A DNA stretch of 64,000 nt from Escherichia phage SUT_E420. The notes beneath the pieces were generated by a model that was not told where the DNA came from, did not search any database, and worked only from the letters and a program-made list of their open reading frames with translations. Numbering within the stretch: the first letter of the stretch is position 1; the number at the start of each line of letters is the position of its first letter. The stretch is taken from the sequence record OQ990039. One strand, written 5' to 3'. The position numbers and the translations under genes are program-made. Below, piece by piece: positions 1-64,000 of the stretch.

Positions 1-334
1 ATGTAGGATCTTGTGGTAAATCAACGTAGTATATCACTCTAGCTAAATTCTTAGCGGTTTGCCAAGCCTCATCAGTTTTATCAACTTTTGGTCTCTTAGA
101 TACCCAAGAGAACTGGTTAGACTGATATACTACTTTACAGTAGGAATCTGGGAATTTACCGGAGTTTACACGGTTTTTAGTAACATGTGCAATCGCCGTC
201 ATTCCCTTTATGCCCTCACCACGACTTTCGAAATAGATATTTTTAGCAATGCAATCTATTTCTTTTGCATCGTGCGATGCCTGACTACTAAAGCTGAAGG
301 TAAGGGCAGCTACTAAAAGCAAAGCTGCCTTCAT
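1..334 (-). CDS. Secreted SleB-like cell-wall hydrolase (partial; 3' end runs off the left window edge)
   Basis: Reverse-strand ATG at 334-332 with no stop before position 1. Signal-peptide-like N-terminus MKAALLLVAALTFSFSSQA, then IYFESRGEG...VTKNRV...VVYQSNQFSWV resembling the SleB/Hydrolase_2 motif. Absent from the ORF track because it is truncated. Confidence 0.5.
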   Translation of the reverse strand, partial: MKAALLLVAALTFSFSSQASHDAKEIDCIAKNIYFESRGEGIKGMTAIAHVTKNRVNSGKFPDSYCKVVYQSNQFSWVSKRPKVDKTDEAWQTAKNLARVIYYVDLPQDPT

Positions 335-339
335 TCTTT

Positions 340-657
340 TTACTCCTGCCAATCATATTCAACACGATTGGGATTTTCTTTATACCCTAAGTCAAGCAAA
401 TCATTACGCATATTTTGCTTAGCTACTGGGTTCGAGGTTACTAGTACCACTTTCTTTGGTCTCTGCCCAAATTCTAAGAGTAAACGAAGAATTTGATAAC
501 CTTCCATACCATCTACAGCCAAGTCATTATCCATATAAACGAAATGGCCGGTGGTATCAGTTTTATTCAGAAACTCTACAGCGGCTTCTGGGGTTCGAAT
601 GATAATGTCCATTCCGTGAAGATTACGCACATCATCAATCAAAATATGAAAAGTCAT
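340..657 (-). CDS. Stand-alone receiver (CheY-like REC) domain protein, function unknown
   Basis: 105 aa. ILIDD acidic pair, YMDNDL putative phospho-acceptor Asp, VVLVTSNP and LGY align to CheY receiver landmarks. SD-like GAGGCT upstream of ATG. Confidence 0.45.
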   Translation of the reverse strand: MTFHILIDDVRNLHGMDIIIRTPEAAVEFLNKTDTTGHFVYMDNDLAVDGMEGYQILRLLLEFGQRPKKVVLVTSNPVAKQNMRNDLLDLGYKENPNRVEYDWQE

Positions 658-1107
658 AATAGCCTCGTTTCATCAATTTAAAAATATATTATACAGATAA
701 CTTAGTAACTTAGTAAATTAGCAAATACATTTTTAAATTGTGAAACTAGTAAACCGATAAACAGCCTAGAGGCGCCACAGGCCATATCTTATGAGCCATG
801 TACCTTTGATCTAGGGTTTGAATCATCAACGAATACTTTGCATCTTTTAGCTTTAGAAGTTTAGAAGTTTGAGTTCTTTAAACTTTTCAGCTTTCATACT
901 TAAATGTTGATCTTTGAAGTTGTGTCGGTAATATCAACGACGCTTTGTTCTTACGTGTCAGCTTAAAAGGCTGGTGTAATAAACATAATCTCCAATAGAT
1001 TATACTTTATAGTATGGTCAGCGGTCTTATTTAACCCCGTATTTCAACCGCTGCTGCGAGGTAAGATGCTTGGGCTTTCGTCTACCGATTTACTAGCTTT
1101 TAAATTA

Positions 1108-1746
1108 TTACTCTACTTCAATGAAGGTAGAGGCGTTAGACTCGGACAGAACAAAGTCAACATTTGTTGCAAAGTCCTGGTATTCCTCGTCATGCTGCTT
1201 AATCAACTTCTCCAGTTCCAGCGGATCAATCAAGAATGGAGTATTCTTGAGTTCCAGCAGGTTGAGTTGCATTTTAACTTCATCTTCGGAAGTTTTCTTA
1301 TCACGGGTAGCCATGCTATCCTGCAAACGCTCATATTTAGCATCAAACTGTGCTTTCTGCGTATTAAACTTAACCGTAGCGGCATGGAACTGCTTACGCA
1401 TGTTAGCCAGCAGTTGAGCTTTAAGCTCCATAGAACGCTTAGCTTCAATTGCTTCCGCAACAGTCATTTTACGAGAACCGATCTCAACGATTGTTTCTGC
1501 ATTGCTCTTAATCAGAGCAGATTTAATACGATCACGCTGAGACATCATATCCAGCAGAGACTGGAAATCAGTCTTAATACGAGTAGACAGATCAGCTACT
1601 TCGATTGCAGCGCCAACTACAACCTGGTTTTTATCCTTACCTTCACCAACAGCGATCAGAAGCTGCTGTTCAGTAGCTTTACGGATTTTAGCTTCCAGAG
1701 ATTTGATAGTTGCTAGAGCGCGAGTTTTAGAAATACGAGTAGTCAT
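1108..1746 (-). CDS. Hypothetical early protein, predicted coiled-coil, host-optimal codon usage
   Basis: 212-aa ORF with AAGGAAAC SD before ATG. Strong bias for ctg/cgt/gct/ggt codons suggests high expression. No recognisable catalytic motif. Confidence 0.5.
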   Translation of the reverse strand: MTTRISKTRALATIKSLEAKIRKATEQQLLIAVGEGKDKNQVVVGAAIEVADLSTRIKTDFQSLLDMMSQRDRIKSALIKSNAETIVEIGSRKMTVAEAIEAKRSMELKAQLLANMRKQFHAATVKFNTQKAQFDAKYERLQDSMATRDKKTSEDEVKMQLNLLELKNTPFLIDPLELEKLIKQHDEEYQDFATNVDFVLSESNASTFIEVE

Positions 1747-1799
1747 TATTTGTTTCCTTATATGAGGTTTGAGATTTGAATTTGTTTAAAGTTGGTCTA

Positions 1800-1982
1800 T
1801 TACAGACCAATTGCCAGCAGAGTGCGCAGAACAGTATCGTTACTGTTATCAATTTTAGGATTAGCACGATTTAGCAGATCAAAGATTTTCTGGACACCTG
1901 ATTGACGTTCAGCCATACGACGGATACCCAGATTACGAGTAGCTTTCTTACCATTTTTACGAACATTTTTAGATACTGGCAT
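1800..1982 (-). CDS. Small basic hypothetical protein
   Basis: 60-aa ORF, AAGGAAA SD, directly downstream of a T5-type promoter at 2023-2051. Confidence 0.4.
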   Translation of the reverse strand: MPVSKNVRKNGKKATRNLGIRRMAERQSGVQKIFDLLNRANPKIDNSNDTVLRTLLAIGL

Positions 1983-2022
1983 ATTTGTTTTCCTTTTATT
2001 GTTTTCTCAAATTTATGAATAT

Positions 2023-2051
2023 ATTATACAGAATTTTGGAGCCGGAAGCAA
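2023..2051 (-). promoter_or_regulatory. T5-type early promoter (minus strand)
   Basis: On the reverse strand: -35 TTGCTT (2046-2051), 17-nt spacer, -10 TATAAT (2023-2028), followed by CATAAATTTGAGA-like element. Confidence 0.5.
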
Positions 2052-2052
2052 A

Positions 2053-2754
2053 TCAAATTTTCATTTTTTCGATCATAGCTGCAACACAATAGCTTTCAAC
2101 TAAGGCATCAAATGCAGGATCATGCTTAACCGGATAGATCCCATAACGAATGGTGTCCATCTTCTCCATTTTAGCTTTTGCCCAGCTAATACCTTCAGCC
2201 TCTAGATCTTTGTAACTATAATCAGCTTGCATCCAGAGATTACGAAGAGATCGAACATTGCCCAAATTCCAGAATTTCCACGGAACTACCTCTTCATTGG
2301 TTCCAGCATGGAATGTGTTTGCAGAGTAGATAGTCATATCAAACTCTGGGCCATTACCATAATACAAAGCATTTTCGCCTAGAGCCAACTCCATAATATT
2401 TTGAGCCATAGAGAAGGCAGCATAGTTTGAGCCAAATTTATTAGTGCAATGATGTTTACCATTTTGGAAGGCAATCAGTTTTGGATTACGTTCCTTCATA
2501 GCTTCCATAATGTGAATAGCAGACGGGCTATTTTTAGCTTGATCCATCCAGAATGCTAGAGTAGATGCTGTAACTTTAGCACCAGAATTAAGCTGATCTT
2601 GTACATCCAAAGTAACAAATACTAGATCAGGGTCTTTATCAATTCCATGCATAGCCACAAAAGCGAAAGAAGGCATTGCGATATGAGTAGTACCACAATC
2701 TCCTGGAGTTCCCAGAGATTCAATATCTAGCATACCAAATGGTTTTACTTTCAT
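2053..2754 (-). CDS. Putative DEDD-type 3'-5' exonuclease (Rv2179c-like)
   Basis: 233 aa. N-terminal MLDIESLG (Asp/Glu exo motif I) and downstream His/Asp-containing segments. Assignment from motif resemblance only. Confidence 0.45.
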   Translation of the reverse strand: MKVKPFGMLDIESLGTPGDCGTTHIAMPSFAFVAMHGIDKDPDLVFVTLDVQDQLNSGAKVTASTLAFWMDQAKNSPSAIHIMEAMKERNPKLIAFQNGKHHCTNKFGSNYAAFSMAQNIMELALGENALYYGNGPEFDMTIYSANTFHAGTNEEVVPWKFWNLGNVRSLRNLWMQADYSYKDLEAEGISWAKAKMEKMDTIRYGIYPVKHDPAFDALVESYCVAAMIEKMKI

Positions 2755-2782
2755 AAGTTATCCTTTATTGTGTAGAAAACTA

Positions 2783-3019
2783 TTAAAGAGCTGTCTCTTT
2801 AATAGACTCCCACTTCTTGGGGTCTTTAAAACCAGGGAGCATATCCTCACTGACATCCCAGTTCTCTTCCATAGAGAAGTCGGGCCATTCATCCCAACTA
2901 CCTTCCAACTCTTCATAACAGGTATCCATTACCTCATGACTAGAAAGTCGTGTATAATCCCTAGCTGACTTATGGGTGGTAGCACGGTTAAAATCATTCT
3001 TTGCCACAAAATTACGCAT
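2783..3019 (-). CDS. Hypothetical acidic small protein
   Basis: 78-aa ORF with GGAGA SD; Trp/acidic-rich C-terminal half. Confidence 0.4.
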   Translation of the reverse strand: MRNFVAKNDFNRATTHKSARDYTRLSSHEVMDTCYEELEGSWDEWPDFSMEENWDVSEDMLPGFKDPKKWESIKETAL

Positions 3020-3036
3020 AGTTTCTCCAAATAAGA

Positions 3037-3050
3037 GGGGCTTTCGCCCC
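3037..3050. terminator. GC hairpin (GGGGC-TTTC-GCCCC), candidate intrinsic terminator
   Basis: Perfect 5-bp GC stem with 4-nt loop and A/T-rich flanks, between two minus-strand genes. Confidence 0.4.
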
Positions 3051-3060
3051 CTGATTTAAA

Positions 3061-3276
3061 TCACTTGCCCAGCAGTTTAAGGATATTTTCCATAATAGTT
3101 TGGGCAGATTTTTCACTCTTGTTGGTTTCAGCCAACTTTAAAGCGAGTTCTTCCTGCTGTTTCTGAATATCAGCTGCGATTTTTTGATCAGCCTCAATAC
3201 GAGCTTGAAGCTCATCAGTGATAGTGGTAAAGGAAGCAACGATTTCAGTAACAGAACGTGGTTTCTTAGAGAACAT
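3061..3276 (-). CDS. Hypothetical coiled-coil small protein
   Basis: 71-aa ORF, AAGGAT SD, host-optimal codons. Confidence 0.45.
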   Translation of the reverse strand: MFSKKPRSVTEIVASFTTITDELQARIEADQKIAADIQKQQEELALKLAETNKSEKSAQTIMENILKLLGK

Positions 3277-3315
3277 AAAAAATATCCTTGATTAGTTAGA
3301 GAATTAGTGGATTGT

Positions 3316-3331
3316 AGGGGCTTCTGCCCCT
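3316..3331. terminator. GC hairpin (AGGGGC-TTCT-GCCCCT), candidate terminator
   Basis: Palindromic GC stem with T-rich tract on the plus side. Confidence 0.4.
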
Positions 3332-3340
3332 ATTTATCTA

Positions 3341-3856
3341 TTACTTCGCTTTACGCTTGCGAGCTGGTTTAGCAGATTTACGAGCAGAATCACCAGTGAA
3401 CTTAATGCCTACACCGTAACACAGAGCGCGAACATTATCTTTACTATACTCTACGCCAAAGATATTTGGCTTAACAGAACCAAACTGTCCACGAGTATCG
3501 CGCAATACATCTGCTGTTGGTTTACGCTTCTGGTTAACTGCCTTCTCGTAGTCTTTCATAGACATACCATTACGAGAGAACAATTCAGCCCCAGCGTTGA
3601 AACTCAAAGATACTGGGACAGATTTGTGGCCGTAATTTTCTACATACATAACCATTTTGTAGGATTTACGGGTGGCATTTTTAGCTTTAGGCTTCTTACG
3701 AATCGGAGCCGGATTATTCAATGCTTGCGCAGCCTGAGCATCGGTAGGATGCTTACGCAGGTGACGTTCCAGACGAGCTTTGCGATTAGCCTCGGTCTGC
3801 GGGAAAGTTTTAACTGCCGGGGCTGCTTGAGTTTTTGCGTTTTTCTGCTTAGCCAT
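3341..3856 (-). CDS. Hypothetical basic protein (Lys/Arg-rich termini)
   Basis: 171-aa ORF, AAGGAAAAC SD, basic N- and C-terminal tails suggesting nucleic-acid binding. Confidence 0.5.
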   Translation of the reverse strand: MAKQKNAKTQAAPAVKTFPQTEANRKARLERHLRKHPTDAQAAQALNNPAPIRKKPKAKNATRKSYKMVMYVENYGHKSVPVSLSFNAGAELFSRNGMSMKDYEKAVNQKRKPTADVLRDTRGQFGSVKPNIFGVEYSKDNVRALCYGVGIKFTGDSARKSAKPARKRKAK

Positions 3857-3894
3857 TATTTGTTTTCCTTTTTGTTTATCAATTTATGAAGTAT

Positions 3895-3923
3895 ATTATA
3901 CGAGAATTTGAAGCGTTTAGCAA
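3895..3923 (-). promoter_or_regulatory. T5-type early promoter (minus strand)
   Basis: Reverse strand: -35 TTGCTA (3918-3923), 17-nt spacer, -10 TATAAT (3895-3900). Confidence 0.5.
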
Positions 3924-3931
3924 ATGAATTT

Positions 3932-4381
3932 TTAATTTATTAACTGTAAGCTTCTTTTAATTTCAGACCTTACTTGCATCAAAAGGACTCCTAAAGTATT
4001 ATCCCCGATGCCTCGGCAAACACCCCAATATGTATCTCCCCAGGTATTTCCTTCGATCAAAGTTGCATTTTCTGTTGCTAACAGTTTATCTCTTAAATCA
4101 GGAATTGCAAACTTTAATCGTAAAAGCTCTAGCATTACATCATCTTTTACTTTATCCCAGTCAGAGCGTAGGGTTAATTTACGTCCTCTACGTTTAGCAA
4201 CTCCTGCATTTAGGGAGCGGAGTACATGAGCTACATCATCTTTTTGGTCGGATTTCATAGCCTGAAAAGCATGTTCTACAGTATCAGCATGCCATATCTC
4301 ATTTAGATATTCGAAAGTAATTGGTGATAAATAAAAGTTAGATAAGAAACTATAAGTACCTTTAAATTCAGTAATCTTCAT
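3932..4381 (-). CDS. NADAR (YbiA-like) domain protein, putative ADP-ribose-processing hydrolase
   Basis: 149 aa. FLSNFY...HAFQAMK...EGNTWGDTYWGV matches NADAR/DUF1768 landmarks. Start overlaps the stop of the upstream ORF. Confidence 0.65.
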   Translation of the reverse strand: MKITEFKGTYSFLSNFYLSPITFEYLNEIWHADTVEHAFQAMKSDQKDDVAHVLRSLNAGVAKRRGRKLTLRSDWDKVKDDVMLELLRLKFAIPDLRDKLLATENATLIEGNTWGDTYWGVCRGIGDNTLGVLLMQVRSEIKRSLQLIN

Positions 4382-4662
4382 TTTTTACGCCCCGCATCTT
4401 TAGCCTCCTCGGCTGTATAGATATACTGATAAGCCCCTTTGGAGTAGGCTGGAGCAGTACACATTTTCTTACGCTCAATCTCTTCTTGAGCTTTTCTTTC
4501 GCGTTCCGCTAATTCTTCGTCCAAATAAACTAAACGTTGTTCTGGAGGAGGTGGAAGACGTGTTTCTGGCTCGCCAATATTAGCCTTTCTTATTTGACGA
4601 GGTGATTGTGCACGTTTTCTCAATGGTTTAAATCCTAATGAATTTGAGTTATAGATCCGCAT
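4378..4662 (-). CDS. Hypothetical protein
   Basis: 94-aa ORF translationally coupled to the NADAR gene; Pro-rich segment and charged helix. Confidence 0.4.
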   Translation of the reverse strand: MRIYNSNSLGFKPLRKRAQSPRQIRKANIGEPETRLPPPPEQRLVYLDEELAERERKAQEEIERKKMCTAPAYSKGAYQYIYTAEEAKDAGRKK

Positions 4663-4689
4663 AAAGCCCTCCTCACTTTCAATACGAAT

Positions 4690-4718
4690 ATTATACTAAA
4701 TTATAGGGCTTTAAGCAA
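4690..4718 (-). promoter_or_regulatory. T5-type early promoter (minus strand)
   Basis: Reverse strand: -35 TTGCTT (4713-4718), 17-nt spacer, -10 TATAAT (4690-4695). Confidence 0.5.
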
Positions 4719-4739
4719 GAGAATTTTTTAATTTATTTA

Positions 4740-5216
4740 TCACATCTCAGCCATTTCAGCTTCAGTAATAACTGTATTACATAAGGCGTCTACAGCCTCA
4801 TTACCACTAATACCAGAATGTCCTTTAACCTTAATAAAGGTAGGGTTAGTATTATGAAAGTTGATATACTGCTGTGTTAATTTAAATGCTTCCTGCCAAA
4901 GTTCTAGATTAAGAGGAACTTCACCATCTGCTTTCTTCCAGCCTTTCCTTTGCCAAGAAAACATCCAACTTTCCATGCCATTTTTGCAATAAGCAGAGTC
5001 AGTATAGATAGCAATTGGTCTATTATCTTTTTTAACAGACCAACGTAGGGCTTCTACGATAGCTGTGAGTTCCATCTCATTATTTGTAGTTTTAGGATTA
5101 TAACCAGATTTAGAACCTAAACGATCGTCGTTATCATCATAGACAATAAAACCCCAAGCACCTGGACCTGGATTAGACTTACAAGCACCATCTGTGTAAA
5201 TGTGGAAAACCGACAT
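4740..5216 (-). CDS. rnhA: Ribonuclease H (RNase HI-like)
   Basis: Start taken at internal ATG (5216) overlapping the upstream stop. MSVFHIYTDGACKSNPGPGAWGF aligns to the RNase HI N-terminus; conserved acidic residues later. Confidence 0.85.
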   Translation of the reverse strand: MSVFHIYTDGACKSNPGPGAWGFIVYDDNDDRLGSKSGYNPKTTNNEMELTAIVEALRWSVKKDNRPIAIYTDSAYCKNGMESWMFSWQRKGWKKADGEVPLNLELWQEAFKLTQQYINFHNTNPTFIKVKGHSGISGNEAVDALCNTVITEAEMAEM

Positions 5217-5497
5217 TATACCTCCCAACTAATTTTAAGACCCATGTCTACAAAGGCGGCTTCTCGGTAGTATTGAGAGAGATGATACCCCTTATCCGAT
5301 AAGGTTTTTAGTACCGATTTAGCGGCTCCTGGCATTTCTCTAGGATTATATAGCCACCTAGCGTAAGGATTATCTCGAATAATTACTTCTGTATTTCCAG
5401 ACTTAGCAGCTTCTACAATCTTTTCTTCTATAAACTTTAGAAAAGCGGGTACTTCTGTTAATCCTGCAAGTTCTTGGGCTTCTTTGGCTGAAATCAT
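5216..5497 (-). CDS. Hypothetical protein
   Basis: 93-aa ORF in an operon-like overlap chain. Confidence 0.4.
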   Translation of the reverse strand: MISAKEAQELAGLTEVPAFLKFIEEKIVEAAKSGNTEVIIRDNPYARWLYNPREMPGAAKSVLKTLSDKGYHLSQYYREAAFVDMGLKISWEV

Positions 5498-5697
5498 GGC
5501 TTTTCACCTTCTGCTACACTTCTGGTTTTTGGTGGGATGGGAGGGTTAGGTTTTATAGCCGCTAATTCCCTATCTAAGAATTCCTCTATTGCTCTATCTA
5601 CAAAGTAGTCATAGGGTAAATGATAATGTTCTGATAGAGTAAGAAGTTTGTGCTCTTGGCTTTCTGTTAAATAAACTTTCTTTCTAAAGAGTCCCAT
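5494..5697 (-). CDS. Small protein, possible ribbon-helix-helix DNA-binding fold
   Basis: 67 aa; KKVYLTESQEHKLLTLSEHYH resembles an RHH beta-strand/helix pattern. Weak. Confidence 0.35.
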   Translation of the reverse strand: MGLFRKKVYLTESQEHKLLTLSEHYHLPYDYFVDRAIEEFLDRELAAIKPNPPIPPKTRSVAEGEKP

Positions 5698-5723
5698 ATG
5701 TGTATCTCCAATCTATAAAATAT

Positions 5724-5752
5724 ATTATATTTAAATTTCACTAAATAAGCAA
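5724..5752 (-). promoter_or_regulatory. T5-type early promoter (minus strand)
   Basis: Reverse strand: -35 TTGCTT (5747-5752), 17-nt spacer, -10 TATAAT (5724-5729). Confidence 0.5.
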
Positions 5753-5769
5753 ATGAAATTTAAATATAA

Positions 5770-5785
5770 TAGCCCCGAAGGGCTA
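5770..5785. terminator. Palindromic hairpin (TAGCCC-CGAA-GGGCTA), bidirectional terminator candidate
   Basis: 6-bp stem, A-run upstream and T-run downstream. Confidence 0.45.
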
Positions 5786-5791
5786 TTTAAA

Positions 5792-6646
5792 TTACACAGT
5801 GAATGGATATGCAATAGCAGGATGGTGTTCGTAACCACGAACAGTAAAATCATCCTTATTTACCCAGGTCAATACATCCTCCAGAGTTCGGATATTTGGA
5901 TTGATTTCTAGAGTAGGAGGTGCAAAGGGTTCACGATCAAATTGCTTATGCTCCATCAAAACATTATACTGATCCTCATAGATATGAAGATTGATAATCT
6001 TCTGGCGTGCAATCCCTGGTTTAAGGCCTGTAATCTGTGCCATTAATGCTAGAAGCGTATAGCACTGAACCATGTTAAATACTTGGCCTAACAGGAAGTC
6101 ATTAGATCTCTGGAAAGAGTTCAGATATAATGTATCTCCCAAAATAGAGAACTGATGAGTATGCATACATGGACGTAAGCAACCCTTTGAGAACTCCCCC
6201 GGATTCCAGAAGGTTAGAATTTCCCCACGATCATCAATGCCCTTTTTCAGATTATGATAAATCTTGGCTAGTTGGTCAAACATAAGACCATCGGAATTAG
6301 TCCACTGACGTCCTTGAACACCATAGACTCGTCCCATATCATCCTCACCTTTACGGTATGGATTGTCTAGCCAAGCTAAGTTTTCATTTGCATTAGCATT
6401 CCATGTGTTAACACCAATAGCGCGGAATTGTGCTGCTGAATCATACCCACGTAGATACCCAATCATTTCCATTATTGCTTGTTTTGCAAACGCCTTACGA
6501 GTAGTAATAAGTGGGAATTCACCTGCACCTACGTTAAAAGTAAAATCTGCATCAATAATGGTGAGGCAACGAACCCCTGTTCTGGGATTCGTTACCCACT
6601 GACCTTCTGATAGAATACGTTTTCCAACTTCTATATACTGATCCAT
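5792..6646 (-). CDS. thyA: Thymidylate synthase
   Basis: 284 aa with ThyA-family sequence character (e.g. FPLITTRK); stop overlaps the frd start. Confidence 0.9.
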
Positions 6647-7179
6647 TAATAAGTAACCAATTCCTGTACAAATCGCAGGCTGTTATCACTGTTTGCGCCA
6701 GTTGCGTAAACTAAACGAGTAGATTCATAGTTGTAATCTAGAATCGTATTATCCAGATATACATCTGCCTCTAGTTTTTGATTACTAAAGATTGTGGATA
6801 CAAAAGCACTTTCAATATGACCATATTGATACATTTCTAGAAGAAGGTTAGCACCACCTAGAACTACTGTCTGCTGATCTTTCAGAAATGTAGGTAAAGC
6901 ATCCCCAATCTTAGAAATTGGGGTGTAAATATCATGTGTAATATCATCTGGCAGTGGACGATCAGCACGAATAAATAGGTCAGAAGCTCCAATCATACGT
7001 TCTCTAACGGCGTATGGAAGAGCTAAATAAGTACCCGCACCAATGATGATGTTATCTGGATTCAACACGTCCAGTTGAGAATAGAAAGCATCTAGTTCTT
7101 CTTTGAAGGAACCCCATGGAAGTTTACCGCGGAGGCCGAACTCCCCATTCGGCCCAACTGCATACATTGCTGTAATCAT
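6646..7179 (-). CDS. frd: Dihydrofolate reductase
   Basis: 177 aa. GKLPW and IIGAGTY..LP motifs resemble phage DHFR; sits between thyA and nrdB as in T-even/T5-like phages. Confidence 0.75.
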
Positions 7180-8321
7180 AAGAAATCTCCAAATTCATTA
7201 CCCAGATCTTTCAGAGTATCAGTAGAGGTCTCAGTTACCTGACCTACACGGTAGGCTGCACCAATCTGGATTTCTTGTGGAGCAGGCTGTAGAGAAGTAG
7301 TATCCAACCAGTTCATAATCCACGGAATAGGGTTTTTGGTGATTACTGGTAAATGACTAGGCCATTCTACACCGATGTGCATAAATGCATTACGTCCCAC
7401 AAAATACAGATATTCTTCTAGAAGTTCTGCATTCAAGCCAATCAGACTACGACCTTTGAAAATGAAATGACCCCATTCAATTTCAGTTTTCAGAGTTTTC
7501 AGGAGCTGTGCTGGTGCTTTAGCCACTGCTTCATCTACCAGATCTTTGTCAAATTGCTGAAACATAATCTGGATGATTGCTTTGGACATCTGAGTGTGCA
7601 GAGCTTCATCTTTAGCGATTAATTGCAGATTTTTAGCAATACCTTGCAGAATATCGTTCTCTGCTAATGCAAAGGTACATGCAAAGGATGCGTAAAACTG
7701 CATTGCTTCCAGACCATAGATCGCAAAGTAAGCGTCTAATAGTTTAGCCTGAGTTTCACGTTTAACTTCAGGGAACTCAGTTTCTGGATATGTATTGTCG
7801 CCACGATGATCGCGTACTGCGATGAAATACTGACCTAACTGGTACAGTTCATCGAATAGTTCAACAGAATCAGCGATGCGCGCGAATGCTTCTTGGTTTT
7901 TGGTTACAGAATCAATAAATTCTGCTGGATCAGTCAGCACATTACGAATAATATTGCTATAAGCACGACTATGCAGGTCTTCAAAATAGCTCCACTGTTT
8001 GAGCATACCTTCCAATTCTGGACGACTTACAAGCGGCATAATAGCTGCTTCAGGGGCACGACTAATAAAGGAATCAGTTTGAGTTTGCCATGCTAAGTTC
8101 AGGAGTGTAATTTCCTGAATTTCTCGTGGGAGATTAGGCCATTGTTTCTTATCTGCTTCCAGACTGATTTCAGTTTCAGTCCAAAATTGAGAGCGCTGCA
8201 GAAGTGCCAGACGTTCTAGTTCTGGATGTGCTACACGTACATAATCTGCGATACCGAGAGAATCTCCCAGGAAAAGGTCGGCGTTAGTATGATCCCAATT
8301 CAGGTTTAGTAAAGTAGTCAT
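7176..8321 (-). CDS. nrdB: Ribonucleotide reductase class Ia beta subunit
   Basis: 381 aa, typical R2 length; adjacent to nrdA with a homing endonuclease gene in between. Confidence 0.9.
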   Translation of the reverse strand: MTTLLNLNWDHTNADLFLGDSLGIADYVRVAHPELERLALLQRSQFWTETEISLEADKKQWPNLPREIQEITLLNLAWQTQTDSFISRAPEAAIMPLVSRPELEGMLKQWSYFEDLHSRAYSNIIRNVLTDPAEFIDSVTKNQEAFARIADSVELFDELYQLGQYFIAVRDHRGDNTYPETEFPEVKRETQAKLLDAYFAIYGLEAMQFYASFACTFALAENDILQGIAKNLQLIAKDEALHTQMSKAIIQIMFQQFDKDLVDEAVAKAPAQLLKTLKTEIEWGHFIFKGRSLIGLNAELLEEYLYFVGRNAFMHIGVEWPSHLPVITKNPIPWIMNWLDTTSLQPAPQEIQIGAAYRVGQVTETSTDTLKDLGNEFGDFL

Positions 8322-8352
8322 TGATTTTCCTCTTTCTCACTATTTCAGGAAT

Positions 8353-8381
8353 ATTATAGCAAATCTGGTAGCGATTAGCAA
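8353..8381 (-). promoter_or_regulatory. T5-type early promoter (minus strand) upstream of nrdB
   Basis: Reverse strand: -35 TTGCTA (8376-8381), 17-nt spacer, -10 TATAAT (8353-8358). Confidence 0.5.
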
Positions 8382-8387
8382 GTAAAA

Positions 8388-8870
8388 TTATAAACTATCA
8401 AGCTCCAATAGTTTAGCATCGCGCCATTCTATAGCATCCTCTAATTCTTTGAATGTTTTAGTATGTTTTACACCTTTTCTAGCAATCTGGACTTGGTAAG
8501 ATCCGCTTGCTTTTTGGTGTATATTCTTAATACCTAACTTATTGTCTTTGTGCGCTCCGACATTCTTTCCATTGTTAAATCTATCAGATGCTAATAAATT
8601 AATTGCTCTATTATCATGACGTATTCTGTTGTCATGGTCTACTTCTTTTGGAATGTATCCATGAGTGATATAGAATGCTAGGATATGTGCATAGTATTTT
8701 TTACCCCTTACTTGCATTACTATATACCCTGAGCATTTTTCTAGAGAACCTGCTTCTTTGCCAGCAAACTTAGTATTAAAGGATTTATCTTCTCTAGGTT
8801 TGTGGGTAAAGATTCCAGTTTCTGGATTATAGTCAAATAACCCAGCTATTTCTTTATATTTTTCTTCCAT
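8388..8870 (-). CDS. HNH homing endonuclease (free-standing, between nrdA and nrdB)
   Basis: 160 aa. HGYIPKEVDHDNRIRHDNRAINL is a classic HNH motif; C-terminal AP2-like DNA-binding segment. Intergenic placement between functionally linked genes. Confidence 0.8.
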   Translation of the reverse strand: MEEKYKEIAGLFDYNPETGIFTHKPREDKSFNTKFAGKEAGSLEKCSGYIVMQVRGKKYYAHILAFYITHGYIPKEVDHDNRIRHDNRAINLLASDRFNNGKNVGAHKDNKLGIKNIHQKASGSYQVQIARKGVKHTKTFKELEDAIEWRDAKLLELDSL

Positions 8871-8902
8871 AATCTAAAATTACAGCTATGATAGGCCTAA
8901 TA

Positions 8903-8920
8903 AAGGGGCTTTCGCCCCTT
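8903..8920. terminator. GC hairpin (AAGGGGC-TTTC-GCCCCTT), bidirectional terminator candidate
   Basis: 7-bp stem with A-rich 5' and T-rich 3' flank; lies after nrdA on the minus strand. Confidence 0.5.
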
Positions 8921-8925
8921 ATTTA

Positions 8926-11259
8926 TTATAATTGACAACCACCGGATGCACATCCAGCAGCAGCTTCTTCACCTGCACCTCCACCATTTGCAGTATTGAA
9001 GTTTGCATAGTAGAAAGTTTTCCACCCATACTTAACAGCAGTCATGAAATCACGAACTACTACTGGGCCAGGAATGATTTCATTCTCAAACTTGGTGTAG
9101 TCATAGTACATATTCGTACTGATAGACTGACTGAAGAATTTCTGCATAGTTGCTACCCACTTGATCCACTCGATACGATCTACATCATAAGCCAGTTTAT
9201 AGCTCATTAACGTTTCCCAATCGGTTGCACCTGGAGCAATTGCAATTACTTTATTTACTGCACTACCCTTGATAGATACAATCTTACGAGGTGGTTCGAT
9301 AGAGTTAGTAACACCTAACAGAACAGAAGAACTTTCTCCCGGCATCTGAGCAGTCAGAACAGAGTTACGCATACCATATTTCAGAATATCTGCACGCAGA
9401 GACTCCCAATCCATTTCTAGACCTACGGATACCAGTTCATCAACAGTTTTCTTGTACGTGTCGATTACCAGAATTCCTTTAGATGGTTTAGTACGATCAA
9501 ACCACTCACATGCACCCTGTTCTTTAGCTAGGCGTACAGAGGCTTTATGCAGGAAGTAAGACAGTTTTTCAGCCTCACGGTGAATCCAGTTACGAGCTTC
9601 AATACCTTCATAAGCCAGACCTTCTGCTGCCATTGCACCTGCTGCGTTCATCAGGCCAATACCAACATTACGACGTTTCTTAGCCGTATATTCCATAGTT
9701 GGGAACGGATAATCCTGAATTTCAATAATTGTATCAACGAATTTCAGAAGGATGTAGCAAGTTTTTTCCCACTCAGCCAGAGATTCCATGCGTCCAAGTA
9801 CAACACCGCCTAAGTTACACAGAGATACTTCACCAATATCCTCCGGCTTCATTTGATCAAGTTGTTCTTTTGTTTTATACAGTTCCGTGATATGATGGAA
9901 CGGGCGTGTAGGCTGAGTAATTTCAACACAAAGGTTTGTCATACGGATCGGATCAAGGAAGTTACCGTGACGATTAGATTCCCCGATGTGATGAGCATAC
10001 ATACGTCCTGTTTCCATTCGGATACGTAGCCAAGTATCTAGGATTTCTTTTGCAGAGACTTTAGGAGCTGCTGGAACTGTTTTTCCTTCGTGGTCGATCT
10101 TTGTAAGAGATGCCACACGTTTCTCCGCTGCCACGTAGATTTCTTCAAATTTAGCCTCGTCATCACTATAAAACGCTTCATGAACTTCTGGAGCATAGAA
10201 GTATGACATTAGCGTAATATCTTCGTTTTTAAGATAACGTTTTAACAAAAGATTGTTAAAGCTCAGAGAATAGTCCATCTTATCGATTTTATTCTCATCT
10301 GTAGCACGTTGTTGCTTAACCTGCATCAATTGAATGATTTCAGGGTCGAAGTACGTATAAGACACTGTGGCAGAACCACCACGAGTTTGCTGAGTATTGG
10401 CCTTTACTGAGCGGTCAATGTGTCGATAATATGGCAGTTTTCCGGAATGCGGGAATGCCCCATTTCGCACCGGATCAGCAATTGATCGGCTTTCAAGATG
10501 ATACCCGATTCCCGCTCTGGCTGCGACCATTTTGAAGACGATGTGCTCGGCGGTGTCGATTGAATCCAACGTGTCAGTGGAATCCACGAGGCAGCAACTA
10601 GCAAATCCACGGTCACTAGAGCGCAGACCAACCAGTGGCGGCGTAGGAATGTTGATTTTGTGGAGTGACATTGCGTTGTAGAGGTCGATTGCATCTAGAA
10701 TTGTCCAGTTAGGTTGAGATAACATCGCCATTGCCATACCCATGTAGGCAAACTGCGGAGTTTCATAGATTTCACCAGTGGCTATGTTACGACGGGAATA
10801 CTTATCAAAGAACTGTTTCAGCCCACCACTAGTAAAAAGACGGTCACGATCATGGTCGATAACCTGATTCAGAGCTTCAAATTGCTCATCGGTAATCCAT
10901 GCACTCATGTCTTCCCATGCACCTACGCTAACCATATGGTCATGGAAGAAGCGCAGAGAAGGTGGTTCGAAGGAATCATAGAGGCGTTTACGCATTTGCG
11001 CAAGACGTAATTCCTTTGCTGGCACATCATATGCTGGATTATCTTTGATAAGACTTTCAGCAGCTTTAATTAATGCATCCATCAGAGTGTCGGAATCTAC
11101 AACCCCTTTAGGCAGAGTTTTTTGAGCAGCCATAGTAATGGCTGACCAACTTACATCAACTGTTTTGCAACCATACTCCGCCCAACCATTGAGTTTTTCA
11201 GGAGCAAAGTCTTCTACAGTACCGTCACGTTTAATTACTTTTTCAATGCGATGGCTCAT
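8926..11259 (-). CDS. nrdA: Ribonucleotide reductase class Ia alpha subunit
   Basis: Start moved to the ATG giving MSHRIEKVIKRDGTVEDF (ATP-cone) with AGGAAAG SD; the track ORF extends 35 codons further upstream. Cys-containing C-terminal tail. Confidence 0.9.
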   Translation of the reverse strand: MSHRIEKVIKRDGTVEDFAPEKLNGWAEYGCKTVDVSWSAITMAAQKTLPKGVVDSDTLMDALIKAAESLIKDNPAYDVPAKELRLAQMRKRLYDSFEPPSLRFFHDHMVSVGAWEDMSAWITDEQFEALNQVIDHDRDRLFTSGGLKQFFDKYSRRNIATGEIYETPQFAYMGMAMAMLSQPNWTILDAIDLYNAMSLHKINIPTPPLVGLRSSDRGFASCCLVDSTDTLDSIDTAEHIVFKMVAARAGIGYHLESRSIADPVRNGAFPHSGKLPYYRHIDRSVKANTQQTRGGSATVSYTYFDPEIIQLMQVKQQRATDENKIDKMDYSLSFNNLLLKRYLKNEDITLMSYFYAPEVHEAFYSDDEAKFEEIYVAAEKRVASLTKIDHEGKTVPAAPKVSAKEILDTWLRIRMETGRMYAHHIGESNRHGNFLDPIRMTNLCVEITQPTRPFHHITELYKTKEQLDQMKPEDIGEVSLCNLGGVVLGRMESLAEWEKTCYILLKFVDTIIEIQDYPFPTMEYTAKKRRNVGIGLMNAAGAMAAEGLAYEGIEARNWIHREAEKLSYFLHKASVRLAKEQGACEWFDRTKPSKGILVIDTYKKTVDELVSVGLEMDWESLRADILKYGMRNSVLTAQMPGESSSVLLGVTNSIEPPRKIVSIKGSAVNKVIAIAPGATDWETLMSYKLAYDVDRIEWIKWVATMQKFFSQSISTNMYYDYTKFENEIIPGPVVVRDFMTAVKYGWKTFYYANFNTANGGGAGEEAAAGCASGGCQL

Positions 11260-11401
11260 TTGGCTTTCCTTTTTATAGTTATCAGGATTTAAGGAATATT
11301 CTACTTTATTATCGGTCATTAGGCAAATAAAATTTTCTGATAGAAAAGGCCCGAGTATTTTCATACCCAGGCCCTGTATATTACCAGTCTAGCTTTTTAG
11401 C

Positions 11402-11623
11402 TTATTCAATTACTTTAGCTCTAGCTACTTCTTTTAATAGAATATCTATGGAGGTGCTCAGCTCGTTATAATTGAATGGTTTATTTGGATTTGAGGTTAC
11501 AATTTTCCACGCTAGGGTTGTCTTAGGACTTTCTTCCCCTTCCTTACGTGTAATCATATTAGCAGCACTCAGTGAAGTACGATGTATTTTAGTTTTACGG
11601 CTCAGATGAACGACGTTTCCCAT
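11402..11623 (-). CDS. Hypothetical small protein
   Basis: Start taken at internal ATG with GGAAGG SD; overlaps the phoH stop. Weak support. Confidence 0.3.
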   Translation of the reverse strand: MGNVVHLSRKTKIHRTSLSAANMITRKEGEESPKTTLAWKIVTSNPNKPFNYNELSTSIDILLKEVARAKVIE

Positions 11624-11624
11624 A

Positions 11625-12386
11625 TTACACCTTCCCCATGTCTTTAAAAATATCATAGAATGCTTTAGACTCAACAGAACGAACGTTATCAATCAATTCG
11701 ATCATTGAGAATGGGGCATTTTCGTATTTTTCATAGACTTCCATAAGGAGTGCTAGACCTGAGTCACCTTTAATGTCTTTCTGAGCTATATCTCCGCAGA
11801 TAATTAAACGGCAGTCTTGTCCTACACGAGTTAGGAGACAAATCATTGCCTCAACGGAAATATTCTGAGCTTCATCGACAATTACATAGGAGTTGTTGAA
11901 AGTTCTGCCACGAGCATGTTCGACAGCCAAAAATTTAATTTTCTGACGTTCGACATATCCTTTATACGCATGATCGCCGATGGCCCATTTCATACCATCA
12001 GCTATTGGCTCCAACCAAGGCTCTAGCTTTTCCGCTAGATCACCAGGAAGCATACCAAGAGACTTACCTAGAGGTTCATTAGGACGTACGAGAATCACTT
12101 GCTCAATATCTGAGTGAATGTCTGCGAGTTCCTGAGCTGCAAGAACGGACGGAATAAAGGTTTTACCAGTACCTGGCTCACCGATACCCACAGTCACTGT
12201 GTTGTTCTTGATCATATTGATATATGATTTTTGCTCGCGGTTTTTACCTACTAGGGATTTAGCAACTGGGTTAGCGTAATCATTAGAAAAATCAGCCTGA
12301 ATTACGTTATTCTCATATTTGTTGCCACGCTTTCTTGAACCATTACGGTTCTCTCTTTTTTGACGTGCTTTTCCCATAAATAACAC
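11625..12386 (-). CDS. phoH: PhoH-like ATPase
   Basis: 253 aa; Walker A GEPGTGKTF and Walker B VIVDEAQN typical of PhoH. Confidence 0.9.
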   Translation of the reverse strand: MLFMGKARQKRENRNGSRKRGNKYENNVIQADFSNDYANPVAKSLVGKNREQKSYINMIKNNTVTVGIGEPGTGKTFIPSVLAAQELADIHSDIEQVILVRPNEPLGKSLGMLPGDLAEKLEPWLEPIADGMKWAIGDHAYKGYVERQKIKFLAVEHARGRTFNNSYVIVDEAQNISVEAMICLLTRVGQDCRLIICGDIAQKDIKGDSGLALLMEVYEKYENAPFSMIELIDNVRSVESKAFYDIFKDMGKV

Positions 12387-12450
12387 TCCTATAGTGTACT
12401 TCGCTAACAGAGGATCAACAAAAAGATCTTGTTTATCAACTTACAAATAT

Positions 12451-12479
12451 ATTATACCAATATATACAGTAAAAAGCAA
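12451..12479 (-). promoter_or_regulatory. T5-type early promoter (minus strand) upstream of phoH
   Basis: Reverse strand: -35 TTGCTT (12474-12479), 17-nt spacer, -10 TATAAT (12451-12456). Confidence 0.5.
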
Positions 12480-12671
12480 CTACAATTTTAAATAAGCCTA
12501 TGATATTGCATTTAAATAAAAAATTTGCTTGCTTTTAACGTGAGATGTGTGATACTAGATAATCATTTTATATCGCGTGCACGAGTGTGTGATTATACAA
12601 TTTTTAATAGAGATTGGCAAATAAAATTTTTTGACTCAGATCATGTTACAGAACTTTATAGTAAAATATTG

Positions 12672-12700
12672 TTGACATCCGCCCTCGAATGAGTTATAAT
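12672..12700 (+). promoter_or_regulatory. Consensus sigma70 promoter upstream of nrdD
   Basis: TTGACA (12672-12677), 17-nt spacer, TATAAT (12695-12700); GAGAAGGAG SD before ATG at 12730. Confidence 0.65.
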
Positions 12701-12729
12701 AGTAGTCTTAGTTAGAGAAGGAGAGTATA

Positions 12730-14604
12730 ATGAATCGCAATGAAGAACTAAAGTATAAAGAAATGCAGGCGTTAATTAGAAACTGCAAAGAGATTATCGA
12801 AGGGTCAGCAGATGAAGAGCTGCTGTTTAATAATGCTAATAAACCCTCAGAACGTTTCCCTACACAAAGGGATATGCTTGCAGGTGAATTGAGTAAGTAT
12901 CTGATTCTAGAAGAAATGCCAATTCAGATTCGAAATGCTCATATGATTGGGGATATTCATTTCCATGATGCTGATTATGCTGCATTAGGCATGACTAACT
13001 GTTGTCTGGTAGCTTTGGAAGATATGTTGAAGAATGGTATGAAGGTTGGTAATGCTGAAATTAGCACTCCAAACTCTATCACTACTGCGGCGGCTATTAC
13101 TGCTCAGATTATCACTCAGGTTAGCTCCCATCAGTATGGTGGTACTTCTGTAGACCGCCTTGATGAAGTATTAGCCCCTTATGTTCGTAAATCATATGAC
13201 AAAAATCATGCGTTTGCAAAACGTTGGACTAAGGATGAAGCCAAAGCATCCGTAATGGCTACGGAGATGACTGAAAAGGAAGTCTATGACGCTTGTCAGG
13301 GTTTAGAATATGAAATCAATACCATGTTCAACTCTAACGGTCAGAGTCCATTTATTACCTTTGGTTTTGGTCTAGGAACTTCTTGGGAAGCACGTCTAGT
13401 ACAGAAAGCAATACTGAAAGTACGCATGGATGGTTTAGGTATCAATAAACGTACAGCTATCTTCCCGAAACTGGTATTTGTACTTCGTGATGGTGTTAAC
13501 ATGAAACCAGGAGATGTTAATTATGACATCAAGAAGTTAGCTATGAAATGTACTGCTGAACGTATGTATCCAGATTATATCAGCTATGACAAAGTTGTAG
13601 AAGTTACTGGAGACTATAAAGTTTCTATGGGCTGTCGTTCATTCCTAGCTGCTACAGAAGATGGTGAAACTGCCGGTCGTAATAACTTAGGTGTTGTTTC
13701 TGTAAACTTGCCTAGAATTGCTATCGAAGCTGAAGGAAATATTGACCTATTTTTTGATTTGCTTGAACTGCGTGTGGATACAGCGTTAAAAGCATTGGAG
13801 TGGAGAGTTGATCGCTTAAAATACATCCAAGCTAAAGCTGCACCCATCCTCTATATGTCAGGAGCCTTTGGGTTACGCTTGGAGCCTGATGAATATGTAT
13901 TCGATCATTTCTATAATCGTGCTTCTGTATCTCTAGGGTATATTGGCTGCCATGAAATGCTACAGTTCATGTTTGGCAAAGATATAGACACAATGTCCGA
14001 GACCTGCATCAAGTTTGTTCAGCGTGTATTGCAGTACATGCGGGATAGAGTCGATCAGAAGAAGGAAGAAACTAAGTTAGGTTATAGCCTGTATGCTACA
14101 CCATCAGAATCCCTATGTGATCGCTTTTGTCGTCTAGACCGTGAATATTTCCCGGAACATGAAGATATTCTGTCCAAAGGATACTACACTAACTCTCACC
14201 ACCTTGATGTGGAACGTAAAGTTGCTCCTAACGTGAAATTTGATTATGAATCTAACTTTACTCCGATTGCTTCTGGTGGGTGTATTTCCTACGTAGAATT
14301 ACCGGATATGAAACGATTCCCAGATGCACTGGAATGGGTTATTAATTATGCTGCTAGTAAGGTTCATTACTTCGGTATTAATACTCCAGTGGATTCTTGC
14401 GGTAAATGTGGATTCTTAGGTGAAACAATAGCATCCGAAGATGGATTTAAGTGCCCTATCTGTGGTAATCATGACCCCGAAACTCTTGAAGTAACTCGTC
14501 GAGTTTGTGGGTATCTTGGAAATCCGGGTGCTCGTCCATTTAACCCCGGCAAACAGCACGAGGTGATGGGCAGAGTGAAACATCAGGATATTCGAGCTAA
14601 ATAA
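12730..14604 (+). CDS. nrdD: Anaerobic ribonucleoside-triphosphate reductase (class III)
   Basis: 624 aa; C-terminal Zn-ribbon CGKCGF...CPICGN and a downstream Gly-containing segment typical of NrdD. Confidence 0.9.
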   Translation: MNRNEELKYKEMQALIRNCKEIIEGSADEELLFNNANKPSERFPTQRDMLAGELSKYLILEEMPIQIRNAHMIGDIHFHDADYAALGMTNCCLVALEDMLKNGMKVGNAEISTPNSITTAAAITAQIITQVSSHQYGGTSVDRLDEVLAPYVRKSYDKNHAFAKRWTKDEAKASVMATEMTEKEVYDACQGLEYEINTMFNSNGQSPFITFGFGLGTSWEARLVQKAILKVRMDGLGINKRTAIFPKLVFVLRDGVNMKPGDVNYDIKKLAMKCTAERMYPDYISYDKVVEVTGDYKVSMGCRSFLAATEDGETAGRNNLGVVSVNLPRIAIEAEGNIDLFFDLLELRVDTALKALEWRVDRLKYIQAKAAPILYMSGAFGLRLEPDEYVFDHFYNRASVSLGYIGCHEMLQFMFGKDIDTMSETCIKFVQRVLQYMRDRVDQKKEETKLGYSLYATPSESLCDRFCRLDREYFPEHEDILSKGYYTNSHHLDVERKVAPNVKFDYESNFTPIASGGCISYVELPDMKRFPDALEWVINYAASKVHYFGINTPVDSCGKCGFLGETIASEDGFKCPICGNHDPETLEVTRRVCGYLGNPGARPFNPGKQHEVMGRVKHQDIRAK

Positions 14605-14646
14605 GCTAATCAGCCGGGTTGCTAGTCGACCTGGCTTTTATTTTAT

Positions 14647-14675
14647 TTGCTTTCAGCCAAAAATTTATATATAAT
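14647..14675 (+). promoter_or_regulatory. T5-type early promoter driving the Sir2-containing operon
   Basis: -35 TTGCTT (14647-14652), 17-nt spacer, -10 TATAAT (14670-14675), then AGATTTATAAATTTGAGAGG. Confidence 0.55.
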
Positions 14676-14703
14676 AGATTTATAAATTTGAGAGGAGAAA
14701 GGT

Positions 14704-15084
14704 ATGGAATTAAAGCCCTATATAGTTGAGTCTACATGTGGTGGTTTCCATCTTGGCGTAGACGATCTTAGAGAAGCTATTTTTGCATCTACTGGAGATT
14801 ATTCCCATCTAGAGGGTATTGGATATTCATCAATTATTGGTGATTGGGTAGAAACAAATCTAGATGTATCACCATATAACTCAGATTGCTTGTTTGACGA
14901 GGATGAGGATGAAATAAAGTATGATATTGAATTTGTTTATAATAGAGTATTAAAAGTATACCAACGTAATCCCGAGGGATACGAAGATATTACTAAAGGT
15001 ATTAAACAGTATCTTAAAGATGTATACTATAATTTTTCTGATGAAGACCTAGAAACAGTTGCAGTGGAGTTTAATAATGGCTAA
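14704..15084 (+). CDS. Hypothetical acidic protein
   Basis: 126-aa ORF, GAGGAGAAAGG SD; first gene of the operon. Confidence 0.45.
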   Translation: MELKPYIVESTCGGFHLGVDDLREAIFASTGDYSHLEGIGYSSIIGDWVETNLDVSPYNSDCLFDEDEDEIKYDIEFVYNRVLKVYQRNPEGYEDITKGIKQYLKDVYYNFSDEDLETVAVEFNNG

Positions 15085-15283
15085 GAATGTAAAACATCTT
15101 AAATATCGCTTAATTTACAATGGACGTATGGAAACAGAAGACCTGGCCCAATTAGCTATTAATTCTAACGAGGTTACAGTGCGTGCGCTGGCAATTGAAA
15201 AGTTGCGTGCCTCTTATGAAAATCGTGTTATGGAACTAGAGGAGAAACTTTATGGCATTCTCGAAGCCGATGCTACCAGATAA
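15077..15283 (+). CDS. Hypothetical small protein
   Basis: Start taken at MAKNVKHLKY overlapping the previous stop. Confidence 0.35.
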   Translation: MAKNVKHLKYRLIYNGRMETEDLAQLAINSNEVTVRALAIEKLRASYENRVMELEEKLYGILEADATR

Positions 15284-15473
15284 GGGTTTAAACGCCGCTT
15301 TGGAAAACGCATTAATGCAGCACTGGGAAACTGGCTATAAGGATGGTGTTGAATCCTGCGCTACTATGCTAGAAGTTATTGCTAATACCTTAATGGAGAA
15401 AGGCAATAAAGAATTAGCTGAGCTATTAGACAGTATTGGGCAAAACTTCAGAGAACAGGTGAAAAATGCGTAG
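15252..15473 (+). CDS. Hypothetical small protein
   Basis: 73-aa ORF overlapping both neighbours. Confidence 0.4.
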   Translation: MAFSKPMLPDKGLNAALENALMQHWETGYKDGVESCATMLEVIANTLMEKGNKELAELLDSIGQNFREQVKNA

Positions 15474-16281
15474 ATTAATTGTTATTAGCGGTGCAGGTTT
15501 GAGTGTTGAAAGTGGTGTACGAGCTTTTCGTACTGATACTGCTAGTGGTAAAGCATTGTGGGATGATTATGATCTAGAAGAAGTATGTAATATTCATGCC
15601 TTTCGTGGTAATTTTTATCATAAAACCCATATGTTTTACAACAAGCGTCGTGAAGAGCTAAAAACTGTTGAACCCAATCTTGCGCATTTGCGTATCGGTG
15701 AATGGTATAAACAATATCCAGGTCAAGTAGTAAACTTGACTACCAACGTTGATGACCTTATTGAGCGTTCTGGCGTTCCACATAATGACATTCTACACAT
15801 TCATGGATATTTAAAAGAGGTTGTTGTAGCTGATAGCTACAATAGTAGCAATAAACGGATTATTGATGTAGGATACAATTCTATTGATCCAGATGATTAT
15901 AAATGGGTTAAACCTAATGTAATCTTCTTTGGAGAGCATGCTCCAGCATATGCGGAGATGTACAATGTTTTTGATGGTATTACCAGTCAAGATATGATCA
16001 TTGTGGTTGGTTGCTCTAACCAAGTAATTAACTTCTACTGGGAATTATTTCCTGTTCTTAATTTGACTGCTGCCAAGCTAATGGTTGTTAACTACTATGA
16101 TAGTGCCCTAGCGGCGGAACCGAGCTATCAAGGTATGACTCGTAGTGAGATGTACCAGCTGGAAGAACGCGGTATCCCTTACTGGGGTAAAGGTGCGGTA
16201 GATGCTTTCAGTGATCCTGATTTTATTGCTCGTGTAGAAGCTCATTTAGGGGGTAGACCTTATGTGTCAGGAAATAAGTAA
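15466..16281 (+). CDS. Sir2-family (sirtuin-like) NAD-dependent protein
   Basis: 271 aa. N-terminal ISGAGLSVESGVRAFR matches the sirtuin NAD-binding motif GAG(I/L)SxESG(I/V)xxFR; Rossmann-like remainder. Confidence 0.7.
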   Translation: MRRLIVISGAGLSVESGVRAFRTDTASGKALWDDYDLEEVCNIHAFRGNFYHKTHMFYNKRREELKTVEPNLAHLRIGEWYKQYPGQVVNLTTNVDDLIERSGVPHNDILHIHGYLKEVVVADSYNSSNKRIIDVGYNSIDPDDYKWVKPNVIFFGEHAPAYAEMYNVFDGITSQDMIIVVGCSNQVINFYWELFPVLNLTAAKLMVVNYYDSALAAEPSYQGMTRSEMYQLEERGIPYWGKGAVDAFSDPDFIARVEAHLGGRPYVSGNK

Positions 16282-16774
16282 TACTCCAATTATTTTTCTA
16301 GACATTGATGGGGTGCTCAATTCGAGCATCTCCCACTATCATGCACCTGATGATGAAAAGATTTTCTTTGGAAGTGATTGGGTTTTCAAACCGCTTCTCA
16401 AGGCTTTTCAGGACTTTATTCGTCCTTCTCCAATAATGATTGTTGGAGTATCATCTTGGTTCTCTGTCAGAAATGAGATGGAGAACGTTCAGATTATGAC
16501 CGGATTAGGCCTTATCGATCGTTTTCTTGGTACAACGGATTTTACTGGTGGTGGATTATCTAGGGGTAATTCTGTTCTTCGCTTCGTTGAAAAGCATAAG
16601 CTCAAACATTGGTGTGTGCTTGATGATGCGGGTGCTATGATGTATCAGTATCCAACGGTTATAGTCAACGGTAGGACTGGTATAAATCTTCAAGATTTAA
16701 AAGCTGTTAGCTATATGCTAGAATTTAGCCCAGATCTTGAAATGTGTAAATCCTTACAACAATTTAAGGTGTAA
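16262..16774 (+). CDS. HAD-superfamily phosphatase-like protein
   Basis: 170 aa; N-terminal IIFLDIDGVLNS is HAD motif I (DxDG); later VLDD-like acidic motif. Start overlaps the Sir2 gene end. Confidence 0.5.
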   Translation: MCQEISNTPIIFLDIDGVLNSSISHYHAPDDEKIFFGSDWVFKPLLKAFQDFIRPSPIMIVGVSSWFSVRNEMENVQIMTGLGLIDRFLGTTDFTGGGLSRGNSVLRFVEKHKLKHWCVLDDAGAMMYQYPTVIVNGRTGINLQDLKAVSYMLEFSPDLEMCKSLQQFKV

Positions 16775-16776
16775 AT

Positions 16777-17205
16777 ATGTTCAATAATGTATTCTCTAAA
16801 GAAGCTAACCCAATTTTGGTTAACTTTTGGCGTACTCTTCCAGCTAGCCTGTATAATGAGGCTATTAACTCTTTGAAAATATGGTGTGAGAATAACGAAA
16901 TCTACTTTGCTTTTAAAGATGATATTGATGAAGCCCCCTGTATTGGTTTAATTGTTCAGGTAGAGGAGGGTCTTGAAGAGATTGTCGGCTGGAAAGAGTT
17001 AGATGAAATGGGCTTAGTTTTTGCGTTAAACTATAAGCTGTTTATGCCTGCTAAGCATCGCCTCGTTGTTAACTATAAAACTAGTGAATCTCCTGGTTTT
17101 CAAGTTAATGAACGTTACGGTTGGTCTTACTCACCAGAAGAAGTGAATGATGGTATCCAAAAACTTCGCCGTTTCGGGTATATGATCCCAGGTTTAACTG
17201 CTTAA
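16777..17205 (+). CDS. Hypothetical protein, paralog A of a tandem pair
   Basis: 142 aa; shares PCIG...MGL(V/I)xALN...(I/V)PGL blocks with the adjacent downstream ORF. Confidence 0.5.
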   Translation: MFNNVFSKEANPILVNFWRTLPASLYNEAINSLKIWCENNEIYFAFKDDIDEAPCIGLIVQVEEGLEEIVGWKELDEMGLVFALNYKLFMPAKHRLVVNYKTSESPGFQVNERYGWSYSPEEVNDGIQKLRRFGYMIPGLTA

Positions 17206-17214
17206 GGAGGCAGA

Positions 17215-17604
17215 ATGGAACAAGTATATTGGCGTCAGATTGACCCTAGTTTGGTGAAACGTGCGGAGAAGCTGCTACAACGTTGGTTGGGGGTAAGACA
17301 AGCCTCCTTCACTTTTCCTGAGCAGCAAATAGATGATCCATGCATTGGCGTTTTCCTGTCTGGATACGCCAGGGAATGGGAACTGGATTGGAATGAGTTG
17401 TCTGCTATGGGTTTAATTGTTGCCCTAAATTTCTCTTTGTTCCATCCACGTGGTTTTGCCATATGTCGTGTGCCGGATGATGGTTGTTCGCCCCATCTTT
17501 TACAGGTGGAAAATGATATTTGGGAGTACACTCCAGATATTCTCAAAGAAGCTAAAGAACAATTAAACCGTGTTGGGATATATGTTCCGGGATTAAATGA
17601 CTAA
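17215..17604 (+). CDS. Hypothetical protein, paralog B of a tandem pair
   Basis: 129 aa; homologous to the upstream ORF over its conserved blocks; GGAGG SD. Confidence 0.5.
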   Translation: MEQVYWRQIDPSLVKRAEKLLQRWLGVRQASFTFPEQQIDDPCIGVFLSGYAREWELDWNELSAMGLIVALNFSLFHPRGFAICRVPDDGCSPHLLQVENDIWEYTPDILKEAKEQLNRVGIYVPGLND

Positions 17605-17630
17605 TGATTTTTATTAGCTGAACTCTGATT

Positions 17631-17656
17631 ACCGAGTCATTTTGGCTCGGTTTTAT
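17631..17656 (+). terminator. Intrinsic terminator candidate after the Sir2 operon
   Basis: 8-bp stem ACCGAGTC / GGCTCGGT followed by TTTT. Confidence 0.45.
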
Positions 17657-17698
17657 CCGTACTCAAGACCAATGATAGCACCATCCGGAAAATTTTAC

Positions 17699-17727
17699 TT
17701 GCAGGATGCTCAAAATCTTGATATAAT
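17699..17727 (+). promoter_or_regulatory. T5-type early promoter reading into the ORF-free region
   Basis: -35 TTGCAG (17699-17704), 17-nt spacer, -10 TATAAT (17722-17727). Confidence 0.5.
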
Positions 17728-18226
17728 ATTTATATTGAATTGAGAGATATTAGTAAAAATTGATTTTGCTAATTTTTCTTGTTTACAATCCGCGATACGG
17801 AACAGTTAGGCTGCCCAATTAAGGGTTGTTTTAACTGTTACGTGTTAGTTTTTAAACAAATAGTTAATAGAATACTTAGCGATCTGCGTCCCGTAGGAAC
17901 CCTGGTAAGGCCTCGAAGCAACCTAGATAGAGGTGGTTGTGAAGTGAGACGGGAGGAGTGAAAAACTCCGAGACGTGATTCTGTAAGTTATATTGCATCT
18001 AGTATGAGCTAGTACATGAAGCATTAGGTGAGCAAATCTGGCTTAGCGGCCATCCTCAAGGATTTGTGCGGTATAGCAAAGCAGCAGCGCAGCGTGAAAG
18101 TGGAAGTTGCCACCCCACTTCAGTATTTGCGATTAATTTGTTGAGAAATTGACAGTAACAGTTGTTCTATTCTTTCTGAATAGTCCTAAAGAAAACTTAT
18201 TTCATTTCCAACACAGGAGTATTGTT

Positions 18227-20641
18227 GTGTTCTCAATCCTACAAGGTCATGCAGGATTTCATCGCGATTTAGCCACAGGCAATTGGCGAGAAGTTAAAGC
18301 AGAAGACTATCTTTTTGCTAAAAGATTTTCCTCAAAGCATCCTGAAGGTAAACCAGCTTCAATGCCCTTCAAGTTTGATGTAATTGATGAAGTTGATCCT
18401 CAAACCCTAGTAGAAATGCTTCCTCTTATGAGACGTTTAACGTCTGACCCTCATATCGTTGCGGTACGAGGTCGATGTCTTACACCTAAAAATAATGTGC
18501 GACGTAAGAAGGGCAACTTTAATGTATCTAACCCAAGTCATATAATTGCAATGGACGTGGATGGTATTGTAGATACAGGTGGTTGCAACAAGTTTGATCT
18601 TGTTGGCATGGCTCGACATATTATTAGAATGTTAAATAGTATTAGTGAGGATATGTTTCCTCTTGATGCAGGGTTTATCGCTCATGCATCGTCTTCGGCT
18701 GGGCTNNNNNNNNNNNNNNNNNNNNNNNNNNNNNNNNNNNNNNNNNNNNNNNNNNNNNNNNNNNNNNNNNNNNNNNNNNNNNNNNNNNNNNNNNNNNNNN
18801 NNNNNATGTTAAATAGTATTAGTGAGGATATGTTTCCTCTTGATGCAGGGTTTATCGCTCATGCATCGTCTTCGGCTGGGCTAAAACCAGGTATCCGAAT
18901 GCACTTAATACTAGAATCTAATGTTAAAGTAACTCAGGGTCAAATCAAATTCTTATTTACATCTATCAACGAAAGTAGTAGACAAAAGTATGGCTTTGAT
19001 ATTGCCGACTTAGCTTATTACTCTTCCGTACAGCTCCACTATTTTGCAGATCCGTTATTTACCGATGGTATAGTAGATCCGTTTAAAGCGGAGGGTGCTT
19101 CACGTCTGGTATTTGTTAAGGGTTCTAAAGTAAATTTACCCAATAATCTGGTTGACTATGAAACAACTAGAGGTGAGTTTAAGGAGGAGTTTTACTCTTT
19201 ACTCGATCAAATTAAAGGTAAAAAAGCTGCCTCTGATAAAGTAGAGGAAACTATCAGCGAACTAGAAGAAGCTGAGGATGGAGTGTATCTACGTATCATA
19301 CCTAAACTCTATCACAGAGCCTTAGAGGATGGTGTTGATTTTGCATGGCTAGAAAAAGAAATCCGTCCAGCCTTATCAGAATATATTGCAACTAAAGATA
19401 ACAGTCGCAATATTCAAGATTACTTTAATAACGGTCGTAAACAGGCTCTGAAAGCATTTGTTAATAATTCTAAACGTGATATACCTGATGTTTTAAAGGG
19501 TATTCCACTTAAAAAGCTAGAAACTAATTCTCTAGAAACTGATAACTTCTTGAAATTAAATACTGTACCACCAGAAGGTTATATGACTTTTGTAAAAGCA
19601 AGTCTAGGTACAGGTAAAACTACAGCGGTTGTGCGTTGGTTAGATTCAGGAGTTATTAAAGGTAATTTCTTAGCAATTACCAATACTAGAGCACTGGTAT
19701 CTTCAAATGCCAAGAAATTTAGTGCAGGACAATATGATAAGTCTGTAGATATGCTTAATTTTAAGCGGGGTGCTATTGACCGTATGTCCACAACTATTCA
19801 CTCTTTGCATAAATTCAAGAGTTTTATTGGTCAAATTGATGCAATCTTTATCGATGAATGTGATGCAGTAATGAATGACCTATTATTCGCCCCGGTTGTT
19901 AAACAACGTCGCGAGTGTATTCAGGTTCTTCGGGATATTCTTGCAACTGCAAAAATCATTATATTATCTGATGGGGATATTAGTGCAGAAACAATTGAAG
20001 CATATGGTTCTTTGATTGAGTTTGATAAACCAGTAGCATTTTATAACCATCACCGTAAAATGCTATCAAAAGCTCATGCTTATGAGTTCCCGGATGAATC
20101 CAGTATTTGGGTTGCACTTCAGACTTCTCTAGAGATGGGTGAGAAATCTATCCTAGTATCTGACTGTGGGCCGGATGAACTGAATGAGAAGGGTATGGCA
20201 TTGCGTCGTAATACGGGTGCGTTAGTTAAGGAAATCCACTCAAANNNNNNNNNNNNNNNNNNNNNNNNNNNNNNNNNNNNNNNNNNNNNNNNNNNNNNNN
20301 NNNNNNNNNNNNNNNNNNNNNNNNNNNNNNNNNNNNNNNNNNNNGATATTAAGAAGTGTTCAAATGTCACTATCAAACCATTCATAGAAGCTCTGAAAGG
20401 TAAGAAGAAAGATTTCTTCCTTAAAACAGGTCAGAGTGCTAACCCAAAATATGCCAGAATGTATCTTGGTATGATGGGTATTGGTAAGGATATGAACACT
20501 GAAAATATTGTAGACTGGTACAGAACCTATTGTAAAATCGAGTGTATGCCAATCCCCTATAAGTTTATGACTGATGAGGAGAAACATATGCATGATGAAG
20601 CAATGGCAGAGCTAGGTGCTAGAAATGACAGTGAAGAATAA
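18227..20641 (+). CDS. Putative replication initiator / P-loop helicase-like ATPase, possible N-terminal primase-polymerase-like domain (interrupted by two assembly gaps)
   Basis: Start proposed at GTG 18227 with AGGAG SD. Walker A SLGTGKTT and Walker B IFIDECD. N-terminal IIAMDVDG and GIRMHLIL resemble AEP motifs (tentative). Contains gaps 18706-18805 and 20245-20344. Confidence 0.55.
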   Translation: MFSILQGHAGFHRDLATGNWREVKAEDYLFAKRFSSKHPEGKPASMPFKFDVIDEVDPQTLVEMLPLMRRLTSDPHIVAVRGRCLTPKNNVRRKKGNFNVSNPSHIIAMDVDGIVDTGGCNKFDLVGMARHIIRMLNSISEDMFPLDAGFIAHASSSAGXXXXXXXXXXXXXXXXXXXXXXXXXXXXXXXXXXMLNSISEDMFPLDAGFIAHASSSAGLKPGIRMHLILESNVKVTQGQIKFLFTSINESSRQKYGFDIADLAYYSSVQLHYFADPLFTDGIVDPFKAEGASRLVFVKGSKVNLPNNLVDYETTRGEFKEEFYSLLDQIKGKKAASDKVEETISELEEAEDGVYLRIIPKLYHRALEDGVDFAWLEKEIRPALSEYIATKDNSRNIQDYFNNGRKQALKAFVNNSKRDIPDVLKGIPLKKLETNSLETDNFLKLNTVPPEGYMTFVKASLGTGKTTAVVRWLDSGVIKGNFLAITNTRALVSSNAKKFSAGQYDKSVDMLNFKRGAIDRMSTTIHSLHKFKSFIGQIDAIFIDECDAVMNDLLFAPVVKQRRECIQVLRDILATAKIIILSDGDISAETIEAYGSLIEFDKPVAFYNHHRKMLSKAHAYEFPDESSIWVALQTSLEMGEKSILVSDCGPDELNEKGMALRRNTGALVKEIHSXXXXXXXXXXXXXXXXXXXXXXXXXXXXXXXXXXDIKKCSNVTIKPFIEALKGKKKDFFLKTGQSANPKYARMYLGMMGIGKDMNTENIVDWYRTYCKIECMPIPYKFMTDEEKHMHDEAMAELGARNDSEE
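18706..18805. other. Assembly gap (100 N) flanked by identical 77-bp copies
   Basis: The 77 bp before the N-run (18629-18705) are repeated exactly after it (18806-18882). Confidence 0.95.
20245..20344. other. Assembly gap (100 N) without flanking duplication
   Basis: No repeat of the flanking sequence across the gap; true gap content and length unknown. Confidence 0.95.
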
Positions 20642-20858
20642 AAAATGGGAAACAAGGAAGTTTCCAGTAAAAGAACGTAAAGTTCCTGTTTACGACACTT
20701 CGGAAAAGCTATGTAGGGTGGTACCGCATAGATTAGCTGGCATCCCTAACATATCCGAGTGGTTACTTAAACAACGGAAAACAAACGTGTCTCTTCGTAT
20801 CGGCTTTGAATTAGATAAAGTCTATGCTGAACTTGCTTCTTTACTCAAGGAATCGTAA
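20625..20858 (+). CDS. Hypothetical small basic protein
   Basis: ATG at 20625 within an ORF overlapping the end of the upstream gene. Weak. Confidence 0.3.
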   Translation: MTVKNKKWETRKFPVKERKVPVYDTSEKLCRVVPHRLAGIPNISEWLLKQRKTNVSLRIGFELDKVYAELASLLKES

Positions 20859-20866
20859 AAATTTAT

Positions 20867-20895
20867 TTGCATAGTGCAAAAAATTTCTGTATAAT
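20867..20895 (+). promoter_or_regulatory. T5 PN25-like early promoter
   Basis: AAAAATTTATTTGCAT...TTTCTGTATAATAGATTCATAAATTTGAGAGAGGAGTTTAAAT is nearly identical to the T5 PN25 promoter as I recall it. -35 TTGCAT (20867-20872), 17-nt spacer, -10 TATAAT (20890-20895). Confidence 0.7.
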
Positions 20896-20926
20896 AGATT
20901 CATAAATTTGAGAGAGGAGTTTAAAT

Positions 20927-21631
20927 ATGGCTGGTTCTCGTAGAAAGAAACATATCCATGAAATCCCGGATGAAGTCTTTAAAAAGGTTATAGAGCATCT
21001 GGAGAACGGTGGTACCAAGAAAGCAGCATGTGAAATGCTCGGCGTATCATCCAATCCAACTATGGAAAGGATGATTGAAGAATGGCAAGACCGCCAGATT
21101 CAAGTGGCTGAAATGAAGAAAAAGAAACGTGGCACACTCATTGAAGGCATTGAGTTAGCTAACGTTATTGAACAGTATTTGTCTGGTGATTCTTTTGAAG
21201 AAATTGCCGATCGTAATTACCGCTCTGTAGCAATGGTTAAATCTGTTCTGGAACGATATGGTGCTCTGCTTCGTTTGAATGATATTGTAGATCCATTGAA
21301 TCCTCCAATTATTCCTGATGATGCTGTAGCAGAAGAATTTGCAGTTGGTGAGCTTGTTTGGGTTCCTGGATACCAGTGTATCGGTGAAATCAAAAAAGCA
21401 ATGGATAACCCTGTTGGTTGTTACCGTGTATGGCTTCTATCAGAAGGCAAACAACAGAACGTTCATTATATGAATTACGAGCTGGCTTCTGTTAAACATC
21501 TGGAAAAGTTAGGGGTAGACGTAAAATCTCTAGGATATAAGTGGACTCGTGAAGAAATTATTACGTTGATTAACGAAGCTGTTAAGGCTGCCCTGAAACT
21601 TGATAAAGAAAAAGGAAAACGCCGTGAGTAA
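20927..21631 (+). CDS. Helix-turn-helix DNA-binding protein (possible regulator)
   Basis: 234 aa; N-terminal GGTKKAACEMLGVSSNPTMERMIEEW is a typical HTH; first gene after the PN25-like promoter. Confidence 0.5.
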   Translation: MAGSRRKKHIHEIPDEVFKKVIEHLENGGTKKAACEMLGVSSNPTMERMIEEWQDRQIQVAEMKKKKRGTLIEGIELANVIEQYLSGDSFEEIADRNYRSVAMVKSVLERYGALLRLNDIVDPLNPPIIPDDAVAEEFAVGELVWVPGYQCIGEIKKAMDNPVGCYRVWLLSEGKQQNVHYMNYELASVKHLEKLGVDVKSLGYKWTREEIITLINEAVKAALKLDKEKGKRRE

Positions 21632-21875
21632 GCTAACAGATTTGCTTAAAGATGGGGAAGTAAAAACTCTATATCGTAGAAGCTGGGATAATGACAATAA
21701 TGGCTTAGTGTTACTAACTTTAGACGCTGACTCAGATGTAGTTACCCAACATACCTGGGTAGCTGGTAATTATCCCTATAGTGAGGTTGTTACGTTAACA
21801 GTATGCGAAGCTATTGCTGACGATTGGGAGATTGCCAGCATTGATGATATGCTTGCTGTTGGCCTGGTGGAGTAA
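21624..21875 (+). CDS. Hypothetical small protein
   Basis: Proposed GTG start with AAGGAAAA SD overlapping the upstream stop. Confidence 0.35.
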   Translation: MSKLTDLLKDGEVKTLYRRSWDNDNNGLVLLTLDADSDVVTQHTWVAGNYPYSEVVTLTVCEAIADDWEIASIDDMLAVGLVE

Positions 21876-21892
21876 CTACAGAAAAATTTCAG

Positions 21893-21921
21893 TTGCTTAA
21901 TCCTATAATTCTTGATATAAT
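21893..21921 (+). promoter_or_regulatory. T5-type early promoter
   Basis: -35 TTGCTT (21893-21898), 17-nt spacer, -10 TATAAT (21916-21921). Confidence 0.5.
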
Positions 21922-21978
21922 ATTCTCATAGTTTGAAAGAACTATTCTGTTTAATTCTTAATTAAGGAAATATAAAAT

Positions 21979-22389
21979 ATGACTACTCCAACTCAGTGGA
22001 CTGATGAACTGTTCGAAAAAATGTCTTCCGAATACGTTGCTCGTATGGAGCAATTCCCAGAGGATGAACGTCCGGGTGTTAGCATGGAAATTGTTAGCGA
22101 AATTGCTCAGGAAAATGGTGTAACTCCGAACGGTTTTCGTATGAAGTTGACCAAAGCAGGTGTATATATCAAGAAAGCTGCTGGCTCTGCTTCTAAATCT
22201 AGTGCATCTACTGGAGAAAAAGCTTCTGGTGGTTCTCGCACTTCCAAAGCCCAAGCTCATGCCGATCTTCGTTCAGCATTCTCTGATGCTGGCCTAGCAC
22301 CAGATTTTCTGGATGATGCAATTATCGACAAACTGACCGGTAAAGCGGCTGCTCATCTGGCAGAAGCAATCCGAGCTATCACTAAGTAA
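21979..22389 (+). CDS. Hypothetical protein (Ser/Ala-rich linker)
   Basis: 136-aa ORF with host-optimal codons. Confidence 0.45.
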   Translation: MTTPTQWTDELFEKMSSEYVARMEQFPEDERPGVSMEIVSEIAQENGVTPNGFRMKLTKAGVYIKKAAGSASKSSASTGEKASGGSRTSKAQAHADLRSAFSDAGLAPDFLDDAIIDKLTGKAAAHLAEAIRAITK

Positions 22390-22425
22390 TTTTTAGATAA
22401 ATCCACCAACAAAAGGAACACAGTT

Positions 22426-22722
22426 ATGACCAAAGCTGAAATTATCGCACAATGTGAAAAATTTGGTGAGTTTTATCTTCATTACGAGAAACTTCGTCAG
22501 AAAGGAACCACGTACCTTCAGGGTACGATGGAATTTGATCCAGCCCAAGATAAATATCTGGCTGAGCGTATTAAACGTGAACGTATTCGTAAAGCGAAAG
22601 ATGATGAGATCCTTGTCTTCTCTCGTACTAATGATAGCTTCCGTTTTATTCCTGTCGAGAAAGTCCGTCGTGTGACTAGCCTCCAATCAGAGTTAGATCG
22701 TGCTTCTCCAGTAGGCCGATAA
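22426..22722 (+). CDS. Hypothetical protein
   Basis: 98-aa ORF with AAAGGAACA SD; followed by a terminator hairpin. Confidence 0.45.
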   Translation: MTKAEIIAQCEKFGEFYLHYEKLRQKGTTYLQGTMEFDPAQDKYLAERIKRERIRKAKDDEILVFSRTNDSFRFIPVEKVRRVTSLQSELDRASPVGR

Positions 22723-22732
22723 GAAACCAATT

Positions 22733-22753
22733 AGCCCCTATATGGGGCTTTTT
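22733..22753 (+). terminator. Intrinsic terminator (AGCCCC-TATAT-GGGGCT + T-run)
   Basis: 6-bp GC stem and TTTTT tract. Confidence 0.5.
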
Positions 22754-22772
22754 GTGTATTTGGGATATGTAA

Positions 22773-23081
22773 ATGAGCGAACAGGTAAATCAAAACTATG
22801 AAGGACACGTTGATGACCAGTCCATCATACTTTGGGAGAAGGAGGGGGAACAAGTAAGATTAACAGTATCTGAATTTCGTGGGAATCTATACATGGGTAT
22901 TCGTTACTGGCTTCTTGATATTAATGATGAATGGTTTCCAACGAAATCTGGCTTCTCTTTTCCTTACACCCTAGAAACAACATCACAGCTTTTCTATGCG
23001 TTTACACAGATTCTTAGCGAATCTGAGGTTTTACATGAAGTACAGAAACGAGCTGAAGAACTCAAAGCCAAGAATGCCTAG
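22773..23081 (+). CDS. PC4-like ssDNA-binding protein
   Basis: 102 aa; LTVSEFRGNLYMGIRYWLLDINDEWFPTKSGFSFPY matches the PC4/YdbC ssDNA-binding domain pattern. Confidence 0.55.
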   Translation: MSEQVNQNYEGHVDDQSIILWEKEGEQVRLTVSEFRGNLYMGIRYWLLDINDEWFPTKSGFSFPYTLETTSQLFYAFTQILSESEVLHEVQKRAEELKAKNA

Positions 23082-23108
23082 TTCTTGGCTTTTTCTTTAT
23101 AAATGTAT

Positions 23109-23137
23109 TTGCTTTCAACTCAGTTTTGTTATATAAT
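23109..23137 (+). promoter_or_regulatory. T5-type early promoter
   Basis: -35 TTGCTT (23109-23114), 17-nt spacer, -10 TATAAT (23132-23137). Confidence 0.5.
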
Positions 23138-23167
23138 ATTTATATAAATTAATGAGAGGGTTGCAAA

Positions 23168-23440
23168 GTGAAAAAGATAAGTATAAGTACACTTAAACCT
23201 TTCCCGTACATCGGACAGCCTCTTATACTTATGTGGGAGGGGAAGATTAATGGAGAAAAGTATACTAAAACTAGAAGTGGGTATAAGCTGATTTCACTTC
23301 ATTACGAAAAAGAAGTATTAGTAGCTGAAATATACTCTCCGTTGTCAGATAGGCTAGTAAAAACTACATATTTGCATCTTTGCAAAAATTATACATGGCA
23401 CGGATCCACTAGACAACCCACATACTATGAGGCAGAATAA
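23168..23440 (+). CDS. Hypothetical small protein
   Basis: 90-aa ORF with GTG start after GAGGG SD, immediately upstream of ligA. Confidence 0.4.
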   Translation: MKKISISTLKPFPYIGQPLILMWEGKINGEKYTKTRSGYKLISLHYEKEVLVAEIYSPLSDRLVKTTYLHLCKNYTWHGSTRQPTYYEAE

Positions 23441-24412
23441 ATGACCAATGTAAAAGACTTTATTAAACGTTGCCAAGAAGCATATTATCAAGGTATGTCT
23501 TTAATCTCTGATGAAGAGTATGATTGCCTGGTAAAACGCTTTCCGTTAGAAGAAGAGATCGGACCTAAGGGCGATATTCCACATCTGTATCGTATGTATT
23601 CTTTACAGAAAGTTTATTATAATCGTGGAGATAAACCTCCGTTTAACCCGTTAGGTCAAGTAGAAACTGATAAGTTAGATGGTTGTGCAATTTCTCTGTT
23701 ATATATTAATGGCGAATTTGTTCAAGCACTAACTCGTGGTAATGGTATTCTAGGGAATGATGTCACAAGCAACGTAAGATTGCTGAATATCCCTAAAAAG
23801 ATTTCCCAAAAAGTACCTACTCAAATCACTGGTGAAGTTCTAATTACAAAAGAAGTAGAAAATAAACGTAACTTTGCCTCTGGTGCTATTAACCTCAAAG
23901 ATAGTGATGATTTTGTACAACGTATCGGAGAAGGTGGTTTAATCTTCGTTGCATATGGTATCCAGTGTTCTGCTGAATCTGTAGGTATTACAGAAGCATA
24001 TTTAAAAGATATGCTTTGGCTGGAGAATGAGAACTTCTTAACAGTTGTTAATGTGCGTTCCTTCTTTAAATGGATTCCGACGGATGGTAAAGTTGTTCGT
24101 ATTAATGACAACAACAAATTCTTCCGTGAAGGCTGGACTAATAAATTCCCTCGTGGAGCATTCGCTATTAAAGAGGATGAAGAAGGCGAGGTTACAACTC
24201 TTACTAAAGTTGAATGGCAGGTAGGGGCTTCTGGTAAAGTAACTCCAGTTGGTTATTTCGAACCGGTAATTATTGATGATGCTACAATTGTTAAAGCGAC
24301 TCTTAATAACGTTGATTATATTAACTCTCTTGATCTAGAGATCGGTTGCCAGATTCGAGTGATTCGTGCTGGTGGTGTAATCCCGTGCATAGTAGAGCGA
24401 GTATACGAGTAA
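23441..24412 (+). CDS. ligA: NAD-dependent DNA ligase, N-terminal (adenylation/OB) fragment
   Basis: 323 aa; adenylation motif TDKLDGCA (KxDG) and OB-fold region; ORF ends where a full LigA would continue. Confidence 0.85.
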   Translation: MTNVKDFIKRCQEAYYQGMSLISDEEYDCLVKRFPLEEEIGPKGDIPHLYRMYSLQKVYYNRGDKPPFNPLGQVETDKLDGCAISLLYINGEFVQALTRGNGILGNDVTSNVRLLNIPKKISQKVPTQITGEVLITKEVENKRNFASGAINLKDSDDFVQRIGEGGLIFVAYGIQCSAESVGITEAYLKDMLWLENENFLTVVNVRSFFKWIPTDGKVVRINDNNKFFREGWTNKFPRGAFAIKEDEEGEVTTLTKVEWQVGASGKVTPVGYFEPVIIDDATIVKATLNNVDYINSLDLEIGCQIRVIRAGGVIPCIVERVYE

Positions 24413-24462
24413 TACATAACCCTTTGCTACCCATCTACCATATCGGAATTATAAAGTGGTTA

Positions 24463-24491
24463 TTGACATTTTCGCCGCTTAGGTATATACT
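24463..24491 (+). promoter_or_regulatory. Sigma70-like promoter inside the ligase split region
   Basis: TTGACA (24463-24468), 17-nt spacer, TATACT (24486-24491). Confidence 0.45.
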
Positions 24492-24555
24492 AGTATCATT
24501 CAGTTGAGGGATAGAAAGTTATGGCGAGGGTAAGCAAAGTTAGTTAAAATTGTAG

Positions 24556-24584
24556 TTGCTAAATGCTTAAATACTTGCTATAAT
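24556..24584 (+). promoter_or_regulatory. T5-type early promoter upstream of the ligase C-terminal fragment
   Basis: -35 TTGCTA (24556-24561), 17-nt spacer, -10 TATAAT (24579-24584), then TTTATATAAATTGA. Confidence 0.5.
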
Positions 24585-24611
24585 ATTTATATAAATTGAT
24601 AAGGAAGAAAT

Positions 24612-25385
24612 TTGATGAAAATCGAAATTCCAACACAATGTCCCTCTTGTGGTTCTAAGCTAGATCTTGTCAACGGACAATTATTTTGTCGGAATAAGTC
24701 CAACTGTCCAGCGCAATCAAGTAAGTTAATTGAGAACTTCTGTACAAAAATGAAGTTAAAGGGTTTTGGTCCAAAAACTATTGAGAAGCTGGAGCTGACG
24801 AAGATTTCAGAACTATTTTACCTAACCGAAGAAGATTTGGTTAGAGCCGTGGGTAGCAAGGTTGCCGCTAAGTTAATTAGCGAATTAAATACTAAAGTTC
24901 GCGGAGACATTGACTTTGGTTCAGTTCTCGGTTCTTTAGGAATCCCTCTAATTGGAGAGGTTGCAGCAAAGAAATTATCCCAAAATTGCACTAGCTTCCA
25001 CGATGTGAAGGCTGACGGCAAGGCTGGAGAAAATTATAAAGCCTGGCTAAATTCCCCACAAGGCAAGGATGTTATCGAATTACCGTGGAAATTCTCAACT
25101 GGTGCTAAAGCTAAAACCGTCGTTACTGATGATTTAGTTGCCCAGCCAAATGGAATCGCGGTATGTATTACCGGATCTTTGCAAGACTTTGCAAATCGAA
25201 CGGATGCAACAAACTATTTAGAAGGTCTAGGATATACGGTTAAGAAATCTGTTACCAAAGACGTCAAATACCTAATCTGTGAGGATGAATCGAAGCGTTC
25301 TTCCTCATCTTATAAGAAAGCCGAAACGAATGGGATAGAAATCCTGTCGATTAAAGAACTATTGGAGAAAAATAATAATGTCTAA
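24612..25385 (+). CDS. ligB: NAD-dependent DNA ligase, C-terminal (Zn-finger/HhH/BRCT) fragment
   Basis: 257 aa; Cys4 zinc finger CPSCGS...CRNKSNCP, then HhH-like and BRCT-like segments. Confidence 0.8.
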   Translation: MMKIEIPTQCPSCGSKLDLVNGQLFCRNKSNCPAQSSKLIENFCTKMKLKGFGPKTIEKLELTKISELFYLTEEDLVRAVGSKVAAKLISELNTKVRGDIDFGSVLGSLGIPLIGEVAAKKLSQNCTSFHDVKADGKAGENYKAWLNSPQGKDVIELPWKFSTGAKAKTVVTDDLVAQPNGIAVCITGSLQDFANRTDATNYLEGLGYTVKKSVTKDVKYLICEDESKRSSSSYKKAETNGIEILSIKELLEKNNNV

Positions 25386-26145
25386 ACTGAACTGGAACGT
25401 AGAAGGTGTAACCGAGTCTCTGAAAGCAAAAGCCACTGCTCTGGGTGTTTCTGTAATCTCTCAAGAACAAGTAGCCGCTATCGCCGCTGAACTGGCTGCT
25501 GAAACTGGCAAAGATGTTACCGCTCGCTCTGTTGGCTCTAAACTGCGTAAAGAAGGTTTTGAAGTACAGAAAGCTAACGAAGTACAGAAATCCCCGTGGA
25601 CTCCTGAGCAGGAAGCTGAACTGGTTGATTTCCTGAACGCTCATGCTGGTCAGTATACCTATGCTGAAATCGCTGCTGCTGTAGCTGGTGGTCAGTTCGG
25701 TGCTAAGCAGGTACAGGGTAAGATTCTGAGCCTGGAAATGACCGCTTCTGTTAAACCAACTGAAAAAGCTGCTGCTGTTCGTTCCTTTACTCCGGATGAA
25801 GAAACTGATTTTGTTAATCAGGTTGTTGCTGGTGCTACTATTGAAGCTATCGCTGCTCACTTCGGTCGCAATATTAAGCAGATCCGTGGTAAAGCTCTGA
25901 GTCTGCTTCGTGAAGGTCGTATCGCTGCTATGCCGGTACAGGAAACCTCAAGTGCTAAAACTCGTGAAGATCTGTTAGAAGGTCTGGATCTGGTTAACAT
26001 GACTGTTGCTGAGATCGCTGAGAAAACTGGTAAATCTGAGCGCGGTGTTAAATCTATGCTGTCTCGTCGTGGTCTGGTTGCTAAGGACTATGATGGTGCC
26101 GCTAAGCGTGCTAAACTGGATGCAAAAGCTGCGGCTGCTGAATAA
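25378..26145 (+). CDS. Abundant DNA-binding protein with tandem HTH-like repeats (T5 D5-like, tentative)
   Basis: 255 aa; four repeats of an A-I-A...G-K HTH-like unit; extreme host-optimal codon usage. Confidence 0.5.
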   Translation: MSKLNWNVEGVTESLKAKATALGVSVISQEQVAAIAAELAAETGKDVTARSVGSKLRKEGFEVQKANEVQKSPWTPEQEAELVDFLNAHAGQYTYAEIAAAVAGGQFGAKQVQGKILSLEMTASVKPTEKAAAVRSFTPDEETDFVNQVVAGATIEAIAAHFGRNIKQIRGKALSLLREGRIAAMPVQETSSAKTREDLLEGLDLVNMTVAEIAEKTGKSERGVKSMLSRRGLVAKDYDGAAKRAKLDAKAAAAE

Positions 26146-26162
26146 TCTGGTAAATTAAACCT

Positions 26163-26195
26163 AAGGGGAGGGGGCTATGCTCCTTCCCCTTTTTG
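26163..26195 (+). terminator. Strong intrinsic terminator after the D5-like gene
   Basis: 12-bp stem (with two G-U pairs), CTATG loop, TTTTT tract. Confidence 0.5.
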
Positions 26196-26230
26196 CATTT
26201 AGAAGGCACGAAAGCGTGCAAAGGAGAATG

Positions 26231-27700
26231 ACCTTGTTTAACGTGCAAGCTGTAGTGTTGAAGATGCTTCTAGCTTCCGAACAGAAGCAAATAGCATTGG
26301 AAACATTCTCAAAACTGCATAAAGATCATTTTAATGACGCTTTCTCCTCAATTTACCAAGCCGTCCAGAATTATTATAAAAAATATAACACAATGCCGTC
26401 CATTGACGCACTTATGCTTGAAGCTAATAGGAACGCCCGCCTTTCTCAAGCCCTAGTCGTCTTAGCTAACACTCAAATTCCAGAAGTGAGCATGGAACAG
26501 GCACTTGAAGTCCTAGAGGCCGAGTATACACAGGATTTATTCCTGAAGCTTCTAGAAACAGACGTGCTTCAAGATTTAACAATGCTGGATCAGGGAGAAA
26601 TTCTCAACCGAGTTGCCTCCCTTCACTTAAAATTAGAAGAGAAAGTAACGAATACTGGAAAAGTATTCAACGCAGATAACATGCGTATTTTCCAGAGAGA
26701 AGAAGATACCAAACTGAACTTAATCGCTCTTGGTATTTGTAATGAGTTCGATGCTCAAATTGGTTTAGCTCGCACAGAAACGTTACTGCTTGGTGGTTGG
26801 CGTGGTACTGGTAAATCCATTATCTGTTCAAACATACAGGTTCAGCAATATTTGAATGGAGATATTGCTCCATACTTCTCAATTGAGATGAAAGAACATG
26901 AAGTATTTAGACGTAATCTAGCCATGTTAGCCGGGGTATCAGCACTAGCAATGCGTAATAATACTCTAGAAGGTGCAGCTCTATTGAGATTAGCCAGAAC
27001 TAGAGCTAGAATGTTCAACGGGGGTGAAGAGCTTTTCGATAACTTCGTTAAACAGTATACAATGGCTAAGATGAGTGATTTCTACGATATGGAGAGTAAG
27101 CTAATAGAGGGGTATGAACTACATACTCCTATGATTATCGTTTATGACCCTGAACTGTCCATTACAACAGTTGACGTAGAATTAAATAAATTAGTTGCTA
27201 GATATGGTGATAAAGTTACAGTAGCTTTACTGGACTATATTAACCAAACCCGACTTCCAGATTCTAAAACCATTGATATGTATGACTGGAAGGAACAGAT
27301 GGTTGTTAGCTCGTCTTTCAAATCCATCTGCCAGAAACATAACGTGGCTGGCGTAGCTCCCTACCAGATCGATCAAGATGGTAGAACACGTATGTCAAAG
27401 GGGATTCTTGATTCCGCAGACATGGCTGCTAATCTTAATGCTGCTAAAGCTGATAATGGTCAAGGTGCTATTATGTTTGACTTTGTTAAGACTCGTTCTT
27501 CTGATAGCGTGAAGTTTATGCCTAAAATGAATTGGGAAACTCTGCGAATGGATAATACTACCAACCTAGCAATGGAAGATATATCTCAAATGGAAGCTGA
27601 GTTCGTTATCCCTATTGAGAAGGATAAGCCGGCTCAACCTAAACGTGCTAAGAAAGACAAAACTGAAAATTCAACAGGTGAACAGGCCAGCGATATATGA
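26231..27700 (+). CDS. Replicative helicase-like ATPase (RecA-fold, DnaB-like)
   Basis: Walker A GGWRGTGKS, Walker B-like IIVYDPE. Start uncertain: the track ATG at 26177 lies in the terminator loop, so 26231 (or TTG 26237) is preferred. Confidence 0.6.
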   Translation, partial: TLFNVQAVVLKMLLASEQKQIALETFSKLHKDHFNDAFSSIYQAVQNYYKKYNTMPSIDALMLEANRNARLSQALVVLANTQIPEVSMEQALEVLEAEYTQDLFLKLLETDVLQDLTMLDQGEILNRVASLHLKLEEKVTNTGKVFNADNMRIFQREEDTKLNLIALGICNEFDAQIGLARTETLLLGGWRGTGKSIICSNIQVQQYLNGDIAPYFSIEMKEHEVFRRNLAMLAGVSALAMRNNTLEGAALLRLARTRARMFNGGEELFDNFVKQYTMAKMSDFYDMESKLIEGYELHTPMIIVYDPELSITTVDVELNKLVARYGDKVTVALLDYINQTRLPDSKTIDMYDWKEQMVVSSSFKSICQKHNVAGVAPYQIDQDGRTRMSKGILDSADMAANLNAAKADNGQGAIMFDFVKTRSSDSVKFMPKMNWETLRMDNTTNLAMEDISQMEAEFVIPIEKDKPAQPKRAKKDKTENSTGEQASDI

Positions 27701-28587
27701 GTAGAATAACAGAACTACTTGATCTGAAAGGCATTGAATATAAAGACACAGGTGGGGACATCCTCATCTGTTGTCTCAATCCAGATCATGACGATAAACA
27801 CCCAAGTTTGCGTATTGATCCTGAAACAGGTATTATGCACTGCTTGAGTTGTGGCTTCGGTAAAGGTATACCGAGCATTTACCATTATTTTAATGAGACT
27901 CAGTACCGACAGTCTCCAAGACTATCGCAGGTACGTAAAAAGATTTCAGAGATTAGGAATGGATCTACAAATCTTGCAATTCCTGAATCTGCTTACCTTT
28001 TCGAAGGTGATTTCCGAGGTATAAGTTCTAAGACCTTGAAGAAATACTTTGCTTTCCAACACCAAGCAGACTGGGAAGGCAGAATTGTATTCCCAATCAC
28101 AGATGCTGTTGGACGCAATATCCTATTTTTGGGTCGTTCTATAAACAGTTCTGCCCCTCCTAAATACTTAGTAAAACCAAAACAAGTTTCACCACCGATT
28201 TTCCCTGTACGATATAATACTCCAGTTCTTATTCTAGTTGAAGGTATCTTTGATATGCTGAACCTAGAGGATAATGGTATAGACTATGCTTCTTGCTGCT
28301 TTGGTACACATCAGTTTACTTCAGATAACATTGCAGATAAGTTTAGCCCTTATATTATTGCTGGTGTAAAAGTTGTTGTTATCTTACTAGATAATGATGC
28401 TTCTGGTAATAAAGCTGCACAAGCGTTGGCCAAGCTAATTCGTACAAAAACGCGTTTAACACCTGTAGTGGCTAACTTTCTTCTACCCGAAGGTAAAGAC
28501 CCTGGTGACTTAAATAAAGAAGAAATTGATATGTTAGCAAAACGTATTGAAATTTTAGTTGCTGAATCGCTTAAAGATTTGGTATAA
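27697..28587 (+). CDS. DNA primase (DnaG-like, zinc-binding + TOPRIM)
   Basis: 296 aa; zinc motif CCLNPDHDDKHPS...CLSCGFG and TOPRIM acidic motif ILVEGIFDMLNLEDNG. Confidence 0.8.
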   Translation: MSRITELLDLKGIEYKDTGGDILICCLNPDHDDKHPSLRIDPETGIMHCLSCGFGKGIPSIYHYFNETQYRQSPRLSQVRKKISEIRNGSTNLAIPESAYLFEGDFRGISSKTLKKYFAFQHQADWEGRIVFPITDAVGRNILFLGRSINSSAPPKYLVKPKQVSPPIFPVRYNTPVLILVEGIFDMLNLEDNGIDYASCCFGTHQFTSDNIADKFSPYIIAGVKVVVILLDNDASGNKAAQALAKLIRTKTRLTPVVANFLLPEGKDPGDLNKEEIDMLAKRIEILVAESLKDLV

Positions 28588-28591
28588 TATA

Positions 28592-28636
28592 TTGGTAAGT
28601 TAGAGAAGAAACACTGAAGTTATACTTACTTACCAA
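28592..28636 (+). promoter_or_regulatory. 5'-UTR stem-loop adjacent to the DNA polymerase RBS (candidate translational operator)
   Basis: Perfect 9-bp inverted repeat TTGGTAAGT (28592-28600) / ACTTACCAA (28628-28636) with 27-nt loop, ending 1 nt before the SD GAGGAG. Confidence 0.4.
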
Positions 28637-28649
28637 GAGGAGATTAAAT

Positions 28650-30842
28650 TTGAAAATCGCAGTAGTTGATAAAGCTCTAAATAACACTCGTTACGATAAA
28701 CATTTCCAGCTATACGGCGAGGAAGTTGATGTATTTCATATGTGTAACGAGAAGTTATCTGGTCGTTTGCTTAAAAAGCACATTACTATTGGAACACCAG
28801 AAAATCCATTTGATCCGAATGATTACGATTTTGTTATACTAGTAGGTGCTGAACCTTTCCTGTATTTCGCAGGTAAGAAAGGCATTGGTGACTATACTGG
28901 TAAACGTGTAGAATATAATGGATATGCTAACTGGATTGCAAGTATCAGCCCAGCCCAGTTACACTTTAAGCCTGAAATGAAACCAGTTTTCGATGCAACA
29001 GTAGAGAATATCCACGATATTATCAATGGTCGTGAAAAGATTGCAAAAGCTGGTGATTACCGTCCTATTACTGACCCTGATGAGGCGGAAGAATATATCA
29101 AGATGGTGTATAATATGGTTATCGGACCTGTCGCATTCGACTCCGAAACCTCAGCACTATACTGTCGAGATGGTTATCTGCTTGGTGTTTCTATATCTCA
29201 CCAAGAGTATCAGGGTGTATATATCGATTCTGATTGTCTCACAGAGGTTGCAGTATATTATCTCCAGAAAATTCTGGATAGTGAAAACCACACTATTGTT
29301 TTTCACAACTTGAAGTTTGATATGCACTTTTATAAGTACCATCTGGGACTTACTTTTGATAAAGCACATAAAGAACGCAGGCTCCATGATACAATGTTGC
29401 AGCATTATGTTCTAGATGAGCGTCGTGGTACTCATGGCTTGAAATCTCTAGCAATGAAGTATACCGATATGGGTGACTATGACTTTGAACTAGATAAGTT
29501 CAAAGATGATTACTGCAAAGCACATAAAATCAAGAAAGAAGATTTCACCTATGATTTAATTCCGTTTGATATTATGTGGCCTTACGCTGCAAAAGATACC
29601 GATGCCACCATACGCTTGCACAACTTCTTCTTACCAAAAATTGAGAAGAATGAAAAACTTTGCAGTCTGTATTATGATGTTCTAATGCCTGGTTGTGTAT
29701 TTCTCCAGCGTGTTGAGGATCGTGGTGTACCNNNNNNNNNNNNNNNNNNNNNNNNNNNNNNNNNNNNNNNNNNNNNNNNNNNNNNNNNNNNNNNNNNNNN
29801 NNNNNNNNNNNNNNNNNNNNNNNNNNNNNNNGGGTATCGTGTAATCGCATGGGACTTAACAACTGCGGAAGTTTATTATGCTGCTGTTCTATCTGGGGAT
29901 AGAAATATGCAACAGGTATTTATCAATATGAGAAATGAACCTGATAAATACCCGGACTTCCACTCTAACATCGCACACATGGTATTTAAACTCCAATGCG
30001 AGCCTCGTGATGTTAAAAAGTTATTCCCAGCTCTGCGTCAGGCTGCTAAGGCAATTACCTTCGGTATTTTGTATGGTTCTGGCCCAGCTAAAGTAGCTCA
30101 TTCTGTTAACGAAGCTCTTCTGGAACAGGCTGCTAAGACAGGAGAACCGTTTGTTGAATGTACTGTTGCGGATGCGAAGGACTATATCGAAACTTACTTC
30201 GGTCAGTTCCCACAGCTTAAGCGTTGGATTGATAAGTGCCACGATCAGATTAAGAATCATGGATTTATCTATAGTCACTTTGGTCGTAAGCGTCGTCTGC
30301 ACAATATCCACTCCGAAGACCGTGGTGTTCAGGGTGAAGAAATTCGTTCTGGATTTAACGCAATCATTCAGTCTGCTTCCTCTGATAGCCTCCTTTTAGG
30401 TGCTGTAGATGCAGATAATGAGATCATTTCTCTTGGCCTAGAACAAGAGATGAAGATTGTTATGCTGGTTCATGACTCCGTGGTTGCTATTGTTCGTGAG
30501 GATTTGATCGACCAATACAATGAAATCCTGATTCGTAATATTCAGAAAGACCGTGGTATCAGTATTCCTGGCTGTCCGATTGGTATTGATTCAGATTCTG
30601 AAGCTGGAGGTTCTCGTGACTATTCTTGTGGTAAGATGAAGAAACAGCACCCATCAATCGCTTGTATTGATGATGATGAATATACTCGTTATGTCAAGAG
30701 TGTATTACTTGATGCAGAGTTCGAGTATAAGAAACTAGCTGCAATGGATAAAGAGCATCCAGATCATAGCAAATACAAGGATGATAAGTTTATTGCTGTA
30801 TGTAAAGATTTGGATAACGTAAGAAGGATTCTCGGTGCTTGA
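28650..30842 (+). CDS. DNA polymerase, family A with 3'-5' exonuclease domain (interrupted by an assembly gap)
   Basis: TTG start after AGAGGAG SD. Exo motif FDSETSALY, Pol motif B RQAAKAITFGILYGSG, motif C LVHDSV. Gap 29732-29831 has no flanking duplication. Confidence 0.9.
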   Translation: MKIAVVDKALNNTRYDKHFQLYGEEVDVFHMCNEKLSGRLLKKHITIGTPENPFDPNDYDFVILVGAEPFLYFAGKKGIGDYTGKRVEYNGYANWIASISPAQLHFKPEMKPVFDATVENIHDIINGREKIAKAGDYRPITDPDEAEEYIKMVYNMVIGPVAFDSETSALYCRDGYLLGVSISHQEYQGVYIDSDCLTEVAVYYLQKILDSENHTIVFHNLKFDMHFYKYHLGLTFDKAHKERRLHDTMLQHYVLDERRGTHGLKSLAMKYTDMGDYDFELDKFKDDYCKAHKIKKEDFTYDLIPFDIMWPYAAKDTDATIRLHNFFLPKIEKNEKLCSLYYDVLMPGCVFLQRVEDRGVXXXXXXXXXXXXXXXXXXXXXXXXXXXXXXXXXXGYRVIAWDLTTAEVYYAAVLSGDRNMQQVFINMRNEPDKYPDFHSNIAHMVFKLQCEPRDVKKLFPALRQAAKAITFGILYGSGPAKVAHSVNEALLEQAAKTGEPFVECTVADAKDYIETYFGQFPQLKRWIDKCHDQIKNHGFIYSHFGRKRRLHNIHSEDRGVQGEEIRSGFNAIIQSASSDSLLLGAVDADNEIISLGLEQEMKIVMLVHDSVVAIVREDLIDQYNEILIRNIQKDRGISIPGCPIGIDSDSEAGGSRDYSCGKMKKQHPSIACIDDDEYTRYVKSVLLDAEFEYKKLAAMDKEHPDHSKYKDDKFIAVCKDLDNVRRILGA
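29732..29831. other. Assembly gap (100 N) without flanking duplication, inside the polymerase gene
   Basis: No repeated flank; likely conceals real polymerase sequence. Confidence 0.95.
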
Positions 30843-31332
30843 TTTCAAATTGCCCGTCTATACGTTACGGGCGTTTGTATCAATTGAGCAAGAAGGTGAT
30901 TATTCCGTAATTACAACAAGATATAATAAATATGTGCTAGATAACAGGAAGTTGCCTGGCACGTTTTCTCAACGTAGGCTCATTCTATTTGAGAAACGGA
31001 AAGAATTACCGTACAAGCTCTATCCTATTAGAGGTAGAATATCAATGTTGTCCCAATTAGTTGGGTCAAAGCGTAGCCAATTTATAGATTCTGATGGAAA
31101 TCTTATTAATTGGAAGAAAACTACGTTCTATGATGTTGTTACCTCTAAAGTTTTGAATTCAGCTAGAATTTATAACGGAAAATACCAATGCTATGTAGCT
31201 AAAGTTCCATACCCATTTGTATTATCCTATGTTCCAGCTTATATAAGCTATATTCTGGTAAATAATAGCCCTGTTATTTATCAAGTCCATCAAGAGGAGC
31301 CTGAAATTCCTAGACTTAGAATAAAATTATGA
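30835..31332 (+). CDS. Hypothetical protein
   Basis: 165-aa ORF with GTG start overlapping the polymerase stop. Confidence 0.4.
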   Translation: MLDFKLPVYTLRAFVSIEQEGDYSVITTRYNKYVLDNRKLPGTFSQRRLILFEKRKELPYKLYPIRGRISMLSQLVGSKRSQFIDSDGNLINWKKTTFYDVVTSKVLNSARIYNGKYQCYVAKVPYPFVLSYVPAYISYILVNNSPVIYQVHQEEPEIPRLRIKL

Positions 31333-32681
31333 AGGTTGTTATATCTAATAAAGCCTATTTCAAGCCCGATGATGAACTTTGGGATTATTGTAGTAAGCAA
31401 ACCACTTATCACATAGAGACAATGACTAGTAAATACCCTATTATGTATAAGAATAGTGGTGTTGTTGCTAAAGAGATTAAGTGGATTCCTATCACGCGTC
31501 TGGATTTATTAGATGCTAAAGGAGTAAAATACGAATTAGTAGATAAACGTACATTAGCTCCGGTAGATATACCAAAACCTAAGTTCAAGCTGCGTGAAGA
31601 AGACCAGCTCCCAATATATGAAGAGTGCGATGATACCTGTATTATTAATGGTAAGCCTGGGTTTGGTAAAACTATCCTAGCCCTTGCACTTGCGTATAAA
31701 TTTGGCCAGAAAACTTTGGTAATCTGTACGAATACATCCATTCGTGAAATGTGGGCAGCAGAAGTTCGTAAATGGTTTGGGTTTGAACCGGGCATTATAG
31801 GTTCTGGGAAATACAATATTGATCCACCAATTGTAGTCAGTAATATTCAAACAGTGAATAAACATGCGAATAATCTTTCTAAAGTATTCGGTACTGTTAT
31901 AGTTGATGAAGTTCACCATTGTGTGGCTACAACTTTCACCAACTTCCTAGAAATATCATGTGCTCGCTATAAGATTGGACTATCTGGAACATTAAAACGG
32001 AAAGATGGTCTACAAGTTATGTTCAAAGATTTCTTTGGATATAAGATCTTTAGCCCACCGGTTAATAATACTGTTGCACCTACAATCCATAGGTACTCCG
32101 TGCCTGTTGAGTTATCAGGAAACCAAAACGTACCATGGGCATTACGTGCTAATGATGTGTATAACCATCCTGAATATCGAGAGACTATTATAAACTTAGC
32201 ACACTTATACGTGAATATGGGGCATAAAGTACTCATTGTAAGTGACAGAACAGAGTTAATCCAAACAGTACTAGAAGCTCTCGCACAGCGTGGTGTTACA
32301 ACATATGAAATTATAGGGGCAACCCACTTGGATGACCGATTAAAAATTCAGGAAAATATAGCAAAAGGTGGGCCTTGTGTACTTGCAGCAGCTCAAAGTA
32401 TCTTCTCTGAAGGTATTTCCCTTAATGAGCTATCTTGTTTAATAATGGGGAGTCTCATTAATAATGAATCTCTCATTGAACAGCTTGCAGGACGTGTTCA
32501 ACGTATTGTCGATGGTAAACTCGACCCTATTGTTGTAGATCTAATTATGAAAGGTGGCACTGGACTAAGACAGGCTTCTGGACGTATGGCAGTATATCGT
32601 AACAACGGGTGGAAAACTATTACCATGACTCCTGAGAAAGCAGTTCAATTAGCTAAAATTGCATTTGGCAACAGCTCATAA
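31329..32681 (+). CDS. SF2 DNA helicase (DEAH-type)
   Basis: 450 aa; Walker A NGKPGFGKT and Walker B VIVDEVHH, plus a C-terminal helicase domain. Confidence 0.75.
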   Translation: MKVVISNKAYFKPDDELWDYCSKQTTYHIETMTSKYPIMYKNSGVVAKEIKWIPITRLDLLDAKGVKYELVDKRTLAPVDIPKPKFKLREEDQLPIYEECDDTCIINGKPGFGKTILALALAYKFGQKTLVICTNTSIREMWAAEVRKWFGFEPGIIGSGKYNIDPPIVVSNIQTVNKHANNLSKVFGTVIVDEVHHCVATTFTNFLEISCARYKIGLSGTLKRKDGLQVMFKDFFGYKIFSPPVNNTVAPTIHRYSVPVELSGNQNVPWALRANDVYNHPEYRETIINLAHLYVNMGHKVLIVSDRTELIQTVLEALAQRGVTTYEIIGATHLDDRLKIQENIAKGGPCVLAAAQSIFSEGISLNELSCLIMGSLINNESLIEQLAGRVQRIVDGKLDPIVVDLIMKGGTGLRQASGRMAVYRNNGWKTITMTPEKAVQLAKIAFGNSS

Positions 32682-32764
32682 ATGATGTATAATATATACA
32701 TAAATTTGAGAGAGAAAGTTTCGGATTGATAAGAAAGTCCGAAGCAGAAAAATAAAAATTTTAG

Positions 32765-32794
32765 TTGCTAAATTCTCTCGAAATCTAGTATAAT
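32765..32794 (+). promoter_or_regulatory. T5-type early promoter
   Basis: -35 TTGCTA (32765-32770), 18-nt spacer, -10 TATAAT (32789-32794). A second TATAAT lies at 32688-32693. Confidence 0.45.
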
Positions 32795-33178
32795 ATATAC
32801 ATAAATTCGAGGAGAAAACAAAAATTAAATTCTTCGATTATGAAAAGCTATACTTACTAGCTAGAGGAAATTCCGACCTAATTATCAAGCTATTCAAAAG
32901 AATGCTTACAGAGCCTGATGCTCATCAATTATTGGTCGGTTCCTCATTCATTTTGAATGAATCAACAATAGTTGATAATCCAAATAAATTGTCTAATAGA
33001 CAACTGGCAGAATATCTAGGAATTTTAAGTCTACGAAATTATGCCGAATACAAGTTTACAAACGATCCTAGTTTGGACATACAATATGTTCCAGTATGGA
33101 TACCACGTTTAGTAATCGACACTAACCCACTAATCGCAATTAACAAATCGAAATTAATCTTTAAAGAGGAAATAAAAT

Positions 33179-33952
33179 ATGGCTAAGTCTTGGGGCGAAA
33201 CTACTGGCGGTTCTAACGATAAAATCGAATTCCTGAAGTTCAACAACGGTATCACTCGTGTTCGTATCGTTTCTGGTGTTCTTCCACGTTATGTCTATTG
33301 GCTGACTAATAAAGAGGGTAACGTAGCTCCTTTCGAATGTCTCCGTTTTAACCGTGACAAAGAGAGCTTTGTTCGTGGTAAAGCTGATCCGGTTCATGAG
33401 ATGGGCTTCTTCGAGAAAGAGCTGGATAAAGATGGTAATCGTGTTCCGCTGAAACCGAAGAAAAACTATATCGCTTTTGTTATCGACCGTTCTGATAACA
33501 AACTGAAAGTAATGGAAGTCAAGGCTACTATTCTGAAAGGCATCCAGTCTATCATGAAGCAGCTGAGCCTGGCAACTCCGTTTGATATTGATATTTCTAT
33601 CGAGAAAAAAGGTAAAGGTTTCGATACTGAGTATGATGTACAGCAGATTGCTGCTATGCAGTTCCAGATTAAGCTGCAAGATCCTAACAGTGCAGAATCT
33701 AAGCAATATGCTGCAGATGTAGATCTGATCGGTGAAGCTATGTGTGATGAAGATGGCGACATCATTAAGTTCGAAAAAGTTCCTTCTCTGGAACAAACCT
33801 ATCCGGTTCCTACCTATGAAGAGCAGAAAGAAGCAATTCTAGCCTTCATGGAAGGTCGTGAGAATAAAGATGATGATGCCAAATCTGGTAATAGCAATGC
33901 AGGCTCCCAGAAAGGTATTGACACAGAAGCTGCAAGCGATCTGGATGACTAA
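33179..33952 (+). CDS. Putative ssDNA-binding protein with acidic C-terminal tail
   Basis: 257 aa; host-optimal codons; acidic C-terminus (DDDAKSG...ASDLDD) reminiscent of SSB tails. Assignment is inference. Confidence 0.45.
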   Translation: MAKSWGETTGGSNDKIEFLKFNNGITRVRIVSGVLPRYVYWLTNKEGNVAPFECLRFNRDKESFVRGKADPVHEMGFFEKELDKDGNRVPLKPKKNYIAFVIDRSDNKLKVMEVKATILKGIQSIMKQLSLATPFDIDISIEKKGKGFDTEYDVQQIAAMQFQIKLQDPNSAESKQYAADVDLIGEAMCDEDGDIIKFEKVPSLEQTYPVPTYEEQKEAILAFMEGRENKDDDAKSGNSNAGSQKGIDTEAASDLDD

Positions 33953-33959
33953 TAAATAG

Positions 33960-33975
33960 AGGGGCTTCGGCCCCT
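33960..33975 (+). terminator. GC hairpin terminator (AGGGGC-TTCG-GCCCCT)
   Basis: Duplicated at 34139-34154 by the assembly artifact. Confidence 0.45.
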
Positions 33976-33977
33976 TT

Positions 33978-34077
33978 NNNNNNNNNNNNNNNNNNNNNNN
34001 NNNNNNNNNNNNNNNNNNNNNNNNNNNNNNNNNNNNNNNNNNNNNNNNNNNNNNNNNNNNNNNNNNNNNNNNNNNNN
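33978..34077. other. Assembly gap (100 N) flanked by identical 77-bp copies
   Basis: 77-bp flank (33901-33977) repeated exactly at 34078-34154. Confidence 0.95.
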
Positions 34078-34165
34078 AGGCTCCCAGAAAGGTATTGACA
34101 CAGAAGCTGCAAGCGATCTGGATGACTAATAAATAGAGGGGCTTCGGCCCCTTTCTTTTTAACCA

Positions 34166-35320
34166 ATGAGAATATTATTTAGTGCTGATCATCATATCAA
34201 ACTAGGACAAGATAAAGTTCCAAAGGAATGGCAGAAGCGTCGCTTCCTGATGCTAGGAGAACGGTTAAATGATATATTCCATAATCATAACTGTGATCTT
34301 CATATTGCTGGTGGTGATATACTTGATGTTGCCGACCCGTCGTCAGAAGAAATAGAACTGCTTGAACAGTTCATGTCAAGACTTGACCATCCAGGCAAAA
34401 TCTTTACTGGAAATCATGAAATGTTAACGAAAACCATTTCATGTCTATATCATTATGCAGGAGTTATTAATAAAGTAACGAGTGGTAAGTGGGAAGTAAT
34501 TACCAAACCATATCGTTCCCCTGAATTTGATATTGTTCCATATGACGAAATCCATAAATCTAAGTGGAAACCATCTGAATCAAAACTATGTTTCACGCAT
34601 GTTCGTGGTGAAATCCCTCCACATGTAAAACCAGANNNNNNNNNNNNNNNNNNNNNNNNNNNNNNNNNNNNNNNNNNNNNNNNNNNNNNNNNNNNNNNNN
34701 NNNNNNNNNNNNNNNNNNNNNNNNNNNNNNNNNNNTCTAAGTGGAAACCATCTGAATCAAAACTATGTTTCACGCATGTTCGTGGTGAAATCCCTCCACA
34801 TGTAAAACCAGAAATTGATCTAACTAAGTACAACTGTTATGATACTGTAATTGCTGGCGATTTACATTCTTATACTAATAGCCAGACTATCGGATCTACT
34901 AGACTCCTCTACCCAGGGTCTCCATTAACTACATCGTTCCATAGAGAACGCACAAAAGGTACAAATGGTTGCTTTATCGTTGATACCGACACATTAAAAG
35001 TAGAATGGATTGAACTCGGTGATTTACCACAACTGATTCGTAAAACAATCGGAGCTGGTGAAGAGATGGAACCTAGTGATTATGATCGTGTAGTCTATGA
35101 AGTTACTGGTGACGTTGTTCAATTAAAGTCTATCAAAGACTCTGATTTATTAGATAAGAAGATTAACCATCGAGTTACTAAAGACGCTAAGTTAAATCTT
35201 GTTGATCTTGATATGTTAGGCGAACTTGAACTTTACTTCCGTGAAGTTGAGAAGCTATCTCAAGGCGACATTGATAGAATCTTGGCTAGAGCTGCGAAAT
35301 ATGTCAAAGATTACAATTAA
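34166..35320 (+). CDS. sbcD: SbcD/Mre11-like nuclease (calcineurin-like phosphoesterase)
   Basis: N-terminal MRILFSADHHI metallophosphatase motif I. Contains artifact gap 34636-34735 with duplicated flank; true protein about 59 aa shorter. Confidence 0.85.
   Translation: MRILFSADHHIKLGQDKVPKEWQKRRFLMLGERLNDIFHNHNCDLHIAGGDILDVADPSSEEIELLEQFMSRLDHPGKIFTGNHEMLTKTISCLYHYAGVINKVTSGKWEVITKPYRSPEFDIVPYDEIHKSKWKPSESKLCFTHVRGEIPPHVKPXXXXXXXXXXXXXXXXXXXXXXXXXXXXXXXXXXSKWKPSESKLCFTHVRGEIPPHVKPEIDLTKYNCYDTVIAGDLHSYTNSQTIGSTRLLYPGSPLTTSFHRERTKGTNGCFIVDTDTLKVEWIELGDLPQLIRKTIGAGEEMEPSDYDRVVYEVTGDVVQLKSIKDSDLLDKKINHRVTKDAKLNLVDLDMLGELELYFREVEKLSQGDIDRILARAAKYVKDYN
34636..34735. other. Assembly gap (100 N) flanked by identical 77-bp copies
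   Basis: Exact 77-bp duplication either side. Confidence 0.95.
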
Positions 35321-35372
35321 GACACTAAAATTTAGTAACGTTATGTCTTACGGTAAGGACATCGTAATTCAT

Positions 35373-35472
35373 NNNNNNNNNNNNNNNNNNNNNNNNNNNN
35401 NNNNNNNNNNNNNNNNNNNNNNNNNNNNNNNNNNNNNNNNNNNNNNNNNNNNNNNNNNNNNNNNNNNNNNNN
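35373..35472. other. Assembly gap (100 N) flanked by identical 77-bp copies
   Basis: Exact 77-bp duplication either side; duplicates the sbcD stop / sbcC start junction. Confidence 0.95.
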
Positions 35473-35477
35473 GAAAT

Positions 35478-37670
35478 ATGTCAAAGATTACAATTAAGAC
35501 ACTAAAATTTAGTAACGTTATGTCTTACGGTAAGGACATCGTAATTCATCTCGATAAGAATCCCGTTACTCAACTAATCGGGGGCAATGGGCTAGGGAAA
35601 TCTACAATTGCTACTGTTATTGAAGAACTATTCTATAATAAGAACTCACGCGGTATTAAGAAAGATGCTCTGTTCTCTTGGTCTTCTCCGAAAAAAGAAT
35701 ACGATATGCACGCTTATTTCTCGAAAGATGAGGATGAGTATGAACTGCATAAAGTAGTTAAGTCAACTGCTAAAGTAACTCTTATTAAGAATGGGGAAGA
35801 TATTAGTGGACACACGGCAACCCAAACATACAAGATGATTGAAGAAATTATGGGTGGTGACTTCCAAACATTCACCAAACTGATTTATCAATCGGTGGGC
35901 TCCAATCTAGACTTTCTAAAAGCAACGGATGCAACACGTAAGGCTTTTCTTGTTAACTTGTTCAATCAAGAACAGTATAAAGAAATGTCAGAAACTATTA
36001 AGGCNNNNNNNNNNNNNNNNNNNNNNNNNNNNNNNNNNNNNNNNNNNNNNNNNNNNNNNNNNNNNNNNNNNNNNNNNNNNNNNNNNNNNNNNNNNNNNNN
36101 NNNNGATGCAACACGTAAGGCTTTTCTTGTTAACTTGTTCAATCAAGAACAGTATAAAGAAATGTCAGAAACTATTAAGGCTGACCGTAAAGAAATAGCA
36201 AATACCTTAAACAATTTGCAAGGCCAAATGGCTGTAATTACGAAAATCCTTAATGGAAAGAATAATCTAGGAACTCTACAGGAACCTGTAGAAGTACCGG
36301 AGTTTGATGAAGAACCATTAGCACAAGAACTTACTGAATCGAAAATTAAGGCGGCATTAGCCAAGTCTCAAGAGGCTAATATTACTAAATTGCGTAATTT
36401 GGACAAAGCTGTACAAGTTGCCGAACAATCTTTCGAACCTTTCAAAAATTTACCCGCGCCCACCGACCAAAACGAAGAGATCTCAAGTGTTACGCGTGAC
36501 CTAACGATTGTGACCTCACGTGCTGGTGAAGTTAAGAAACGTTATCAGAAGTTCAAGCAAGAGGCTTCAAATACTGAATGTCCTACTTGTGGTACTCATC
36601 TGGATACAACTGCCGCTCAAAAAGCAATGGATATGGCTAGAACAGAATATGATCCTCTGTTCAAAGAGAAGCAATCTCTTGAAGCTAAGCTAGAACAGTT
36701 GAGGAAAGAACAACTTGAGTACGTTGCGTATATTAGAGCAAAGGATGCCTTGGATAAAGCAGTGGTAGCTAGGGACGAGTTCAAAAATTCAATGAGTGAT
36801 GCTTCTTTTGAAGAACTCAATGTGCAAATCCTACAGGTGCAAATCCGACAATTAGAACAGGAAATCGCTGATGGNNNNNNNNNNNNNNNNNNNNNNNNNN
36901 NNNNNNNNNNNNNNNNNNNNNNNNNNNNNNNNNNNNNNNNNNNNNNNNNNNNNNNNNNNNNNNNNNNNNNNNNNGATGCTTCTTTTGAAGAACTCAATGT
37001 GCAAATCCTACAGGTGCAAATCCGACAATTAGAACAGGAAATCGCTGATGGACGTTCTAAGGTTGCAATTGCCAAAGAGCATAATGCAAATGTCGAATTA
37101 GCCAATGCAAAATATAAAGCGAAACTAGAACAGATTGAGAAAGCTGAAGCAGAAATGTCCGAGATTACTTCCAAATTAAATGAAGTATCAGAAGCTGTTG
37201 CTGATCTCGATATTCTGATTGCTGCATTGAAGAATTTAGTAGGATATAAACTAGAGCATAGTGTGAAAGTATTTGAAGAACTAATTAATAAATACCTTTC
37301 TATTATGACTGGCGGTAAATTCGCACTTGGATTTGAACTTGATGAAACAAAATTACAAGTAGTAATCTTCAATGATGGAAATCGTACCAGTATGGAGAAC
37401 TGCTCTACTGGTCAACAGAGTCGAATTAACCTAGCAACCCTGTTAGCTATTCGGATGCTGTTAACATCTATTAGTAAAGTTAATATTAATCTTCTATTCC
37501 TTGATGAAGTAATTAGCTTTATTGATACGAAAGGACTTGACACTCTTGTTGAATTATTAAACGAGGAAGAAAGTCTAAATTCTATCATTGTTTCTCATGG
37601 GCATACGCATCCACTAGCTCATAAGATTACTGTCAAAAAAGATGCAGAAGGATTTTCCTACTTAGAATAA
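35478..37670 (+). CDS. sbcC: SbcC/Rad50-like ATPase
   Basis: MSKITIKTLKFSNVMSYG start (second copy, after the gap; first copy at 35299); Walker A GGNGLGKST, long coiled-coil, Walker B LLFLDEVISFID. Contains gaps 36005-36104 and 36875-36974. Confidence 0.8.
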   Translation: MSKITIKTLKFSNVMSYGKDIVIHLDKNPVTQLIGGNGLGKSTIATVIEELFYNKNSRGIKKDALFSWSSPKKEYDMHAYFSKDEDEYELHKVVKSTAKVTLIKNGEDISGHTATQTYKMIEEIMGGDFQTFTKLIYQSVGSNLDFLKATDATRKAFLVNLFNQEQYKEMSETIKXXXXXXXXXXXXXXXXXXXXXXXXXXXXXXXXXXDATRKAFLVNLFNQEQYKEMSETIKADRKEIANTLNNLQGQMAVITKILNGKNNLGTLQEPVEVPEFDEEPLAQELTESKIKAALAKSQEANITKLRNLDKAVQVAEQSFEPFKNLPAPTDQNEEISSVTRDLTIVTSRAGEVKKRYQKFKQEASNTECPTCGTHLDTTAAQKAMDMARTEYDPLFKEKQSLEAKLEQLRKEQLEYVAYIRAKDALDKAVVARDEFKNSMSDASFEELNVQILQVQIRQLEQEIADXXXXXXXXXXXXXXXXXXXXXXXXXXXXXXXXXXDASFEELNVQILQVQIRQLEQEIADGRSKVAIAKEHNANVELANAKYKAKLEQIEKAEAEMSEITSKLNEVSEAVADLDILIAALKNLVGYKLEHSVKVFEELINKYLSIMTGGKFALGFELDETKLQVVIFNDGNRTSMENCSTGQQSRINLATLLAIRMLLTSISKVNINLLFLDEVISFIDTKGLDTLVELLNEEESLNSIIVSHGHTHPLAHKITVKKDAEGFSYLE
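36005..36104. other. Assembly gap (100 N) flanked by identical 77-bp copies
   Basis: Exact 77-bp duplication either side. Confidence 0.95.
36875..36974. other. Assembly gap (100 N) flanked by identical 77-bp copies
   Basis: Exact 77-bp duplication either side. Confidence 0.95.
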
Positions 37671-37673
37671 AAC

Positions 37674-38333
37674 ATGGCTGTAGATAGTAGAGAGAAAGGT
37701 AAACGTGGTGAATATCAGGTAAGAGATATTCTACGTGAGCGTACAGGTCTTGAGTGGGAACGTGTTCCTGGCTCTGGTGCTTTTGGCCAGAGCCACGGAC
37801 TGAAAGGTGACATCTACCTTCCACCACAAAGCGGACACATTAGTAAATACTGCTTCGAAGTTAAGTGGTANNNNNNNNNNNNNNNNNNNNNNNNNNNNNN
37901 NNNNNNNNNNNNNNNNNNNNNNNNNNNNNNNNNNNNNNNNNNNNNNNNNNNNNNNNNNNNNNNNNNNNNNCACGGACTGAAAGGTGACATCTACCTTCCA
38001 CCACAAAGCGGACACATTAGTAAATACTGCTTCGAAGTTAAGTGGTATAAAGATGATAATATATCAAGTAATTTATTTAATGTTGGTGAATCCACTCTAG
38101 AGAAGTGGTGGCAGCAGTGCTCACGTGAAGGTGAGCAGATGAACTCCAAACCTGCATTAATATTCAAAAAAGACAGAGGACAGTGGTTAATAGCTTTGGA
38201 TAGCTCAGACCCAATGGTTGACAACTTAATGAGTCGTACCCATATGGTGTTAAATAAGAAAGACATGGAAATCGTAATTGGTTTATTTGAACCGTGGCTA
38301 CATCATGCATCTGTTGAGGACTTAATTAAATAA
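37674..38333 (+). CDS. Putative Holliday-junction resolvase (Hjc-like PD-(D/E)xK nuclease)
   Basis: GKRGEYQVRDILRE...RVPGSG...GDIYL...FEVKW resembles the archaeal Hjc pattern. Contains artifact gap 37871-37970. Confidence 0.45.
   Translation: MAVDSREKGKRGEYQVRDILRERTGLEWERVPGSGAFGQSHGLKGDIYLPPQSGHISKYCFEVKWXXXXXXXXXXXXXXXXXXXXXXXXXXXXXXXXXXHGLKGDIYLPPQSGHISKYCFEVKWYKDDNISSNLFNVGESTLEKWWQQCSREGEQMNSKPALIFKKDRGQWLIALDSSDPMVDNLMSRTHMVLNKKDMEIVIGLFEPWLHHASVEDLIK
37871..37970. other. Assembly gap (100 N) flanked by identical 77-bp copies
   Basis: Exact 77-bp duplication either side. Confidence 0.95.
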
Positions 38334-39385
38334 TGAGTAAATCCTGGGGAAAATTTATTGAAGAAGAGGAAGCTGAAATGGCTTCCCGTCGTAACCTAAT
38401 GATTGTCGATGGAACTAACTTAGGCTTTCGCTTCAAACATAANNNNNNNNNNNNNNNNNNNNNNNNNNNNNNNNNNNNNNNNNNNNNNNNNNNNNNNNNN
38501 NNNNNNNNNNNNNNNNNNNNNNNNNNNNNNNNNNNNNNNNNNGAGGAAGCTGAAATGGCTTCCCGTCGTAACCTAATGATTGTCGATGGAACTAACTTAG
38601 GCTTTCGCTTCAAACATAACAACAGTAAAAAACCATTTGCCTCAAGTTATGTTTCCACTATTCAGTCTCTAGCAAAATCTTATTCTGCTAGAACTACAAT
38701 AGTTTTAGGAGATAAGGGGAAGTCTGCATTCCGCTTAGAGCATTTACCTGAGTATAAGGGTAATCGAGATGAGAAATACTCTCAGCGTACGGAAGAGGAG
38801 AAAGCGTTAGATGAGCAGTTCTTCGAGTATTTGAAAGATGCTTTCGAGTTATGTGAAACTACATTCCCAACTTTCACTATTCGGGGTGTAGAAGCAGATG
38901 ATATGGCAGCTTATATTGTTAAACTGATCGGGCATCTATATGATCACGTTTGGCTGATTTCTACTGATGGTGACTGGGATACTTTATTAACTGATAAAGT
39001 ATCTCGCTTCTCTTTCACAACACGTCGTGAATACCATCTTCGTGATATGTATGAGCATCATAATGTTGACGATGTAGAGCAGTTTATCTCCCTGAAAGCA
39101 ATTATGGGTGATTTAGGGGATAATATCCGAGGTGTTGAAGGTATTGGGGCAAAGCGCGGGTATAATATTATTCGTGAATTTGGTAACGTTCTGGATATTA
39201 TTGATCAGCTTCCACTGCCTGGAAAACAGAAATATATACAGAATTTAAATGCTTCGGAAGAATTGCTTTATCGAAACCTAATTCTGGTTGATTTACCTAC
39301 CTACTGTGTGGATGCTATTGCTGCTGTAGGTCAAGATGTATTAGATAAATTTACAAAAGATATTTTGGAGATTGCAGAACAATGA
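38333..39385 (+). CDS. Flap endonuclease / 5'-3' exonuclease (T5 D15-like)
   Basis: LMIVDGTNLGFRFKH and downstream acidic clusters typical of FEN. True length about 291 aa after removing artifact gap 38443-38542. Confidence 0.9.
   Translation: MSKSWGKFIEEEEAEMASRRNLMIVDGTNLGFRFKHXXXXXXXXXXXXXXXXXXXXXXXXXXXXXXXXXXEEAEMASRRNLMIVDGTNLGFRFKHNNSKKPFASSYVSTIQSLAKSYSARTTIVLGDKGKSAFRLEHLPEYKGNRDEKYSQRTEEEKALDEQFFEYLKDAFELCETTFPTFTIRGVEADDMAAYIVKLIGHLYDHVWLISTDGDWDTLLTDKVSRFSFTTRREYHLRDMYEHHNVDDVEQFISLKAIMGDLGDNIRGVEGIGAKRGYNIIREFGNVLDIIDQLPLPGKQKYIQNLNASEELLYRNLILVDLPTYCVDAIAAVGQDVLDKFTKDILEIAEQ
38443..38542. other. Assembly gap (100 N) flanked by identical 77-bp copies
   Basis: Exact 77-bp duplication either side. 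Confidence 0.95.
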
Positions 39386-39828
39386 TTAAAATTAAATTAA
39401 CTCATCCAGATTGTATGCCTAAGATTGGTTCCGAAGATGCCGCAGGTATGGATCTGCGAGCATTCTTTGGTACTAATCCTGCCGCAGACTTACGCGCTAT
39501 TGCACCAGGCAAATCTCTTATGATTGACACCGGTGTCGCGGTAGAAATTCCGCGAGGTTGGTTCGGTTTGGTAGTTCCTCGTAGTTCTTTAGGTAAACGC
39601 CATTTGATGATTGCAAATACCGCAGGAGTGATTGACTCAGACTATCGTGGAACTATTAAGATGAATCTGTTTAACTACGGTTCTGAAATTCAAACTCTGG
39701 AGAATTTTGAAAGACTTTGTCAGCTAGTAGTAGTACCACACTACTCAACTCATAATTTTGAAATCGTTGACGAACTAGGGGAGACTGATCGTGGGGAAGG
39801 TGGATTTGGAAGTTCAGGAAGCAAATAA
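39382..39828 (+). CDS. dut: dUTPase
   Basis: 148 aa; AGMDL, RSS, GVIDSDYRG and C-terminal RGEGGFGSSG motifs. Confidence 0.9.
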   Translation: MIKIKLTHPDCMPKIGSEDAAGMDLRAFFGTNPAADLRAIAPGKSLMIDTGVAVEIPRGWFGLVVPRSSLGKRHLMIANTAGVIDSDYRGTIKMNLFNYGSEIQTLENFERLCQLVVVPHYSTHNFEIVDELGETDRGEGGFGSSGSK

Positions 39829-39844
39829 TTTTACTGATCCTAAT

Positions 39845-40054
39845 ATGATAGGTATTGATACTAATATGTTAACTTATCAGATTAAAACTGCTGAACCAGA
39901 AACGTTTGTGCTAAAAACAGATAAAGAAGGTAATGTTACTTTCTGGGACCCTGAAGGTTTTGTAGAGCTTTGTACTAATACGGATAATGAGCATTTAAAA
40001 CTACTATTAGCTATTTATAATCTTGGTATTATAGAAGGTTGTAGAAGCAAGTAA
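39845..40054 (+). CDS. Hypothetical small protein
   Basis: Start taken at internal ATG (MIGIDT); no clear SD. Weak. Confidence 0.3.
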   Translation: MIGIDTNMLTYQIKTAEPETFVLKTDKEGNVTFWDPEGFVELCTNTDNEHLKLLLAIYNLGIIEGCRSK

Positions 40055-40057
40055 TAG

Positions 40058-40095
40058 AAAAACCCCGGTGGATTTTGTCCACCGGGGTTTCTTTG
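40058..40095. terminator. Bidirectional intrinsic terminator between converging early and late genes
   Basis: 10-bp stem CCCCGGTGGA / TCCACCGGGG flanked by an A-run and a T-run. Confidence 0.65.
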
Positions 40096-40110
40096 TACTA
40101 TGTATATGTA

Positions 40111-42879
40111 CTATGAGTTATCTGGCTTAATAAGCTCGCTAACAAGTTTCTTCAGTTCGGTTAATTCTTGCTCAAGTTTGTTAACTTTATCAGCTTGATA
40201 ACGAAATGCGCAAGCTAGATCTGCCATAATGACGTTGTTATCAAGTGCTAATGTGTCATCTGCTTTGTCAACAACAATTTGGCGGTCTACATATTCTTCA
40301 CCGTCATCGTTAACACCTATAACATCTGCAAAAATATCTCCACCAGGAATTAATTTTACATATTCCGGGTCTATTTTTAGAAGGTCTTGGGCTATTAAGC
40401 CAAATCGCTGTATGTTGCTTCCATTGTATTTAAACATTGTCGGAAGCCACTGCATAACGCGATCATAGCTTTCTTTTCCATCTGTATAGATTATATCGTG
40501 CTTTAAATCTCTGTCAGAGTTAGCGGCCTTTTGAAAAATGAAGTTTCCATTTGATGACCATGTGGTTATATCGTTTGAGGCTGGTTGAAACTGGAAGTTA
40601 CAGAAAAAATTACCATCACCACGAAGTCTTAACGAGCAAAAAGGCCAAGCATTATTTCCCTGTGGGATAAGACCCCAAGTTGCACGAATTGGATAACCAC
40701 CAGTTGATTGTGTACCCCATGAAAGGCCAGGCGCCCATCCACCATCATTGTTAGGAATAATCTCGCCCCAAACAAGAGCATTACCCCAATAGTTAGGATC
40801 ATCCCAGCCCATTTGTTGGGTTTTGCCAGTGTATTGAGCAGAATGAGTTCTGCCGTCAGGGTAAAACTTGTGCATATAGGACTGTATCCCTGCTTGATAC
40901 AATTCTATTCCAAAAGATTCAACGTGTGTGTCGCCTCTTCTGATTAAACCAGCGATAGCGTAATCGTCATACCAGTTGTAACGACTTACACCAGTCCATG
41001 TGTTTATTGGTGGATTCATGATTGAGAATAGTTGTGACGCATTGCGTTCATTCCCGTCTGCATAAATACCAGCCCCAGGAGCTAAGGAAATACTTTTCGC
41101 TCCCGAAAAAGTACCATTTTCATTAAACTGATAATACTGTGCTAACCCATTATGAAATACGCCTATTGTATGCTTTCCTACGCCTACTTGAGTCTCAAAA
41201 TACGACTGAGAAGAACCAATATCTTCGCCTTGGGTATTCTTTAGTTTTGAATGGTATATACCTGCGTTTGCAGTAACTGCATTTTCCGTTTCATTTTCAA
41301 CATTAAGACTAAGGAACTTTGGCGCATGTTTCTCACCAAGCCCTATATTATTTCTGATACCATTCGCATCCTTAGCACCTGTACCACCAAATTGAATACC
41401 TAGTGGTAGCCATTGATCGGTGGTAGCATCATAAACGCCCCAATGATCCCCGTCAGCTGGAATGGTTAGATACTTGTTTTTATTTGGAGAATATAAAACT
41501 GTTTCTACAGAATTCTGAAACAGCCTATCAACTCCTAAATTATATCTAGCACCTTCAGGAGTATCTGCTCCTGTACCCCCAGCCGCAGTTGATAATGGAA
41601 GAGTTTCCCATGAAATTCCGTCACCTGTTGCATTTCTCTGAAGTACAATAAGACCATCATCTCTAATAACAAATCTATATAATCTATTATGTGAATATAA
41701 AAAAGTATGAACCCCATCTTGCACAAGTGAGTCTATAAGGAGTGTCTGACGAGAAGCATTGATATCCAACAGATCTGAAAGATTATTTTCTTTTAATAAC
41801 GATTTACTAATGATACCTTCAGCTTTTCCAGCAGCCACTTCCGCGCGCCCAGCGTCTGTAGATGCGCTTTGTGCGCTACCAGCAGCATTGCTAGCTTGTT
41901 GTCCTGCTTCGATAGCGCTATTGCTTGCTTGTGCAGCGGAAGCAGCAGCAGCATCTTTTAGCGTGGTAGTTTCGGACACAGCAGCGTCCTTAATTCCCTG
42001 TGTGTCTATTTTTAGCTGCTCAACGTCTGATTTTAAAGCTACTGTCTCTGCTACTGCAGTATCCTTAATACCTTGTGTATCTATTTTTAGCTGTTCAACA
42101 TCTGATTTTAAGCCTTGAATAGTAGTTACTGATTGGCTAGCTGAGGCTGCGGAATGGGCTGCATTGGTTTCACTAGTTTTTGCATTGGTTTCACTAGTTT
42201 TTGCATTGGTTTCACTAGCTTTTGCATTAGTTTCCGAGGTTTTTGCAGCGGATGCTGATGCGGCGGCTTGTGCAGAGAATATTTCTGCCCCATCTCTATA
42301 GCCTTTAGAATCCGAAGCAGAAGCAGCAGCATTAGTTTCACTAGCCTTTGCCTTATCTTCACTAGTCTTTGCTGCAATAGCAGAAGCAGCAGCATTAGTT
42401 TCACTAGCCTTTGCCTTATCTTCGCTAGCCTTTGCATTAGTCTCACTAGTTTTTGCGTTAGTCTCACTAGTTTTTGCATTAGTTTCACTAGCCTTTGCCT
42501 TATCTTCGCTAGTTTTAGCATTAGTCTCAGATATTTTAGCTGCAGCTGCTGATTCCTCCGATTTAGTAGCTGATGCAGCAGATTGAGTAGCAGATGTAGC
42601 GGACTGAGTGGCAGAGGCTTCAGAAGCTCCAGCAGAAATAGCAGCTTCCTGTTCAGAGTTCTTAGCATTAAGCTCCGAAGTTTTAGCCGCTATCTCAGAA
42701 TCTTTTGCAGCTGCAGCAGACTTAGCTGCAGCCTCAATAGAAGATACTAACTCACTTGCAGTAATAGAGCTAATAGAATTACCTAGAGTTACTGTATATC
42801 TAGGAAACTTACTAGCAGTAGCTTTAGTATCATCAATATTTAATATTTGTTGTACAATAATTTTAGTAGTTACTGCCAT
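40111..42879 (-). CDS. Tail fibre protein with C-terminal intramolecular chaperone (peptidase S74-like) domain
   Basis: 922 aa; N-terminal heptad SETNAKT repeats and Ala/Ser-rich coiled coil; C-terminal SDRDLKHDI...GLIAQDL matches the S74 chaperone signature. Confidence 0.75.
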   Translation of the reverse strand: MAVTTKIIVQQILNIDDTKATASKFPRYTVTLGNSISSITASELVSSIEAAAKSAAAAKDSEIAAKTSELNAKNSEQEAAISAGASEASATQSATSATQSAASATKSEESAAAAKISETNAKTSEDKAKASETNAKTSETNAKTSETNAKASEDKAKASETNAAASAIAAKTSEDKAKASETNAAASASDSKGYRDGAEIFSAQAAASASAAKTSETNAKASETNAKTSETNAKTSETNAAHSAASASQSVTTIQGLKSDVEQLKIDTQGIKDTAVAETVALKSDVEQLKIDTQGIKDAAVSETTTLKDAAAASAAQASNSAIEAGQQASNAAGSAQSASTDAGRAEVAAGKAEGIISKSLLKENNLSDLLDINASRQTLLIDSLVQDGVHTFLYSHNRLYRFVIRDDGLIVLQRNATGDGISWETLPLSTAAGGTGADTPEGARYNLGVDRLFQNSVETVLYSPNKNKYLTIPADGDHWGVYDATTDQWLPLGIQFGGTGAKDANGIRNNIGLGEKHAPKFLSLNVENETENAVTANAGIYHSKLKNTQGEDIGSSQSYFETQVGVGKHTIGVFHNGLAQYYQFNENGTFSGAKSISLAPGAGIYADGNERNASQLFSIMNPPINTWTGVSRYNWYDDYAIAGLIRRGDTHVESFGIELYQAGIQSYMHKFYPDGRTHSAQYTGKTQQMGWDDPNYWGNALVWGEIIPNNDGGWAPGLSWGTQSTGGYPIRATWGLIPQGNNAWPFCSLRLRGDGNFFCNFQFQPASNDITTWSSNGNFIFQKAANSDRDLKHDIIYTDGKESYDRVMQWLPTMFKYNGSNIQRFGLIAQDLLKIDPEYVKLIPGGDIFADVIGVNDDGEEYVDRQIVVDKADDTLALDNNVIMADLACAFRYQADKVNKLEQELTELKKLVSELIKPDNS
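42150..42540. repeat. 21-bp tandem coding repeats (heptad TSETNAK) within the tail fibre gene
   Basis: Repeated GGTTTCACTAGTTTTTGCATT-type units on the plus strand in two blocks. Confidence 0.7.
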
Positions 42880-43301
42880 TATTTAGTTACCCCATCACTG
42901 ATAAATACTTTACCCTCCATTATACGAAAGGAGCTAATTGCAGATCCTATAACATCTCTAGTCATAATTATATCATAGTATCCTGCGAATCGCTGACGAG
43001 GGTTATATTTATCTCTATCTTTAGATGCTCTAGCCCCTATATTTTCCACAGATTCTACTGGCAAACTTATAGCTACAGCCCCTTGAGCAGCATCAATAAT
43101 ATTAGTAGTAAAGGATGCTAATATCTCCGCATTCTCATCTAGGCTATTTTTTATAGTACCCCTTAGAGAATACCCGGTTAAGTTAACGGGGGTATTTGTA
43201 GGTGGATAAGTACTATCATCAACATCTAAGAACTGCATCATTAAACCATATGGTACTTTCTCATCTATTACTAAATCTATAACTCTATTTTCAGTACTCA
43301 T
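42879..43301 (-). CDS. Tail collar-like protein (T5 p132-like, tentative)
   Basis: 140 aa; position between the fibre gene and the baseplate genes. Confidence 0.4.
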
Positions 43302-43304
43302 TAT

Positions 43305-45554
43305 TTACCTTATATGGATGTACCCGTTTTGCAGGTCTATCTTCATTCTGTAATAGGCTTCCGGATTATCAGATAATGCAGCGTTTCTATCATAAATAAC
43401 GTTAACACCGATCTGAGATAAGAAGGCATTATTTGCTACAATCTTACTGGCGGTTACCGTACCATTAACTATCATATCGCCATGCAGTACCATTGCTGGG
43501 TTAACCCAACCGGAACCATTCCATTGACGAGTAAATGCAGATTGCGGAGCATTACTATTAAACTCTGTCAATACATCATATCTAACTGGAGGACTACCAA
43601 AGTTATTCTGGAAGAAGGCATTAGCCTGCCCATCATCCCAACCACCAAGACCAGGAATACCTAAGGAATACATTCCAGGACCACGTTGTCCATCATGTCC
43701 TATAGTACCTTCAGTACCACTCCACTGAACTACATCAGACCAGCTAGTACCTGCAAGTAGCTTATTAGTAACTGGGTCAAGTGTACCCGTAGTCGCATAG
43801 ATATTTTGTGTCATATCTGTACGATTAGGTGGAGTTTTTGACCAACCAGGAGGCGGATAATCTTGTTCTAGTGGCTTTGCTGGAAGTGCAGTTGATATCT
43901 TATAAACAAATACTGTTTGCTTGCCCTGTATACCTGTTTGGATATCTACATCGCCATTTGGTGTTCCAATTACTACTCCACTAGAAATACGTAGTACATC
44001 ACCATCATAACGAATCCACTGTGTGGCATTACCAATGTCTAACTTAGCTTTGGCAGAGGTATTATCCATGCCCATCCAAATACCGGAGTTATTATCCCCC
44101 CAAGATTTACCTTGAGTGTAAATTGCTGGATTATCCTTACCGGATAAGTTAGTCATGATAAAATTCGCAGCATTAATATCTCTAGTAATTACTTTACCAT
44201 CAACGTTAACAACACGGTTTATAGGATCAAAAGAAATAGGTGCTTTTCCCTCTTCATCTAGCAGACCAATGTTAATAGCACCAGTAGCTGCATCGATTAA
44301 GAATGTCTGTCTCCAGATTTCTCCATCTTTCATGCTGCCCTTAATAAAGGCATAGTTAACATCAATACCAGTCTCATTGACAAAGCTGTTATCTAGAGGA
44401 GTATCTTCATTCAATATAAATGTTACAGGAGCTGATTCTGTTATATCTTGTTTATTTGGTCCCCAGGCAATTGATGATACCTTAAAGGTATGTTCAACTT
44501 TCCATGGGAATGATATAATTGTTGCAGCTCTGGCAGCACCAACGTTTATCTTTTGAGCTTTAGCCCAGCCAGTCTTAGCGTATTCTTCAGAATTTATATA
44601 TGTAACCAAGAACTCACGAACATTAGCACCACCACCGCGTTCCCAATCCCACTCAATTCTAACATCATATCGTTCTTTACCATCAGCAATTCGTGCAGCT
44701 TTAAAAACAATATTGATAGGTGCAGTAGGAGGAACAAAATTATAAGCTACTGTTAAAATATTAGGGAATTCATAGTACCCAGAAGAATCAACTGTAACAC
44801 CATCAGGCATAGTTACTTGACCAGATATTCTGATCTTATAATCTCCGATAGGAACTCCACCAAATTTAATAGTAGAACCTAAAGCCCCAATGTAATACTT
44901 AGTCCAAGGACTGTCTTCAGTAGCTGTACTTTTTAACTCAATAGTACAGTAGCTTGCTTCACCAGTTGTTTCTACGACAACTATCGGTGCACCTACCCCA
45001 ACATCCACAGGTTCTGATTCAGATCTTGCTGCAACAATTATTGGCTTCTCTTTTGTCCTAAAGTTAGTCTCATTAGAGAGATTGATACCAATCTTAGCCT
45101 CTAGCAGTTCAGAATCAATAATAGAGTCGTAGAAAGCCCCTTGAATCTCGTAAGAGGTTGAAGGGGTCAGGTTATTAATCATTATGAAGAAAGTATCTAT
45201 ACCAGTATAATCACGTCTATCTATACTTTCTCCTGTCTTTAACCAAAAAGATCTACCAATAANNNNNNNNNNNNNNNNNNNNNNNNNNNNNNNNNNNNNN
45301 NNNNNNNNNNNNNNNNNNNNNNNNNNNNNNNNNNNNNNNNNNNNNNNNNNNNNNNNNNNNNNGAAGAAAGTATCTATACCAGTATAATCACGTCTATCTA
45401 TACTTTCTCCTGTCTTTAACCAAAAAGATCTACCAATAACGTCATAGTCAGTATATATAGAGTGCTGGACATATGCCATTGTATATCCAGTCATTATACT
45501 ATTTAAGACCATTTTGGCTGGTGCATTATTCGAAATCATTAAATGGATGCCCAC
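43305..45554 (-). CDS. Baseplate/central fibre protein (T5 pb4-like, tentative)
   Basis: Large beta-rich ORF in the tail-tip module. Start uncertain (GTG 45554 or ATG 45539). Contains artifact gap 45263-45362. Confidence 0.45.
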   Translation of the reverse strand: MGIHLMISNNAPAKMVLNSIMTGYTMAYVQHSIYTDYDVIGRSFWLKTGESIDRRDYTGIDTFFXXXXXXXXXXXXXXXXXXXXXXXXXXXXXXXXXXIGRSFWLKTGESIDRRDYTGIDTFFIMINNLTPSTSYEIQGAFYDSIIDSELLEAKIGINLSNETNFRTKEKPIIVAARSESEPVDVGVGAPIVVVETTGEASYCTIELKSTATEDSPWTKYYIGALGSTIKFGGVPIGDYKIRISGQVTMPDGVTVDSSGYYEFPNILTVAYNFVPPTAPINIVFKAARIADGKERYDVRIEWDWERGGGANVREFLVTYINSEEYAKTGWAKAQKINVGAARAATIISFPWKVEHTFKVSSIAWGPNKQDITESAPVTFILNEDTPLDNSFVNETGIDVNYAFIKGSMKDGEIWRQTFLIDAATGAINIGLLDEEGKAPISFDPINRVVNVDGKVITRDINAANFIMTNLSGKDNPAIYTQGKSWGDNNSGIWMGMDNTSAKAKLDIGNATQWIRYDGDVLRISSGVVIGTPNGDVDIQTGIQGKQTVFVYKISTALPAKPLEQDYPPPGWSKTPPNRTDMTQNIYATTGTLDPVTNKLLAGTSWSDVVQWSGTEGTIGHDGQRGPGMYSLGIPGLGGWDDGQANAFFQNNFGSPPVRYDVLTEFNSNAPQSAFTRQWNGSGWVNPAMVLHGDMIVNGTVTASKIVANNAFLSQIGVNVIYDRNAALSDNPEAYYRMKIDLQNGYIHIR
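45263..45362. other. Assembly gap (100 N) flanked by identical 77-bp copies
   Basis: Exact 77-bp duplication either side. Confidence 0.95.
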
Positions 45555-48388
45555 TCCACAGACTGTTCTCCATCATCTCCTTCTGCTCTAATACGAAAAT
45601 ATAGTTTTCTATTTATTCCTAGAGCATCACTGTTATGAAGAGCAAAATCTGCCTTATTATACATTAATAAATAGTCATAAGTATACTGATTTTCAATACG
45701 TACACTTCTTAGCATTCTATTCTGGGAGTCATAGATTTCCAGAGTATAGAATATACTTTCTATTATATCTTCTTCTGGTATCCTATCCCAAGCTAGTTTT
45801 ACATCTGGGCCTACAAATTCAGTTACATCCCCAGAAGCCGTATTAGTTACCCTAAAATTAGATACTACACTTAGGTTTTTAGCAGAGTTAAGTTCTATAG
45901 ATAAGGTTACTGGAGAACTTCTTCTACCATTTATATCCACAGCCCTTATTTCAAATATCGCTAAGCCTGCAGGCTCTCCAATTATCTCTTGGATCATGCG
46001 TTCATTGGGATTTGTTTCTAGTTGCTGCACAATATAAGGCTCAGCATGCCCGGAATGCACGATAGAGTAATAAACTACGTTATTAGTTAAGCTTGGAAGC
46101 CAAGATAACTCACCATTTTTTCCTATAGAACCAACTAAACCACCGGGTGTAGGAGTATATTTAAAATCTCTAGGAGGAAGAACGTTGTTACTAATATCTG
46201 GTATATCATTACCACTATTATCTACTTGATCAGAGTTGATAAATACATCTTCCCCATACTCCTGTAGAGTAACATTTATCTTTCCTTCTCTAGAGTTTTC
46301 GACTTCATCTACTAAAAAGTACTTCTTATCCCATCCGTAACGGTCGTATGTAAATGCAATAGCATCGTTAGGCTCAATACCAATGAATTGATATGGTAAA
46401 GAAAATGAGAGGGTTCTAGAATACCTAGATTTCTTAAGTTCTCTGTCTGCAAAACTTCTAGCAGTATAGTAGTTAGTTATATTTGCAAAAGATAATTGTA
46501 ATTTTTTATCTAAATTTTTATCCTGCTCTTTATATTTAGAGTTATAAAAGGTAATAGAGTTAGTTTTCCAGCTAAGAGCTGGGTCTACTATGGATGCTTG
46601 AACTGAGTTGAATTTATTTCTACCAGTAGTATCTGATAGCTCTAAATCACCATAAGTATCCAGAAAATTAATCTCTAATGGAGTATTAGAATATTTTTCT
46701 ACAGTAATCCTATATTGACCAGATAAGTTGTTAATAGCCCCACCGTAGGATTCTAGTAAACCTTGCACATTTTTAAATACTGATTCAGATGTATCTAGAA
46801 TAGTATTCATTTGTACTATTTGTCTATTTTCTGCTAATGGATCAGTCCACCCAACATATCTCCAGTATGGCTGCCAGGATACTTGGTAAGATTCATCTAT
46901 AATATCTAAGATAGCAGCTTCTTGTACCAATTGTTGTAGGGGGAACTGATCAATAGCAATGTTTGCACCATACCTATCTGAAGTTAAGTAGTCAAGTGTT
47001 TGCCAAATACCATTTAAACTAGTACTATTAGCAGTTACTCTACCATCAGGATGATAGATTTTTATCTTCTTACCCTGAATCTCAGCACTAACTTCTGGAA
47101 TCTCAGTTCTATTTTCATTAATAGTAAAGCGTACTACCGCGTATGCAGTATCTAATAATTTATATCTAGTATCCCAGTACTCAGGCCCATTACCGTTCAT
47201 ATTTTGGAGATAGAACCCACGTTCCTTCGCTATATTTACTAATACTTCAGAAGCCGTTTGATCAGCTTTTCCATGATAAGTCCAAATCCTTATATCACCA
47301 TTACCATCATTATATTTATATTCCTGACCGTGCACAGAAGGACTACTAGAAGATATTCCTGATGCTATTCTTTGCATGGTGTCTCCTGCTACTTTTTTAA
47401 CACCGAAACAGGTTCTAGCAGAGCTATCATTAGAGTCCATACAAATCATAGGGTTATCCCCAAAGGAAAAGTCAAGAAAACCGTCTATCTCTCCTTCAGC
47501 AAAAGCGTATACTACGTAAACTATATTAGGATTGTGTAATTCCGTATCCGCAAAAATAGGTATTCCCGGTATTTTCTGTACACCATAAACTACTGGTATA
47601 TACTTAGCAGCAAGGTTAAAATCTATATCTACTTCTTTAGTAACAGTCTCATAATACTTTTTAAGACTATAACTTCTAGATAGTCCAAATAGCTTTTTCT
47701 TAGACTTTAGCTTGTATCTTTCTTCCTGTACCTGATACTTTGCTAGAATAGAGATACTTTTATTGGCATGAAAGAACCCATAATCTTCCTGGTATTCAAG
47801 TCTTTTAGCCCCGTTAGATGGAACTAATTGTCCTGCTACAACCTCAAGCCCTCTATGAGAAGCATCATCAGTAAACCTACCGTTAACCCTATCAAAATCA
47901 TAGAATTGGTTAGAACAATTCCAAGTAATTGTAGAGGTTCCAACCCCAGAAGTACTAATGTTGTCCTTAATACCTCCACCAGTAATTCTCCCTCTAAAGT
48001 ATAATAAAGGGCCATTTGTGTCTGGGTCTACAGGTAAAATAGAACCATCCTCTGTAATAATTGCTTGGTGGATTGATACTAGTCTATCTAAAAAGGATAC
48101 ACCATTCTGCACTAATTTCAGTACTTCATCCTGTGCTGTACCTGTAATAGTAAAAGATAGGCTGCCAATAGATAAATCTCTATTTTGTTTATGTGTGCTA
48201 ATAGACTTAACTTTACCGGCCTGGTACAAAATACCATTATATAGTACATCTCTAAAATAGTCAGTTAAGTAAATAAAAGCAGTACTAGTACCTGTAGAGC
48301 CGGGTAATTCTAGAGAAATTAGACTAGCAGTTTTTATTCTGCTATTATTTTTTAAGTAGTTTCTAGCACTATCTAATATTTTTTTCAT
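45539..48388 (-). CDS. Baseplate hub protein (T5 pb3-like, tentative)
   Basis: 949 aa, matching the recalled T5 pb3 length; sits between the distal tail protein and the pb4-like gene. Confidence 0.5.
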   Translation of the reverse strand: MKKILDSARNYLKNNSRIKTASLISLELPGSTGTSTAFIYLTDYFRDVLYNGILYQAGKVKSISTHKQNRDLSIGSLSFTITGTAQDEVLKLVQNGVSFLDRLVSIHQAIITEDGSILPVDPDTNGPLLYFRGRITGGGIKDNISTSGVGTSTITWNCSNQFYDFDRVNGRFTDDASHRGLEVVAGQLVPSNGAKRLEYQEDYGFFHANKSISILAKYQVQEERYKLKSKKKLFGLSRSYSLKKYYETVTKEVDIDFNLAAKYIPVVYGVQKIPGIPIFADTELHNPNIVYVVYAFAEGEIDGFLDFSFGDNPMICMDSNDSSARTCFGVKKVAGDTMQRIASGISSSSPSVHGQEYKYNDGNGDIRIWTYHGKADQTASEVLVNIAKERGFYLQNMNGNGPEYWDTRYKLLDTAYAVVRFTINENRTEIPEVSAEIQGKKIKIYHPDGRVTANSTSLNGIWQTLDYLTSDRYGANIAIDQFPLQQLVQEAAILDIIDESYQVSWQPYWRYVGWTDPLAENRQIVQMNTILDTSESVFKNVQGLLESYGGAINNLSGQYRITVEKYSNTPLEINFLDTYGDLELSDTTGRNKFNSVQASIVDPALSWKTNSITFYNSKYKEQDKNLDKKLQLSFANITNYYTARSFADRELKKSRYSRTLSFSLPYQFIGIEPNDAIAFTYDRYGWDKKYFLVDEVENSREGKINVTLQEYGEDVFINSDQVDNSGNDIPDISNNVLPPRDFKYTPTPGGLVGSIGKNGELSWLPSLTNNVVYYSIVHSGHAEPYIVQQLETNPNERMIQEIIGEPAGLAIFEIRAVDINGRRSSPVTLSIELNSAKNLSVVSNFRVTNTASGDVTEFVGPDVKLAWDRIPEEDIIESIFYTLEIYDSQNRMLRSVRIENQYTYDYLLMYNKADFALHNSDALGINRKLYFRIRAEGDDGEQSVEWASI

Positions 48389-48999
48389 AGACTTTCCCGT
48401 AAATTTAGTGAGATGTTGGAGTATGTTCCGTTATTATTTAGTGTAGATCCAAAAGCATCACCATTCATGAGTTTTGTTCTAAATAGGATTCCATTAAATA
48501 CTGGCTTCTCCGCTCCAGTAGTAGTTATAAATAAATCAGGGTATAAGTTTATAGACCATGTATTACCTGATTTGTTAAATGATGTTATTTTATATACTTT
48601 TGGGTGGTTAGACAGCTTAAATAGATCCCCCGGTTTTGGGGTACCTGTAAGAAACCCTTTTGTATCCATAGTTATATTAGAACCCTTCTGTCCAGCAGGT
48701 ATATTTACTAGACTAGTATTACCTCTAACTCTAAAAGCTTCGTATTGGGGTAATATAACATCTATATAACCACCAGTCCTTTTGTATTCTAGAATAAAAG
48801 CATCTAGAACACTATATTCATCTGGAAATAATTCTGGATAAGAAATATTTATACCCCAGTATTGAGCAGATACCTTAACTTCGTTAACTTTACCATTTGG
48901 TAACTCATCACGAATTACTGGGTCATTATCAATCAGGTTAACACTTTCGAATCCTAAGCCTGAAAGTTCTGGATTCGTGTATGGGTCTGGTAATCTCAT
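48385..48999 (-). CDS. Distal tail protein (Dit, T5 pb9-like, tentative)
   Basis: 204 aa, immediately downstream of the tape measure gene. Confidence 0.45.
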   Translation of the reverse strand: MRLPDPYTNPELSGLGFESVNLIDNDPVIRDELPNGKVNEVKVSAQYWGINISYPELFPDEYSVLDAFILEYKRTGGYIDVILPQYEAFRVRGNTSLVNIPAGQKGSNITMDTKGFLTGTPKPGDLFKLSNHPKVYKITSFNKSGNTWSINLYPDLFITTTGAEKPVFNGILFRTKLMNGDAFGSTLNNNGTYSNISLNLRESL

Positions 49000-49081
49000 A
49001 GTTAATTTCTCCTCTTTAATAACAATATTATAATAGTATTAGAAAATTTTATCAAGAAATTTTTATTTTTCCATAAAGAAA

Positions 49082-49103
49082 AGGAGGACTCAAAGTCCTC
49101 CTC
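49082..49103 (-). terminator. Hairpin terminator after the tape measure gene
   Basis: AGGAGGACT-CAAA-GTCCTCCT stem-loop with T-run on the minus strand. Confidence 0.45.
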
Positions 49104-49108
49104 CAGTT

Positions 49109-52100
49109 TTAAGAATTTCCTAATGTTTTCAGACTAGCACCGTTCTCATTCAGAGCTAATTCTACTGCGTCTCTTAGAGCACTACTATTACTAGAAGCAA
49201 ACTCTCTAAAACTTGCAGCATCCATAGCACTAATATTCAAGATGATAGGTCTTCCTGAAGTTGAGTTAGATGAAGTTTTTAGCTCATCATTAGGTGTAGC
49301 TTTCATAGGAATCATAGGGGTAACTACTTCTGTACCATGCTCACCCATTTGATAGCTAACCCCAGGGTACATATTACCACCCTCAGCACGAGGAACGAAA
49401 GAGTTAGCGCTACCTATACCTTGATCGCCACGAATATAAGACAGTTCACCTGCATTAGCAGACATGGACACATCTATATTCTTCTGACGTTCTCCTAAGG
49501 TTAGGTAACTAGTTGTATCCGCTCCAGAATCTGCAATACTTGACATACCAGATGCAGAAGATGCTTGAGCAAGAGCTAAGGCACCTGCCAAACCTGCCGC
49601 CACCATCAAAGGAATAGAGAACGGGTACGGTACAGCTGTCGCCGCTTGCATTACAGCTACTGCAGTTTGGATGATGATCTGCTTCTTAGCTGCGTCTTGT
49701 TGAATCTTCAACTTTTCAGCTTCTAGTTTCTTCAACTTAGCTTTAGATGCTTCTGATTTACCATCACGTTTCTGCTCTGCTGCAATAGCCTGATCAATTG
49801 CACTAACCTGTTGACTAGTACTATATTGAATCATAGAGGCCACAGTCTGCATACCTGCTGCGATCGTGGAAGTAGTGTCTAAAGACCCCATAGAGAACTG
49901 AATCATAGCATTGGTTAAATTACCCATGCTTTGAGCTACAGCAGTTGCTTCGGAATTTAACTCAGATAGTTTAGAAATTGCCTGATCATAAGAAGCCATT
50001 CTATTTCCCATATCAGCAAAATCTTTATCTTCTCCAGATAGTCCAGTTGTAGGAGTGTACACAGCACCTAAAGAAGATCCAACAGAAGCTTGCATCTCCG
50101 CATTTCTCTGTGCCCTTAAACCTGCTAGTTGTGCCCTAGTTTCAGCTATCTTTTTATTATATTCCGCTTGTGCCGCAGCATTACCTAATGTTTTCTGCTT
50201 TAAGTCTTCATATAATTTTAGCTGTTCCTGTAAGCGCTCCGCATTTCCCATTAATGGTTTAGCAGTAAATTGTCTTTGCTGTTCTTCCTCTCTACCAGCA
50301 GCCATTGAAGCAATCTGATCTTGGCGGAATTTCCAGATTTCACGTTCAATTTGGGCTTGAGCACGTCTAGACTGTTCCGCCTCTTTCTGTTTATCAGCTT
50401 GTTTTGTATACCATTCGTACTTCTCTTTTTCAATGGTCAATTCAAGATTTAACTGTGCTAAACGATACTGAGTATCTGTCATAGTACGGTTATTTAAGAG
50501 AGCTATCTCACGGTCTACACCCAGAATTTTATCTGTATAATCCTTAACTTTCTTCTGAGCTTCCATACCCTGATTGGTAAGCTTAAGTTTCTCCAGCTGA
50601 ATTTTTTCAATCTCTTTCTCAACAGCTTTATTTCCCTGATTAGTTTGAAGTACACGGCGTAAAGCAGCCTCTTGCTCTTCTAACTGTTGGAGTTCTAAAC
50701 GCCTACCGGCTTCCTGTGCTTTTTCTTTATCTTTAGTTTGGTTGTATACGTCAGCTATCTTCTGTTGAACTGCTAACTGGTTCTTAGTCTCATTACCGGT
50801 TAGTTTAACGTACTCAGATAAGGCCTGAGACGCAGTTTTCATTTCAGACAGAGTATTATAGCCTAGGTTAAGGTTTTTAACATACTCGTCTGCACTTTTA
50901 CCAGTACCTTGAGATAGTGATTCTATATTTTTTATAGCATCTGCTAAAGTAGCACTAGTCTTAGCAGCAGTATCTGTATTCTGAGCAACGTTCTGTATAT
51001 CATTAGCTAAGTCACTAGCAGTTTTCTTAGTCTGATTATATGCCTTTTGTTGTTCAGTTAGTCCTTTTAATACAGTAGAGTTAAAATCGTATACAGCATC
51101 AGGATCAGTAGTATCTCTCTGTAGATTAATCTGTTTCTGAAACTCTGGATTAGCTTTTGCAGCAGCAGCTCCAGCAGCCTGATAAGCTGATTTCCAAGCA
51201 TTGAGGTTCTCTGTAGAATCCTCTACTTCCTTACCGAGTCTAGTTACTTGTAGACCCATAGCTGCGGTTTCTTCTACAAACTTTTTATTAGCTTCGGAAG
51301 CACCCGCGGCTGCAATACCAACAGGAATACCTTCACCAACTTGACGTATAGCTAGTTTTGTATAGAAATCTGCTTGTTCCATTCGTTTATCGAACTCAGA
51401 TTTTAGCTTATTACGCTTATCAAGAGATTCCTTATACATATCTAGAGCTTTATTATAGCCTTCTTCAGAAGCAGCTAAACTTAAAGCAACAGCACCAACG
51501 TTGGTAGGGTCTATCTGTCTATTAGTTTTTTCTTGAGCTCTAGCTGCCTCAGCAGATATAGAAGCCTGAGATGTATAAAATACTGTGTTGATAGCATCAA
51601 TTACTGGCCCTAAATACTTAGCAGCAGCTTGTTGTATTTTTCTTAGTGCAGCATCTGCATTAGCAGCAAATTGCTCCCATGGAGTTGCACGTAGTACTTC
51701 ATCTAGATAGCCAAACCGTTTAGTAGATTCAGCAATTACTGCATTAGCATATGCTTGTTGCTTCTGGAAAGTGGTAAGACTATTAACATTATATGTTATA
51801 CCTGTGTTTGCAGCATTTAACTGTTTAACATAATCAGCGTATGCGTCATTAAGACGGATAGTGACACCAAGTTCATCCAGAAGTTCGATTTCTTGTTTAG
51901 ATACGCCCTTAATTACACGGTTAAGTGCATCAGTCATATCAACGCCAAGAACAGCAGCCGCACGACGAGCTACTAAACCAAATTTATTAAGTTGTTCAGC
52001 ATCAAATCCATAAGCAGATGCTGAAGATGCCTGTCTCATTGCTTCCTCAAAAGAAATAGCATATCCAGCAGCTTCTTGTAGTGATCTAGCAAGGGTCTGA

Positions 52101-52789
52101 ACAGGAGTACCTGTCTGAGTACCTACTATAACACCAAATTTTTCTAGACGATTTAGCTGATCACCTAGTTTAAGTTGTTCAAATGCTGATTGCAAAACGA
52201 AGATGTTGGAAGCAAGAGCTGCGTACATAATAGGTAGACTACCACCGATCTTAGCCATTGCCGCAAAATCACGAGTTGCACCACGTGCTGAACCAGAGGT
52301 ATTACCAATAGCTCTAGAAGCTCTACCAGCGGCACCAGCAGTGTCGTTAAAACCTCTAGCTGTACCACCTAATGCTCTATTAGTATCGTATAATCTATCC
52401 TGGACTTTTTCTGTTGCAGCTGCAACATCATTACCCATTGTTTTAACAGATCTAGAAACTCCATCAAATCCAATTTCTAGTTTATCTGTTACTTCAATAA
52501 GTTGGATAGCCAGGTAATCTAGCTTATCACCAATACCATCAATGGATTTAGTAATACCAGCCATACCCCTACTAGCTTGCATTTTAGTAAGACTTTTCGC
52601 TGCTCTGTCTGCTGCCCTCTCAATGGAATAAAGAGTTCTGGGCATTTTACCTAACTGCTCATTTGTCAGTTCGGAAGCAGCAGCAGCATTTTCCAACGCA
52701 TCAGATACGTTTTCAATAGACTTTGCAGTACGAGTTGCCCCCTTCTGTTTAACGTCTATTAGTAATTCTCGTATTAGCTTATCAGTCAT
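49109..52789 (-). CDS. Tail tape measure protein
   Basis: 1226 aa, largest ORF in the tail module; long helical/coiled-coil repeats; sits between chaperone-like genes and Dit. Confidence 0.8.
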   Translation of the reverse strand: MTDKLIRELLIDVKQKGATRTAKSIENVSDALENAAAASELTNEQLGKMPRTLYSIERAADRAAKSLTKMQASRGMAGITKSIDGIGDKLDYLAIQLIEVTDKLEIGFDGVSRSVKTMGNDVAAATEKVQDRLYDTNRALGGTARGFNDTAGAAGRASRAIGNTSGSARGATRDFAAMAKIGGSLPIMYAALASNIFVLQSAFEQLKLGDQLNRLEKFGVIVGTQTGTPVQTLARSLQEAAGYAISFEEAMRQASSASAYGFDAEQLNKFGLVARRAAAVLGVDMTDALNRVIKGVSKQEIELLDELGVTIRLNDAYADYVKQLNAANTGITYNVNSLTTFQKQQAYANAVIAESTKRFGYLDEVLRATPWEQFAANADAALRKIQQAAAKYLGPVIDAINTVFYTSQASISAEAARAQEKTNRQIDPTNVGAVALSLAASEEGYNKALDMYKESLDKRNKLKSEFDKRMEQADFYTKLAIRQVGEGIPVGIAAAGASEANKKFVEETAAMGLQVTRLGKEVEDSTENLNAWKSAYQAAGAAAAKANPEFQKQINLQRDTTDPDAVYDFNSTVLKGLTEQQKAYNQTKKTASDLANDIQNVAQNTDTAAKTSATLADAIKNIESLSQGTGKSADEYVKNLNLGYNTLSEMKTASQALSEYVKLTGNETKNQLAVQQKIADVYNQTKDKEKAQEAGRRLELQQLEEQEAALRRVLQTNQGNKAVEKEIEKIQLEKLKLTNQGMEAQKKVKDYTDKILGVDREIALLNNRTMTDTQYRLAQLNLELTIEKEKYEWYTKQADKQKEAEQSRRAQAQIEREIWKFRQDQIASMAAGREEEQQRQFTAKPLMGNAERLQEQLKLYEDLKQKTLGNAAAQAEYNKKIAETRAQLAGLRAQRNAEMQASVGSSLGAVYTPTTGLSGEDKDFADMGNRMASYDQAISKLSELNSEATAVAQSMGNLTNAMIQFSMGSLDTTSTIAAGMQTVASMIQYSTSQQVSAIDQAIAAEQKRDGKSEASKAKLKKLEAEKLKIQQDAAKKQIIIQTAVAVMQAATAVPYPFSIPLMVAAGLAGALALAQASSASGMSSIADSGADTTSYLTLGERQKNIDVSMSANAGELSYIRGDQGIGSANSFVPRAEGGNMYPGVSYQMGEHGTEVVTPMIPMKATPNDELKTSSNSTSGRPIILNISAMDAASFREFASSNSSALRDAVELALNENGASLKTLGNS

Positions 52790-52803
52790 GTTTTATTTTT
52801 CCC

Positions 52804-52837
52804 AATAAAAAAGGCTCTGGGCAAATCACCCAGAGCC
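52804..52837 (-). terminator. Hairpin with T-run immediately upstream of the tape measure gene
   Basis: 9-bp stem GGCTCTGGG / CCCAGAGCC, then TTTTTTATT on the minus strand; shares the CCCAATAAAAAAGG context with the capsid terminator. Confidence 0.45.
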
Positions 52838-52872
52838 AAGCCTCATCGTGGAACGCCCATTGGAGGAAACTT

Positions 52873-53241
52873 TTACCGTGCACGAGATCTAGCATGTGGC
52901 TTAACGTTAGGAATCCTTCCGTTTTGCGGTTTATGCTGCTCAGCACGCTTACGTGCAGCATCTACAGCTTTAGCATCAAATATATTGATAATGTGTAGAA
53001 CGAATTCTTTTTCTATAGGATCAGTAATCCCATAAATATCAAATAAAACACCTAATGCAGCCTTATCCTTACCTATAAAAATAGGGAAGTCACCCGGTAT
53101 GAAACAGTCAATTAGACTGTTATAAATATTCATACTAATAGATACAATAGGTGGAAAATCTTCGAGTTCAACGGGCATAGCCTTAGGATCAGGCTCTATA
53201 CCCATTGACTCGCAAAGTATTAAATATTGTTGTTTAGTCAT
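52873..53241 (-). CDS. Tail assembly chaperone candidate
   Basis: 122-aa ORF between the tail tube/collar genes and the tape measure gene. Positional inference only. Confidence 0.35.
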   Translation of the reverse strand: MTKQQYLILCESMGIEPDPKAMPVELEDFPPIVSISMNIYNSLIDCFIPGDFPIFIGKDKAALGVLFDIYGITDPIEKEFVLHIINIFDAKAVDAARKRAEQHKPQNGRIPNVKPHARSRAR

Positions 53242-53302
53242 TTTAGATGCTGAGCTTTTAATACATTTGTCTGCAAAATCAGCAACAGCATCTAGGAGTT
53301 CT

Positions 53303-53707
53303 TTACGCTTTTGGGCTACGAAAAGTGTCTAAGTGGAACACTGTTTGGTTGATCCAAGAATCAAACGCAGCAGAGTTCTGCATAAGCATTACAGCATTAT
53401 CGCGGCTAAAAGGAACTTCAGTAGCGGGATCAGCATCTGTTTCAATCAGCATCAGTTTTTCAACGTCACCTACAGTCAAACCAGTCCAACCTTTAATAGC
53501 TGCGTCAACAAATGCTTCAATGAACTTATCATCATCCTGCACTTGTATCAGTGTACCATTAACCCATTCGTCACGTTTAGCAGAAGAAATAACACGTTTA
53601 GAGGTAGCGCGAGACATATAGTTAAGTTCTAGTTTAAAGTTTGGCATACCTGGGTAGGAAAGAGTAATAGTACGAGTATCAAGAGTAATATCTTTTAAAT
53701 TAATCAT
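53303..53707 (-). CDS. Tail assembly chaperone or tail protein candidate
   Basis: 134-aa ORF; positional inference only. Confidence 0.35.
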   Translation of the reverse strand: MINLKDITLDTRTITLSYPGMPNFKLELNYMSRATSKRVISSAKRDEWVNGTLIQVQDDDKFIEAFVDAAIKGWTGLTVGDVEKLMLIETDADPATEVPFSRDNAVMLMQNSAAFDSWINQTVFHLDTFRSPKA

Positions 53708-54603
53708 TTTTTAATTTCTCCAAAGAAATCTATTCTCACTGGGTCTGAAGAAGCAGTAGGTATAATATCCCACTCAACTCTATACACATCTGAGAAATCT
53801 AGGCGTTTTGTAATACGTGCTGAAGGAAAATCTATAGAAATATTATTATTTCTTATATTTAAAGGTACATCTACCTCTGGTTCGACATTGTAAACCATAT
53901 CTCCTGCAAAACGTTTTAAGTAATATAGAGAAATAGTTGCCGAAGCATTCATTTCATTTACATAAGCTCTTTTATTATTATAGATTTTATTTATATCAAA
54001 AACACTCTTATCTTCTCTCCAAGAGCACTGCTGCTGGAAAGATAAAGAGGCAGAGATAAGACCTGGTAAGACGCTACCATTAGTAGAAGCTATTACTGGG
54101 CTATAAGACATTACTTCACCCTGTATAATAGAACCTGCTTCTCTATATGTAGATACTTCGGAAAATTTCCCCGATTCAATACCAACATTAAGAATTGGTA
54201 TGTTCTTATCTAAAGAAAAATCTACCGTAGATACATAACAGTTTTCAAAATATACACAGTTATTATCTTTATTTACTATATAGATATTGAACATAATAGG
54301 TTCAATATTATTACTATATAGTGGGAGTAAGAAAGTATTACCTTTTCTATCAAAACCTAACCATTCAAAGAAGTTAGCCTCAGTAAGAGTATTACTGAAA
54401 TTTACTGCTAGAGAGATAGAAGAGGGGGTTTGAGCATTTATAATAGAGTCTGCATAGTTAGTTCTACGATGAACAGTCCTACGAAGAGTCTTGAATTCCT
54501 CGTAGGAAGTCTGTATATCATAGTTTGATAGGGCATCAAAATGAAATGCCCTACCATCATACTCAACTATAACTTTTGACTCTCTCATTAGAGAGTAGTA
54601 CAT
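53704..54603 (-). CDS. Tail tip collar/terminator-like protein (T5 p140-like, tentative)
   Basis: 299-aa beta-rich ORF immediately downstream of the major tail tube gene. Confidence 0.4.
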   Translation of the reverse strand: MYYSLMRESKVIVEYDGRAFHFDALSNYDIQTSYEEFKTLRRTVHRRTNYADSIINAQTPSSISLAVNFSNTLTEANFFEWLGFDRKGNTFLLPLYSNNIEPIMFNIYIVNKDNNCVYFENCYVSTVDFSLDKNIPILNVGIESGKFSEVSTYREAGSIIQGEVMSYSPVIASTNGSVLPGLISASLSFQQQCSWREDKSVFDINKIYNNKRAYVNEMNASATISLYYLKRFAGDMVYNVEPEVDVPLNIRNNNISIDFPSARITKRLDFSDVYRVEWDIIPTASSDPVRIDFFGEIKK

Positions 54604-54607
54604 TTAA

Positions 54608-56014
54608 TTAGCCACCAGCAGTAACTGTAATGCTCTTAGTACCTTCTACACCAGAACCGTCTTTAGCTACAGCTTTGACAGTAACAGAACCTGTCTTAGT
54701 AGTGTCCGCAGTTAATAAACCAGATTCTGGATCAATTGTAGCTGCATCACCACTAGAAATAGACCAAGTTACAGCACTATTAGTAGCATCTGGCGGAGTT
54801 ACTTCAACAGACATCTGTAGAGTATTACTGTTCTGTACTGAAGTAGCATTACCAACAGATTTAACTGTGATTGATTCAACTAGTTTTGGTGGAGTTTTAG
54901 CTCCATCTCCTGTAGCAATCAGATTAGCCACAGTGGTTTTAGTATACTTGTTAGAGAAACCAAGATAACCTTCATCACCAGTATCCAAATCTGTAGGGAT
55001 AGCTTTAAACTCTACTGAAGTACCAAGTACATCATCAGTCTCAATAGTAGGAATGTTAACGTGAGCCTGTTTAGCAACCAGCACAGCTGCCGGACGTTCA
55101 TCATCGTATTCACCACCAAGGATAAGTGCGATTTCAAACTTGTTAACTACCTTCAAGGTTTTGATAAGATCTTTGTACAGTTCCATAGAACCAAGAGATT
55201 TATCATTTAGATAGGCAGTTAGTGAACCAGTTAATTCAAATGCACCAGTAAATGAACCGATCGGAATATTTACACGGGACATAATATTCGGGGTTAGGTA
55301 CGTGATGTTGTTATTAATGGTGAAAGTACCACCAGTAATAGGGATATCATATGCCTTATCAGAATCCATATCCTTAATTTTCAGGATAGTCAGTTTGTTC
55401 TTAATATAAGAACTCTGAATAGTCATATAAGTTTCATCATCAATACCTACAGTATCAGGATCAAATGGTTGCTCATCCAAAGGAATAAGCTGGTTACCAT
55501 TACCTGACCAAGTTACACGACCAATATCCTCAATATCAACGTTAACTTCTGCCTGGTTGATCTGGCAAGAGTCGATGTAACTCCATGCTTTGTCAGTCAG
55601 GATGTAGATATGCAGCATTGCCAGTTCGTGGTACGCGTTATCTTTAAAGTTAACCATAAAATTGGTTTCGTTATTATGTGCTCCTGTGTCACCTTCTAGG
55701 TTAAGAGCTTTACCACTAGAAAGAGCGTGCCATAACATATAGTCAGGAACAATCTGTTTGTTAGTAGTTTTATCTTTATACGGAAGGATATAAGTAGAGA
55801 AACTCCACTCAGCCGCGTTTAAAGAGTCATTAAAACGTTTAGAACCACGAGTTGGACGCGGACCAGCTTCATTAACAGTAATATCTGTTGAGTTACTGTC
55901 CTGACCCCAAGAAATATCATCCTGAACTAGAATCTCTTGCGTGTTGGTCTTATTATGACCAGTCTTAACCGTAGACACGAAGATTCGAGTATTACGTAAT
56001 AGTTGTAAAGACAT
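54608..56014 (-). CDS. Major tail tube protein with C-terminal Ig-like domain (T5 pb6-like)
   Basis: 468 aa; C-terminal Ig-like segment SVTVKAVAKDGSGVEGTKSITVTAGG. Confidence 0.6.
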   Translation of the reverse strand: MSLQLLRNTRIFVSTVKTGHNKTNTQEILVQDDISWGQDSNSTDITVNEAGPRPTRGSKRFNDSLNAAEWSFSTYILPYKDKTTNKQIVPDYMLWHALSSGKALNLEGDTGAHNNETNFMVNFKDNAYHELAMLHIYILTDKAWSYIDSCQINQAEVNVDIEDIGRVTWSGNGNQLIPLDEQPFDPDTVGIDDETYMTIQSSYIKNKLTILKIKDMDSDKAYDIPITGGTFTINNNITYLTPNIMSRVNIPIGSFTGAFELTGSLTAYLNDKSLGSMELYKDLIKTLKVVNKFEIALILGGEYDDERPAAVLVAKQAHVNIPTIETDDVLGTSVEFKAIPTDLDTGDEGYLGFSNKYTKTTVANLIATGDGAKTPPKLVESITVKSVGNATSVQNSNTLQMSVEVTPPDATNSAVTWSISSGDAATIDPESGLLTADTTKTGSVTVKAVAKDGSGVEGTKSITVTAGG

Positions 56015-56040
56015 TTAATTATTTTCTCCTAATCTGTAAC

Positions 56041-56526
56041 TTATCTGCGAAGTGACCTACGTGGAGGCTGATACCTCACTGTTACATTTATTTCTGCTAA
56101 ACCATATGGGGCCAGTAGACCCTCATCTGTACTAACTGATGTAATGATCATATCAGTTGCCTCACATGGGAAGGTCGATCCATTAGGTTTACTAACAGTA
56201 TATTCTAAATTTCCACCTGTGTCAATAACGGTTTTTATATCCGCTACGAGTTTTTCAAGTTGCTCTTGAATGTCTGTTTTCTCTTTATCGTACACCAGGA
56301 TTGGAAGTTCTAAAAACATCCACTGTTGGCCTGAAGGAAGATACTGCCCAGTTTCAGTTCCGATATGAACTGCCACATAAGGAAACTCTCGTATTTCCTC
56401 AAATTTATAAGTTTGACGAGAAACGTTTCCATATAGGTTATTAAAATATTCGTCAGGTTGAGAACCGTCCAACTGTTTAGATATACGGTCAACCAGAGCT
56501 TGTGCAATACTTGTTCTATGATCCAT
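56041..56526 (-). CDS. Tail completion / neck protein candidate
   Basis: 161-aa ORF between the capsid and tail-tube genes. Confidence 0.35.
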   Translation of the reverse strand: MDHRTSIAQALVDRISKQLDGSQPDEYFNNLYGNVSRQTYKFEEIREFPYVAVHIGTETGQYLPSGQQWMFLELPILVYDKEKTDIQEQLEKLVADIKTVIDTGGNLEYTVSKPNGSTFPCEATDMIITSVSTDEGLLAPYGLAEINVTVRYQPPRRSLRR

Positions 56527-56529
56527 TTA

Positions 56530-57297
56530 TTAGGTTCCTTGATTAACCTTGATTTTATATCTAGAGTGAATCAGGTCTCTTGCAGCTTTTGCTATAGCCT
56601 CACCAATAAGTTTTTGTGGGTTTCTAGCACCTGGGTAGGGTCGTAAAGATAATCTTCTATATGTAGATACTGCTGGATTAAATACAGAATATGGACGTAC
56701 CATATAATTATACGTCACGTTTAGTTCGGGGGCACCTTTACTAGTCTCTGCATCCCTAAGCATAACATCTTTAATTTTTAGAGAATTTGCAAATCTACCA
56801 GTTCTAAACTTTAATGGCGCTCCTGCCTTTTTCATATCTTTTATCAAATATTCCTTAGCAACTATTTCAAGAATAGTACGCATATTACTATTTGATACAA
56901 AACGACCGGAAGCACCTGTTACTGCACCAGAATAACCATCTTCCACATCTCTAGGATCACCGAAGTTTACCTGTACTCTACCTGTAGAACGTTTTTTACC
57001 TACAGCAGATTTTTTACCAGCGGTTGCTTGTATTAAGTTCTCTAGAGCACCTAAATCTCCCGAAAGATCTAAACTAGAGGATACCGCTTTTAGTATAGAG
57101 GCTGTTCTAACATCAAGAAGATCTTGTGATACGGGTTTTGAAAACTTAAAAGATACTTGAGCAACAGTACCATCTCTGGTAGGATCTTTTAACCCTGTCT
57201 CAACAGAGTACACAACAGTATTCTTATTATTTTCAGATCGTCCTGCAGTATCTAGCTGCTCTTTAATAATTTGTTTAGCTAGATCGGAAAGAGACAT
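56530..57297 (-). CDS. Head-tail joining protein candidate
   Basis: 255-aa ORF in the connector region. Confidence 0.35.
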   Translation of the reverse strand: MSLSDLAKQIIKEQLDTAGRSENNKNTVVYSVETGLKDPTRDGTVAQVSFKFSKPVSQDLLDVRTASILKAVSSSLDLSGDLGALENLIQATAGKKSAVGKKRSTGRVQVNFGDPRDVEDGYSGAVTGASGRFVSNSNMRTILEIVAKEYLIKDMKKAGAPLKFRTGRFANSLKIKDVMLRDAETSKGAPELNVTYNYMVRPYSVFNPAVSTYRRLSLRPYPGARNPQKLIGEAIAKAARDLIHSRYKIKVNQGT

Positions 57298-57809
57298 TAT
57301 ACTCTCCTGTATACTTCAATAATAGTACGAATATGCTCTGGAATACCAGACTTAGTGCTATTGAAGGTTACTGTTTCACCACCAATTGTTTTAGCTTGGC
57401 GATAATCTTGTTTATGCCAATGATCTACTAGCATACACGCTGCTAACTTAAGATCTTCAGGCACTGGGTTAAATCCACCTTGTGTATACGCTACGTCCAT
57501 ATAACCTTCTGGAGGATTAAATTTGAGAAGGATAATACCGTCAGAGTATAGTTTATACTGCTCTGGGTCAATCTCATTATCATTAATCGTCACTTTAGTT
57601 ACGGAGGTAGCAGATGGTGAACTCAGAAAATATTTCCTACGTGTAGGTTTTGTATTGATTAACTGGTCTACCGCATCAGCATCATCCATGCCTAGAAGGC
57701 TCGTAATCAGCGCATTGGCAGCAGTAATCATCATTTCTACACCGGATTCTAGTTCAGGTCGCTTTAAGCTACCATATAATCTATAATCTTCGGCTGTAAT
57801 GATTTGCAT
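57297..57809 (-). CDS. Head-tail connector/adaptor candidate
   Basis: 170-aa ORF directly downstream of the capsid gene terminator. Confidence 0.4.
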   Translation of the reverse strand: MQIITAEDYRLYGSLKRPELESGVEMMITAANALITSLLGMDDADAVDQLINTKPTRRKYFLSSPSATSVTKVTINDNEIDPEQYKLYSDGIILLKFNPPEGYMDVAYTQGGFNPVPEDLKLAACMLVDHWHKQDYRQAKTIGGETVTFNSTKSGIPEHIRTIIEVYRRV

Positions 57810-57818
57810 TTATTTTTC

Positions 57819-57848
57819 CCCAATAAAAAAGGAGAGCCGAAGCTCTCC
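57819..57848 (-). terminator. Intrinsic terminator after the major capsid gene
   Basis: Perfect 9-bp stem AAGGAGAGC / GCTCTCCTT, CGAA loop, TTTTTTATT on the minus strand. Confidence 0.6.
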
Positions 57849-57869
57849 TTATCGGCTGAAAAGCCTGTA

Positions 57870-59246
57870 TTAAGATGCAGCGTAAGCACCAGATACAACG
57901 CCGTTATTAAAGTAACGTTGCAGGTTAACACGCTGAGTAACGTAGTACGCATCACGCTGTTTACCAGCTTGGCGCTCACGTTCAACAGTAACAGCACGCT
58001 GACGCGGCATTACGAAGTTATCTTTATAAACAATAACTGCGAACTCTGCAGAGTTAGCTTTAGCCGGGAAGAACTCAGAAACTACAACCGGCAGACCGTA
58101 AATACGACCAACCTGACCTTGCAGTTTAACAGCATCATTACCAACTTGGGCAACATCCTGCCATTCTTCATCTTCCAGCAGATCGTAATAAGCATCCATA
58201 GATACAATCAGTACCAGTTTGCTCAGTTTCAGACCATGACGGCCCAGTTTACGGCGCAGTTTAGAGATAGTTTTAGCAGTTACCAGAACAGAACCATCAG
58301 CTTTAGCTTCAGTAATAACTTTAGCACTATCGCCTTCAGCCAGTTTCAGCAGACCCTTAGGCTTACCAGTACCGTCACCAGTCATGAAAGCTTCTTCGAT
58401 AGAAACAGCGTGTGCTTCAATCAGACGCTTACGCAGCAGCGGTAGCAGGGAGAAGATTGCATCTTCTTCAGTTTCATCAGTAATGAAGGACTTAGCAGCC
58501 AGTTTATAGGTTTTGAACTGAATTTCAGTCAGAGCACCTTTAACTTCGTCACCAGTAGTAGCATCAGTACCATATGCGCTAGCATCTACCCAAGTAGCTT
58601 TACCAGCATCTGGTTCAACCAGCATAGTAAGAATTTTGCTGGACATTGGCAGTTCTTCAAACAGAGCACCAACTACTAGTTCTTTCTGCAGGTCACGAAT
58701 AATACGCTGGGAGAAAATAGTTTCGTAGCTTTCACTAGAAACTTCTACTGAAGAGGACTGGTTTACAGTTTTCAGGTGTCTCTGGCCATGTTCGGTATCA
58801 AATACACCTTTTTCCATCACGTAAGACAGAAGAACCAGTTTTTCAACTTCATCTTCAAAGTTTTCCTGAGTACCGTACAGTGCTTTAGCTACGCTATCAC
58901 CAACGAAGGAACGACCTTCACGAGCTGCTAGCAGAGATTTGATTTCGTCCTGAAGACCAACAATAGTTTCCTGCTGTTTTTCTACAGTCTGTGCAAACAG
59001 TTCTGCGCTCTTCTTAGATTTCTCATCCAGGGATTTAACCAGTTCCAGAGCTTCTTCTAGCTTCTGACGATCTTCGCCAACTGCTTTAGAAACCAGGTCA
59101 TTCATACGAGCCAGTTCTTTTTCTTCCTGCTCTTTACGCATACGTTCAGCTTCAGCAGCTTTCTGAGCAGCGGTCAGACCTTCCAGAGATTTAGCCAGAT
59201 CACCCAGACCAAGTTCTTCTTTCAGCTTATTAATATCAATAGTCAT
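57870..59246 (-). CDS. Major capsid protein precursor (HK97-fold) with N-terminal scaffolding-like delta domain
   Basis: 458 aa; coiled-coil N-terminal region; host-optimal codons; follows the prohead protease gene. Confidence 0.8.
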   Translation of the reverse strand: MTIDINKLKEELGLGDLAKSLEGLTAAQKAAEAERMRKEQEEKELARMNDLVSKAVGEDRQKLEEALELVKSLDEKSKKSAELFAQTVEKQQETIVGLQDEIKSLLAAREGRSFVGDSVAKALYGTQENFEDEVEKLVLLSYVMEKGVFDTEHGQRHLKTVNQSSSVEVSSESYETIFSQRIIRDLQKELVVGALFEELPMSSKILTMLVEPDAGKATWVDASAYGTDATTGDEVKGALTEIQFKTYKLAAKSFITDETEEDAIFSLLPLLRKRLIEAHAVSIEEAFMTGDGTGKPKGLLKLAEGDSAKVITEAKADGSVLVTAKTISKLRRKLGRHGLKLSKLVLIVSMDAYYDLLEDEEWQDVAQVGNDAVKLQGQVGRIYGLPVVVSEFFPAKANSAEFAVIVYKDNFVMPRQRAVTVERERQAGKQRDAYYVTQRVNLQRYFNNGVVSGAYAAS

Positions 59247-59263
59247 TTTTAAATAATTCTCCG

Positions 59264-59896
59264 TTATTCTTTAACGTAGCCTAAAGCTATCGCAAGTTTT
59301 TCTAGTTCAGAAAGATTACGTTCTTGAGCTGGGACAGCTTTAGAACTTATTGCAGTAAAAGATTTACGCCATTCAGTATAATCATGACCATTCATACTCT
59401 TAGCGAGATTGAATGTTGAGTCCTGATTACAAGGTACAGAAACTACCGAAACTTCGTATAGTTCTAAATCTTTAATAATAAATATATCAGTAGCTTCATC
59501 CCACTCTGCATCTAGGCAGCGGAATCCGATACTAAAAGTTTTCAGTACACCGTTTTTAATTAGCGAAAAGATAGCCGGGTCAGAACTTTCATAGATCTCA
59601 CATTCGATTTCGAGACCCATTTCAGTAGGATTAAGATCAATACACTTGCCGATTGGACGACGATGGTCGTGTCCGAAAAGAATAATCGGGTTTTTCATGT
59701 AGTTAGCAAGTGCATTAGATGTTTTCCATGCAGAGGCAGGAATTACATCACCAGCGCGATCTTTACTAATTGTATTAGCGAATCCACGGATTTTTACAAC
59801 ACCCTCTTTGGATTCGCTATCAATAGATTTAATATAAGCATCTAAATGAACCGGTGCTGATTTTAACTTGTTATAGTCAATAGCAGCTTGTGTCAT
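59264..59896 (-). CDS. Prohead maturation protease (HK97 S78-like)
   Basis: 210 aa; KIRGFANT...AGDVIP...LFGHDH...PIG matches the HK97-protease pattern. Confidence 0.75.
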   Translation of the reverse strand: MTQAAIDYNKLKSAPVHLDAYIKSIDSESKEGVVKIRGFANTISKDRAGDVIPASAWKTSNALANYMKNPIILFGHDHRRPIGKCIDLNPTEMGLEIECEIYESSDPAIFSLIKNGVLKTFSIGFRCLDAEWDEATDIFIIKDLELYEVSVVSVPCNQDSTFNLAKSMNGHDYTEWRKSFTAISSKAVPAQERNLSELEKLAIALGYVKE

Positions 59897-59899
59897 TTA

Positions 59900-60382
59900 T
59901 TAGCCTCCAACACCGGGATTAACCGTTACTGTGCATGCAGTAGAAGGTTTACTAACTTTCTTGCTATCTGTAACCGTTACTTTATAGACTCCCGAATCAT
60001 CAGTAGCTGCTGCAGGCTTAGTATAGGTAGCTCCTGAAGCATCTGGAATAGGAGAACCATCTTTAGTCCATGCATAAGTATAAGGACCAGTTCCGCCGGT
60101 TGCAGTAACAGAAAGTGTTAATGCTGTACCTTCTGTAATAGACATACTAGCAGTTAAATCTTTAGAAAGAGTTAATGGTGGAGCAGGAGGAACTGCTTTA
60201 CCATAAGCCTCTACAAATTTCTTCCATACTTTACGGTTAGTATGCGCAGATGAAAGTCCTAGTTCTCTACGCAGAAAAGCATAGCTAGGAACATATTTAT
60301 GCGCAGCAACCGTAGCAAAGAAGATATGAGATTCTGGTAGTTTTTCACCAAAAATGGTCTTTAGACCATTATAATCAATCAT
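59900..60382 (-). CDS. Capsid decoration protein with Ig-like domain (T5 pb10-like, tentative)
   Basis: 160 aa; C-terminal Ig-like segment (TVTVNPGVGG). Confidence 0.5.
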   Translation of the reverse strand: MIDYNGLKTIFGEKLPESHIFFATVAAHKYVPSYAFLRRELGLSSAHTNRKVWKKFVEAYGKAVPPAPPLTLSKDLTASMSITEGTALTLSVTATGGTGPYTYAWTKDGSPIPDASGATYTKPAAATDDSGVYKVTVTDSKKVSKPSTACTVTVNPGVGG

Positions 60383-61950
60383 TCTTTATCTCCCTCGGTG
60401 GAACCTTGAGGTCTGCCACCTTCTTGACCAGATACACCTGTTACAGAACCAGCAACGTTAGCAGGAATACGAATCTTATCCATCTGCTCATCATCTAAAG
60501 GTTCAAGGTTCAGCTCTAAACGAGCTTCGTTACCAGTCATAATACCATTATTAACCAATGAGGTTAAATGTTTAGCCTCAGCTTCTTTATCTGGTGTTAA
60601 TGCAGCTACTTCCTTAGTATTAGGAGTAATCTTATAACCAAAAAAGAAAGTAAGAGAACTAGTCAGTTTGTTCAGCATAGGAATGATAGTCATATAATAG
60701 AACAGTTCGATATTTGGTCGAATGTTCGCATTATTACCACCATCAAGCAGTACTTGCGGAACACCAAAGGCTAGACAGATAGATTTATTAAATCCTTCAA
60801 TGTCTTCCTTGAAGTCTAGGTCTTTAAAAGAGGATATTTGGGAGTACGGTTTAGCTTTCATACCACCATCTAGAATCAGGACAGAGGACTGACCAGTACT
60901 AGGATTATAATCTAGTTGTAATTCTTCTTGTTTACGCTCACGCAATTTCTTGTTCAGGATTTCATCCGTCTCAAGAATAAGACCAATCACNNNNNNNNNN
61001 NNNNNNNNNNNNNNNNNNNNNNNNNNNNNNNNNNNNNNNNNNNNNNNNNNNNNNNNNNNNNNNNNNNNNNNNNNNNNNNNNNNNNNNNNNAGTTGTAATT
61101 CTTCTTGTTTACGCTCACGCAATTTCTTGTTCAGGATTTCATCCGTCTCAAGAATAAGACCAATCACAGTTCCATTATCGAGGAATTTCTCTTTAAAGTT
61201 AAGCATCTTAGAACGCTTCTCAAGAGAGTCAATAACAGTAGCAACACGAGATTGTCCAGAAATTTGAGAATTTGTGCCACACACGTAACTGTTATCCTTT
61301 ATAAAGATAATCTCATCTACGCGATAGTCTATCTGGTTATTAAATATAAATTTTTTGATAAACTTATTGGCATCTGCCTCTACTTGCATTAATGCAGCAG
61401 GGACATGGTAAAGTGCTGTGCCATCCCAATAGATGTATGCACAACCTTCAAAAAGTAGGTCAGTGACTACAAGTCTACGGAATGTGCTTATATNNNNNNN
61501 NNNNNNNNNNNNNNNNNNNNNNNNNNNNNNNNNNNNNNNNNNNNNNNNNNNNNNNNNNNNNNNNNNNNNNNNNNNNNNNNNNNNNNNNNNNNNTGTGCCA
61601 TCCCAATAGATGTATGCACAACCTTCAAAAAGTAGGTCAGTGACTACAAGTCTACGGAATGTGCTTATATCCATGAATGGATTAGGTCGTACATTTAAGA
61701 GAGTGTCTAGAGTCTTTGCCTTGATGCCATTGGCATACGTGACAATATTATATTTATCTCCGACAGTATAAGAACACTCCGCCGCACTATCTATAACCAT
61801 ATTAGCAGTTCTATTGAGAATCTCAATTTTACTGTAGGCTTGTCCAGTGGTAAAAGGCTTACGGTTAGTGCGATGACTAACTGGTTCCATGTCTCTTATA
61901 ATACGTTGACCCGGATTTAGCTTTTCAGTAATCCAGCTTTTAAAACCCAT
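60379..61950 (-). CDS. Portal protein
   Basis: Lies between the terminase-proximal HNH gene and the decoration/protease genes. Contains gaps 60991-61090 and 61494-61593; true length about 405 aa. Confidence 0.65.
   Translation of the reverse strand: MGFKSWITEKLNPGQRIIRDMEPVSHRTNRKPFTTGQAYSKIEILNRTANMVIDSAAECSYTVGDKYNIVTYANGIKAKTLDTLLNVRPNPFMDISTFRRLVVTDLLFEGCAYIYWDGTXXXXXXXXXXXXXXXXXXXXXXXXXXXXXXXXXXISTFRRLVVTDLLFEGCAYIYWDGTALYHVPAALMQVEADANKFIKKFIFNNQIDYRVDEIIFIKDNSYVCGTNSQISGQSRVATVIDSLEKRSKMLNFKEKFLDNGTVIGLILETDEILNKKLRERKQEELQXXXXXXXXXXXXXXXXXXXXXXXXXXXXXXXXXXVIGLILETDEILNKKLRERKQEELQLDYNPSTGQSSVLILDGGMKAKPYSQISSFKDLDFKEDIEGFNKSICLAFGVPQVLLDGGNNANIRPNIELFYYMTIIPMLNKLTSSLTFFFGYKITPNTKEVAALTPDKEAEAKHLTSLVNNGIMTGNEARLELNLEPLDDEQMDKIRIPANVAGSVTGVSGQEGGRPQGSTEGDKE
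60991..61090. other. Assembly gap (100 N) flanked by identical 77-bp copies
   Basis: Exact 77-bp duplication either side. Confidence 0.95.
61494..61593. other. Assembly gap (100 N) flanked by identical 77-bp copies
   Basis: Exact 77-bp duplication either side. Confidence 0.95.
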
Positions 61951-62564
61951 TATAAGAACCTTGCGAATCCTGATTTTGTTTCAGTCTTGACTTGTGTCTT
62001 TTCTTGAGGATTCTGTAATTTGTCTTTCTGCTTTTGAACCCACACTTTTTGCTTATTAGCAGAAAATAAAGGAGGTTCTTTTGTGTAAACCTTATGTAAT
62101 AATTGGTGATGGTGNNNNNNNNNNNNNNNNNNNNNNNNNNNNNNNNNNNNNNNNNNNNNNNNNNNNNNNNNNNNNNNNNNNNNNNNNNNNNNNNNNNNNN
62201 NNNNNNNNNNNNNNACCCACACTTTTTGCTTATTAGCAGAAAATAAAGGAGGTTCTTTTGTGTAAACCTTATGTAATAATTGGTGATGGTGTACACAAAG
62301 GGTAACAGTGTCTTCTACTAGCTCATGCCTATATCGATCATAGAATGCCGTCCTATTTGAAAGGACTATTTCTTCGTCAGTGAAATCCAATTGGAGTTCT
62401 TTAGCAAATTTTTTAACTAGTAGAGACACCGTATGGTAATGATGAAGCTCTAATTCTTCAGCACAACCGCAGATAGCACATTGAGAGTCTTTTTTATATT
62501 GACTTTTTATTCCGTCTCTCATAAGGGATATAGCATCGCGTTTATATTTTATATTGCTTGCCAT
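61950..62564 (-). CDS. HNH endonuclease adjacent to terminase
   Basis: Start at ATG 62564 with GAGGAG SD; Cys/His motif CAICGCAEELELHHYH...LCVHHHQLLH. Contains artifact gap 62115-62214. Confidence 0.65.
   Translation of the reverse strand: MASNIKYKRDAISLMRDGIKSQYKKDSQCAICGCAEELELHHYHTVSLLVKKFAKELQLDFTDEEIVLSNRTAFYDRYRHELVEDTVTLCVHHHQLLHKVYTKEPPLFSANKQKVWXXXXXXXXXXXXXXXXXXXXXXXXXXXXXXXXXXHHHQLLHKVYTKEPPLFSANKQKVWVQKQKDKLQNPQEKTQVKTETKSGFARFL
62115..62214. other. Assembly gap (100 N) flanked by identical 77-bp copies
   Basis: Exact 77-bp duplication either side. Confidence 0.95.
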
Positions 62565-62678
62565 AGTGTTCTCCTCAACTGTATGAATATAGTATACATA
62601 ATCGTATCGAATTTGTAAAGGGGATTTTAAAATGCAGGAATGGGATACCAACTGAGTAGTATCCCTTCCTATACTTAT

Positions 62679-63995
62679 TTATTTACCACGGGAAATAGAG
62701 TAAATTCCATAGCGCAGAGCATCACAGAGGTGAGAGTTAGCATCATGACGTGGTTTTTCACGTGATAATTTTTCTTCACCTTCTTGGAAATCCCACTTGT
62801 AATTCTGCAATGCGTGAATTAATGAGGAACATGAAGCATCCACAATAATCTTGCCTTGTTGGAATAGTGCTTGTAAACATGCTAATCCATCTAGGACAGA
62901 TTTTTTAGCTGGAGCCGATGCAATTTCATGTTCATAAGCTAAGTCCTGACGGAACTGAGCTGCGGCAGAGTCAACAAAAACACGATCAACTTTATAACGA
63001 TCTATACAGTGCTGAATATACGTAGCATGCTGAGCTGTGGTTTTCTCCGCCTGCTGGTACTCTTCTAATACATAGTAAGTATCCGTATCGTAATGATATT
63101 TAATAGTAAGAACTGCTGTAGGATCACGATAACCAACGTCAATACCAAGCAATGTTTCGAATGCTTCATCATCTTTAAAGAAGTGACGCATACCTTTAAG
63201 GTCTTTAACATGGTCTATAGCATTAAAGGTATCGAAGATCTGACCTTCGAATACAGAGAAGTCAGCCTCGTATTCTTGGCGAAAGTAGTTTTTACTAACT
63301 GTACGACGTGCTTCTTCGATATCATTCAGATCAGCACGTGGGTTATCACGATATGTACCATGAATAGATACCCAGTTAGGTAATGTATCATCAAATCCGT
63401 AGGCATAAAACTCTTTAAACCAGTTACCACCACGAGGAGTAGAGATAAATAGAGCCTTAGAGTTTGGTTTATCTAGGGTAGGACGCAACTGAACTCTAAA
63501 GGCATCACCACCCACATCGGAAATTGCCGCCTCATCAAAGATGATAAAGTCATATGAACGTCCAACTGCGGAGTCAGCCTGAGCTGCAGAAGCTAGTTTA
63601 AACAGTGAGCCGTTTGCCAGCTCAATCTCTTTATCTTTAGCATTCTCACGTTCGGTTTGTAGGCCATATTTTTTAATAAGACCCCGAATCTGAGACCATC
63701 CGATGTTGGCTAGTGAGTAGTTAGGGGCAACTACTAACACTTTCACATTAGGTTCCAACAATTTTAGGAACCCAAGTGTGTATGCGATGAAGGATTTACC
63801 TACACGGCGTGATACACACGCCGTTACAAAACGATGTCTAGGGTCCTCTAAAGCATTGATGATTGCTATTTGAGGACCATTAGGTGTAATACCTTCTTGT
63901 GCTAGTATTCCCGAAACAGGTAAACGAAAGAAACGTTTGTCTATTCCGAAATCAATAACATCTACTGTGTTAACGTAGGGTCTTGATACTTCCAT
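62679..63995 (-). CDS. Terminase large subunit
   Basis: 438 aa; N-terminal ATPase Walker A CVSRRVGKSF, Walker B-like IIFDEAA, C-terminal nuclease-like domain. Confidence 0.85.
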   Translation of the reverse strand: MEVSRPYVNTVDVIDFGIDKRFFRLPVSGILAQEGITPNGPQIAIINALEDPRHRFVTACVSRRVGKSFIAYTLGFLKLLEPNVKVLVVAPNYSLANIGWSQIRGLIKKYGLQTERENAKDKEIELANGSLFKLASAAQADSAVGRSYDFIIFDEAAISDVGGDAFRVQLRPTLDKPNSKALFISTPRGGNWFKEFYAYGFDDTLPNWVSIHGTYRDNPRADLNDIEEARRTVSKNYFRQEYEADFSVFEGQIFDTFNAIDHVKDLKGMRHFFKDDEAFETLLGIDVGYRDPTAVLTIKYHYDTDTYYVLEEYQQAEKTTAQHATYIQHCIDRYKVDRVFVDSAAAQFRQDLAYEHEIASAPAKKSVLDGLACLQALFQQGKIIVDASCSSLIHALQNYKWDFQEGEEKLSREKPRHDANSHLCDALRYGIYSISRGK

Positions 63996-64000
63996 TACTT

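Follow-up and report, generated by a model that had tools for sequence, protein, structure and literature searches.

Bacterial NAD+-dependent DNA ligases (LigA), such as those of E. coli (2OWO) and Thermus filiformis (1DGS/1V9P), are single chains in which domain Ia, a nucleotidyltransferase (NTase) domain, an OB fold, a zinc finger, an HhH region and a BRCT domain follow one another in that order. In phage T5 the enzyme is assigned to two genes, ligA (AAU05253) and ligB (AAU05254) (PMC3632103), and this two-gene ligase is already known and long annotated in T5-like phages. Essential genes of DNA metabolism are likewise cut at domain boundaries in T4-like phages, where nrdA of Aeh1 is divided by mobE and gene 43 is divided by a seg gene in phage 25 and by an untranslated spacer in 44RR (PMC2988022, PMC3045599). 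In these cases, which also include T4 gene 39/60 with mobA, some relatives have a free-standing endonuclease gene between the two parts and others have only non-coding DNA there, and a diverged tract flanks the endonuclease gene.

We analyzed a window of 64,000 nucleotides from Escherichia phage SUT_E420 (OQ990039), which is a T5-like phage (Tequintavirus), and found that its ligase genes form the same locus as ligA/ligB of T5 and their Demerecviridae orthologues, with no material difference. [quoted passage not shown] All features described here lie on the + strand. The upstream transcription unit ends at a terminator-like hairpin (12-pair stem, then a T-run; 23064..23092), followed by a T5-type early promoter (23109..23137; TTGCTT-17-TATAAT, then ATATT, fitting TTGCT-N16-18-TATAATA) and by orf90 (23168..23440), a conserved hypothetical gene that runs directly up to the start of ligA and matches phrog_35018 (function unknown, E 1e-48). 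Next come ligA (23441..24412), a spacer (24413..24614), ligB (24615..25385) and the gene for the D5 DNA-binding protein (25378..26145, from its ORF and annotation), whose ATG overlaps the ligB stop by 8 nt; a strong terminator-like hairpin (26163..26191; 13-pair stem with 8 G-C pairs, then a T-run) closes the ligB-D5 unit. Synteny comparison showed that the order ligA, promoter-bearing gap, ligB, D5 is kept in relatives. D5 is a DNA-binding protein linked to the T5 early-to-late switch.

The earlier note had described an adenylation/OB half and a zinc-finger/HhH/BRCT half on separate ORFs, and Pfam searches together with alignment to E. coli LigA confirmed both, which also answers the concern that the halves might be unrelated to LigA domains. 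The ligA product (323 aa; labelled ligA in GenBank) comprises a putative short domain Ia, the adenylation (NTase) domain (DNA_ligase_aden PF01653, 83.5 bits against a cut-off of 27) and the OB fold (DNA_ligase_OB PF03120, 78.7 bits against 32.9), with the KxDG active-site motif read in the translation as K78-L-D80-G81. Residues 214-320 align with E. coli LigA 284-390, and the N-terminal 45 aa contain a YY...SDEEYD stretch that by eye corresponds to E. coli Y22, H23, D32, Y35 and D36, the domain Ia residues for NMN binding and NAD+ specificity, the HMMER local alignment there being not significant. LigB (256 aa, supported like LigA by Pfam, PDB and GenBank) carries a Cys4 zinc finger, an HhH region and a BRCT domain (PF00533, 32.7 bits against a cut-off of 21.3); its HHH_2 match is weak and below cut-off (24.5 versus 27), and the protein matches E. 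coli LigA 402-529 (phmmer, E 1e-9). The zinc-finger cysteines C9, C12, C25 and C31 are invariant among six diverse LigB orthologues. The phage pair thus shares the KxDG motif and the four cysteines with bacterial LigA, but at low sequence identity, with about six fewer linker residues, as two polypeptides instead of one chain, and with a shorter putative domain Ia and a shorter NTase domain, such that 323 aa correspond to about 400 aa of E. coli LigA.

The reading frame is interrupted by a LigA stop codon at 24410-24412, a gap and a new start at 24615, rather than continuing as the single polypeptide of the LigA family. The spacer itself is real, but the length of 199 bp given for it in the earlier note does not hold: it measures 202 bp (24413-24614) because ligB starts at the ATG at 24615, the start used in GenBank, which lies 7 nt past a ribosome-binding site read from the sequence (AAGGAAG, 24601..24607), and not at the alternative TTG at 24612, which would give an ORF of 257 aa (24612-25385). 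Alignment across the junction, one of the checks that the earlier note had proposed, placed LigA residue 320 opposite E. coli residue 390 and the beginning of LigB at about E. coli residue 400, with only about six linker residues of the E. coli enzyme absent. As judged from this alignment, the cut sits at a domain boundary, in the linker between the OB fold and the zinc finger. More than 450 T5-like genomes share the split, with an identical stop-gap-start layout in 428 phage records (those covering at least 80% of the region), and every one of the 86 related loci that have both halves keeps them apart, even where LigB identity is as low as 36%. A search of 5.8 billion proteins returned no fused ligase among its 120 best matches, which measure 247-263 aa save two shorter ones (190 and 214 aa), so that neither these matches nor the 86 loci include an unsplit ligase gene.

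That the two products would work together, as the earlier note had proposed, gains support from PDB 9HU3/9I5I, which holds both chains of a Providencia phage orthologue that shares the split point and has full-length homology to both subunits. Chain A (9hu3_A, 339 aa), an orthologue of LigA bearing the name DNA ligase (NAD(+)), matches LigA residues 4-321 (E 3e-103), and chain B (9hu3_B, 248 aa), named "DNA ligase subunit B" by its depositors, matches LigB end to end (E 1.5e-81); the chain B sequence shows 100% identity to the LigB proteins of Providencia phages PSTCR5 and vB_PreS_PR1 and about 56% to LigB of the window. LigA would form the catalytic core, with domain Ia, the nucleotidyltransferase domain bearing the KxDG lysine and the OB fold, LigB would supply the DNA-binding part through its zinc finger, HhH region and BRCT domain, and the two would have to associate non-covalently to seal nicks, as we infer from what the LigA domains are known to do and from the PDB entry with its two chains. 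A literature search of one searchable collection turned up neither biochemical work on the enzyme of T5 or of the Providencia phage nor a publication for 9HU3, and on the split T5 ligase only papers that repeat the ligA/ligB annotation, so the proposed heterodimer and its need for LigB rest on the chain composition of the PDB entry and on knowledge of LigA domains.

We then compared the spacer across T5-like phages, as the earlier note had suggested, and found that it varies less than the flanking genes: mean identity over 27 T5-like loci is 98.9% for the spacer, 94.5% for ligA and 97.7% for ligB, and variable columns make up 8.9%, 36% and 18% of the three, respectively. The two promoters that had been placed in it, both of sigma70 type, are predicted at those positions. 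P1 (24463..24491; TTGACA-17-TATACT, 11/12) is the upstream one, and P2 (24556..24584; TTGCTA-17-TATAAT with a TG extension, TGcTATAAT, 10/12) is of T5 early type, with AAAATT upstream and an ATATT discriminator, which is described as characteristic of T5 early promoters (PMC7472727); the P2 sequence itself is absent from the searchable text and supplement of that paper, and the literature search returned nothing relevant on T5 transcription-start data. With 10 occurrences in the window versus 0.12 expected, the pattern TTGCT-N16-18-TATAATA marks a repeated promoter family, to which P2 belongs by its sequence. P2 might be the classical T5 promoter P(D/E20), an identity that plays no part in the reading given here. 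Across six Demerecviridae lineages (spacers of T5, Klebsiella, Pectobacterium, Providencia and Aeromonas phages and of one further locus, L036), the hexamers of P1 and P2 are kept while the rest of the spacer has diverged, and a P2-like promoter lies upstream of ligB in every distinct gap examined, including gaps of 68-107 nt.

Conservation and consensus together suggest that the spacer is a functional intergenic region with promoter activity, and that it is among the most conserved DNA of the locus because it carries tandem ligB-D5 promoters; the same conservation favors the proposal that ligB can be expressed independently. P1 and P2 would start a ligB-D5 transcription unit ending at the terminator at 26163-26191. 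No terminator-like site was found after ligA, so ligB is probably also co-transcribed with ligA, and would then be reached both by transcription that reads through from the 23109-23137 promoter and by transcription begun at P1/P2. Two other candidate contents of the spacer were rejected. A mini-ORF (24521-24547, MARVSKVS) with GAGGGA upstream is not conserved in the spacers of Klebsiella, Pectobacterium or Aeromonas phages and was not retained as a gene, and a structured RNA is ruled out by an Rfam scan that matched no family, intron families included, and by folding that gave no excess RNA structure (z = -0.69).

Of the alternatives that we weighed, the one that survives best concerns how the split arose. 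The earlier note had suggested that the spacer is the scar of a mobile element, and this stands in part: some relatives carry GIY-YIG homing-endonuclease genes in exactly this gap and the 5' end of the spacer matches the 3' end of one of them over about 34 nt, but most of the spacer is conserved promoter DNA. Two T5-like Salmonella phages, SP3 and R2, have such a gene, as do at least four environmental lineages, giving at least five lineages in all, with the ORF inside the gap at five loci (L033, L074, L084, L086 and L088) and upstream of ligB at another (L083). The window has no endonuclease ORF in its own gap. It has a stretch that matches the final 11 codons of the SP3/R2 ORF together with their stop codon (24419..24452; TLCYPSTISEL then stop, versus A/TLLTPSTISEL then stop), with 9/11 identities over 24419-24451 by tblastn, and nothing past this match elsewhere in the spacer. 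The homology boundary falls at 24418/24419, a C-terminal KGWxLL motif conserved in these endonucleases straddles it, and positions 24413-24416, just past the ligA stop, are variable among T5-like phages. Nucleotide identity to the window over the last ~220 nt of ligA drops to 68-90% in SP3 and R2, compared to 88-100% in 15 endonuclease-less T5-like phages, so that both Salmonella phages carry a diverged tract beside the endonuclease gene, of the co-converted or cleavage-resistant kind that marks genes split by homing. Spc35 lacks the endonuclease gene yet has the endonuclease-type final 34 nt of ligA, and thus resembles an intermediate allele, the endonuclease type minus its gene.

These observations, and the precedent of Aeh1 nrdA/mobE and gene 43 in T4-like phages (PMC2988022, PMC3045599), are what would be expected if insertion of a homing endonuclease had split an ancestral ligase into "genes in pieces" and the T5 spacer were the leftover, with promoters kept or acquired later. 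We consider this origin possible but doubtful. No fused relative was found by which the order of events could be set. Only two distinct T5-like phages carry the gene, of about 470 T5-like records matched, and both have a foreign-looking ligA tail (we found no donor lineage for that of SP3, the nearest being Spc35 at 84.9% and all others at or below 75%), so that recent invasion of an already split gene fits better than ancestral presence. Between lineages, identity among the gap endonucleases is only 21-38%, which suggests repeated independent arrivals. The evidence for a remnant amounts to about three codons past the shared tail, and the gap also holds unrelated cargo: the gap ORFs of Vibrio phages, which we considered as mobile elements, are not endonucleases, one being DprA-like, one crAss001_48-like and the others without a family match. 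Unlike the T4-like cases, the T5-like ligase has no unsplit relative that we could find, its split is family-wide and ancient, its spacer carries conserved predicted promoters, and homing into its gap is putative.

In the two-subunit reading that we favor, the gap also receives free-standing GIY-YIG endonuclease genes, with the conserved 3' end of ligA as the likely target, and the window carries the commoner, empty form that lacks the endonuclease gene. A tentative and, in our estimation, rather unlikely extension of this idea holds jointly that the gap is an active homing site, at which SP3-type GIY-YIG enzymes cut the ligA 3' end of endonuclease-less phages and spread with a recoded ligA tail, that an ancient insertion of this kind made the family-wide split, and that the 3' end of an endonuclease gene survives in the first ~35 nt of the T5 spacer. 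If true, this would be the oldest and most widespread split of an essential phage gene by a homing endonuclease.

Far less probable is that LigB has become independent of LigA, for example as a BRCT/HhH DNA-binding or replisome-recruiting partner of D5, leaving LigA alone as a minimal ligase. Its own promoters, the translational coupling of ligB to D5 and not to ligA, and the probably heavier transcription of ligB than of ligA expected from the promoter layout would be consistent with such a role. Against it, ligA and ligB are found side by side at all 86 loci, residues of the zinc finger and of the HhH region are kept, and the PDB entry contains both chains, with the second named as a ligase subunit. 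Deprived of the zinc finger and HhH region, the NTase-OB core of E. coli LigA self-adenylylates but seals nicks poorly, which also argues against an adequate LigA-only enzyme.

It is less probable still that the halves, once transcribed or translated, are rejoined into one polypeptide through a group I intron, a split intein or a ribosomal bypass in the style of T4 gene 60. Such devices do occur among T4-like split genes (PMC2988022), but the Rfam and folding results given above speak against them here, the 68-76 nt gaps of some relatives consist of essentially one promoter, the frame relation of ligA to ligB is not conserved, and A and B are separate chains in the PDB entry. Nor is there spare sequence for intein halves, because LigA stops where the OB fold does and LigB opens directly with the zinc finger. 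Least probable of all, and already refuted by comparative sequence data, is that the two ORFs are an artefact or pseudogene produced by a sequencing frameshift, which the earlier note had named as a possible refutation, or by decay of a ligase gene: beyond the bare presence of two ORFs nothing favors it, and against it stand the identical architecture in hundreds of independently sequenced genomes, a relative frame of ligA and ligB that differs by lineage (0, 1 or 2), the ribosome-binding site and ATG of ligB, the concentration of variable sites at third codon positions (222/354 in ligA and 51/70 in ligB), the retention of catalytic and zinc-binding residues, and the two separate chains of the solved structure.

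The two-subunit ligase is a textbook annotation in T5-like phages and has an orthologue with a solved two-chain structure, so that the finding of the split itself, although correct, is ordinary and adds nothing new. The comparative by-products, a conserved promoter-bearing spacer and a gap occupied by endonuclease genes, may be of modest interest to phage biologists, as the gap has been filled repeatedly by homing-endonuclease genes beside an apparent co-conversion tract. The locus thereby offers a natural system for how an essential enzyme tolerates splitting and how free-standing endonucleases use such gaps.

The 23100-25700 region of the window matched 472 phage records and was 100% identical to Escherichia phages SUT_E1520, SUT_E520, T5_ev212 and EC148; the phage is T5-like. 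Both ORFs of the split NAD-dependent DNA ligase are present where the earlier note had placed them, ligA at 23441-24412 (323 aa) and ligB at 24612-25385 as first called. In GenBank, ligB begins with the ATG at 24615, 7 nt past an AAGGAAG site (24601-24607), so the spacer between the ligA stop and the ligB start measures 202 bp (24413-24614) rather than the 199 bp originally given. The division into an adenylation/OB half and an HhH/BRCT half was borne out: Pfam assigns DNA_ligase_aden (83.5 bits) and DNA_ligase_OB (78.7 bits) to LigA, whose translation contains the active-site motif K78-L-D-G81, and BRCT (32.7 bits) with a weak HhH match to LigB, which carries four cysteines (C9, C12, C25 and C31) unchanged in six of six diverse orthologues. 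In phmmer alignments to full-length E. coli LigA (2OWO), LigA residues 214-320 corresponded to residues 284-390 and LigB, from the fourth residue of its ORF onward, to the sequence from residue 402, placing the end of LigA at about residue 393 and the start of LigB at about residue 400. By this alignment, the ligase is broken within the OB/zinc-finger linker, with about six linker residues absent and all domains retained. A 9-nt length polymorphism around 25090-25110, in the linker preceding the BRCT domain, gives a LigB of 256 aa in the window and a few phages; in most Epseptimavirus and Tequintavirus relatives the protein has 259 aa.

A promoter scan recovered both the sigma70-like and the T5-type promoter previously proposed for the spacer, P1 (24463-24491, TTGACA-17-TATACT) and P2 (24556-24584, TTGCTA-17-TATAAT with a TG extension). 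P2 has ATATT after its -10 element, as has been reported of T5 early promoters (PMC7472727), and local alignment found P2-related copies elsewhere in the window, where TTGCT-N16-18-TATAATA occurs 10 times (0.12 expected). When we aligned the 178-202-bp spacers of T5, Klebsiella, Pectobacterium, Providencia and Aeromonas phages and the related locus L036, the two -35/-10 pairs were nearly the sole conserved blocks, and each of the distinct gaps examined has a P2-like promoter about 30 nt 5' of ligB, including those of 68-107 nt and those with inserted genes. Across 27 T5-like loci, mean identity to the window was 98.9% for the spacer, 94.5% for ligA and 97.7% for ligB, with 8.9%, 36% and 18% of columns variable, respectively. 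This conservation supports both P1 and P2 as candidate promoters and, with them, the suggestion that ligB can be expressed independently. Between them lies an 8-codon mini-ORF (24521-24547, MARVSKVS) with GAGGGA upstream, kept among T5-like phages and not conserved in Klebsiella, Pectobacterium and Aeromonas phage spacers; the P1-P2 interval varies at only 4 of 64 positions among T5-like phages.

A terminator-like hairpin (23064-23092) would close the upstream transcription unit, and a P2-family promoter (23109-23138) stands ahead of orf90, a conserved hypothetical gene abutting the ligA start; this promoter would drive orf90 and ligA. Because the scan found no terminator-like site 3' of ligA, transcripts would run on past P1 and P2 into ligB and D5, a DNA-binding protein gene, and end at the terminator at 26163-26191, with P1 and P2 supplying additional transcription of ligB and D5. 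On this predicted layout, transcription of ligB is probably of two kinds, jointly with ligA and independently of it. The D5 ATG (25378) overlaps the ligB stop (25383-25385; overlap 25378-25385), suggesting translational coupling from ligB to D5, whose product has weak Pfam matches to sigma-70 region 4/HTH. An additional ORF of about 200 bp between orf90 and ligA occurs in phage vB_EcoS_HZ_ZJUN2 (L002, 1842-2042), phA11, phC11 and oldekolle and is absent from the window.

Longer ligA-ligB gaps of relatives contain additional ORFs. The gap ORF of the T5-like Salmonella phage SP3 (L033, 2684-3340) encodes a GIY-YIG endonuclease (Pfam E 1e-5) with a 90.6% identical orthologue in Salmonella phage vB_Sen_SG_WM_RUS_R2 (R2; L088, 1501-2142). 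GIY-YIG domains were also found in gap ORFs of L084 (E 7e-6), L086 (E 9e-5) and L074 (E 1.7e-4, slightly under the Pfam cut-off, with a NUMOD-like domain), and L083 has an endonuclease immediately 5' of ligB that is 38% identical to that of L086; between lineages, the gap endonucleases share 21-38% identity. Other gaps hold a crAss001_48-like gene or a DprA-like recombination-mediator gene, and since the latter lies in the gap in Vibrio phage Cody (L005, 1452-2344) but 5' of ligA in Pectobacterium phage DU_PP_V (L006, 783-1346), accessory genes shuffle around the ligase halves. A second related GIY-YIG gene about 1.1-1.8 kb 3' of ligB (L074, 5365-6093; L084, 5096-5800; L086, 5383-6063; L085, 2209-2889; L077, 5393-6070) indicates that homing-endonuclease genes abound around the replication module of these environmental genomes.

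The SP3/R2 gene, annotated as hypothetical, has a start that overlaps the ligA stop (ATGAATAG) in both phages, and its final 11 codons continue into the standard T5 spacer. Window positions 24419-24452 are homologous to these codons and the stop, and the conserved C-terminal KGWxLL motif of the endonucleases spans the homology boundary at 24418/24419. This match points, if weakly, to an endonuclease gene as the source of the first ~35 nt of the T5 spacer and, together with the GIY-YIG genes occupying the gap in some relatives, lends partial support to the earlier suggestion that the spacer is the scar of a mobile element. However, the spacer is mostly promoter DNA common to all lineages, the SP3-type gene is rare (two distinct phages, SP3 and R2, out of 50,697 records), and no relative with a fused ligase came to light. 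The closest precedent is gene 43 of T4-like phages, which is interrupted in phage 25 by a seg endonuclease gene and in 44RR by an untranslated spacer (PMC2988022).

In SP3 and R2, the last ~220 nt of ligA are only 68-90% identical to the window at the nucleotide level, with the protein little changed; the same tract is 88-100% identical in 15 T5-like phages without the endonuclease, and the ligB side of SP3 and R2 shows no such divergence. A one-sided diverged tract is the expected look of co-conversion or a cleavage-resistant target for free-standing endonucleases (PMC2988022), and the SP3/R2 tract would resemble either; the phage collection contained no closer donor. Salmonella phage Spc35 (L089, 1485-1520) has a standard 202-bp spacer and no endonuclease gene, and the last 34 nt of its ligA are of the endonuclease type, possibly reflecting loss of the gene, co-conversion without its gain, or a resistant target allele.

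A LigB tblastn search matched 964 phage records. Matches of at least 42% identity came from Demerecviridae and relatives (Escherichia, Salmonella, Klebsiella, Pectobacterium, Proteus, Providencia, Vibrio and Aeromonas phages), and those below were only fused jumbo-phage ligases (26-31%). The order ligA, gap, ligB, D5, helicase, primase is kept in all annotated regions inspected. Within a set of 80 IMG/VR loci plus GenBank loci, 86 contain both halves, and in every one of them ligA ends at its own stop and a gap sets it apart from a separate ligB; LigB identity among these loci falls as low as 36%, and the relative reading frames of the halves differ. None of the best 120 LigB matches in a set of 5.8 billion proteins is fused; bar two shorter entries, their lengths run from 247 to 263 aa. 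Together with the 86 split loci, this excludes a sequencing frameshift or pseudogene; variable sites in both genes cluster at third codon positions. Rejoining of the halves by an intron, intein or ribosomal bypass was rejected, given no Rfam match or excess RNA structure (z = -0.69) in the spacer, ends at domain boundaries, and gaps as short as 68 nt. Several database records seem to be mislabelled or contaminated. The LigB of the window recurs at 100% identity in "Listeria phage LM 4-14-1", the spacer of "Campylobacter phage A148" matches at 98% DNA identity, a 115-kb contig labelled Brucella melitensis encodes a LigB-like protein, and Salmonella phage STWB21 has its LigB annotated as a "tail completion protein".

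The earlier observation was thus correct and its interpretation essentially right, and the feature is already known: it is the long-annotated ligA/ligB pair of T5 (AAU05253 and AAU05254, listed in 2013; PMC3632103), annotated likewise in phage Stitch (PMC4319617), with an orthologue structure solved. PDB 9HU3 and 9I5I, for which a literature search found no publication, contain "DNA ligase (NAD(+))" as chain A (339 aa, E 3e-103 to LigA) and "DNA ligase subunit B" as chain B (248 aa, E 1.5e-81 to LigB), the latter matching the LigB of Providencia phages PSTCR5 and vB_PreS_PR1 at 100% identity. These paired chains agree with the proposed two-subunit ligase, in which LigA and LigB would form a non-covalent complex, LigA performing adenylation and catalysis and LigB supplying the DNA clamp. 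The association of endonuclease genes with the gap is a modest side result, by which the ligA-ligB gap may serve as a homing site.

Follow-up and report, generated by a model that had tools for sequence, protein, structure and literature searches.

[quoted passage not shown]

Phage T5 is a classic model phage in which the control of early-to-late gene expression remains poorly understood, and its promoters and polymerase are tools in wide use. Two described kinds of leader hairpin lie closest to the element reported here. [quoted passage not shown] The 5' untranslated regions of ompA and papA carry 5'-terminal stabilizing stem-loops (Emory, Bouvet and Belasco 1992, cited in PMC3997798); 5'-terminal stem-loops have been reported as mRNA stabilizers, and RNase E is much slower on RNA with a base-paired 5' end (reviewed in PMC3997798, refs 93, 95). 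On the T5 side, the early promoters typically carry an ATATT discriminator, which has been proposed as the target of gpT5.026 effects (PMC7472727).

We analyzed the junction of the primase and DNA polymerase genes in a 64-kb stretch of DNA (referred to as the window), which is 100% identical to T5_ev212 and by this sequence comes from phage T5. An early promoter, Ppol, and a hairpin leader are located at this junction, with the following features.

27697–28587, plus strand: DnaG-type primase gene, from the open reading frame (ORF) list, Pfam matches (Toprim, CHC2 Zn-ribbon and DNAG_N) and the primase annotation in relatives.
28559–28593, plus strand: early promoter Ppol, from the sequence, a promoter scan, the promoter annotation of AKFV33 and primer extension (PMC7472727).
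28592–28600, plus strand: 5' arm of the basal helix P1, TTGGTAAGT, from the sequence, minimum free energy (MFE) folding and covariation with the 3' arm.
28594–28595, plus strand: predicted transcription start, a G, inferred from sigma-70 spacing and the ATATT discriminator.
28603–28605, plus strand: 5' side of the inner helix P1b, GAG, from MFE folding, with CTT at 28625–28627 as its partner.
28610–28621, plus strand: apical mini-hairpin P2, from MFE folding (AAC at 28610–28612, loop ACUGAA at 28613–28618, GUU at 28619–28621).
28625–28627, plus strand: 3' side of P1b, CTT, from MFE folding.
28628–28636, plus strand: 3' arm of P1, ACTTACCAA, from the sequence and MFE folding.
28637–28642, plus strand: Shine-Dalgarno (SD) sequence GAGGAG, from the sequence; predicted to be single-stranded on the Ppol transcript.
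28650–30842, plus strand: DNA polymerase gene with a TTG start, from the ORF list, Pfam and the annotation in relatives.

Ppol consists of a -35 box TTGCTG (28559–28564), an 18-nt spacer, an extended -10 element TGg-TATAAT (28580–28588) and the ATATT discriminator (28589–28593), and the primase stop codon TAA (28585–28587) lies inside the -10 box. The promoter had been proposed in a preliminary description of this DNA, and it was borne out both by the early Ppol transcripts detected by primer extension in T5-infected cells (PMC7472727) and by the promoter annotated at this position in AKFV33; the coordinates given there for the promoter, the -10 box over the primase stop, the 9-bp stem, the 27-nt loop, the SD and the TTG were all correct. 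The records that we inspected annotate the promoter only and leave the hairpin without annotation. In some relatives, a 330-nt ORF is inserted after the primase gene, and a second copy of the promoter directly precedes an identical leader; thus, as judged from these arrangements, Ppol and the leader behave as a module. The inserted ORF of the Lindwurm-type phages had no Pfam match.

The polymerase matches DNA_pol_A and DNA_pol_A_exo1 in Pfam, which indicates a family A enzyme with a 3'-5' exonuclease. T5_ev212 and AKFV33 carry the same annotation of its TTG start at 28650, and the conserved N-terminus MKIAVVDK lends this start support; an ATG stands at the equivalent place in other genera. In the window the gene is broken by a masked run of 100 N (29732–29831) that replaces 475 nt, so the true product has 855 aa, and the apparent 125-aa deletion is an artefact of the mask. 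A leader peptide was also considered, as a CTG at 28614 is in frame with the polymerase gene, and was rejected on reading the sequences of Sugarlandvirus, in which a stop closes the frame.

The hairpin spans 45 nt and is built on P1, a perfect 9-bp stem closing a 27-nt loop (28601–28627). When folded with ViennaRNA, the stem was present in both the MFE and the centroid structures (-10.7 kcal/mol) together with two short inner helices. The predicted parts are the basal P1, the short P1b, a purine-rich internal loop, the 3-bp P2 and the hexaloop ACUGAA, and the 9+3+3 bp of duplex in the MFE structure are broken by a 2-nt bulge and a 4x3 internal loop. A tandem ACTTACTTAC at 28624–28633 gives the 3' arm an alternative pairing register. 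The loop sequences include, besides ACUGAA, a GAGAAGAAA tract. Between the last stem position, 28636, and the start of the SD at 28637/38 there is a gap of 0–1 nt. Positions 28637–28655 were open in the MFE structures, and on the Ppol transcript they were predicted to be unpaired with probabilities of 0.65–0.99 (0.65–0.96 for the SD and 0.79–0.84 for the TTG). The predicted fold, with both SD and start codon unpaired, is thus not that of an RBS-sequestering hairpin, a thermometer or a riboswitch platform.

Taken alone, the inverted repeat is statistically unremarkable. The MFE z-score was -1.15, with 26 of 200 shuffled sequences folding equally well; the complementarity of the leader start to the remainder of the leader had a P of about 0.055 in a shuffle test; and the window contains 33 perfect inverted repeats of at least 9 bp with 3–40-nt loops, where about 12 ± 3 were expected in Markov-1 random sequence. 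On these figures the stem might be a functionless chance repeat, its apparent conservation reflecting short divergence times. The comparison with relatives, from which alone the significance of the stem appears to come, makes such an accident very improbable. Among 28 distinct T5/Epseptimavirus genomes, the 45-nt hairpin had three variable sites and a nucleotide diversity of 0.0048, compared with 0.13–0.17 at third and 0.006–0.009 at second codon positions of the flanking genes, that is, about 30-fold below the neighboring synonymous sites of the same genomes. The SD-to-start spacer had a diversity of 0.054. The loop was the most conserved part of the hairpin (0.0026); in a generic stabilizing hairpin, changes in the loop should be tolerated. 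Across database records, the 61-nt leader was at least 95% identical in 435 of 527, and the surrounding 501 nt were just 90–95% identical in 285. In distant genera, the conservation of the element (0.71–0.87) was equal to or higher than that of the flanking coding DNA (0.60–0.75). Pairing is also retained across genera despite differing sequences, and the chance reading is, from these alignments, already disfavored.

Five further genera retain the helix through compensatory changes, although the independent events are few (roughly eight, in about six lineages). Pairing statistics were taken from an in-register alignment (A5), in which 92.8% of the cells pair, compared with 31–54% when the partners were slid. 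The pair 28593–28635 was seen as U-A, A-U, C-G and G-U and was broken in none of the sequences, and the pair 28594–28634 was seen as G-C or U-A. The closing pair of P2 was C-G in seven sequences and U-A in four, with no breaks, around the loop variants ACUGAA, ACUGAC, AACGAC, AUUGAC and AUUUGAA, and P1b was paired in 7–9 of nine sequences without covariation. In the Proteus phages the whole stem is swapped to GTTGGAT/ATCCAAC, located 5 nt past the -10 box and 13 nt short of the ATG, and in Sugarlandvirus the helix reaches 11+3+5 bp. P1 is missing from the 5' end in the Pectobacterium phages My1 and DU_PP_V, where a different hairpin ends beside the SD; with these two included, a hairpin ends 0–4 nt from the SD in all nine of the Markadamsvirinae-like lineages examined. 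Since G-U wobbles would be A-C mismatches on the opposite strand, the wobble pairs argue for an RNA of the sense strand.

RNAalifold returned no consensus structure from a MAFFT alignment of all 13 leaders, in which the Proteus stem was shifted by one column and the structures of the Pectobacterium leaders are not homologous. A covariance model built from the T5 structure recovered all leaders and left the Proteus stem out of register; therefore, the helices were tabulated by hand and the in-register subset was used. The conservation and covariation proposed as a check in the preliminary description were thus found, both within the close relatives and across genera. Taken together, these comparisons indicate that the helix is maintained by selection with compensatory change, and that it is an evolutionarily kept, polymerase-specific RNA structure beside the RBS.

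The specificity of the element was evident within the window as well. The stem motif is unique to the polymerase gene, with no second copy in the 64 kb; the promoter scan found no comparable 5' hairpin at the other promoters; and the loop had no antisense or second-copy target on either strand with up to three mismatches. Additional matches of the covariance model in the window were weak (E ≥ 0.27) and covered the promoter only. In an Rfam scan with permissive E-values, no family matched, the best overlap being SpR08_sRNA (15.6 bits against a gathering score of 80, E = 9.5).

The predicted start at G28594/5, the sixth or seventh nucleotide past the -10 box, falls within the 5' arm of the stem; thus, the transcript of Ppol itself would contain only 6–7 bp of the 9-bp stem, and the full stem that the preliminary description had placed behind this promoter is not expected on its own RNA. 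On this RNA no 5' nucleotide would remain unpaired, and P1 was still predicted to form with a probability above 0.9, although this truncated form has low stability (about -4.9 kcal/mol). We proposed, with a probability of roughly 40%, that the element is a polymerase-specific structured leader that acts after transcription, through mRNA stability or the presentation of the ribosome site, possibly with a bound factor. Polymerase mRNA initiated at Ppol would carry a P1 of 6–7 bp flush with its 5' end, and the paired end would hinder the RppH- and RNase E-mediated decay that depends on the 5' end; read-through RNA from the helicase-primase genes would carry the full 9-bp helix; and on either RNA the fold would hold the adjacent SD and the weak TTG in a defined open context. 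The strong constraint on the loop sequence suggests that a protein or the ribosome also reads the element. Three elements of this model are inferred: where exactly transcription starts, how the leader affects stability or translation, and whether a factor binds. Of the post-transcriptional control suggested in the preliminary description, the part that stood is a maintained structure beside the RBS, which looks like such an element; the SD and TTG are predicted to be unpaired, and the hairpin differs from the T4 operator.

The position of the start relative to the covarying pairs bears on a second explanation, in which it is the full helix that functions, on RNA that reads through the helicase, primase and polymerase genes, and the helix marks polycistronic as opposed to Ppol-initiated RNA. 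We consider it unlikely. The best covarying pairs, 28593–28635 and 28594–28634, are located at the predicted start or upstream of it, so that selection seems to have acted on RNA starting further upstream, which fits a read-through role better than a purely 5'-terminal stabilizer. Such RNA should exist, because no terminator was found on the plus strand between 26191 and 34135, and the full stem, as predicted from the start site, probably forms only there. Positions 28635–28636 would be paired on the read-through RNA, with no spacer before the SD, and free on the Ppol RNA. The possible roles are damped polymerase translation, for want of a single-stranded standby site before the SD, a boundary for processing or stability, and a terminator remnant that is bypassed by the internal start. 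For the last of these, the Vibrio pVp-1-like phages and L038 offer a parallel, since a 13-bp hairpin followed by a T-run stands 3–4 nt past their equivalent -10 box; the 5' arm of this terminator-like hairpin, GGTAATTCGGAGA, resembles GGTAAGTTAGAGA of T5, and transcripts starting within such a hairpin would lose the pairs that adjoin the U-tract. However, the T5 stem has no U-tract and no terminator was called there, the 5' arm, 5 nt past the primase stop, would be opened time and again by ribosomes that finish there, and the outermost pair is broken in L008, a natural variant; differential translation of the two RNAs is conjectural throughout. In a two-state version, the start inside the 5' arm would itself be the device, RNAs with the truncated and the full helix being translated or degraded differently, and the Vibrio relatives would show the terminator-bypass form of the same arrangement.

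The 5' arm also raises an explanation at the level of DNA, namely that the initial transcribed or downstream region sets promoter strength or is read by phage switch-off factors and the repeat is incidental. The sequence ATATTGGTAAGTTAGAGAAG, which covers the 5' arm and the first bases of the loop, is a variant of the canonical T5 early promoter/leader sequence ATATTCATAAATTTGAGAGAGG, which the promoter scan found at many promoters in the window; ATATT, common to T5 early promoters, is the proposed target of gpT5.026 effects; and the inverted repeat alone is within chance expectation. This explanation does not say why the 3' arm and distal loop, 30–45 nt downstream of the start, are conserved, and it leaves the compensatory changes, the Proteus stem swap and the G-U wobbles unexplained; moreover, canonical early leaders lack the extra stretch of roughly 30 nt. 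We regard a purely DNA-level element as doubtful.

Which factor, if any, would read the leader leads to the comparison with T4 that was made in the preliminary description. By that analogy, which we treat as a hypothesis, self-repression is possible: T5 polymerase or another replication protein, when in excess, would bind the hairpin and RBS and block initiation as gp43 does. Since the stem spares the SD and TTG, and the hairpin itself leaves the RBS exposed, a trans factor would be required for any repression. The element is specific to the polymerase gene, its hairpin stays beside the SD in all nine lineages even where it is not 5'-terminal (My1 and DU_PP_V), selection on the loop and internal loop is as strong as at non-synonymous sites, and the apical helix covaries while the loop consensus A-N-Y-G-A-M persists. 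However, a literature search found no report of RNA binding or autoregulation by T5 polymerase, the enzyme is unrelated to gp43, and loop conservation could partly reflect a promoter function of the initial transcribed region. We therefore hold a gp43-like circuit to be improbable, and we give equally slender odds to a true operator in which the family A polymerase or another early replication protein recognizes P2, ACUGAA and the purine-rich loop, or to the two-state leader.

As a polymerase-specific leader element kept in at least six genera and constrained like protein-coding positions, the hairpin offers a handle on post-transcriptional control of a phage replisome component. If a factor binds, autogenous or operator-type control would extend beyond the T4-like phages, and the operator version, if true, would give the first case of a family A phage polymerase that represses its own translation, having arisen independently of T4 gp43. 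If the start inside the stem matters, it would be a compact way for one RBS to differ on two overlapping transcripts; if the element is merely a stabilizing hairpin, it would be an ordinary feature that has simply gone unannotated.

Like the gp43 operator, the T5 element is a hairpin near the RBS in the leader of the early mRNA of a phage replicative DNA polymerase. The T4 resemblance otherwise did not hold up (PMC3014915): the T5 hairpin is irregular and 45 nt long rather than 16–18 nt, its apical loop is ACUGAA with no conserved UAAC, its stem stops 0–1 nt before the SD instead of overlapping the RBS, the predicted transcription start removes part of it, and the polymerase belongs to family A rather than B. 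The interrupted 9+3+3 bp also differ from the near-continuous duplex of about two helical turns, around 20 bp, of an RNase III site of the T7 early-mRNA type. No intrinsic terminator was called at 28592–28650, where the loop is 27 nt long and GAGGAG follows the stem; terminator features are present at the same junction in the hairpins of pVp-1 (L039) and L038. The T5 hairpin shares with those terminator-like hairpins a position 3–5 nt past the -10 box of a promoter embedded in the primase end, and its 5' arm is related in sequence to that of pVp-1; it differs in having no U-tract, in its loop of 27 nt compared with 4–8 nt, and in a 3' arm that abuts the SD, whereas theirs lies 46 nt upstream of the ATG. 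If transcription starts at G28594/5 as predicted, the T5 mRNA would, like those of ompA and papA, open with a hairpin that leaves no single-stranded 5' tail, and an open RBS would follow. However, the ompA and papA elements are largely sequence-independent, in contrast to the strong constraint on the T5 loop; base pairs that lie upstream of the predicted T5 start covary, and the truncated helix is weak. The canonical T5 early cassette (PN25-type TATAAT-AGATTCATAAATTTGAGAGAGGAG) shares with Ppol the -35 box, the extended -10 element, ATATT and a related sequence in the first 20 transcribed nucleotides; the polymerase leader exceeds that cassette by about 30 nt, and it is this extra part that supplies the 3' arm pairing back to the transcript start.

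The polymerase leader hairpin (28592-28636) lies between the early promoter Ppol and the Shine-Dalgarno (SD) sequence of the DNA polymerase gene (pol). The promoter with its -10 box over the primase stop codon, the perfect 9-bp stem with a 27-nt loop, the SD and the TTG start claimed in the preliminary description were all found in place, as listed here.

Features of the primase-polymerase junction
26177-27700, replicative helicase gene
27697-28587, DnaG-type primase gene
28559-28564, Ppol -35 element TTGCTG, 18 nt from the -10 element
28580-28588, Ppol extended -10 element TGgTATAAT, with the primase stop TAA (28585-28587) inside the -10 box
28589-28593, ATATT discriminator
28592-28600, 5' arm of the basal helix P1, TTGGTAAGT
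28628-28636, 3' arm of P1, ACTTACCAA, 27 nt from the 5' arm
28637-28642, SD GAGGAG
28650, pol start codon TTG

Ppol is a real promoter. One is annotated at the homologous position in AKFV33, primer extension on infected cells detected early "Ppol" transcripts, and the ATATT discriminator is common to all known T5 early promoters (Klimuk et al. 2020; PMC7472727). A megablast search with 28000-29400 retrieved 445 T5-like records altogether, with T5_ev212 and EC148 at 100% identity; near-identical T5-like sequence also occurred in records named as Listeria, Campylobacter and Corynebacterium phages, which are probably mislabelled or contaminant. The window contains 14 runs of exactly 100 N (starting at 18706, 20245, 29732, 33978, 34636, 35373, 36005, 36875, 37871, 38443, 45263, 60991, 61494 and 62115). 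Because the run at 29732-29831 substitutes for 475 nt of pol, the ORF reads 730 aa instead of 855, and a genuine 125-aa deletion was rejected. The 1989 T5 polymerase record M24354.1, annotated with an ATG start 79 nt downstream of the modern TTG, begins within the hairpin loop; thus, the original entry never included the stem.

In ViennaRNA folding, the stem was present in both the minimum free energy and centroid structures (-10.7 kcal/mol), along with a pair of short helices inside it (GAG/CUU and AAC/GUU) and an apical loop ACUGAA. Taken alone, the hairpin is within chance expectation: its fold z-score against shuffles was -1.15, within-leader complementarity gave P ~0.055 in a shuffle test, and perfect inverted repeats of 9 bp or more with loops of 3-40 nt number 33 in the window, compared with ~12 expected at random.

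We addressed its conservation with 28 distinct T5/Epseptimavirus sequences, covering 600 nt on each side of the start codon. Nucleotide diversity was 0.0048 in the 45-nt hairpin and 0.0026 in its loop, compared with 0.13 and 0.17 at third codon positions of primase and polymerase, 0.006-0.009 at second positions and 0.054 in the SD-to-start spacer. Each of the three variable hairpin sites varied in one sequence; two affected P1, one changing U-A to U-G and the other breaking the outermost pair. In the phage database, the 61-nt leader was at least 95% identical in 435 of 527 records, and the surrounding 501 nt only 90-95% identical in 285 records.

Primase-pol junctions were also gathered from Sugarlandvirus (Klebsiella), Eos, Pantoea AAS21, Enterobacter KKP_3711, Providencia PR1, Proteus PM135/Stubb, Pectobacterium My1 and DU_PP_V, and Vibrio phages. 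At the corresponding position, every collected group except Pectobacterium and Vibrio showed a helix enclosing a loop of 27-29 nt.

P1 helices across groups
T5: TTGGTAAGT / ACTTACCAA, 9 bp
Sugarlandvirus: ATTGGGTAAGT / GCTTACCTAAT, 11 bp, two G-U
Eos: TCTGTAAGT / GCTTACAGA, 9 bp, one G-U
KKP_3711: TTTATGTAAG / CTTACATAGA, 10 bp, one G-U
AAS21 and PR1: 6-bp GTAAGT core followed by mismatches and additional pairs
Proteus phages: GTTGGAT / ATCCAAC, 7 bp, entirely different sequence, set 5 nt downstream of the -10 box, with 13 nt between its end and the ATG

In an in-register subset of leaders, 92.8% of cells were paired, compared with 31-54% when partners were slid, a comparison spanning few lineages, in which some changes were perhaps single events inherited by several. 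The equivalent of 28593-28635 was U-A, A-U, C-G or G-U and never broken, and that of 28594-28634 was G-C or U-A; in a 13-sequence alignment, the apical closing pair was C-G in seven, U-A in four and broken in none. RNAalifold on the raw MAFFT alignment returned no consensus structure. In most comparisons the element was at least as conserved as flanking coding DNA. Pairing was kept across genera by compensating changes, and Proteus phages have exchanged the whole stem; we conclude that this is a real structure maintained by selection, and a chance inverted repeat is highly improbable. The G-U wobbles seen at several positions argue for RNA of the sense strand, since the other strand would have A-C mismatches there; a promoter-proximal element acting at the DNA level is doubtful.

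Since the usual distance from the -10 box is 6-7 nt, Ppol transcription would start at G28594 or G28595, inside the 5' arm, which would limit Ppol mRNA to a GGUAAGU/ACUUACC helix (6-7 bp, about -4.9 kcal/mol including the inner helices). This shortened helix is flush with the predicted 5' end and has a predicted formation probability >0.9; the SD and TTG are predicted to be unpaired on this transcript (P(unpaired) 0.65-0.99 across 28637-28655). According to this model, the full 9-bp P1 would form only on RNA reading through from primase. Such RNA is plausible because the stretch from 26191 to 34135 contains no called terminator. We regard it as rather unlikely that the element functions on read-through RNA or as a two-state leader. 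Long read-through folds predicted pairing of the SD with coding sequence upstream, which primase translation would probably prevent. Within primase, TTTCTTCT (28477-28484) is complementary to AGAAGAAA, found at 28518-28525 (primase) and 28604-28611 (hairpin loop). A strong terminator-like hairpin (26163-26191; 13 pairs, eight G-C, then a T-run), annotated as a terminator in AKFV33, overlaps the first helicase codons (26177).

Several familiar roles were rejected: an intrinsic terminator in T5 (none called at the element), an SD-masking hairpin (SD unpaired in predicted folds) and a typical RNase III site (duplex too short and interrupted). An Rfam scan of the element gave no match, no leader ORF was conserved among relatives, and the 64-kb window held no second copy or complementary target.

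A promoter scan of the window picked up the early cassette in its canonical form, TATAAT-ATATTCATAAATTTGAGAGAGGAG, at a number of genes, with promoter-leader cassettes (TTGCTx-N17-TATAAT-ATATTCATAAATTTGAGAGAGGAG) at 14647, 20867, 23109, 24556, 32665 and 32765 on the plus strand and 2051, 3923 and 5752 on the minus strand; that at 20867 presumably matches the PN25-type sequence of expression vectors. The pol leader opens as a variant of this cassette, ATATTGGTAAGTTAGAGAAG, but is ~30 nt longer, and the added part provides the 3' arm. In Lindwurm-type relatives (Lindwurm, L002 1589-2037; also PK7, PMBT29, SESL, BB1 and phiLLS), a 330-nt ORF (109 aa, no Pfam match) is inserted directly after the primase -10 box and carries a second promoter, TTGCTA-N17-TATAAT, followed by an identical leader. 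Thus, promoter and leader move as a unit with pol, and, judging from this junction and the insert's own promoter copy, T5-like phage genes seem to be exchanged as promoter-bounded cassettes.

Vibrio pVp-1-like phages and one other relative, L038, share the promoter within the end of primase, but there a 13-bp hairpin with a T-run, called as a terminator, begins 3-4 nt downstream of the -10 box and lies 46 nt before the ATG (pVp-1, L039 1393-1464; L038 1378-1452). Transcripts from this promoter would lose basal pairs beside the U-tract, so that starting inside the hairpin may bypass the terminator. The form differs from that of the T5-type leader, and the function probably does too; the pVp-1 5' arm, GGTAATTCGGAGA, is similar to T5 GGTAAGTTAGAGA, and a hairpin at the junction-promoter start thus predates the T5-type leader. 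Environmental relatives keep primase-pol adjacency with a very short leader and, instead, share AATACGCTATAA(T/G)AAAGTATT, a 5-bp inverted repeat flanking the -10 box roughly 40-15 nt upstream of the pol start (L121, L125, L131, L144 and many of L114-L188). An HNH homing-endonuclease gene occupies the primase-pol junction in Vibrio phages D120 and PVo5 (L199 30-554; L200 70-573).

A post-transcriptional role for the hairpin is likely. We tentatively favor, with a probability of about 0.4, a cis-acting structured leader that would protect the 5' end and define the ribosome-binding context, possibly read by a factor. The preliminary description had likened the architecture to the T4 polymerase operator and suggested post-transcriptional control of pol. 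This is partly supported: such control is likely, while T4-like autoregulation would have to act through a structurally dissimilar element. The gp43 operator is a hairpin of 16-18 nt with a UAAC-type loop, whose sequence overlaps the ribosome-binding site and is bound by a family B polymerase (Uzan and Miller; PMC3014915). The T5 element departs from it both in hairpin size and loop and in stopping short of the SD, T5 polymerase belongs to family A, and no account of autoregulation by this polymerase turned up in our literature search; we therefore lowered our confidence in a gp43-type operator, and consider an autogenous operator of any form unlikely. Operator-like working is still compatible with the gene specificity of the element, its tight loop-sequence constraint and its SD adjacency in nine of nine Markadamsvirinae-like lineages.

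Follow-up and report, generated by a model that had tools for sequence, protein, structure and literature searches.

Tandem heptad repeats very probably encode a long helical shaft in the T5-type tail fibre of Escherichia phage SUT_E420

T5 pb1 (Ltf, T5.133), the L-shaped tail fibre protein of phage T5, is 1396 aa long and is encoded downstream of pb4 and a collar gene; it carries AKTSETN heptads and ends in a C-terminal Peptidase_S74 chaperone with an S-D-x-x-L-K motif. In LtfA, the branched lateral tail fibre protein of phage DT57C (PDB 8HQZ chain d), cryo-EM reveals a three-helix coiled coil made by a long helix that starts at T40 (PMC10713586). The experimental view of this helix covers only its first turns after T40, and the molecular-dynamics restraints name residues 43-52 as helical, so that the modelled helix appears to be short (PMC10713586). 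Deletion of a single residue, A198, in the N-terminal part of DT57C LtfA abolishes adsorption (PMC4728585). The words 'heptad' and 'repeat' are absent from both the DT57C structure paper (PMC10713586) and the T5 pb1 structure paper (PMC4690869), and a literature search for the string 'SETNA' together with 'tail fiber' returned no match. In phage lambda, the proximal coiled coil of Stf has been placed at residues 102-393 (PMC12617516). The heptads of lambda Stf follow the Ser/Ala register of the fibre described here, 26 of the 42 having S and 32 having A, and the string AAKTSETNA is found in the protein twice in identical form, but it has a different N-terminal attachment domain (phage_tail_N) and a different tip, and its heptads show greater degeneracy and do not constitute recent tandem repeats in the DNA. 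T4 fibritin (gpwac) is said, in work by Letarov and colleagues from 2005, to be a segmented trimeric coiled coil whose number of segments varies among T4-type phages. It is likewise a heptad-repeat phage fibre that differs in length among relatives and has a C-terminal folding nucleus, but it has a canonical hydrophobic core, loops between its segments, a role as whiskers and no self-cleaving chaperone; we know of no sequence relationship between it and the present fibre.

Here we describe a repeat-rich fibre gene of Escherichia phage SUT_E420, analysed in a one-strand stretch of 64,000 nt from record OQ990039 (the window). Judging by its homologues and its neighbours, the gene product is the T5-type L-shaped tail fibre of a T5-like (Tequintavirus) coliphage. 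Its 21-bp repeats very probably encode a long alpha-helical shaft, which would most likely be a parallel trimeric coiled coil. The features of the locus, with the basis of each in brackets, are:

40111..42879, minus strand: L-shaped tail fibre gene (pb1/Ltf homologue), 922 aa plus stop codon (ORF list)
42879..43301, minus strand: LtfC/p132 collar protein gene, immediately upstream of the fibre gene (Pfam PF23926 LtfC, E = 1.6e-14)
42763..42879, minus strand: putative N-terminal collar-binding anchor, aa 1-39 (nearly invariant among relatives; homology to DT57C LtfA)
42121..42750, minus strand: 30-heptad stretch, aa 44-253 (heptad layout, column counts, shuffle test)
42310..42540, minus strand: array A, 11 heptads, aa 114-190, consensus AK(T/A)SE(T/D)(N/K) (Tandem Repeats Finder; direct-repeat search)
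42316..42435, minus strand: true 63-bp (21-aa, three-heptad) duplication AK.SEDKAKASETNAAASA.., within aa 149-190 (Tandem Repeats Finder)
42268..42312, minus strand: conserved segment DSKGYRDGAEIFSAQ outside the repeats, aa 190-204, keeping the heptad phase (AlphaFold helix break, possible hinge)
42163..42246, minus strand: array B, four copies of AK(T/A)SETN, aa 212-239 (most homogeneous 21-bp array)
41962..42111, minus strand: array C, two copies of a 25-aa (75-bp) unit, LKSDVEQLKIDTQGIKD plus 8 aa, aa 257-306 (direct-repeat search)
41776..41961, minus strand: Ala/Ser/Gln-rich distal end of the predicted helix, aa 307-368 (AlphaFold helix 197-368)
40519..41775, minus strand: distal, presumed receptor-binding part of the mature fibre, aa 369-787 (PHROG 5481 and 14572 matches)
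40114..40518, minus strand: C-terminal intramolecular chaperone (Peptidase_S74), aa 788-922 (Pfam PF13884)

The DNA of the fibre gene is 100% identical to that of Escherichia phages SUT_E1520 and SUT_E520 in a DNA database search. The protein matches PHROG tail fibre families, its residues 1-227 share 52% identity with T5 pb1, AKTSETN heptads included, and DT57C LtfA (8hqz_d) matches residues 1-196 with E = 1.5e-34; a sequence-only reading of this DNA had already called the gene a tail fibre gene, correctly so. Of two ORFs upstream, one carries the Pfam LtfC domain, its counterpart being named p132 or collar protein in the annotation of relatives, and the other carries four PB4 domains. The order pb4, collar gene, fibre gene is common to SUT_E1520, MM-1, OSYSP, VEc33 and T5.

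The likeness to the described fibres is confined to certain parts of the protein. Past about residue 230 there is no detectable similarity to T5 pb1, whose distal receptor-binding part is unrelated and in which neither the 14-aa KGYRDGAEIFSAQ segment nor the 25-aa KSDVEQLK repeats of the present fibre occur. DT57C-type fibres share the homologous N-terminal 196 residues and the C-terminal chaperone, but they have only 6-9 SExxA heptads compared with 18 here, another middle and distal part, and a second protein, LtfB, without a counterpart seen here; no second fibre gene was seen at this locus, where the next downstream gene sits on the opposite strand. Gene nt 1491-2672 are 88-92% identical to fibre genes of siphoviruses of about 50 kb. 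At the C-terminus, Pfam PF13884 matches aa 788-842 above its curated cut-off (E = 7e-8), and the motif S788-DRDL-K793 matches S1264-DARL-K1269 of T5 pb1 (T5 residues from PMC4690869), which places the predicted self-cleavage site of the chaperone before S788. BLASTP gave no significant alignment between this chaperone and T5 pb1, so that the link to T5 at this end comes solely from the Pfam profile and the SDxxLK motif.

Across residues 44-253, 30 heptads follow one another without interruption; their consensus is A-K-(T/A)-S-E-(T/D)-(N/K), and column counts give Ala at position a in 24 and Ser at position d in 28 of the 30. Protein identity at lag 7 is 0.48 over aa 40-253 versus 0.16 in shuffles (z = 13). 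At the DNA level, identity at lag 21 is 0.55 versus 0.28 in shuffles (z = 15) within 41985-42540, the range in which the repeats had been placed by the sequence-only reading and which corresponds to fibre aa 114-298. Two stretches of the gene are recent 21-bp tandem arrays: Tandem Repeats Finder reports 4.2 copies with 91% matches at 42160-42247 and 9.3 copies with 68% matches at 42329-42523, and a direct-repeat search found 12 in-register copies spaced by 21 nt, which form two blocks lying 126 nt apart. Array B holds two identical adjacent units. Residues Y194 and F201 of the DSKGYRDGAEIFSAQ segment, which separates the two arrays, occupy the heptad d column. Tandem Repeats Finder also lists a 63-bp unit at 42316-42435 (1.9 copies, 96% matches), inside which lies the longest exact repeat of the gene, 45 nt. 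Running a tandem-repeat finder had been proposed as a check, and it recovered in this region both the tandem 21-bp heptad units, whose consensus had been given correctly, and a duplicated 63-bp unit. The latter is real, but it had been equated with a pair of KSDVEQLKIDTQGIKD copies that is another element. The two copies do exist, at aa 258-273 and 283-298 (about 41986-42108), with 68-nt arms that are 82% identical; they recur after 75 bp (25 aa), with a lag-75 identity of 0.77, and not after 63 bp, and the pair is absent from the Tandem Repeats Finder output.

The AlphaFold model of the fibre, a monomer predicted from a single sequence with a pTM of 0.29, contains two long helices, 41-189 and 197-368, within which 10-residue blocks have a pLDDT of 60-91. 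The repeats thus fall in an N-terminal rod, as had been proposed. The helix break at 190-196 has a pLDDT below 50, as do aa 1-39, which are modelled without regular structure; the equivalent residues of DT57C LtfA are beta-strands inserted into the LtfC collar (PMC10713586). The loss of adsorption upon deletion of A198 in DT57C is consistent with the heptad register being important. The core is small and polar, with Ala at a and Ser at d in place of the canonical Leu, Ile or Val, and in this it departs from a classical coiled-coil core.

This absence of large hydrophobic residues at a and d, together with an AlphaFold run on the monomer only, is compatible with the Ala/Ser heptads forming, rather than a coiled coil, a linker that is flexible, partly disordered or a single helix, or else a fibre of beta structure. 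Three Klebsiella depolymerase entries (7VYV, 7VZ3, 7LZJ) match fibre aa 95-155, and the homologous segment of Depo32 (7VYV/7VZ3), a helical-bundle domain up to residue 185, is invisible in the cryo-EM map (PMC10581125), which gave no direct structural evidence for similar heptads and would suit such a linker. We nevertheless regard these alternatives as unlikely, given that Ser and Ala are strictly conserved at 3+4 spacing through 30 heptads, that the start of the helix is visible in DT57C as a three-helix bundle (PMC10713586), that the lambda Stf equivalent has been modelled as a coiled coil (PMC12617516) and that most indels among relatives are whole heptads. The preferred reading, an alpha-helical shaft, draws directly on the periodicity, the register, the helix prediction, the homology to T5 pb1 and DT57C LtfA and the unit-wise variation in length. 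Trimeric coiled-coil geometry may extend over the whole length of this shaft.

Relatives differ from this fibre by whole units of 7, 11, 25, 36 or 98 aa, all within the arrays. The indels among aligned relatives are +7, +11 and +36 aa, and one relative carries a 98-aa (14-heptad) deletion. Among relatives, array A is 54, 85 or 88 aa long or deleted, array B has 3, 4 or 5 copies, and array C has 2 or 3 copies, in some cases joined by extra 11-aa units. According to GenBank record coordinates, the net length differences in the shared 5' part are 0, +21, -21, -42 or +9 nt; the EC100 group, whose matches come in two pieces, differs by +88 nt, resolved as one unit fewer in array B and one unit more in array C. 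In 14 of 16 sequences the distance from the anchor to array C is divisible by 7, which holds for 4 of the 6 distinct lengths (the two relatives off this rule have distances of 179 and 220), counts that are not independent as many of the sequences compared are close relatives. In several relatives, both 63-bp copies share a lineage-specific residue in AK[A/S/I/T]SETN. Mosaic junctions with other Tequintavirus fibres are found at gene nt 924-1107.

Tandem 21-bp units, two of them identical and adjacent in array B, and the varying copy number of this array might suggest a fast-switching, contingency-type locus at which frequent slippage makes length differ between isolates or within a population. 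However, the gene is exactly 2769 bp long in seven phages at 93-100% identity (SUT_E1520, SUT_E520, T5_ev212, EC148, MM-1, MM-2 and Elw), which, going by record names and countries, seem to come from five or more separate sources, and ABTNLsp4 shows no length difference at 94.6% identity over the 5' 930 nt. The array units are only 68-91% alike, with no perfect run beyond the 45-nt repeat, and all units are multiples of 3 nt, which makes on/off frameshifting impossible. Such a locus is thus improbable. Copy-number change is slow evolution and not isolate-to-isolate hypervariability, and slippage, which we infer as its mechanism from outcomes only, would be rare since near-identical isolates show no variation. 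The sequence-only reading had proposed that the repeats could vary fibre length between isolates and that repeat number be compared among related phages. This is borne out in that indels lie in the arrays and repeat number differs by whole units, but only at about 90% identity or less; among near-identical phages, including all seven at 93% or more, the number is constant.

The window is a scaffold interrupted by 14 runs of 100 N, and repeats commonly cause misassembly, which raises the question of whether the repeat structure is itself an artefact, a collapse or expansion in a fragmented short-read assembly. Yet the fibre gene contains no gap, the reading frame is unbroken through all arrays and the 2769-bp length recurs in the seven phages. 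In addition, the longest exact repeat is shorter than the 77-nt overlaps between contigs, which suggest k = 77. We consider an artefact very improbable. Exact 77-nt overlaps flank 12 of the 14 N-runs, and one such gap, once merged, reproduces the SUT_E1520 sequence exactly. The N-gaps mark contig ends that the assembler left unmerged and have nothing to do with the heptads. The repeats had also been suggested as a cause of fragmentation elsewhere in the assembly; this is excluded by these overlaps and by a search across the window, in which the heptad motif occurs nowhere outside the fibre gene.

Two further ORFs overlap the repeats:

42126..42668, minus strand: spurious 180-aa ORF in the +1 frame of the fibre gene (ORF list)
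42268..42552, plus strand: spurious 94-aa antisense ORF (ORF list)

That these could be real overlapping genes might be argued from the +1-frame ORF, which stays open over 180-194 codons in most relatives and is annotated as a CDS in the record of Salmonella phage SA001. The substitutions speak against it: compared with OSYSP, the fibre frame has 68 synonymous and 28 non-synonymous codon changes, whereas the counts are 10/84 for frame +1 and 3/83 for frame +2, a pattern without purifying selection off frame, and it is similar in the four other relatives with enough differences (Elw, METP1, L008 and L011). The +1-frame ORF is broken in L015-L017, and neither off-frame ORF matches a PHROG family. 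Openness of the +1 frame follows from the unit codons GCA AAA ACT AGT GAA ACT AAT, which hold no stop in that frame, and the reverse complement of the 21-bp unit is likewise stop-free, reading ISFTSFC. The SA001 annotation is owed solely to a 44-nt duplication that frameshifts the real fibre gene. We therefore give the overlapping genes almost no credence; the sequence-only reading, which had delimited both ORFs exactly, was right to call them spurious by-products of the repeats. The repeat region of lambda Stf also yields an annotated antisense shadow ORF, orf206b.

A model of the fibre that fits the helical shaft would run as follows. Residues 1-39 would attach the fibre to the LtfC/p132 collar. 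The chain would then be helical from about residue 40 on, for some 330 residues, the first 30 heptads (aa 44-253) in one register, followed by the 25-aa repeat region and then the Ala-rich stretch. The shaft would thus stand between the collar anchor and the distal domains, bearing the receptor-binding part, after which the C-terminal chaperone would cleave itself (S788/K793). It may have grown by tandem duplication of 21-, 63- and 75-bp units. Slippage or unequal recombination would alter its copy number slowly and by whole structural units, so that the helical register would mostly be kept; repeat copies inside one genome may be partly homogenised. At about 1 nm per heptad, copy number would set the reach of the receptor-binding tip, and shaft length may in this way have a functional effect; the short shafts of the L017 type and the long ones of the OSYSP type, some 145 residues apart, would on this estimate differ by about 21 nm.

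Similar heptads were also seen in fibres whose N-terminal domain is of the T7 type (as many as 27 units in a row) and in YadA-type adhesins. These come from a large protein search that returned only proteins of at most 648 aa, without the exact protein, and that we used for the spread of the heptads only and not for copy-number statistics. Speculatively, and with more doubt than confidence, the array of heptads with Ala at a and Ser at d may be a trimeric coiled coil of a distinct type, structurally unsolved, with a small, polar core. It would serve as a length-tunable shaft cassette shared by unrelated phage fibres (T5 Ltf, lambda Stf and those with the T7-type domain) and some bacterial adhesins (YadA-type), be kept uniform in each genome by gene conversion, and have its copy number selected to match the thickness of the host surface layer.

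The feature itself is ordinary and already known: the gene is present in public phage genomes, the heptads are common to T5 pb1 and lambda Stf, and the coiled-coil start of the fibre has been shown for DT57C. The scaffold gaps are trivial 77-nt overlaps that can simply be merged. For annotation, the shadow CDS of SA001 and the parallel case in lambda illustrate how such repeats can mislead. For the T5-like phages, the natural whole-unit variants of the shaft (7, 11 and 25 aa) could guide the engineering of their fibres.

The repeats between 41985 and 42540 correspond to residues 114-298 of a single 922-aa open reading frame. By homology, this frame is the L-shaped tail fibre gene (ltf), with a predicted collar anchor followed by the shaft, the distal binding region and a self-cleaving chaperone. 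T5 pb1 is 52% identical to residues 1-227, and DT57C LtfA (PDB 8hqz_d) matches residues 1-196 (E = 1.5e-34). Two upstream ORFs carry a Pfam LtfC match (E = 1.6e-14) and four PB4 straight-fibre domains. Pfam Peptidase_S74 falls at residues 788-842, where S788-DRDL-K793 corresponds to the catalytic motif S1264-DARL-K1269 of T5 pb1 (PMC4690869). The gene matches those of the Tequintavirus phages SUT_E1520 and SUT_E520 (both 100% DNA identity), T5_ev212 (99.9%) and EC148 (99.7%).

Features of the fibre gene (window coordinates; gene and residues counted on the minus strand)
40111..42879, minus strand: fibre ORF, 922 aa (ORF scan)
42160-42247: 21-bp array, 4.2 copies, 91% matches (Tandem Repeats Finder)
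42329-42523: 21-bp array, 9.3 copies, 68% matches (Tandem Repeats Finder)
42316-42435: 63-bp unit, 1.9 copies, 96% matches, aa 149-190 (Tandem Repeats Finder)
41969-42111: pair of 68-nt arms, 82% identical, 75 nt apart, encoding two LKSDVEQLKIDTQGIKD copies (repeat search)
42268-42312: conserved segment DSKGYRDGAEIFSAQ interrupting the repeats, aa 190-204, in heptad phase
aa 114-190: array A, 11 heptads, including the 63-bp duplication
aa 212-239: array B, four copies of AK(T/A)SETN
aa 257-306: array C, two 25-aa units

The tandem 21-bp heptad units described from the sequence alone were recovered by Tandem Repeats Finder, and a repeat search found two blocks with 12 in-register copies in all, spaced 21 nt apart. 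This periodicity is far beyond chance: identity at lag 21 in the DNA is 0.55 compared with 0.28 in shuffles (z = 15), and at lag 7 in the protein 0.48 compared with 0.16 (z = 13). Residues 44-253 form 30 heptads in a single unbroken register, with Ala in the first column of 24 and Ser in the fourth column of 28; arrays A and B are recent tandem arrays within this register. The sequence-only reading had also assigned two copies of LKSDVEQLKIDTQGIKD (the KSDVEQ pair) to a duplicated 63-bp unit. Both copies exist, but their period is 75 bp (25 aa), and the 63-bp duplication is a separate element at residues 149-190. Since 25 = 3 x 7 + 4, each array C unit moves the heptad register by four residues.

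Single-sequence monomer prediction with AlphaFold leaves residues 1-38 without regular structure and yields helices at 41-189 and 197-368 separated by a break at 190-196, with pLDDT of 60-91 per 10-residue block within the helices. In the cryo-EM structure of DT57C, the N-terminus of LtfA lies as beta-strands within the LtfC collar, and a long helix starting at T40 then forms a three-helix coiled coil (PMC10713586); T40 is conserved in SUT_E420. The shaft is most probably a trimeric coiled coil of about 330 residues, which at 0.148 nm per residue would span about 48 nm if fully extended. The non-repeat segment KGYRDGAEIFSAQ keeps the heptad phase and places Y194 and F201 in the Ser column. T5 pb1 lacks exactly the 14 residues of the segment at 190-204, and in DT57C-like fibres a GFRD.AE motif occurs at about residue 122. 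Residues 190-204 may act as a hinge, and this may be where the L-shaped fibre bends. In DT57C/DT571/2, loss of A198 from LtfA through a 3-bp deletion abolished adsorption (PMC4728585), an outcome compatible with helical register being important.

It had been suggested that such arrays could vary fibre length between isolates, and comparison of copy numbers among relatives bears this out at one distance but not at another. In every one of the seven phages that are at least 93% identical, the gene measures exactly 2769 bp, but at about 89% identity every indel separating OSYSP (969 aa), MET_P1_179_112 (933 aa) and VEc33 (940 aa) from the window lies inside the arrays (across the three, +7 aa in array B, and +11 aa and +36 aa in array C). 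In a wider set drawn from IMG/VR and GenBank, the unit count is 3, 4 or 5 for array B and 2 or 3 for array C, which may also include 11-aa units (array C lengths of 55, 66, 80 or 102 aa); array A measures 54, 85 or 88 aa, being lost in one relative (locus L017) by a 98-aa (14-heptad) deletion. The SSITA anchor motif and IQGLKSD lie 119, 179, 210, 217, 220 or 224 residues apart. Of these six distances four are divisible by 7, as are those in 14 of the 16 sequences. Over the shared 5′ part, the 60 best GenBank records show net length differences, computed from the listed match coordinates, of 0, +21, -21, -42 or +9 nt; in EC100 and its relatives, matched in two pieces, +88 nt corresponds to one unit fewer in array B and one more in array C. 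T5-like fibres carry 2 to 19 SExxA heptads. Variation in shaft length is real and, judging from these comparisons, slow.

Copies within a genome resemble each other. The variable residue of AK[x]SETN is the same in both 63-bp copies (A/A in the window, S/S in Elw, I/I in OSYSP and VEc33, T/T in L6jm), and the two array C copies likewise share a lineage-specific residue at position 266/291. Copy identity within a genome is 0.78-0.92, often above that of corresponding copies in distant relatives (0.65-0.84), even though the flanks are 0.82-0.95 identical. This pattern, from a small sample uncorrected for phylogeny, suggests gene conversion or repeated unequal exchange among copies.

Both off-frame ORFs that the repeats were said to create (42126-42668, minus; 42268-42552, plus) were found by ORF scan, and neither has a PHROG family match. 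Codon changes relative to OSYSP are 68 synonymous and 28 non-synonymous in the fibre frame, whereas the two remaining forward frames give 10/84 and 3/83; four further relatives with enough differences (Elw, METP1, L008 and L011) follow the same pattern. These ORFs stay open solely because the repeated units have no stop codon when read in those frames. Two further antisense ORFs in the Ala-rich fibre part, 41759-42118 (plus, 119 aa) and 42608-42886 (plus, 92 aa), are presumably shadow ORFs. In Salmonella phage SA001 (locus L004, MN445182, 503-3315), a 44-nt tandem duplication (43/44 identical) near ltf nt 55 causes a frameshift, which means either that the phage is a fibre-less mutant or that the sequence contains an error; the record annotates ltf as three pieces, among them the 180-aa off-frame shadow ORF as CDS QKE54278.1. 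Lambda orf206b (NC_001416, locus L033; 1248-1868, minus; hypothetical protein), antisense in the heptad part of stf orf-401 (aa 166-373), is probably a repeat-generated shadow ORF too.

The repetition had further been offered as a possible cause of assembly fragmentation, which the gaps argue against. None of the 14 runs of 100 N lies in the fibre gene, and at 12 of them the 77 nt preceding the gap are repeated exactly right after it, a hallmark of de Bruijn contig ends left unmerged at k = 77.

N-runs with the 77-nt overlap (window coordinates)
18706-18805
33978-34077
34636-34735
35373-35472
36005-36104
36875-36974
37871-37970
38443-38542
45263-45362
60991-61090
61494-61593
62115-62214

Removing the Ns and one overlap copy from the pb4 gap (45263-45362), which lengthens the pb4 ORF by about 59 spurious codons, gives a 523-nt string with an exact match in SUT_E1520, and hence no sequence is missing at this gap. 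The heptad motif was not found in the window outside the fibre gene, the longest exact repeat in that gene is 45 nt, and no sign of repeat collapse was seen in it. Thus, fragmentation is unrelated to the heptads. The N-gaps at 20245-20344 and 29732-29831 share no 20-mer between their 400-nt flanks, and real sequence may be missing at both.

Beyond the shaft, gene nt 1491-2672 (window 40208-41389; distal part and chaperone start) share 88-92% DNA identity with fibre genes of ~50-kb siphoviruses (slyngel, G29-2, atuna, MikeNSara). Further matches of this distal DNA are to records titled 'Campylobacter phage' (MG0656xx) and 'Aeromonas phage SD04', whose host labels look doubtful. Sequence similarity of this kind indicates that a receptor-binding module has probably been exchanged across phage families.

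T5 pb1 carries AKTSETN heptads as in SUT_E420. Residues 102-393 of lambda Stf, described as a proximal coiled coil in the side fibre (PMC12617516), have S in 26 and A in 32 of 42 heptads and contain AAKTSETNA twice. Ser/Ala heptads, up to 27 consecutive units, occur in many homologue-search proteins with T7-type, lambda-type, Collar or YadA-type domains. Several retrieved proteins (P0040, P0049, P0057 and others), bacterial trimeric autotransporter adhesins with YadA-type anchor, stalk and head domains, have SExxA heptad stretches like those of the phage fibre. Their presence suggests a coiled-coil module that may be common to, or convergent in, phage fibres and bacterial adhesins.

The words 'heptad' and 'repeat' are absent from the structure papers on DT57C (PMC10713586) and T5 pb1 (PMC4690869), and neither therefore treats the repeat organisation explicitly, although it is plain in long-public sequences. 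The repeat observation is confirmed, with the KSDVEQ period corrected, and its interpretation is partly supported. The phage is already in GenBank, and repeats of this kind are a normal component of a fibre family that is already known.
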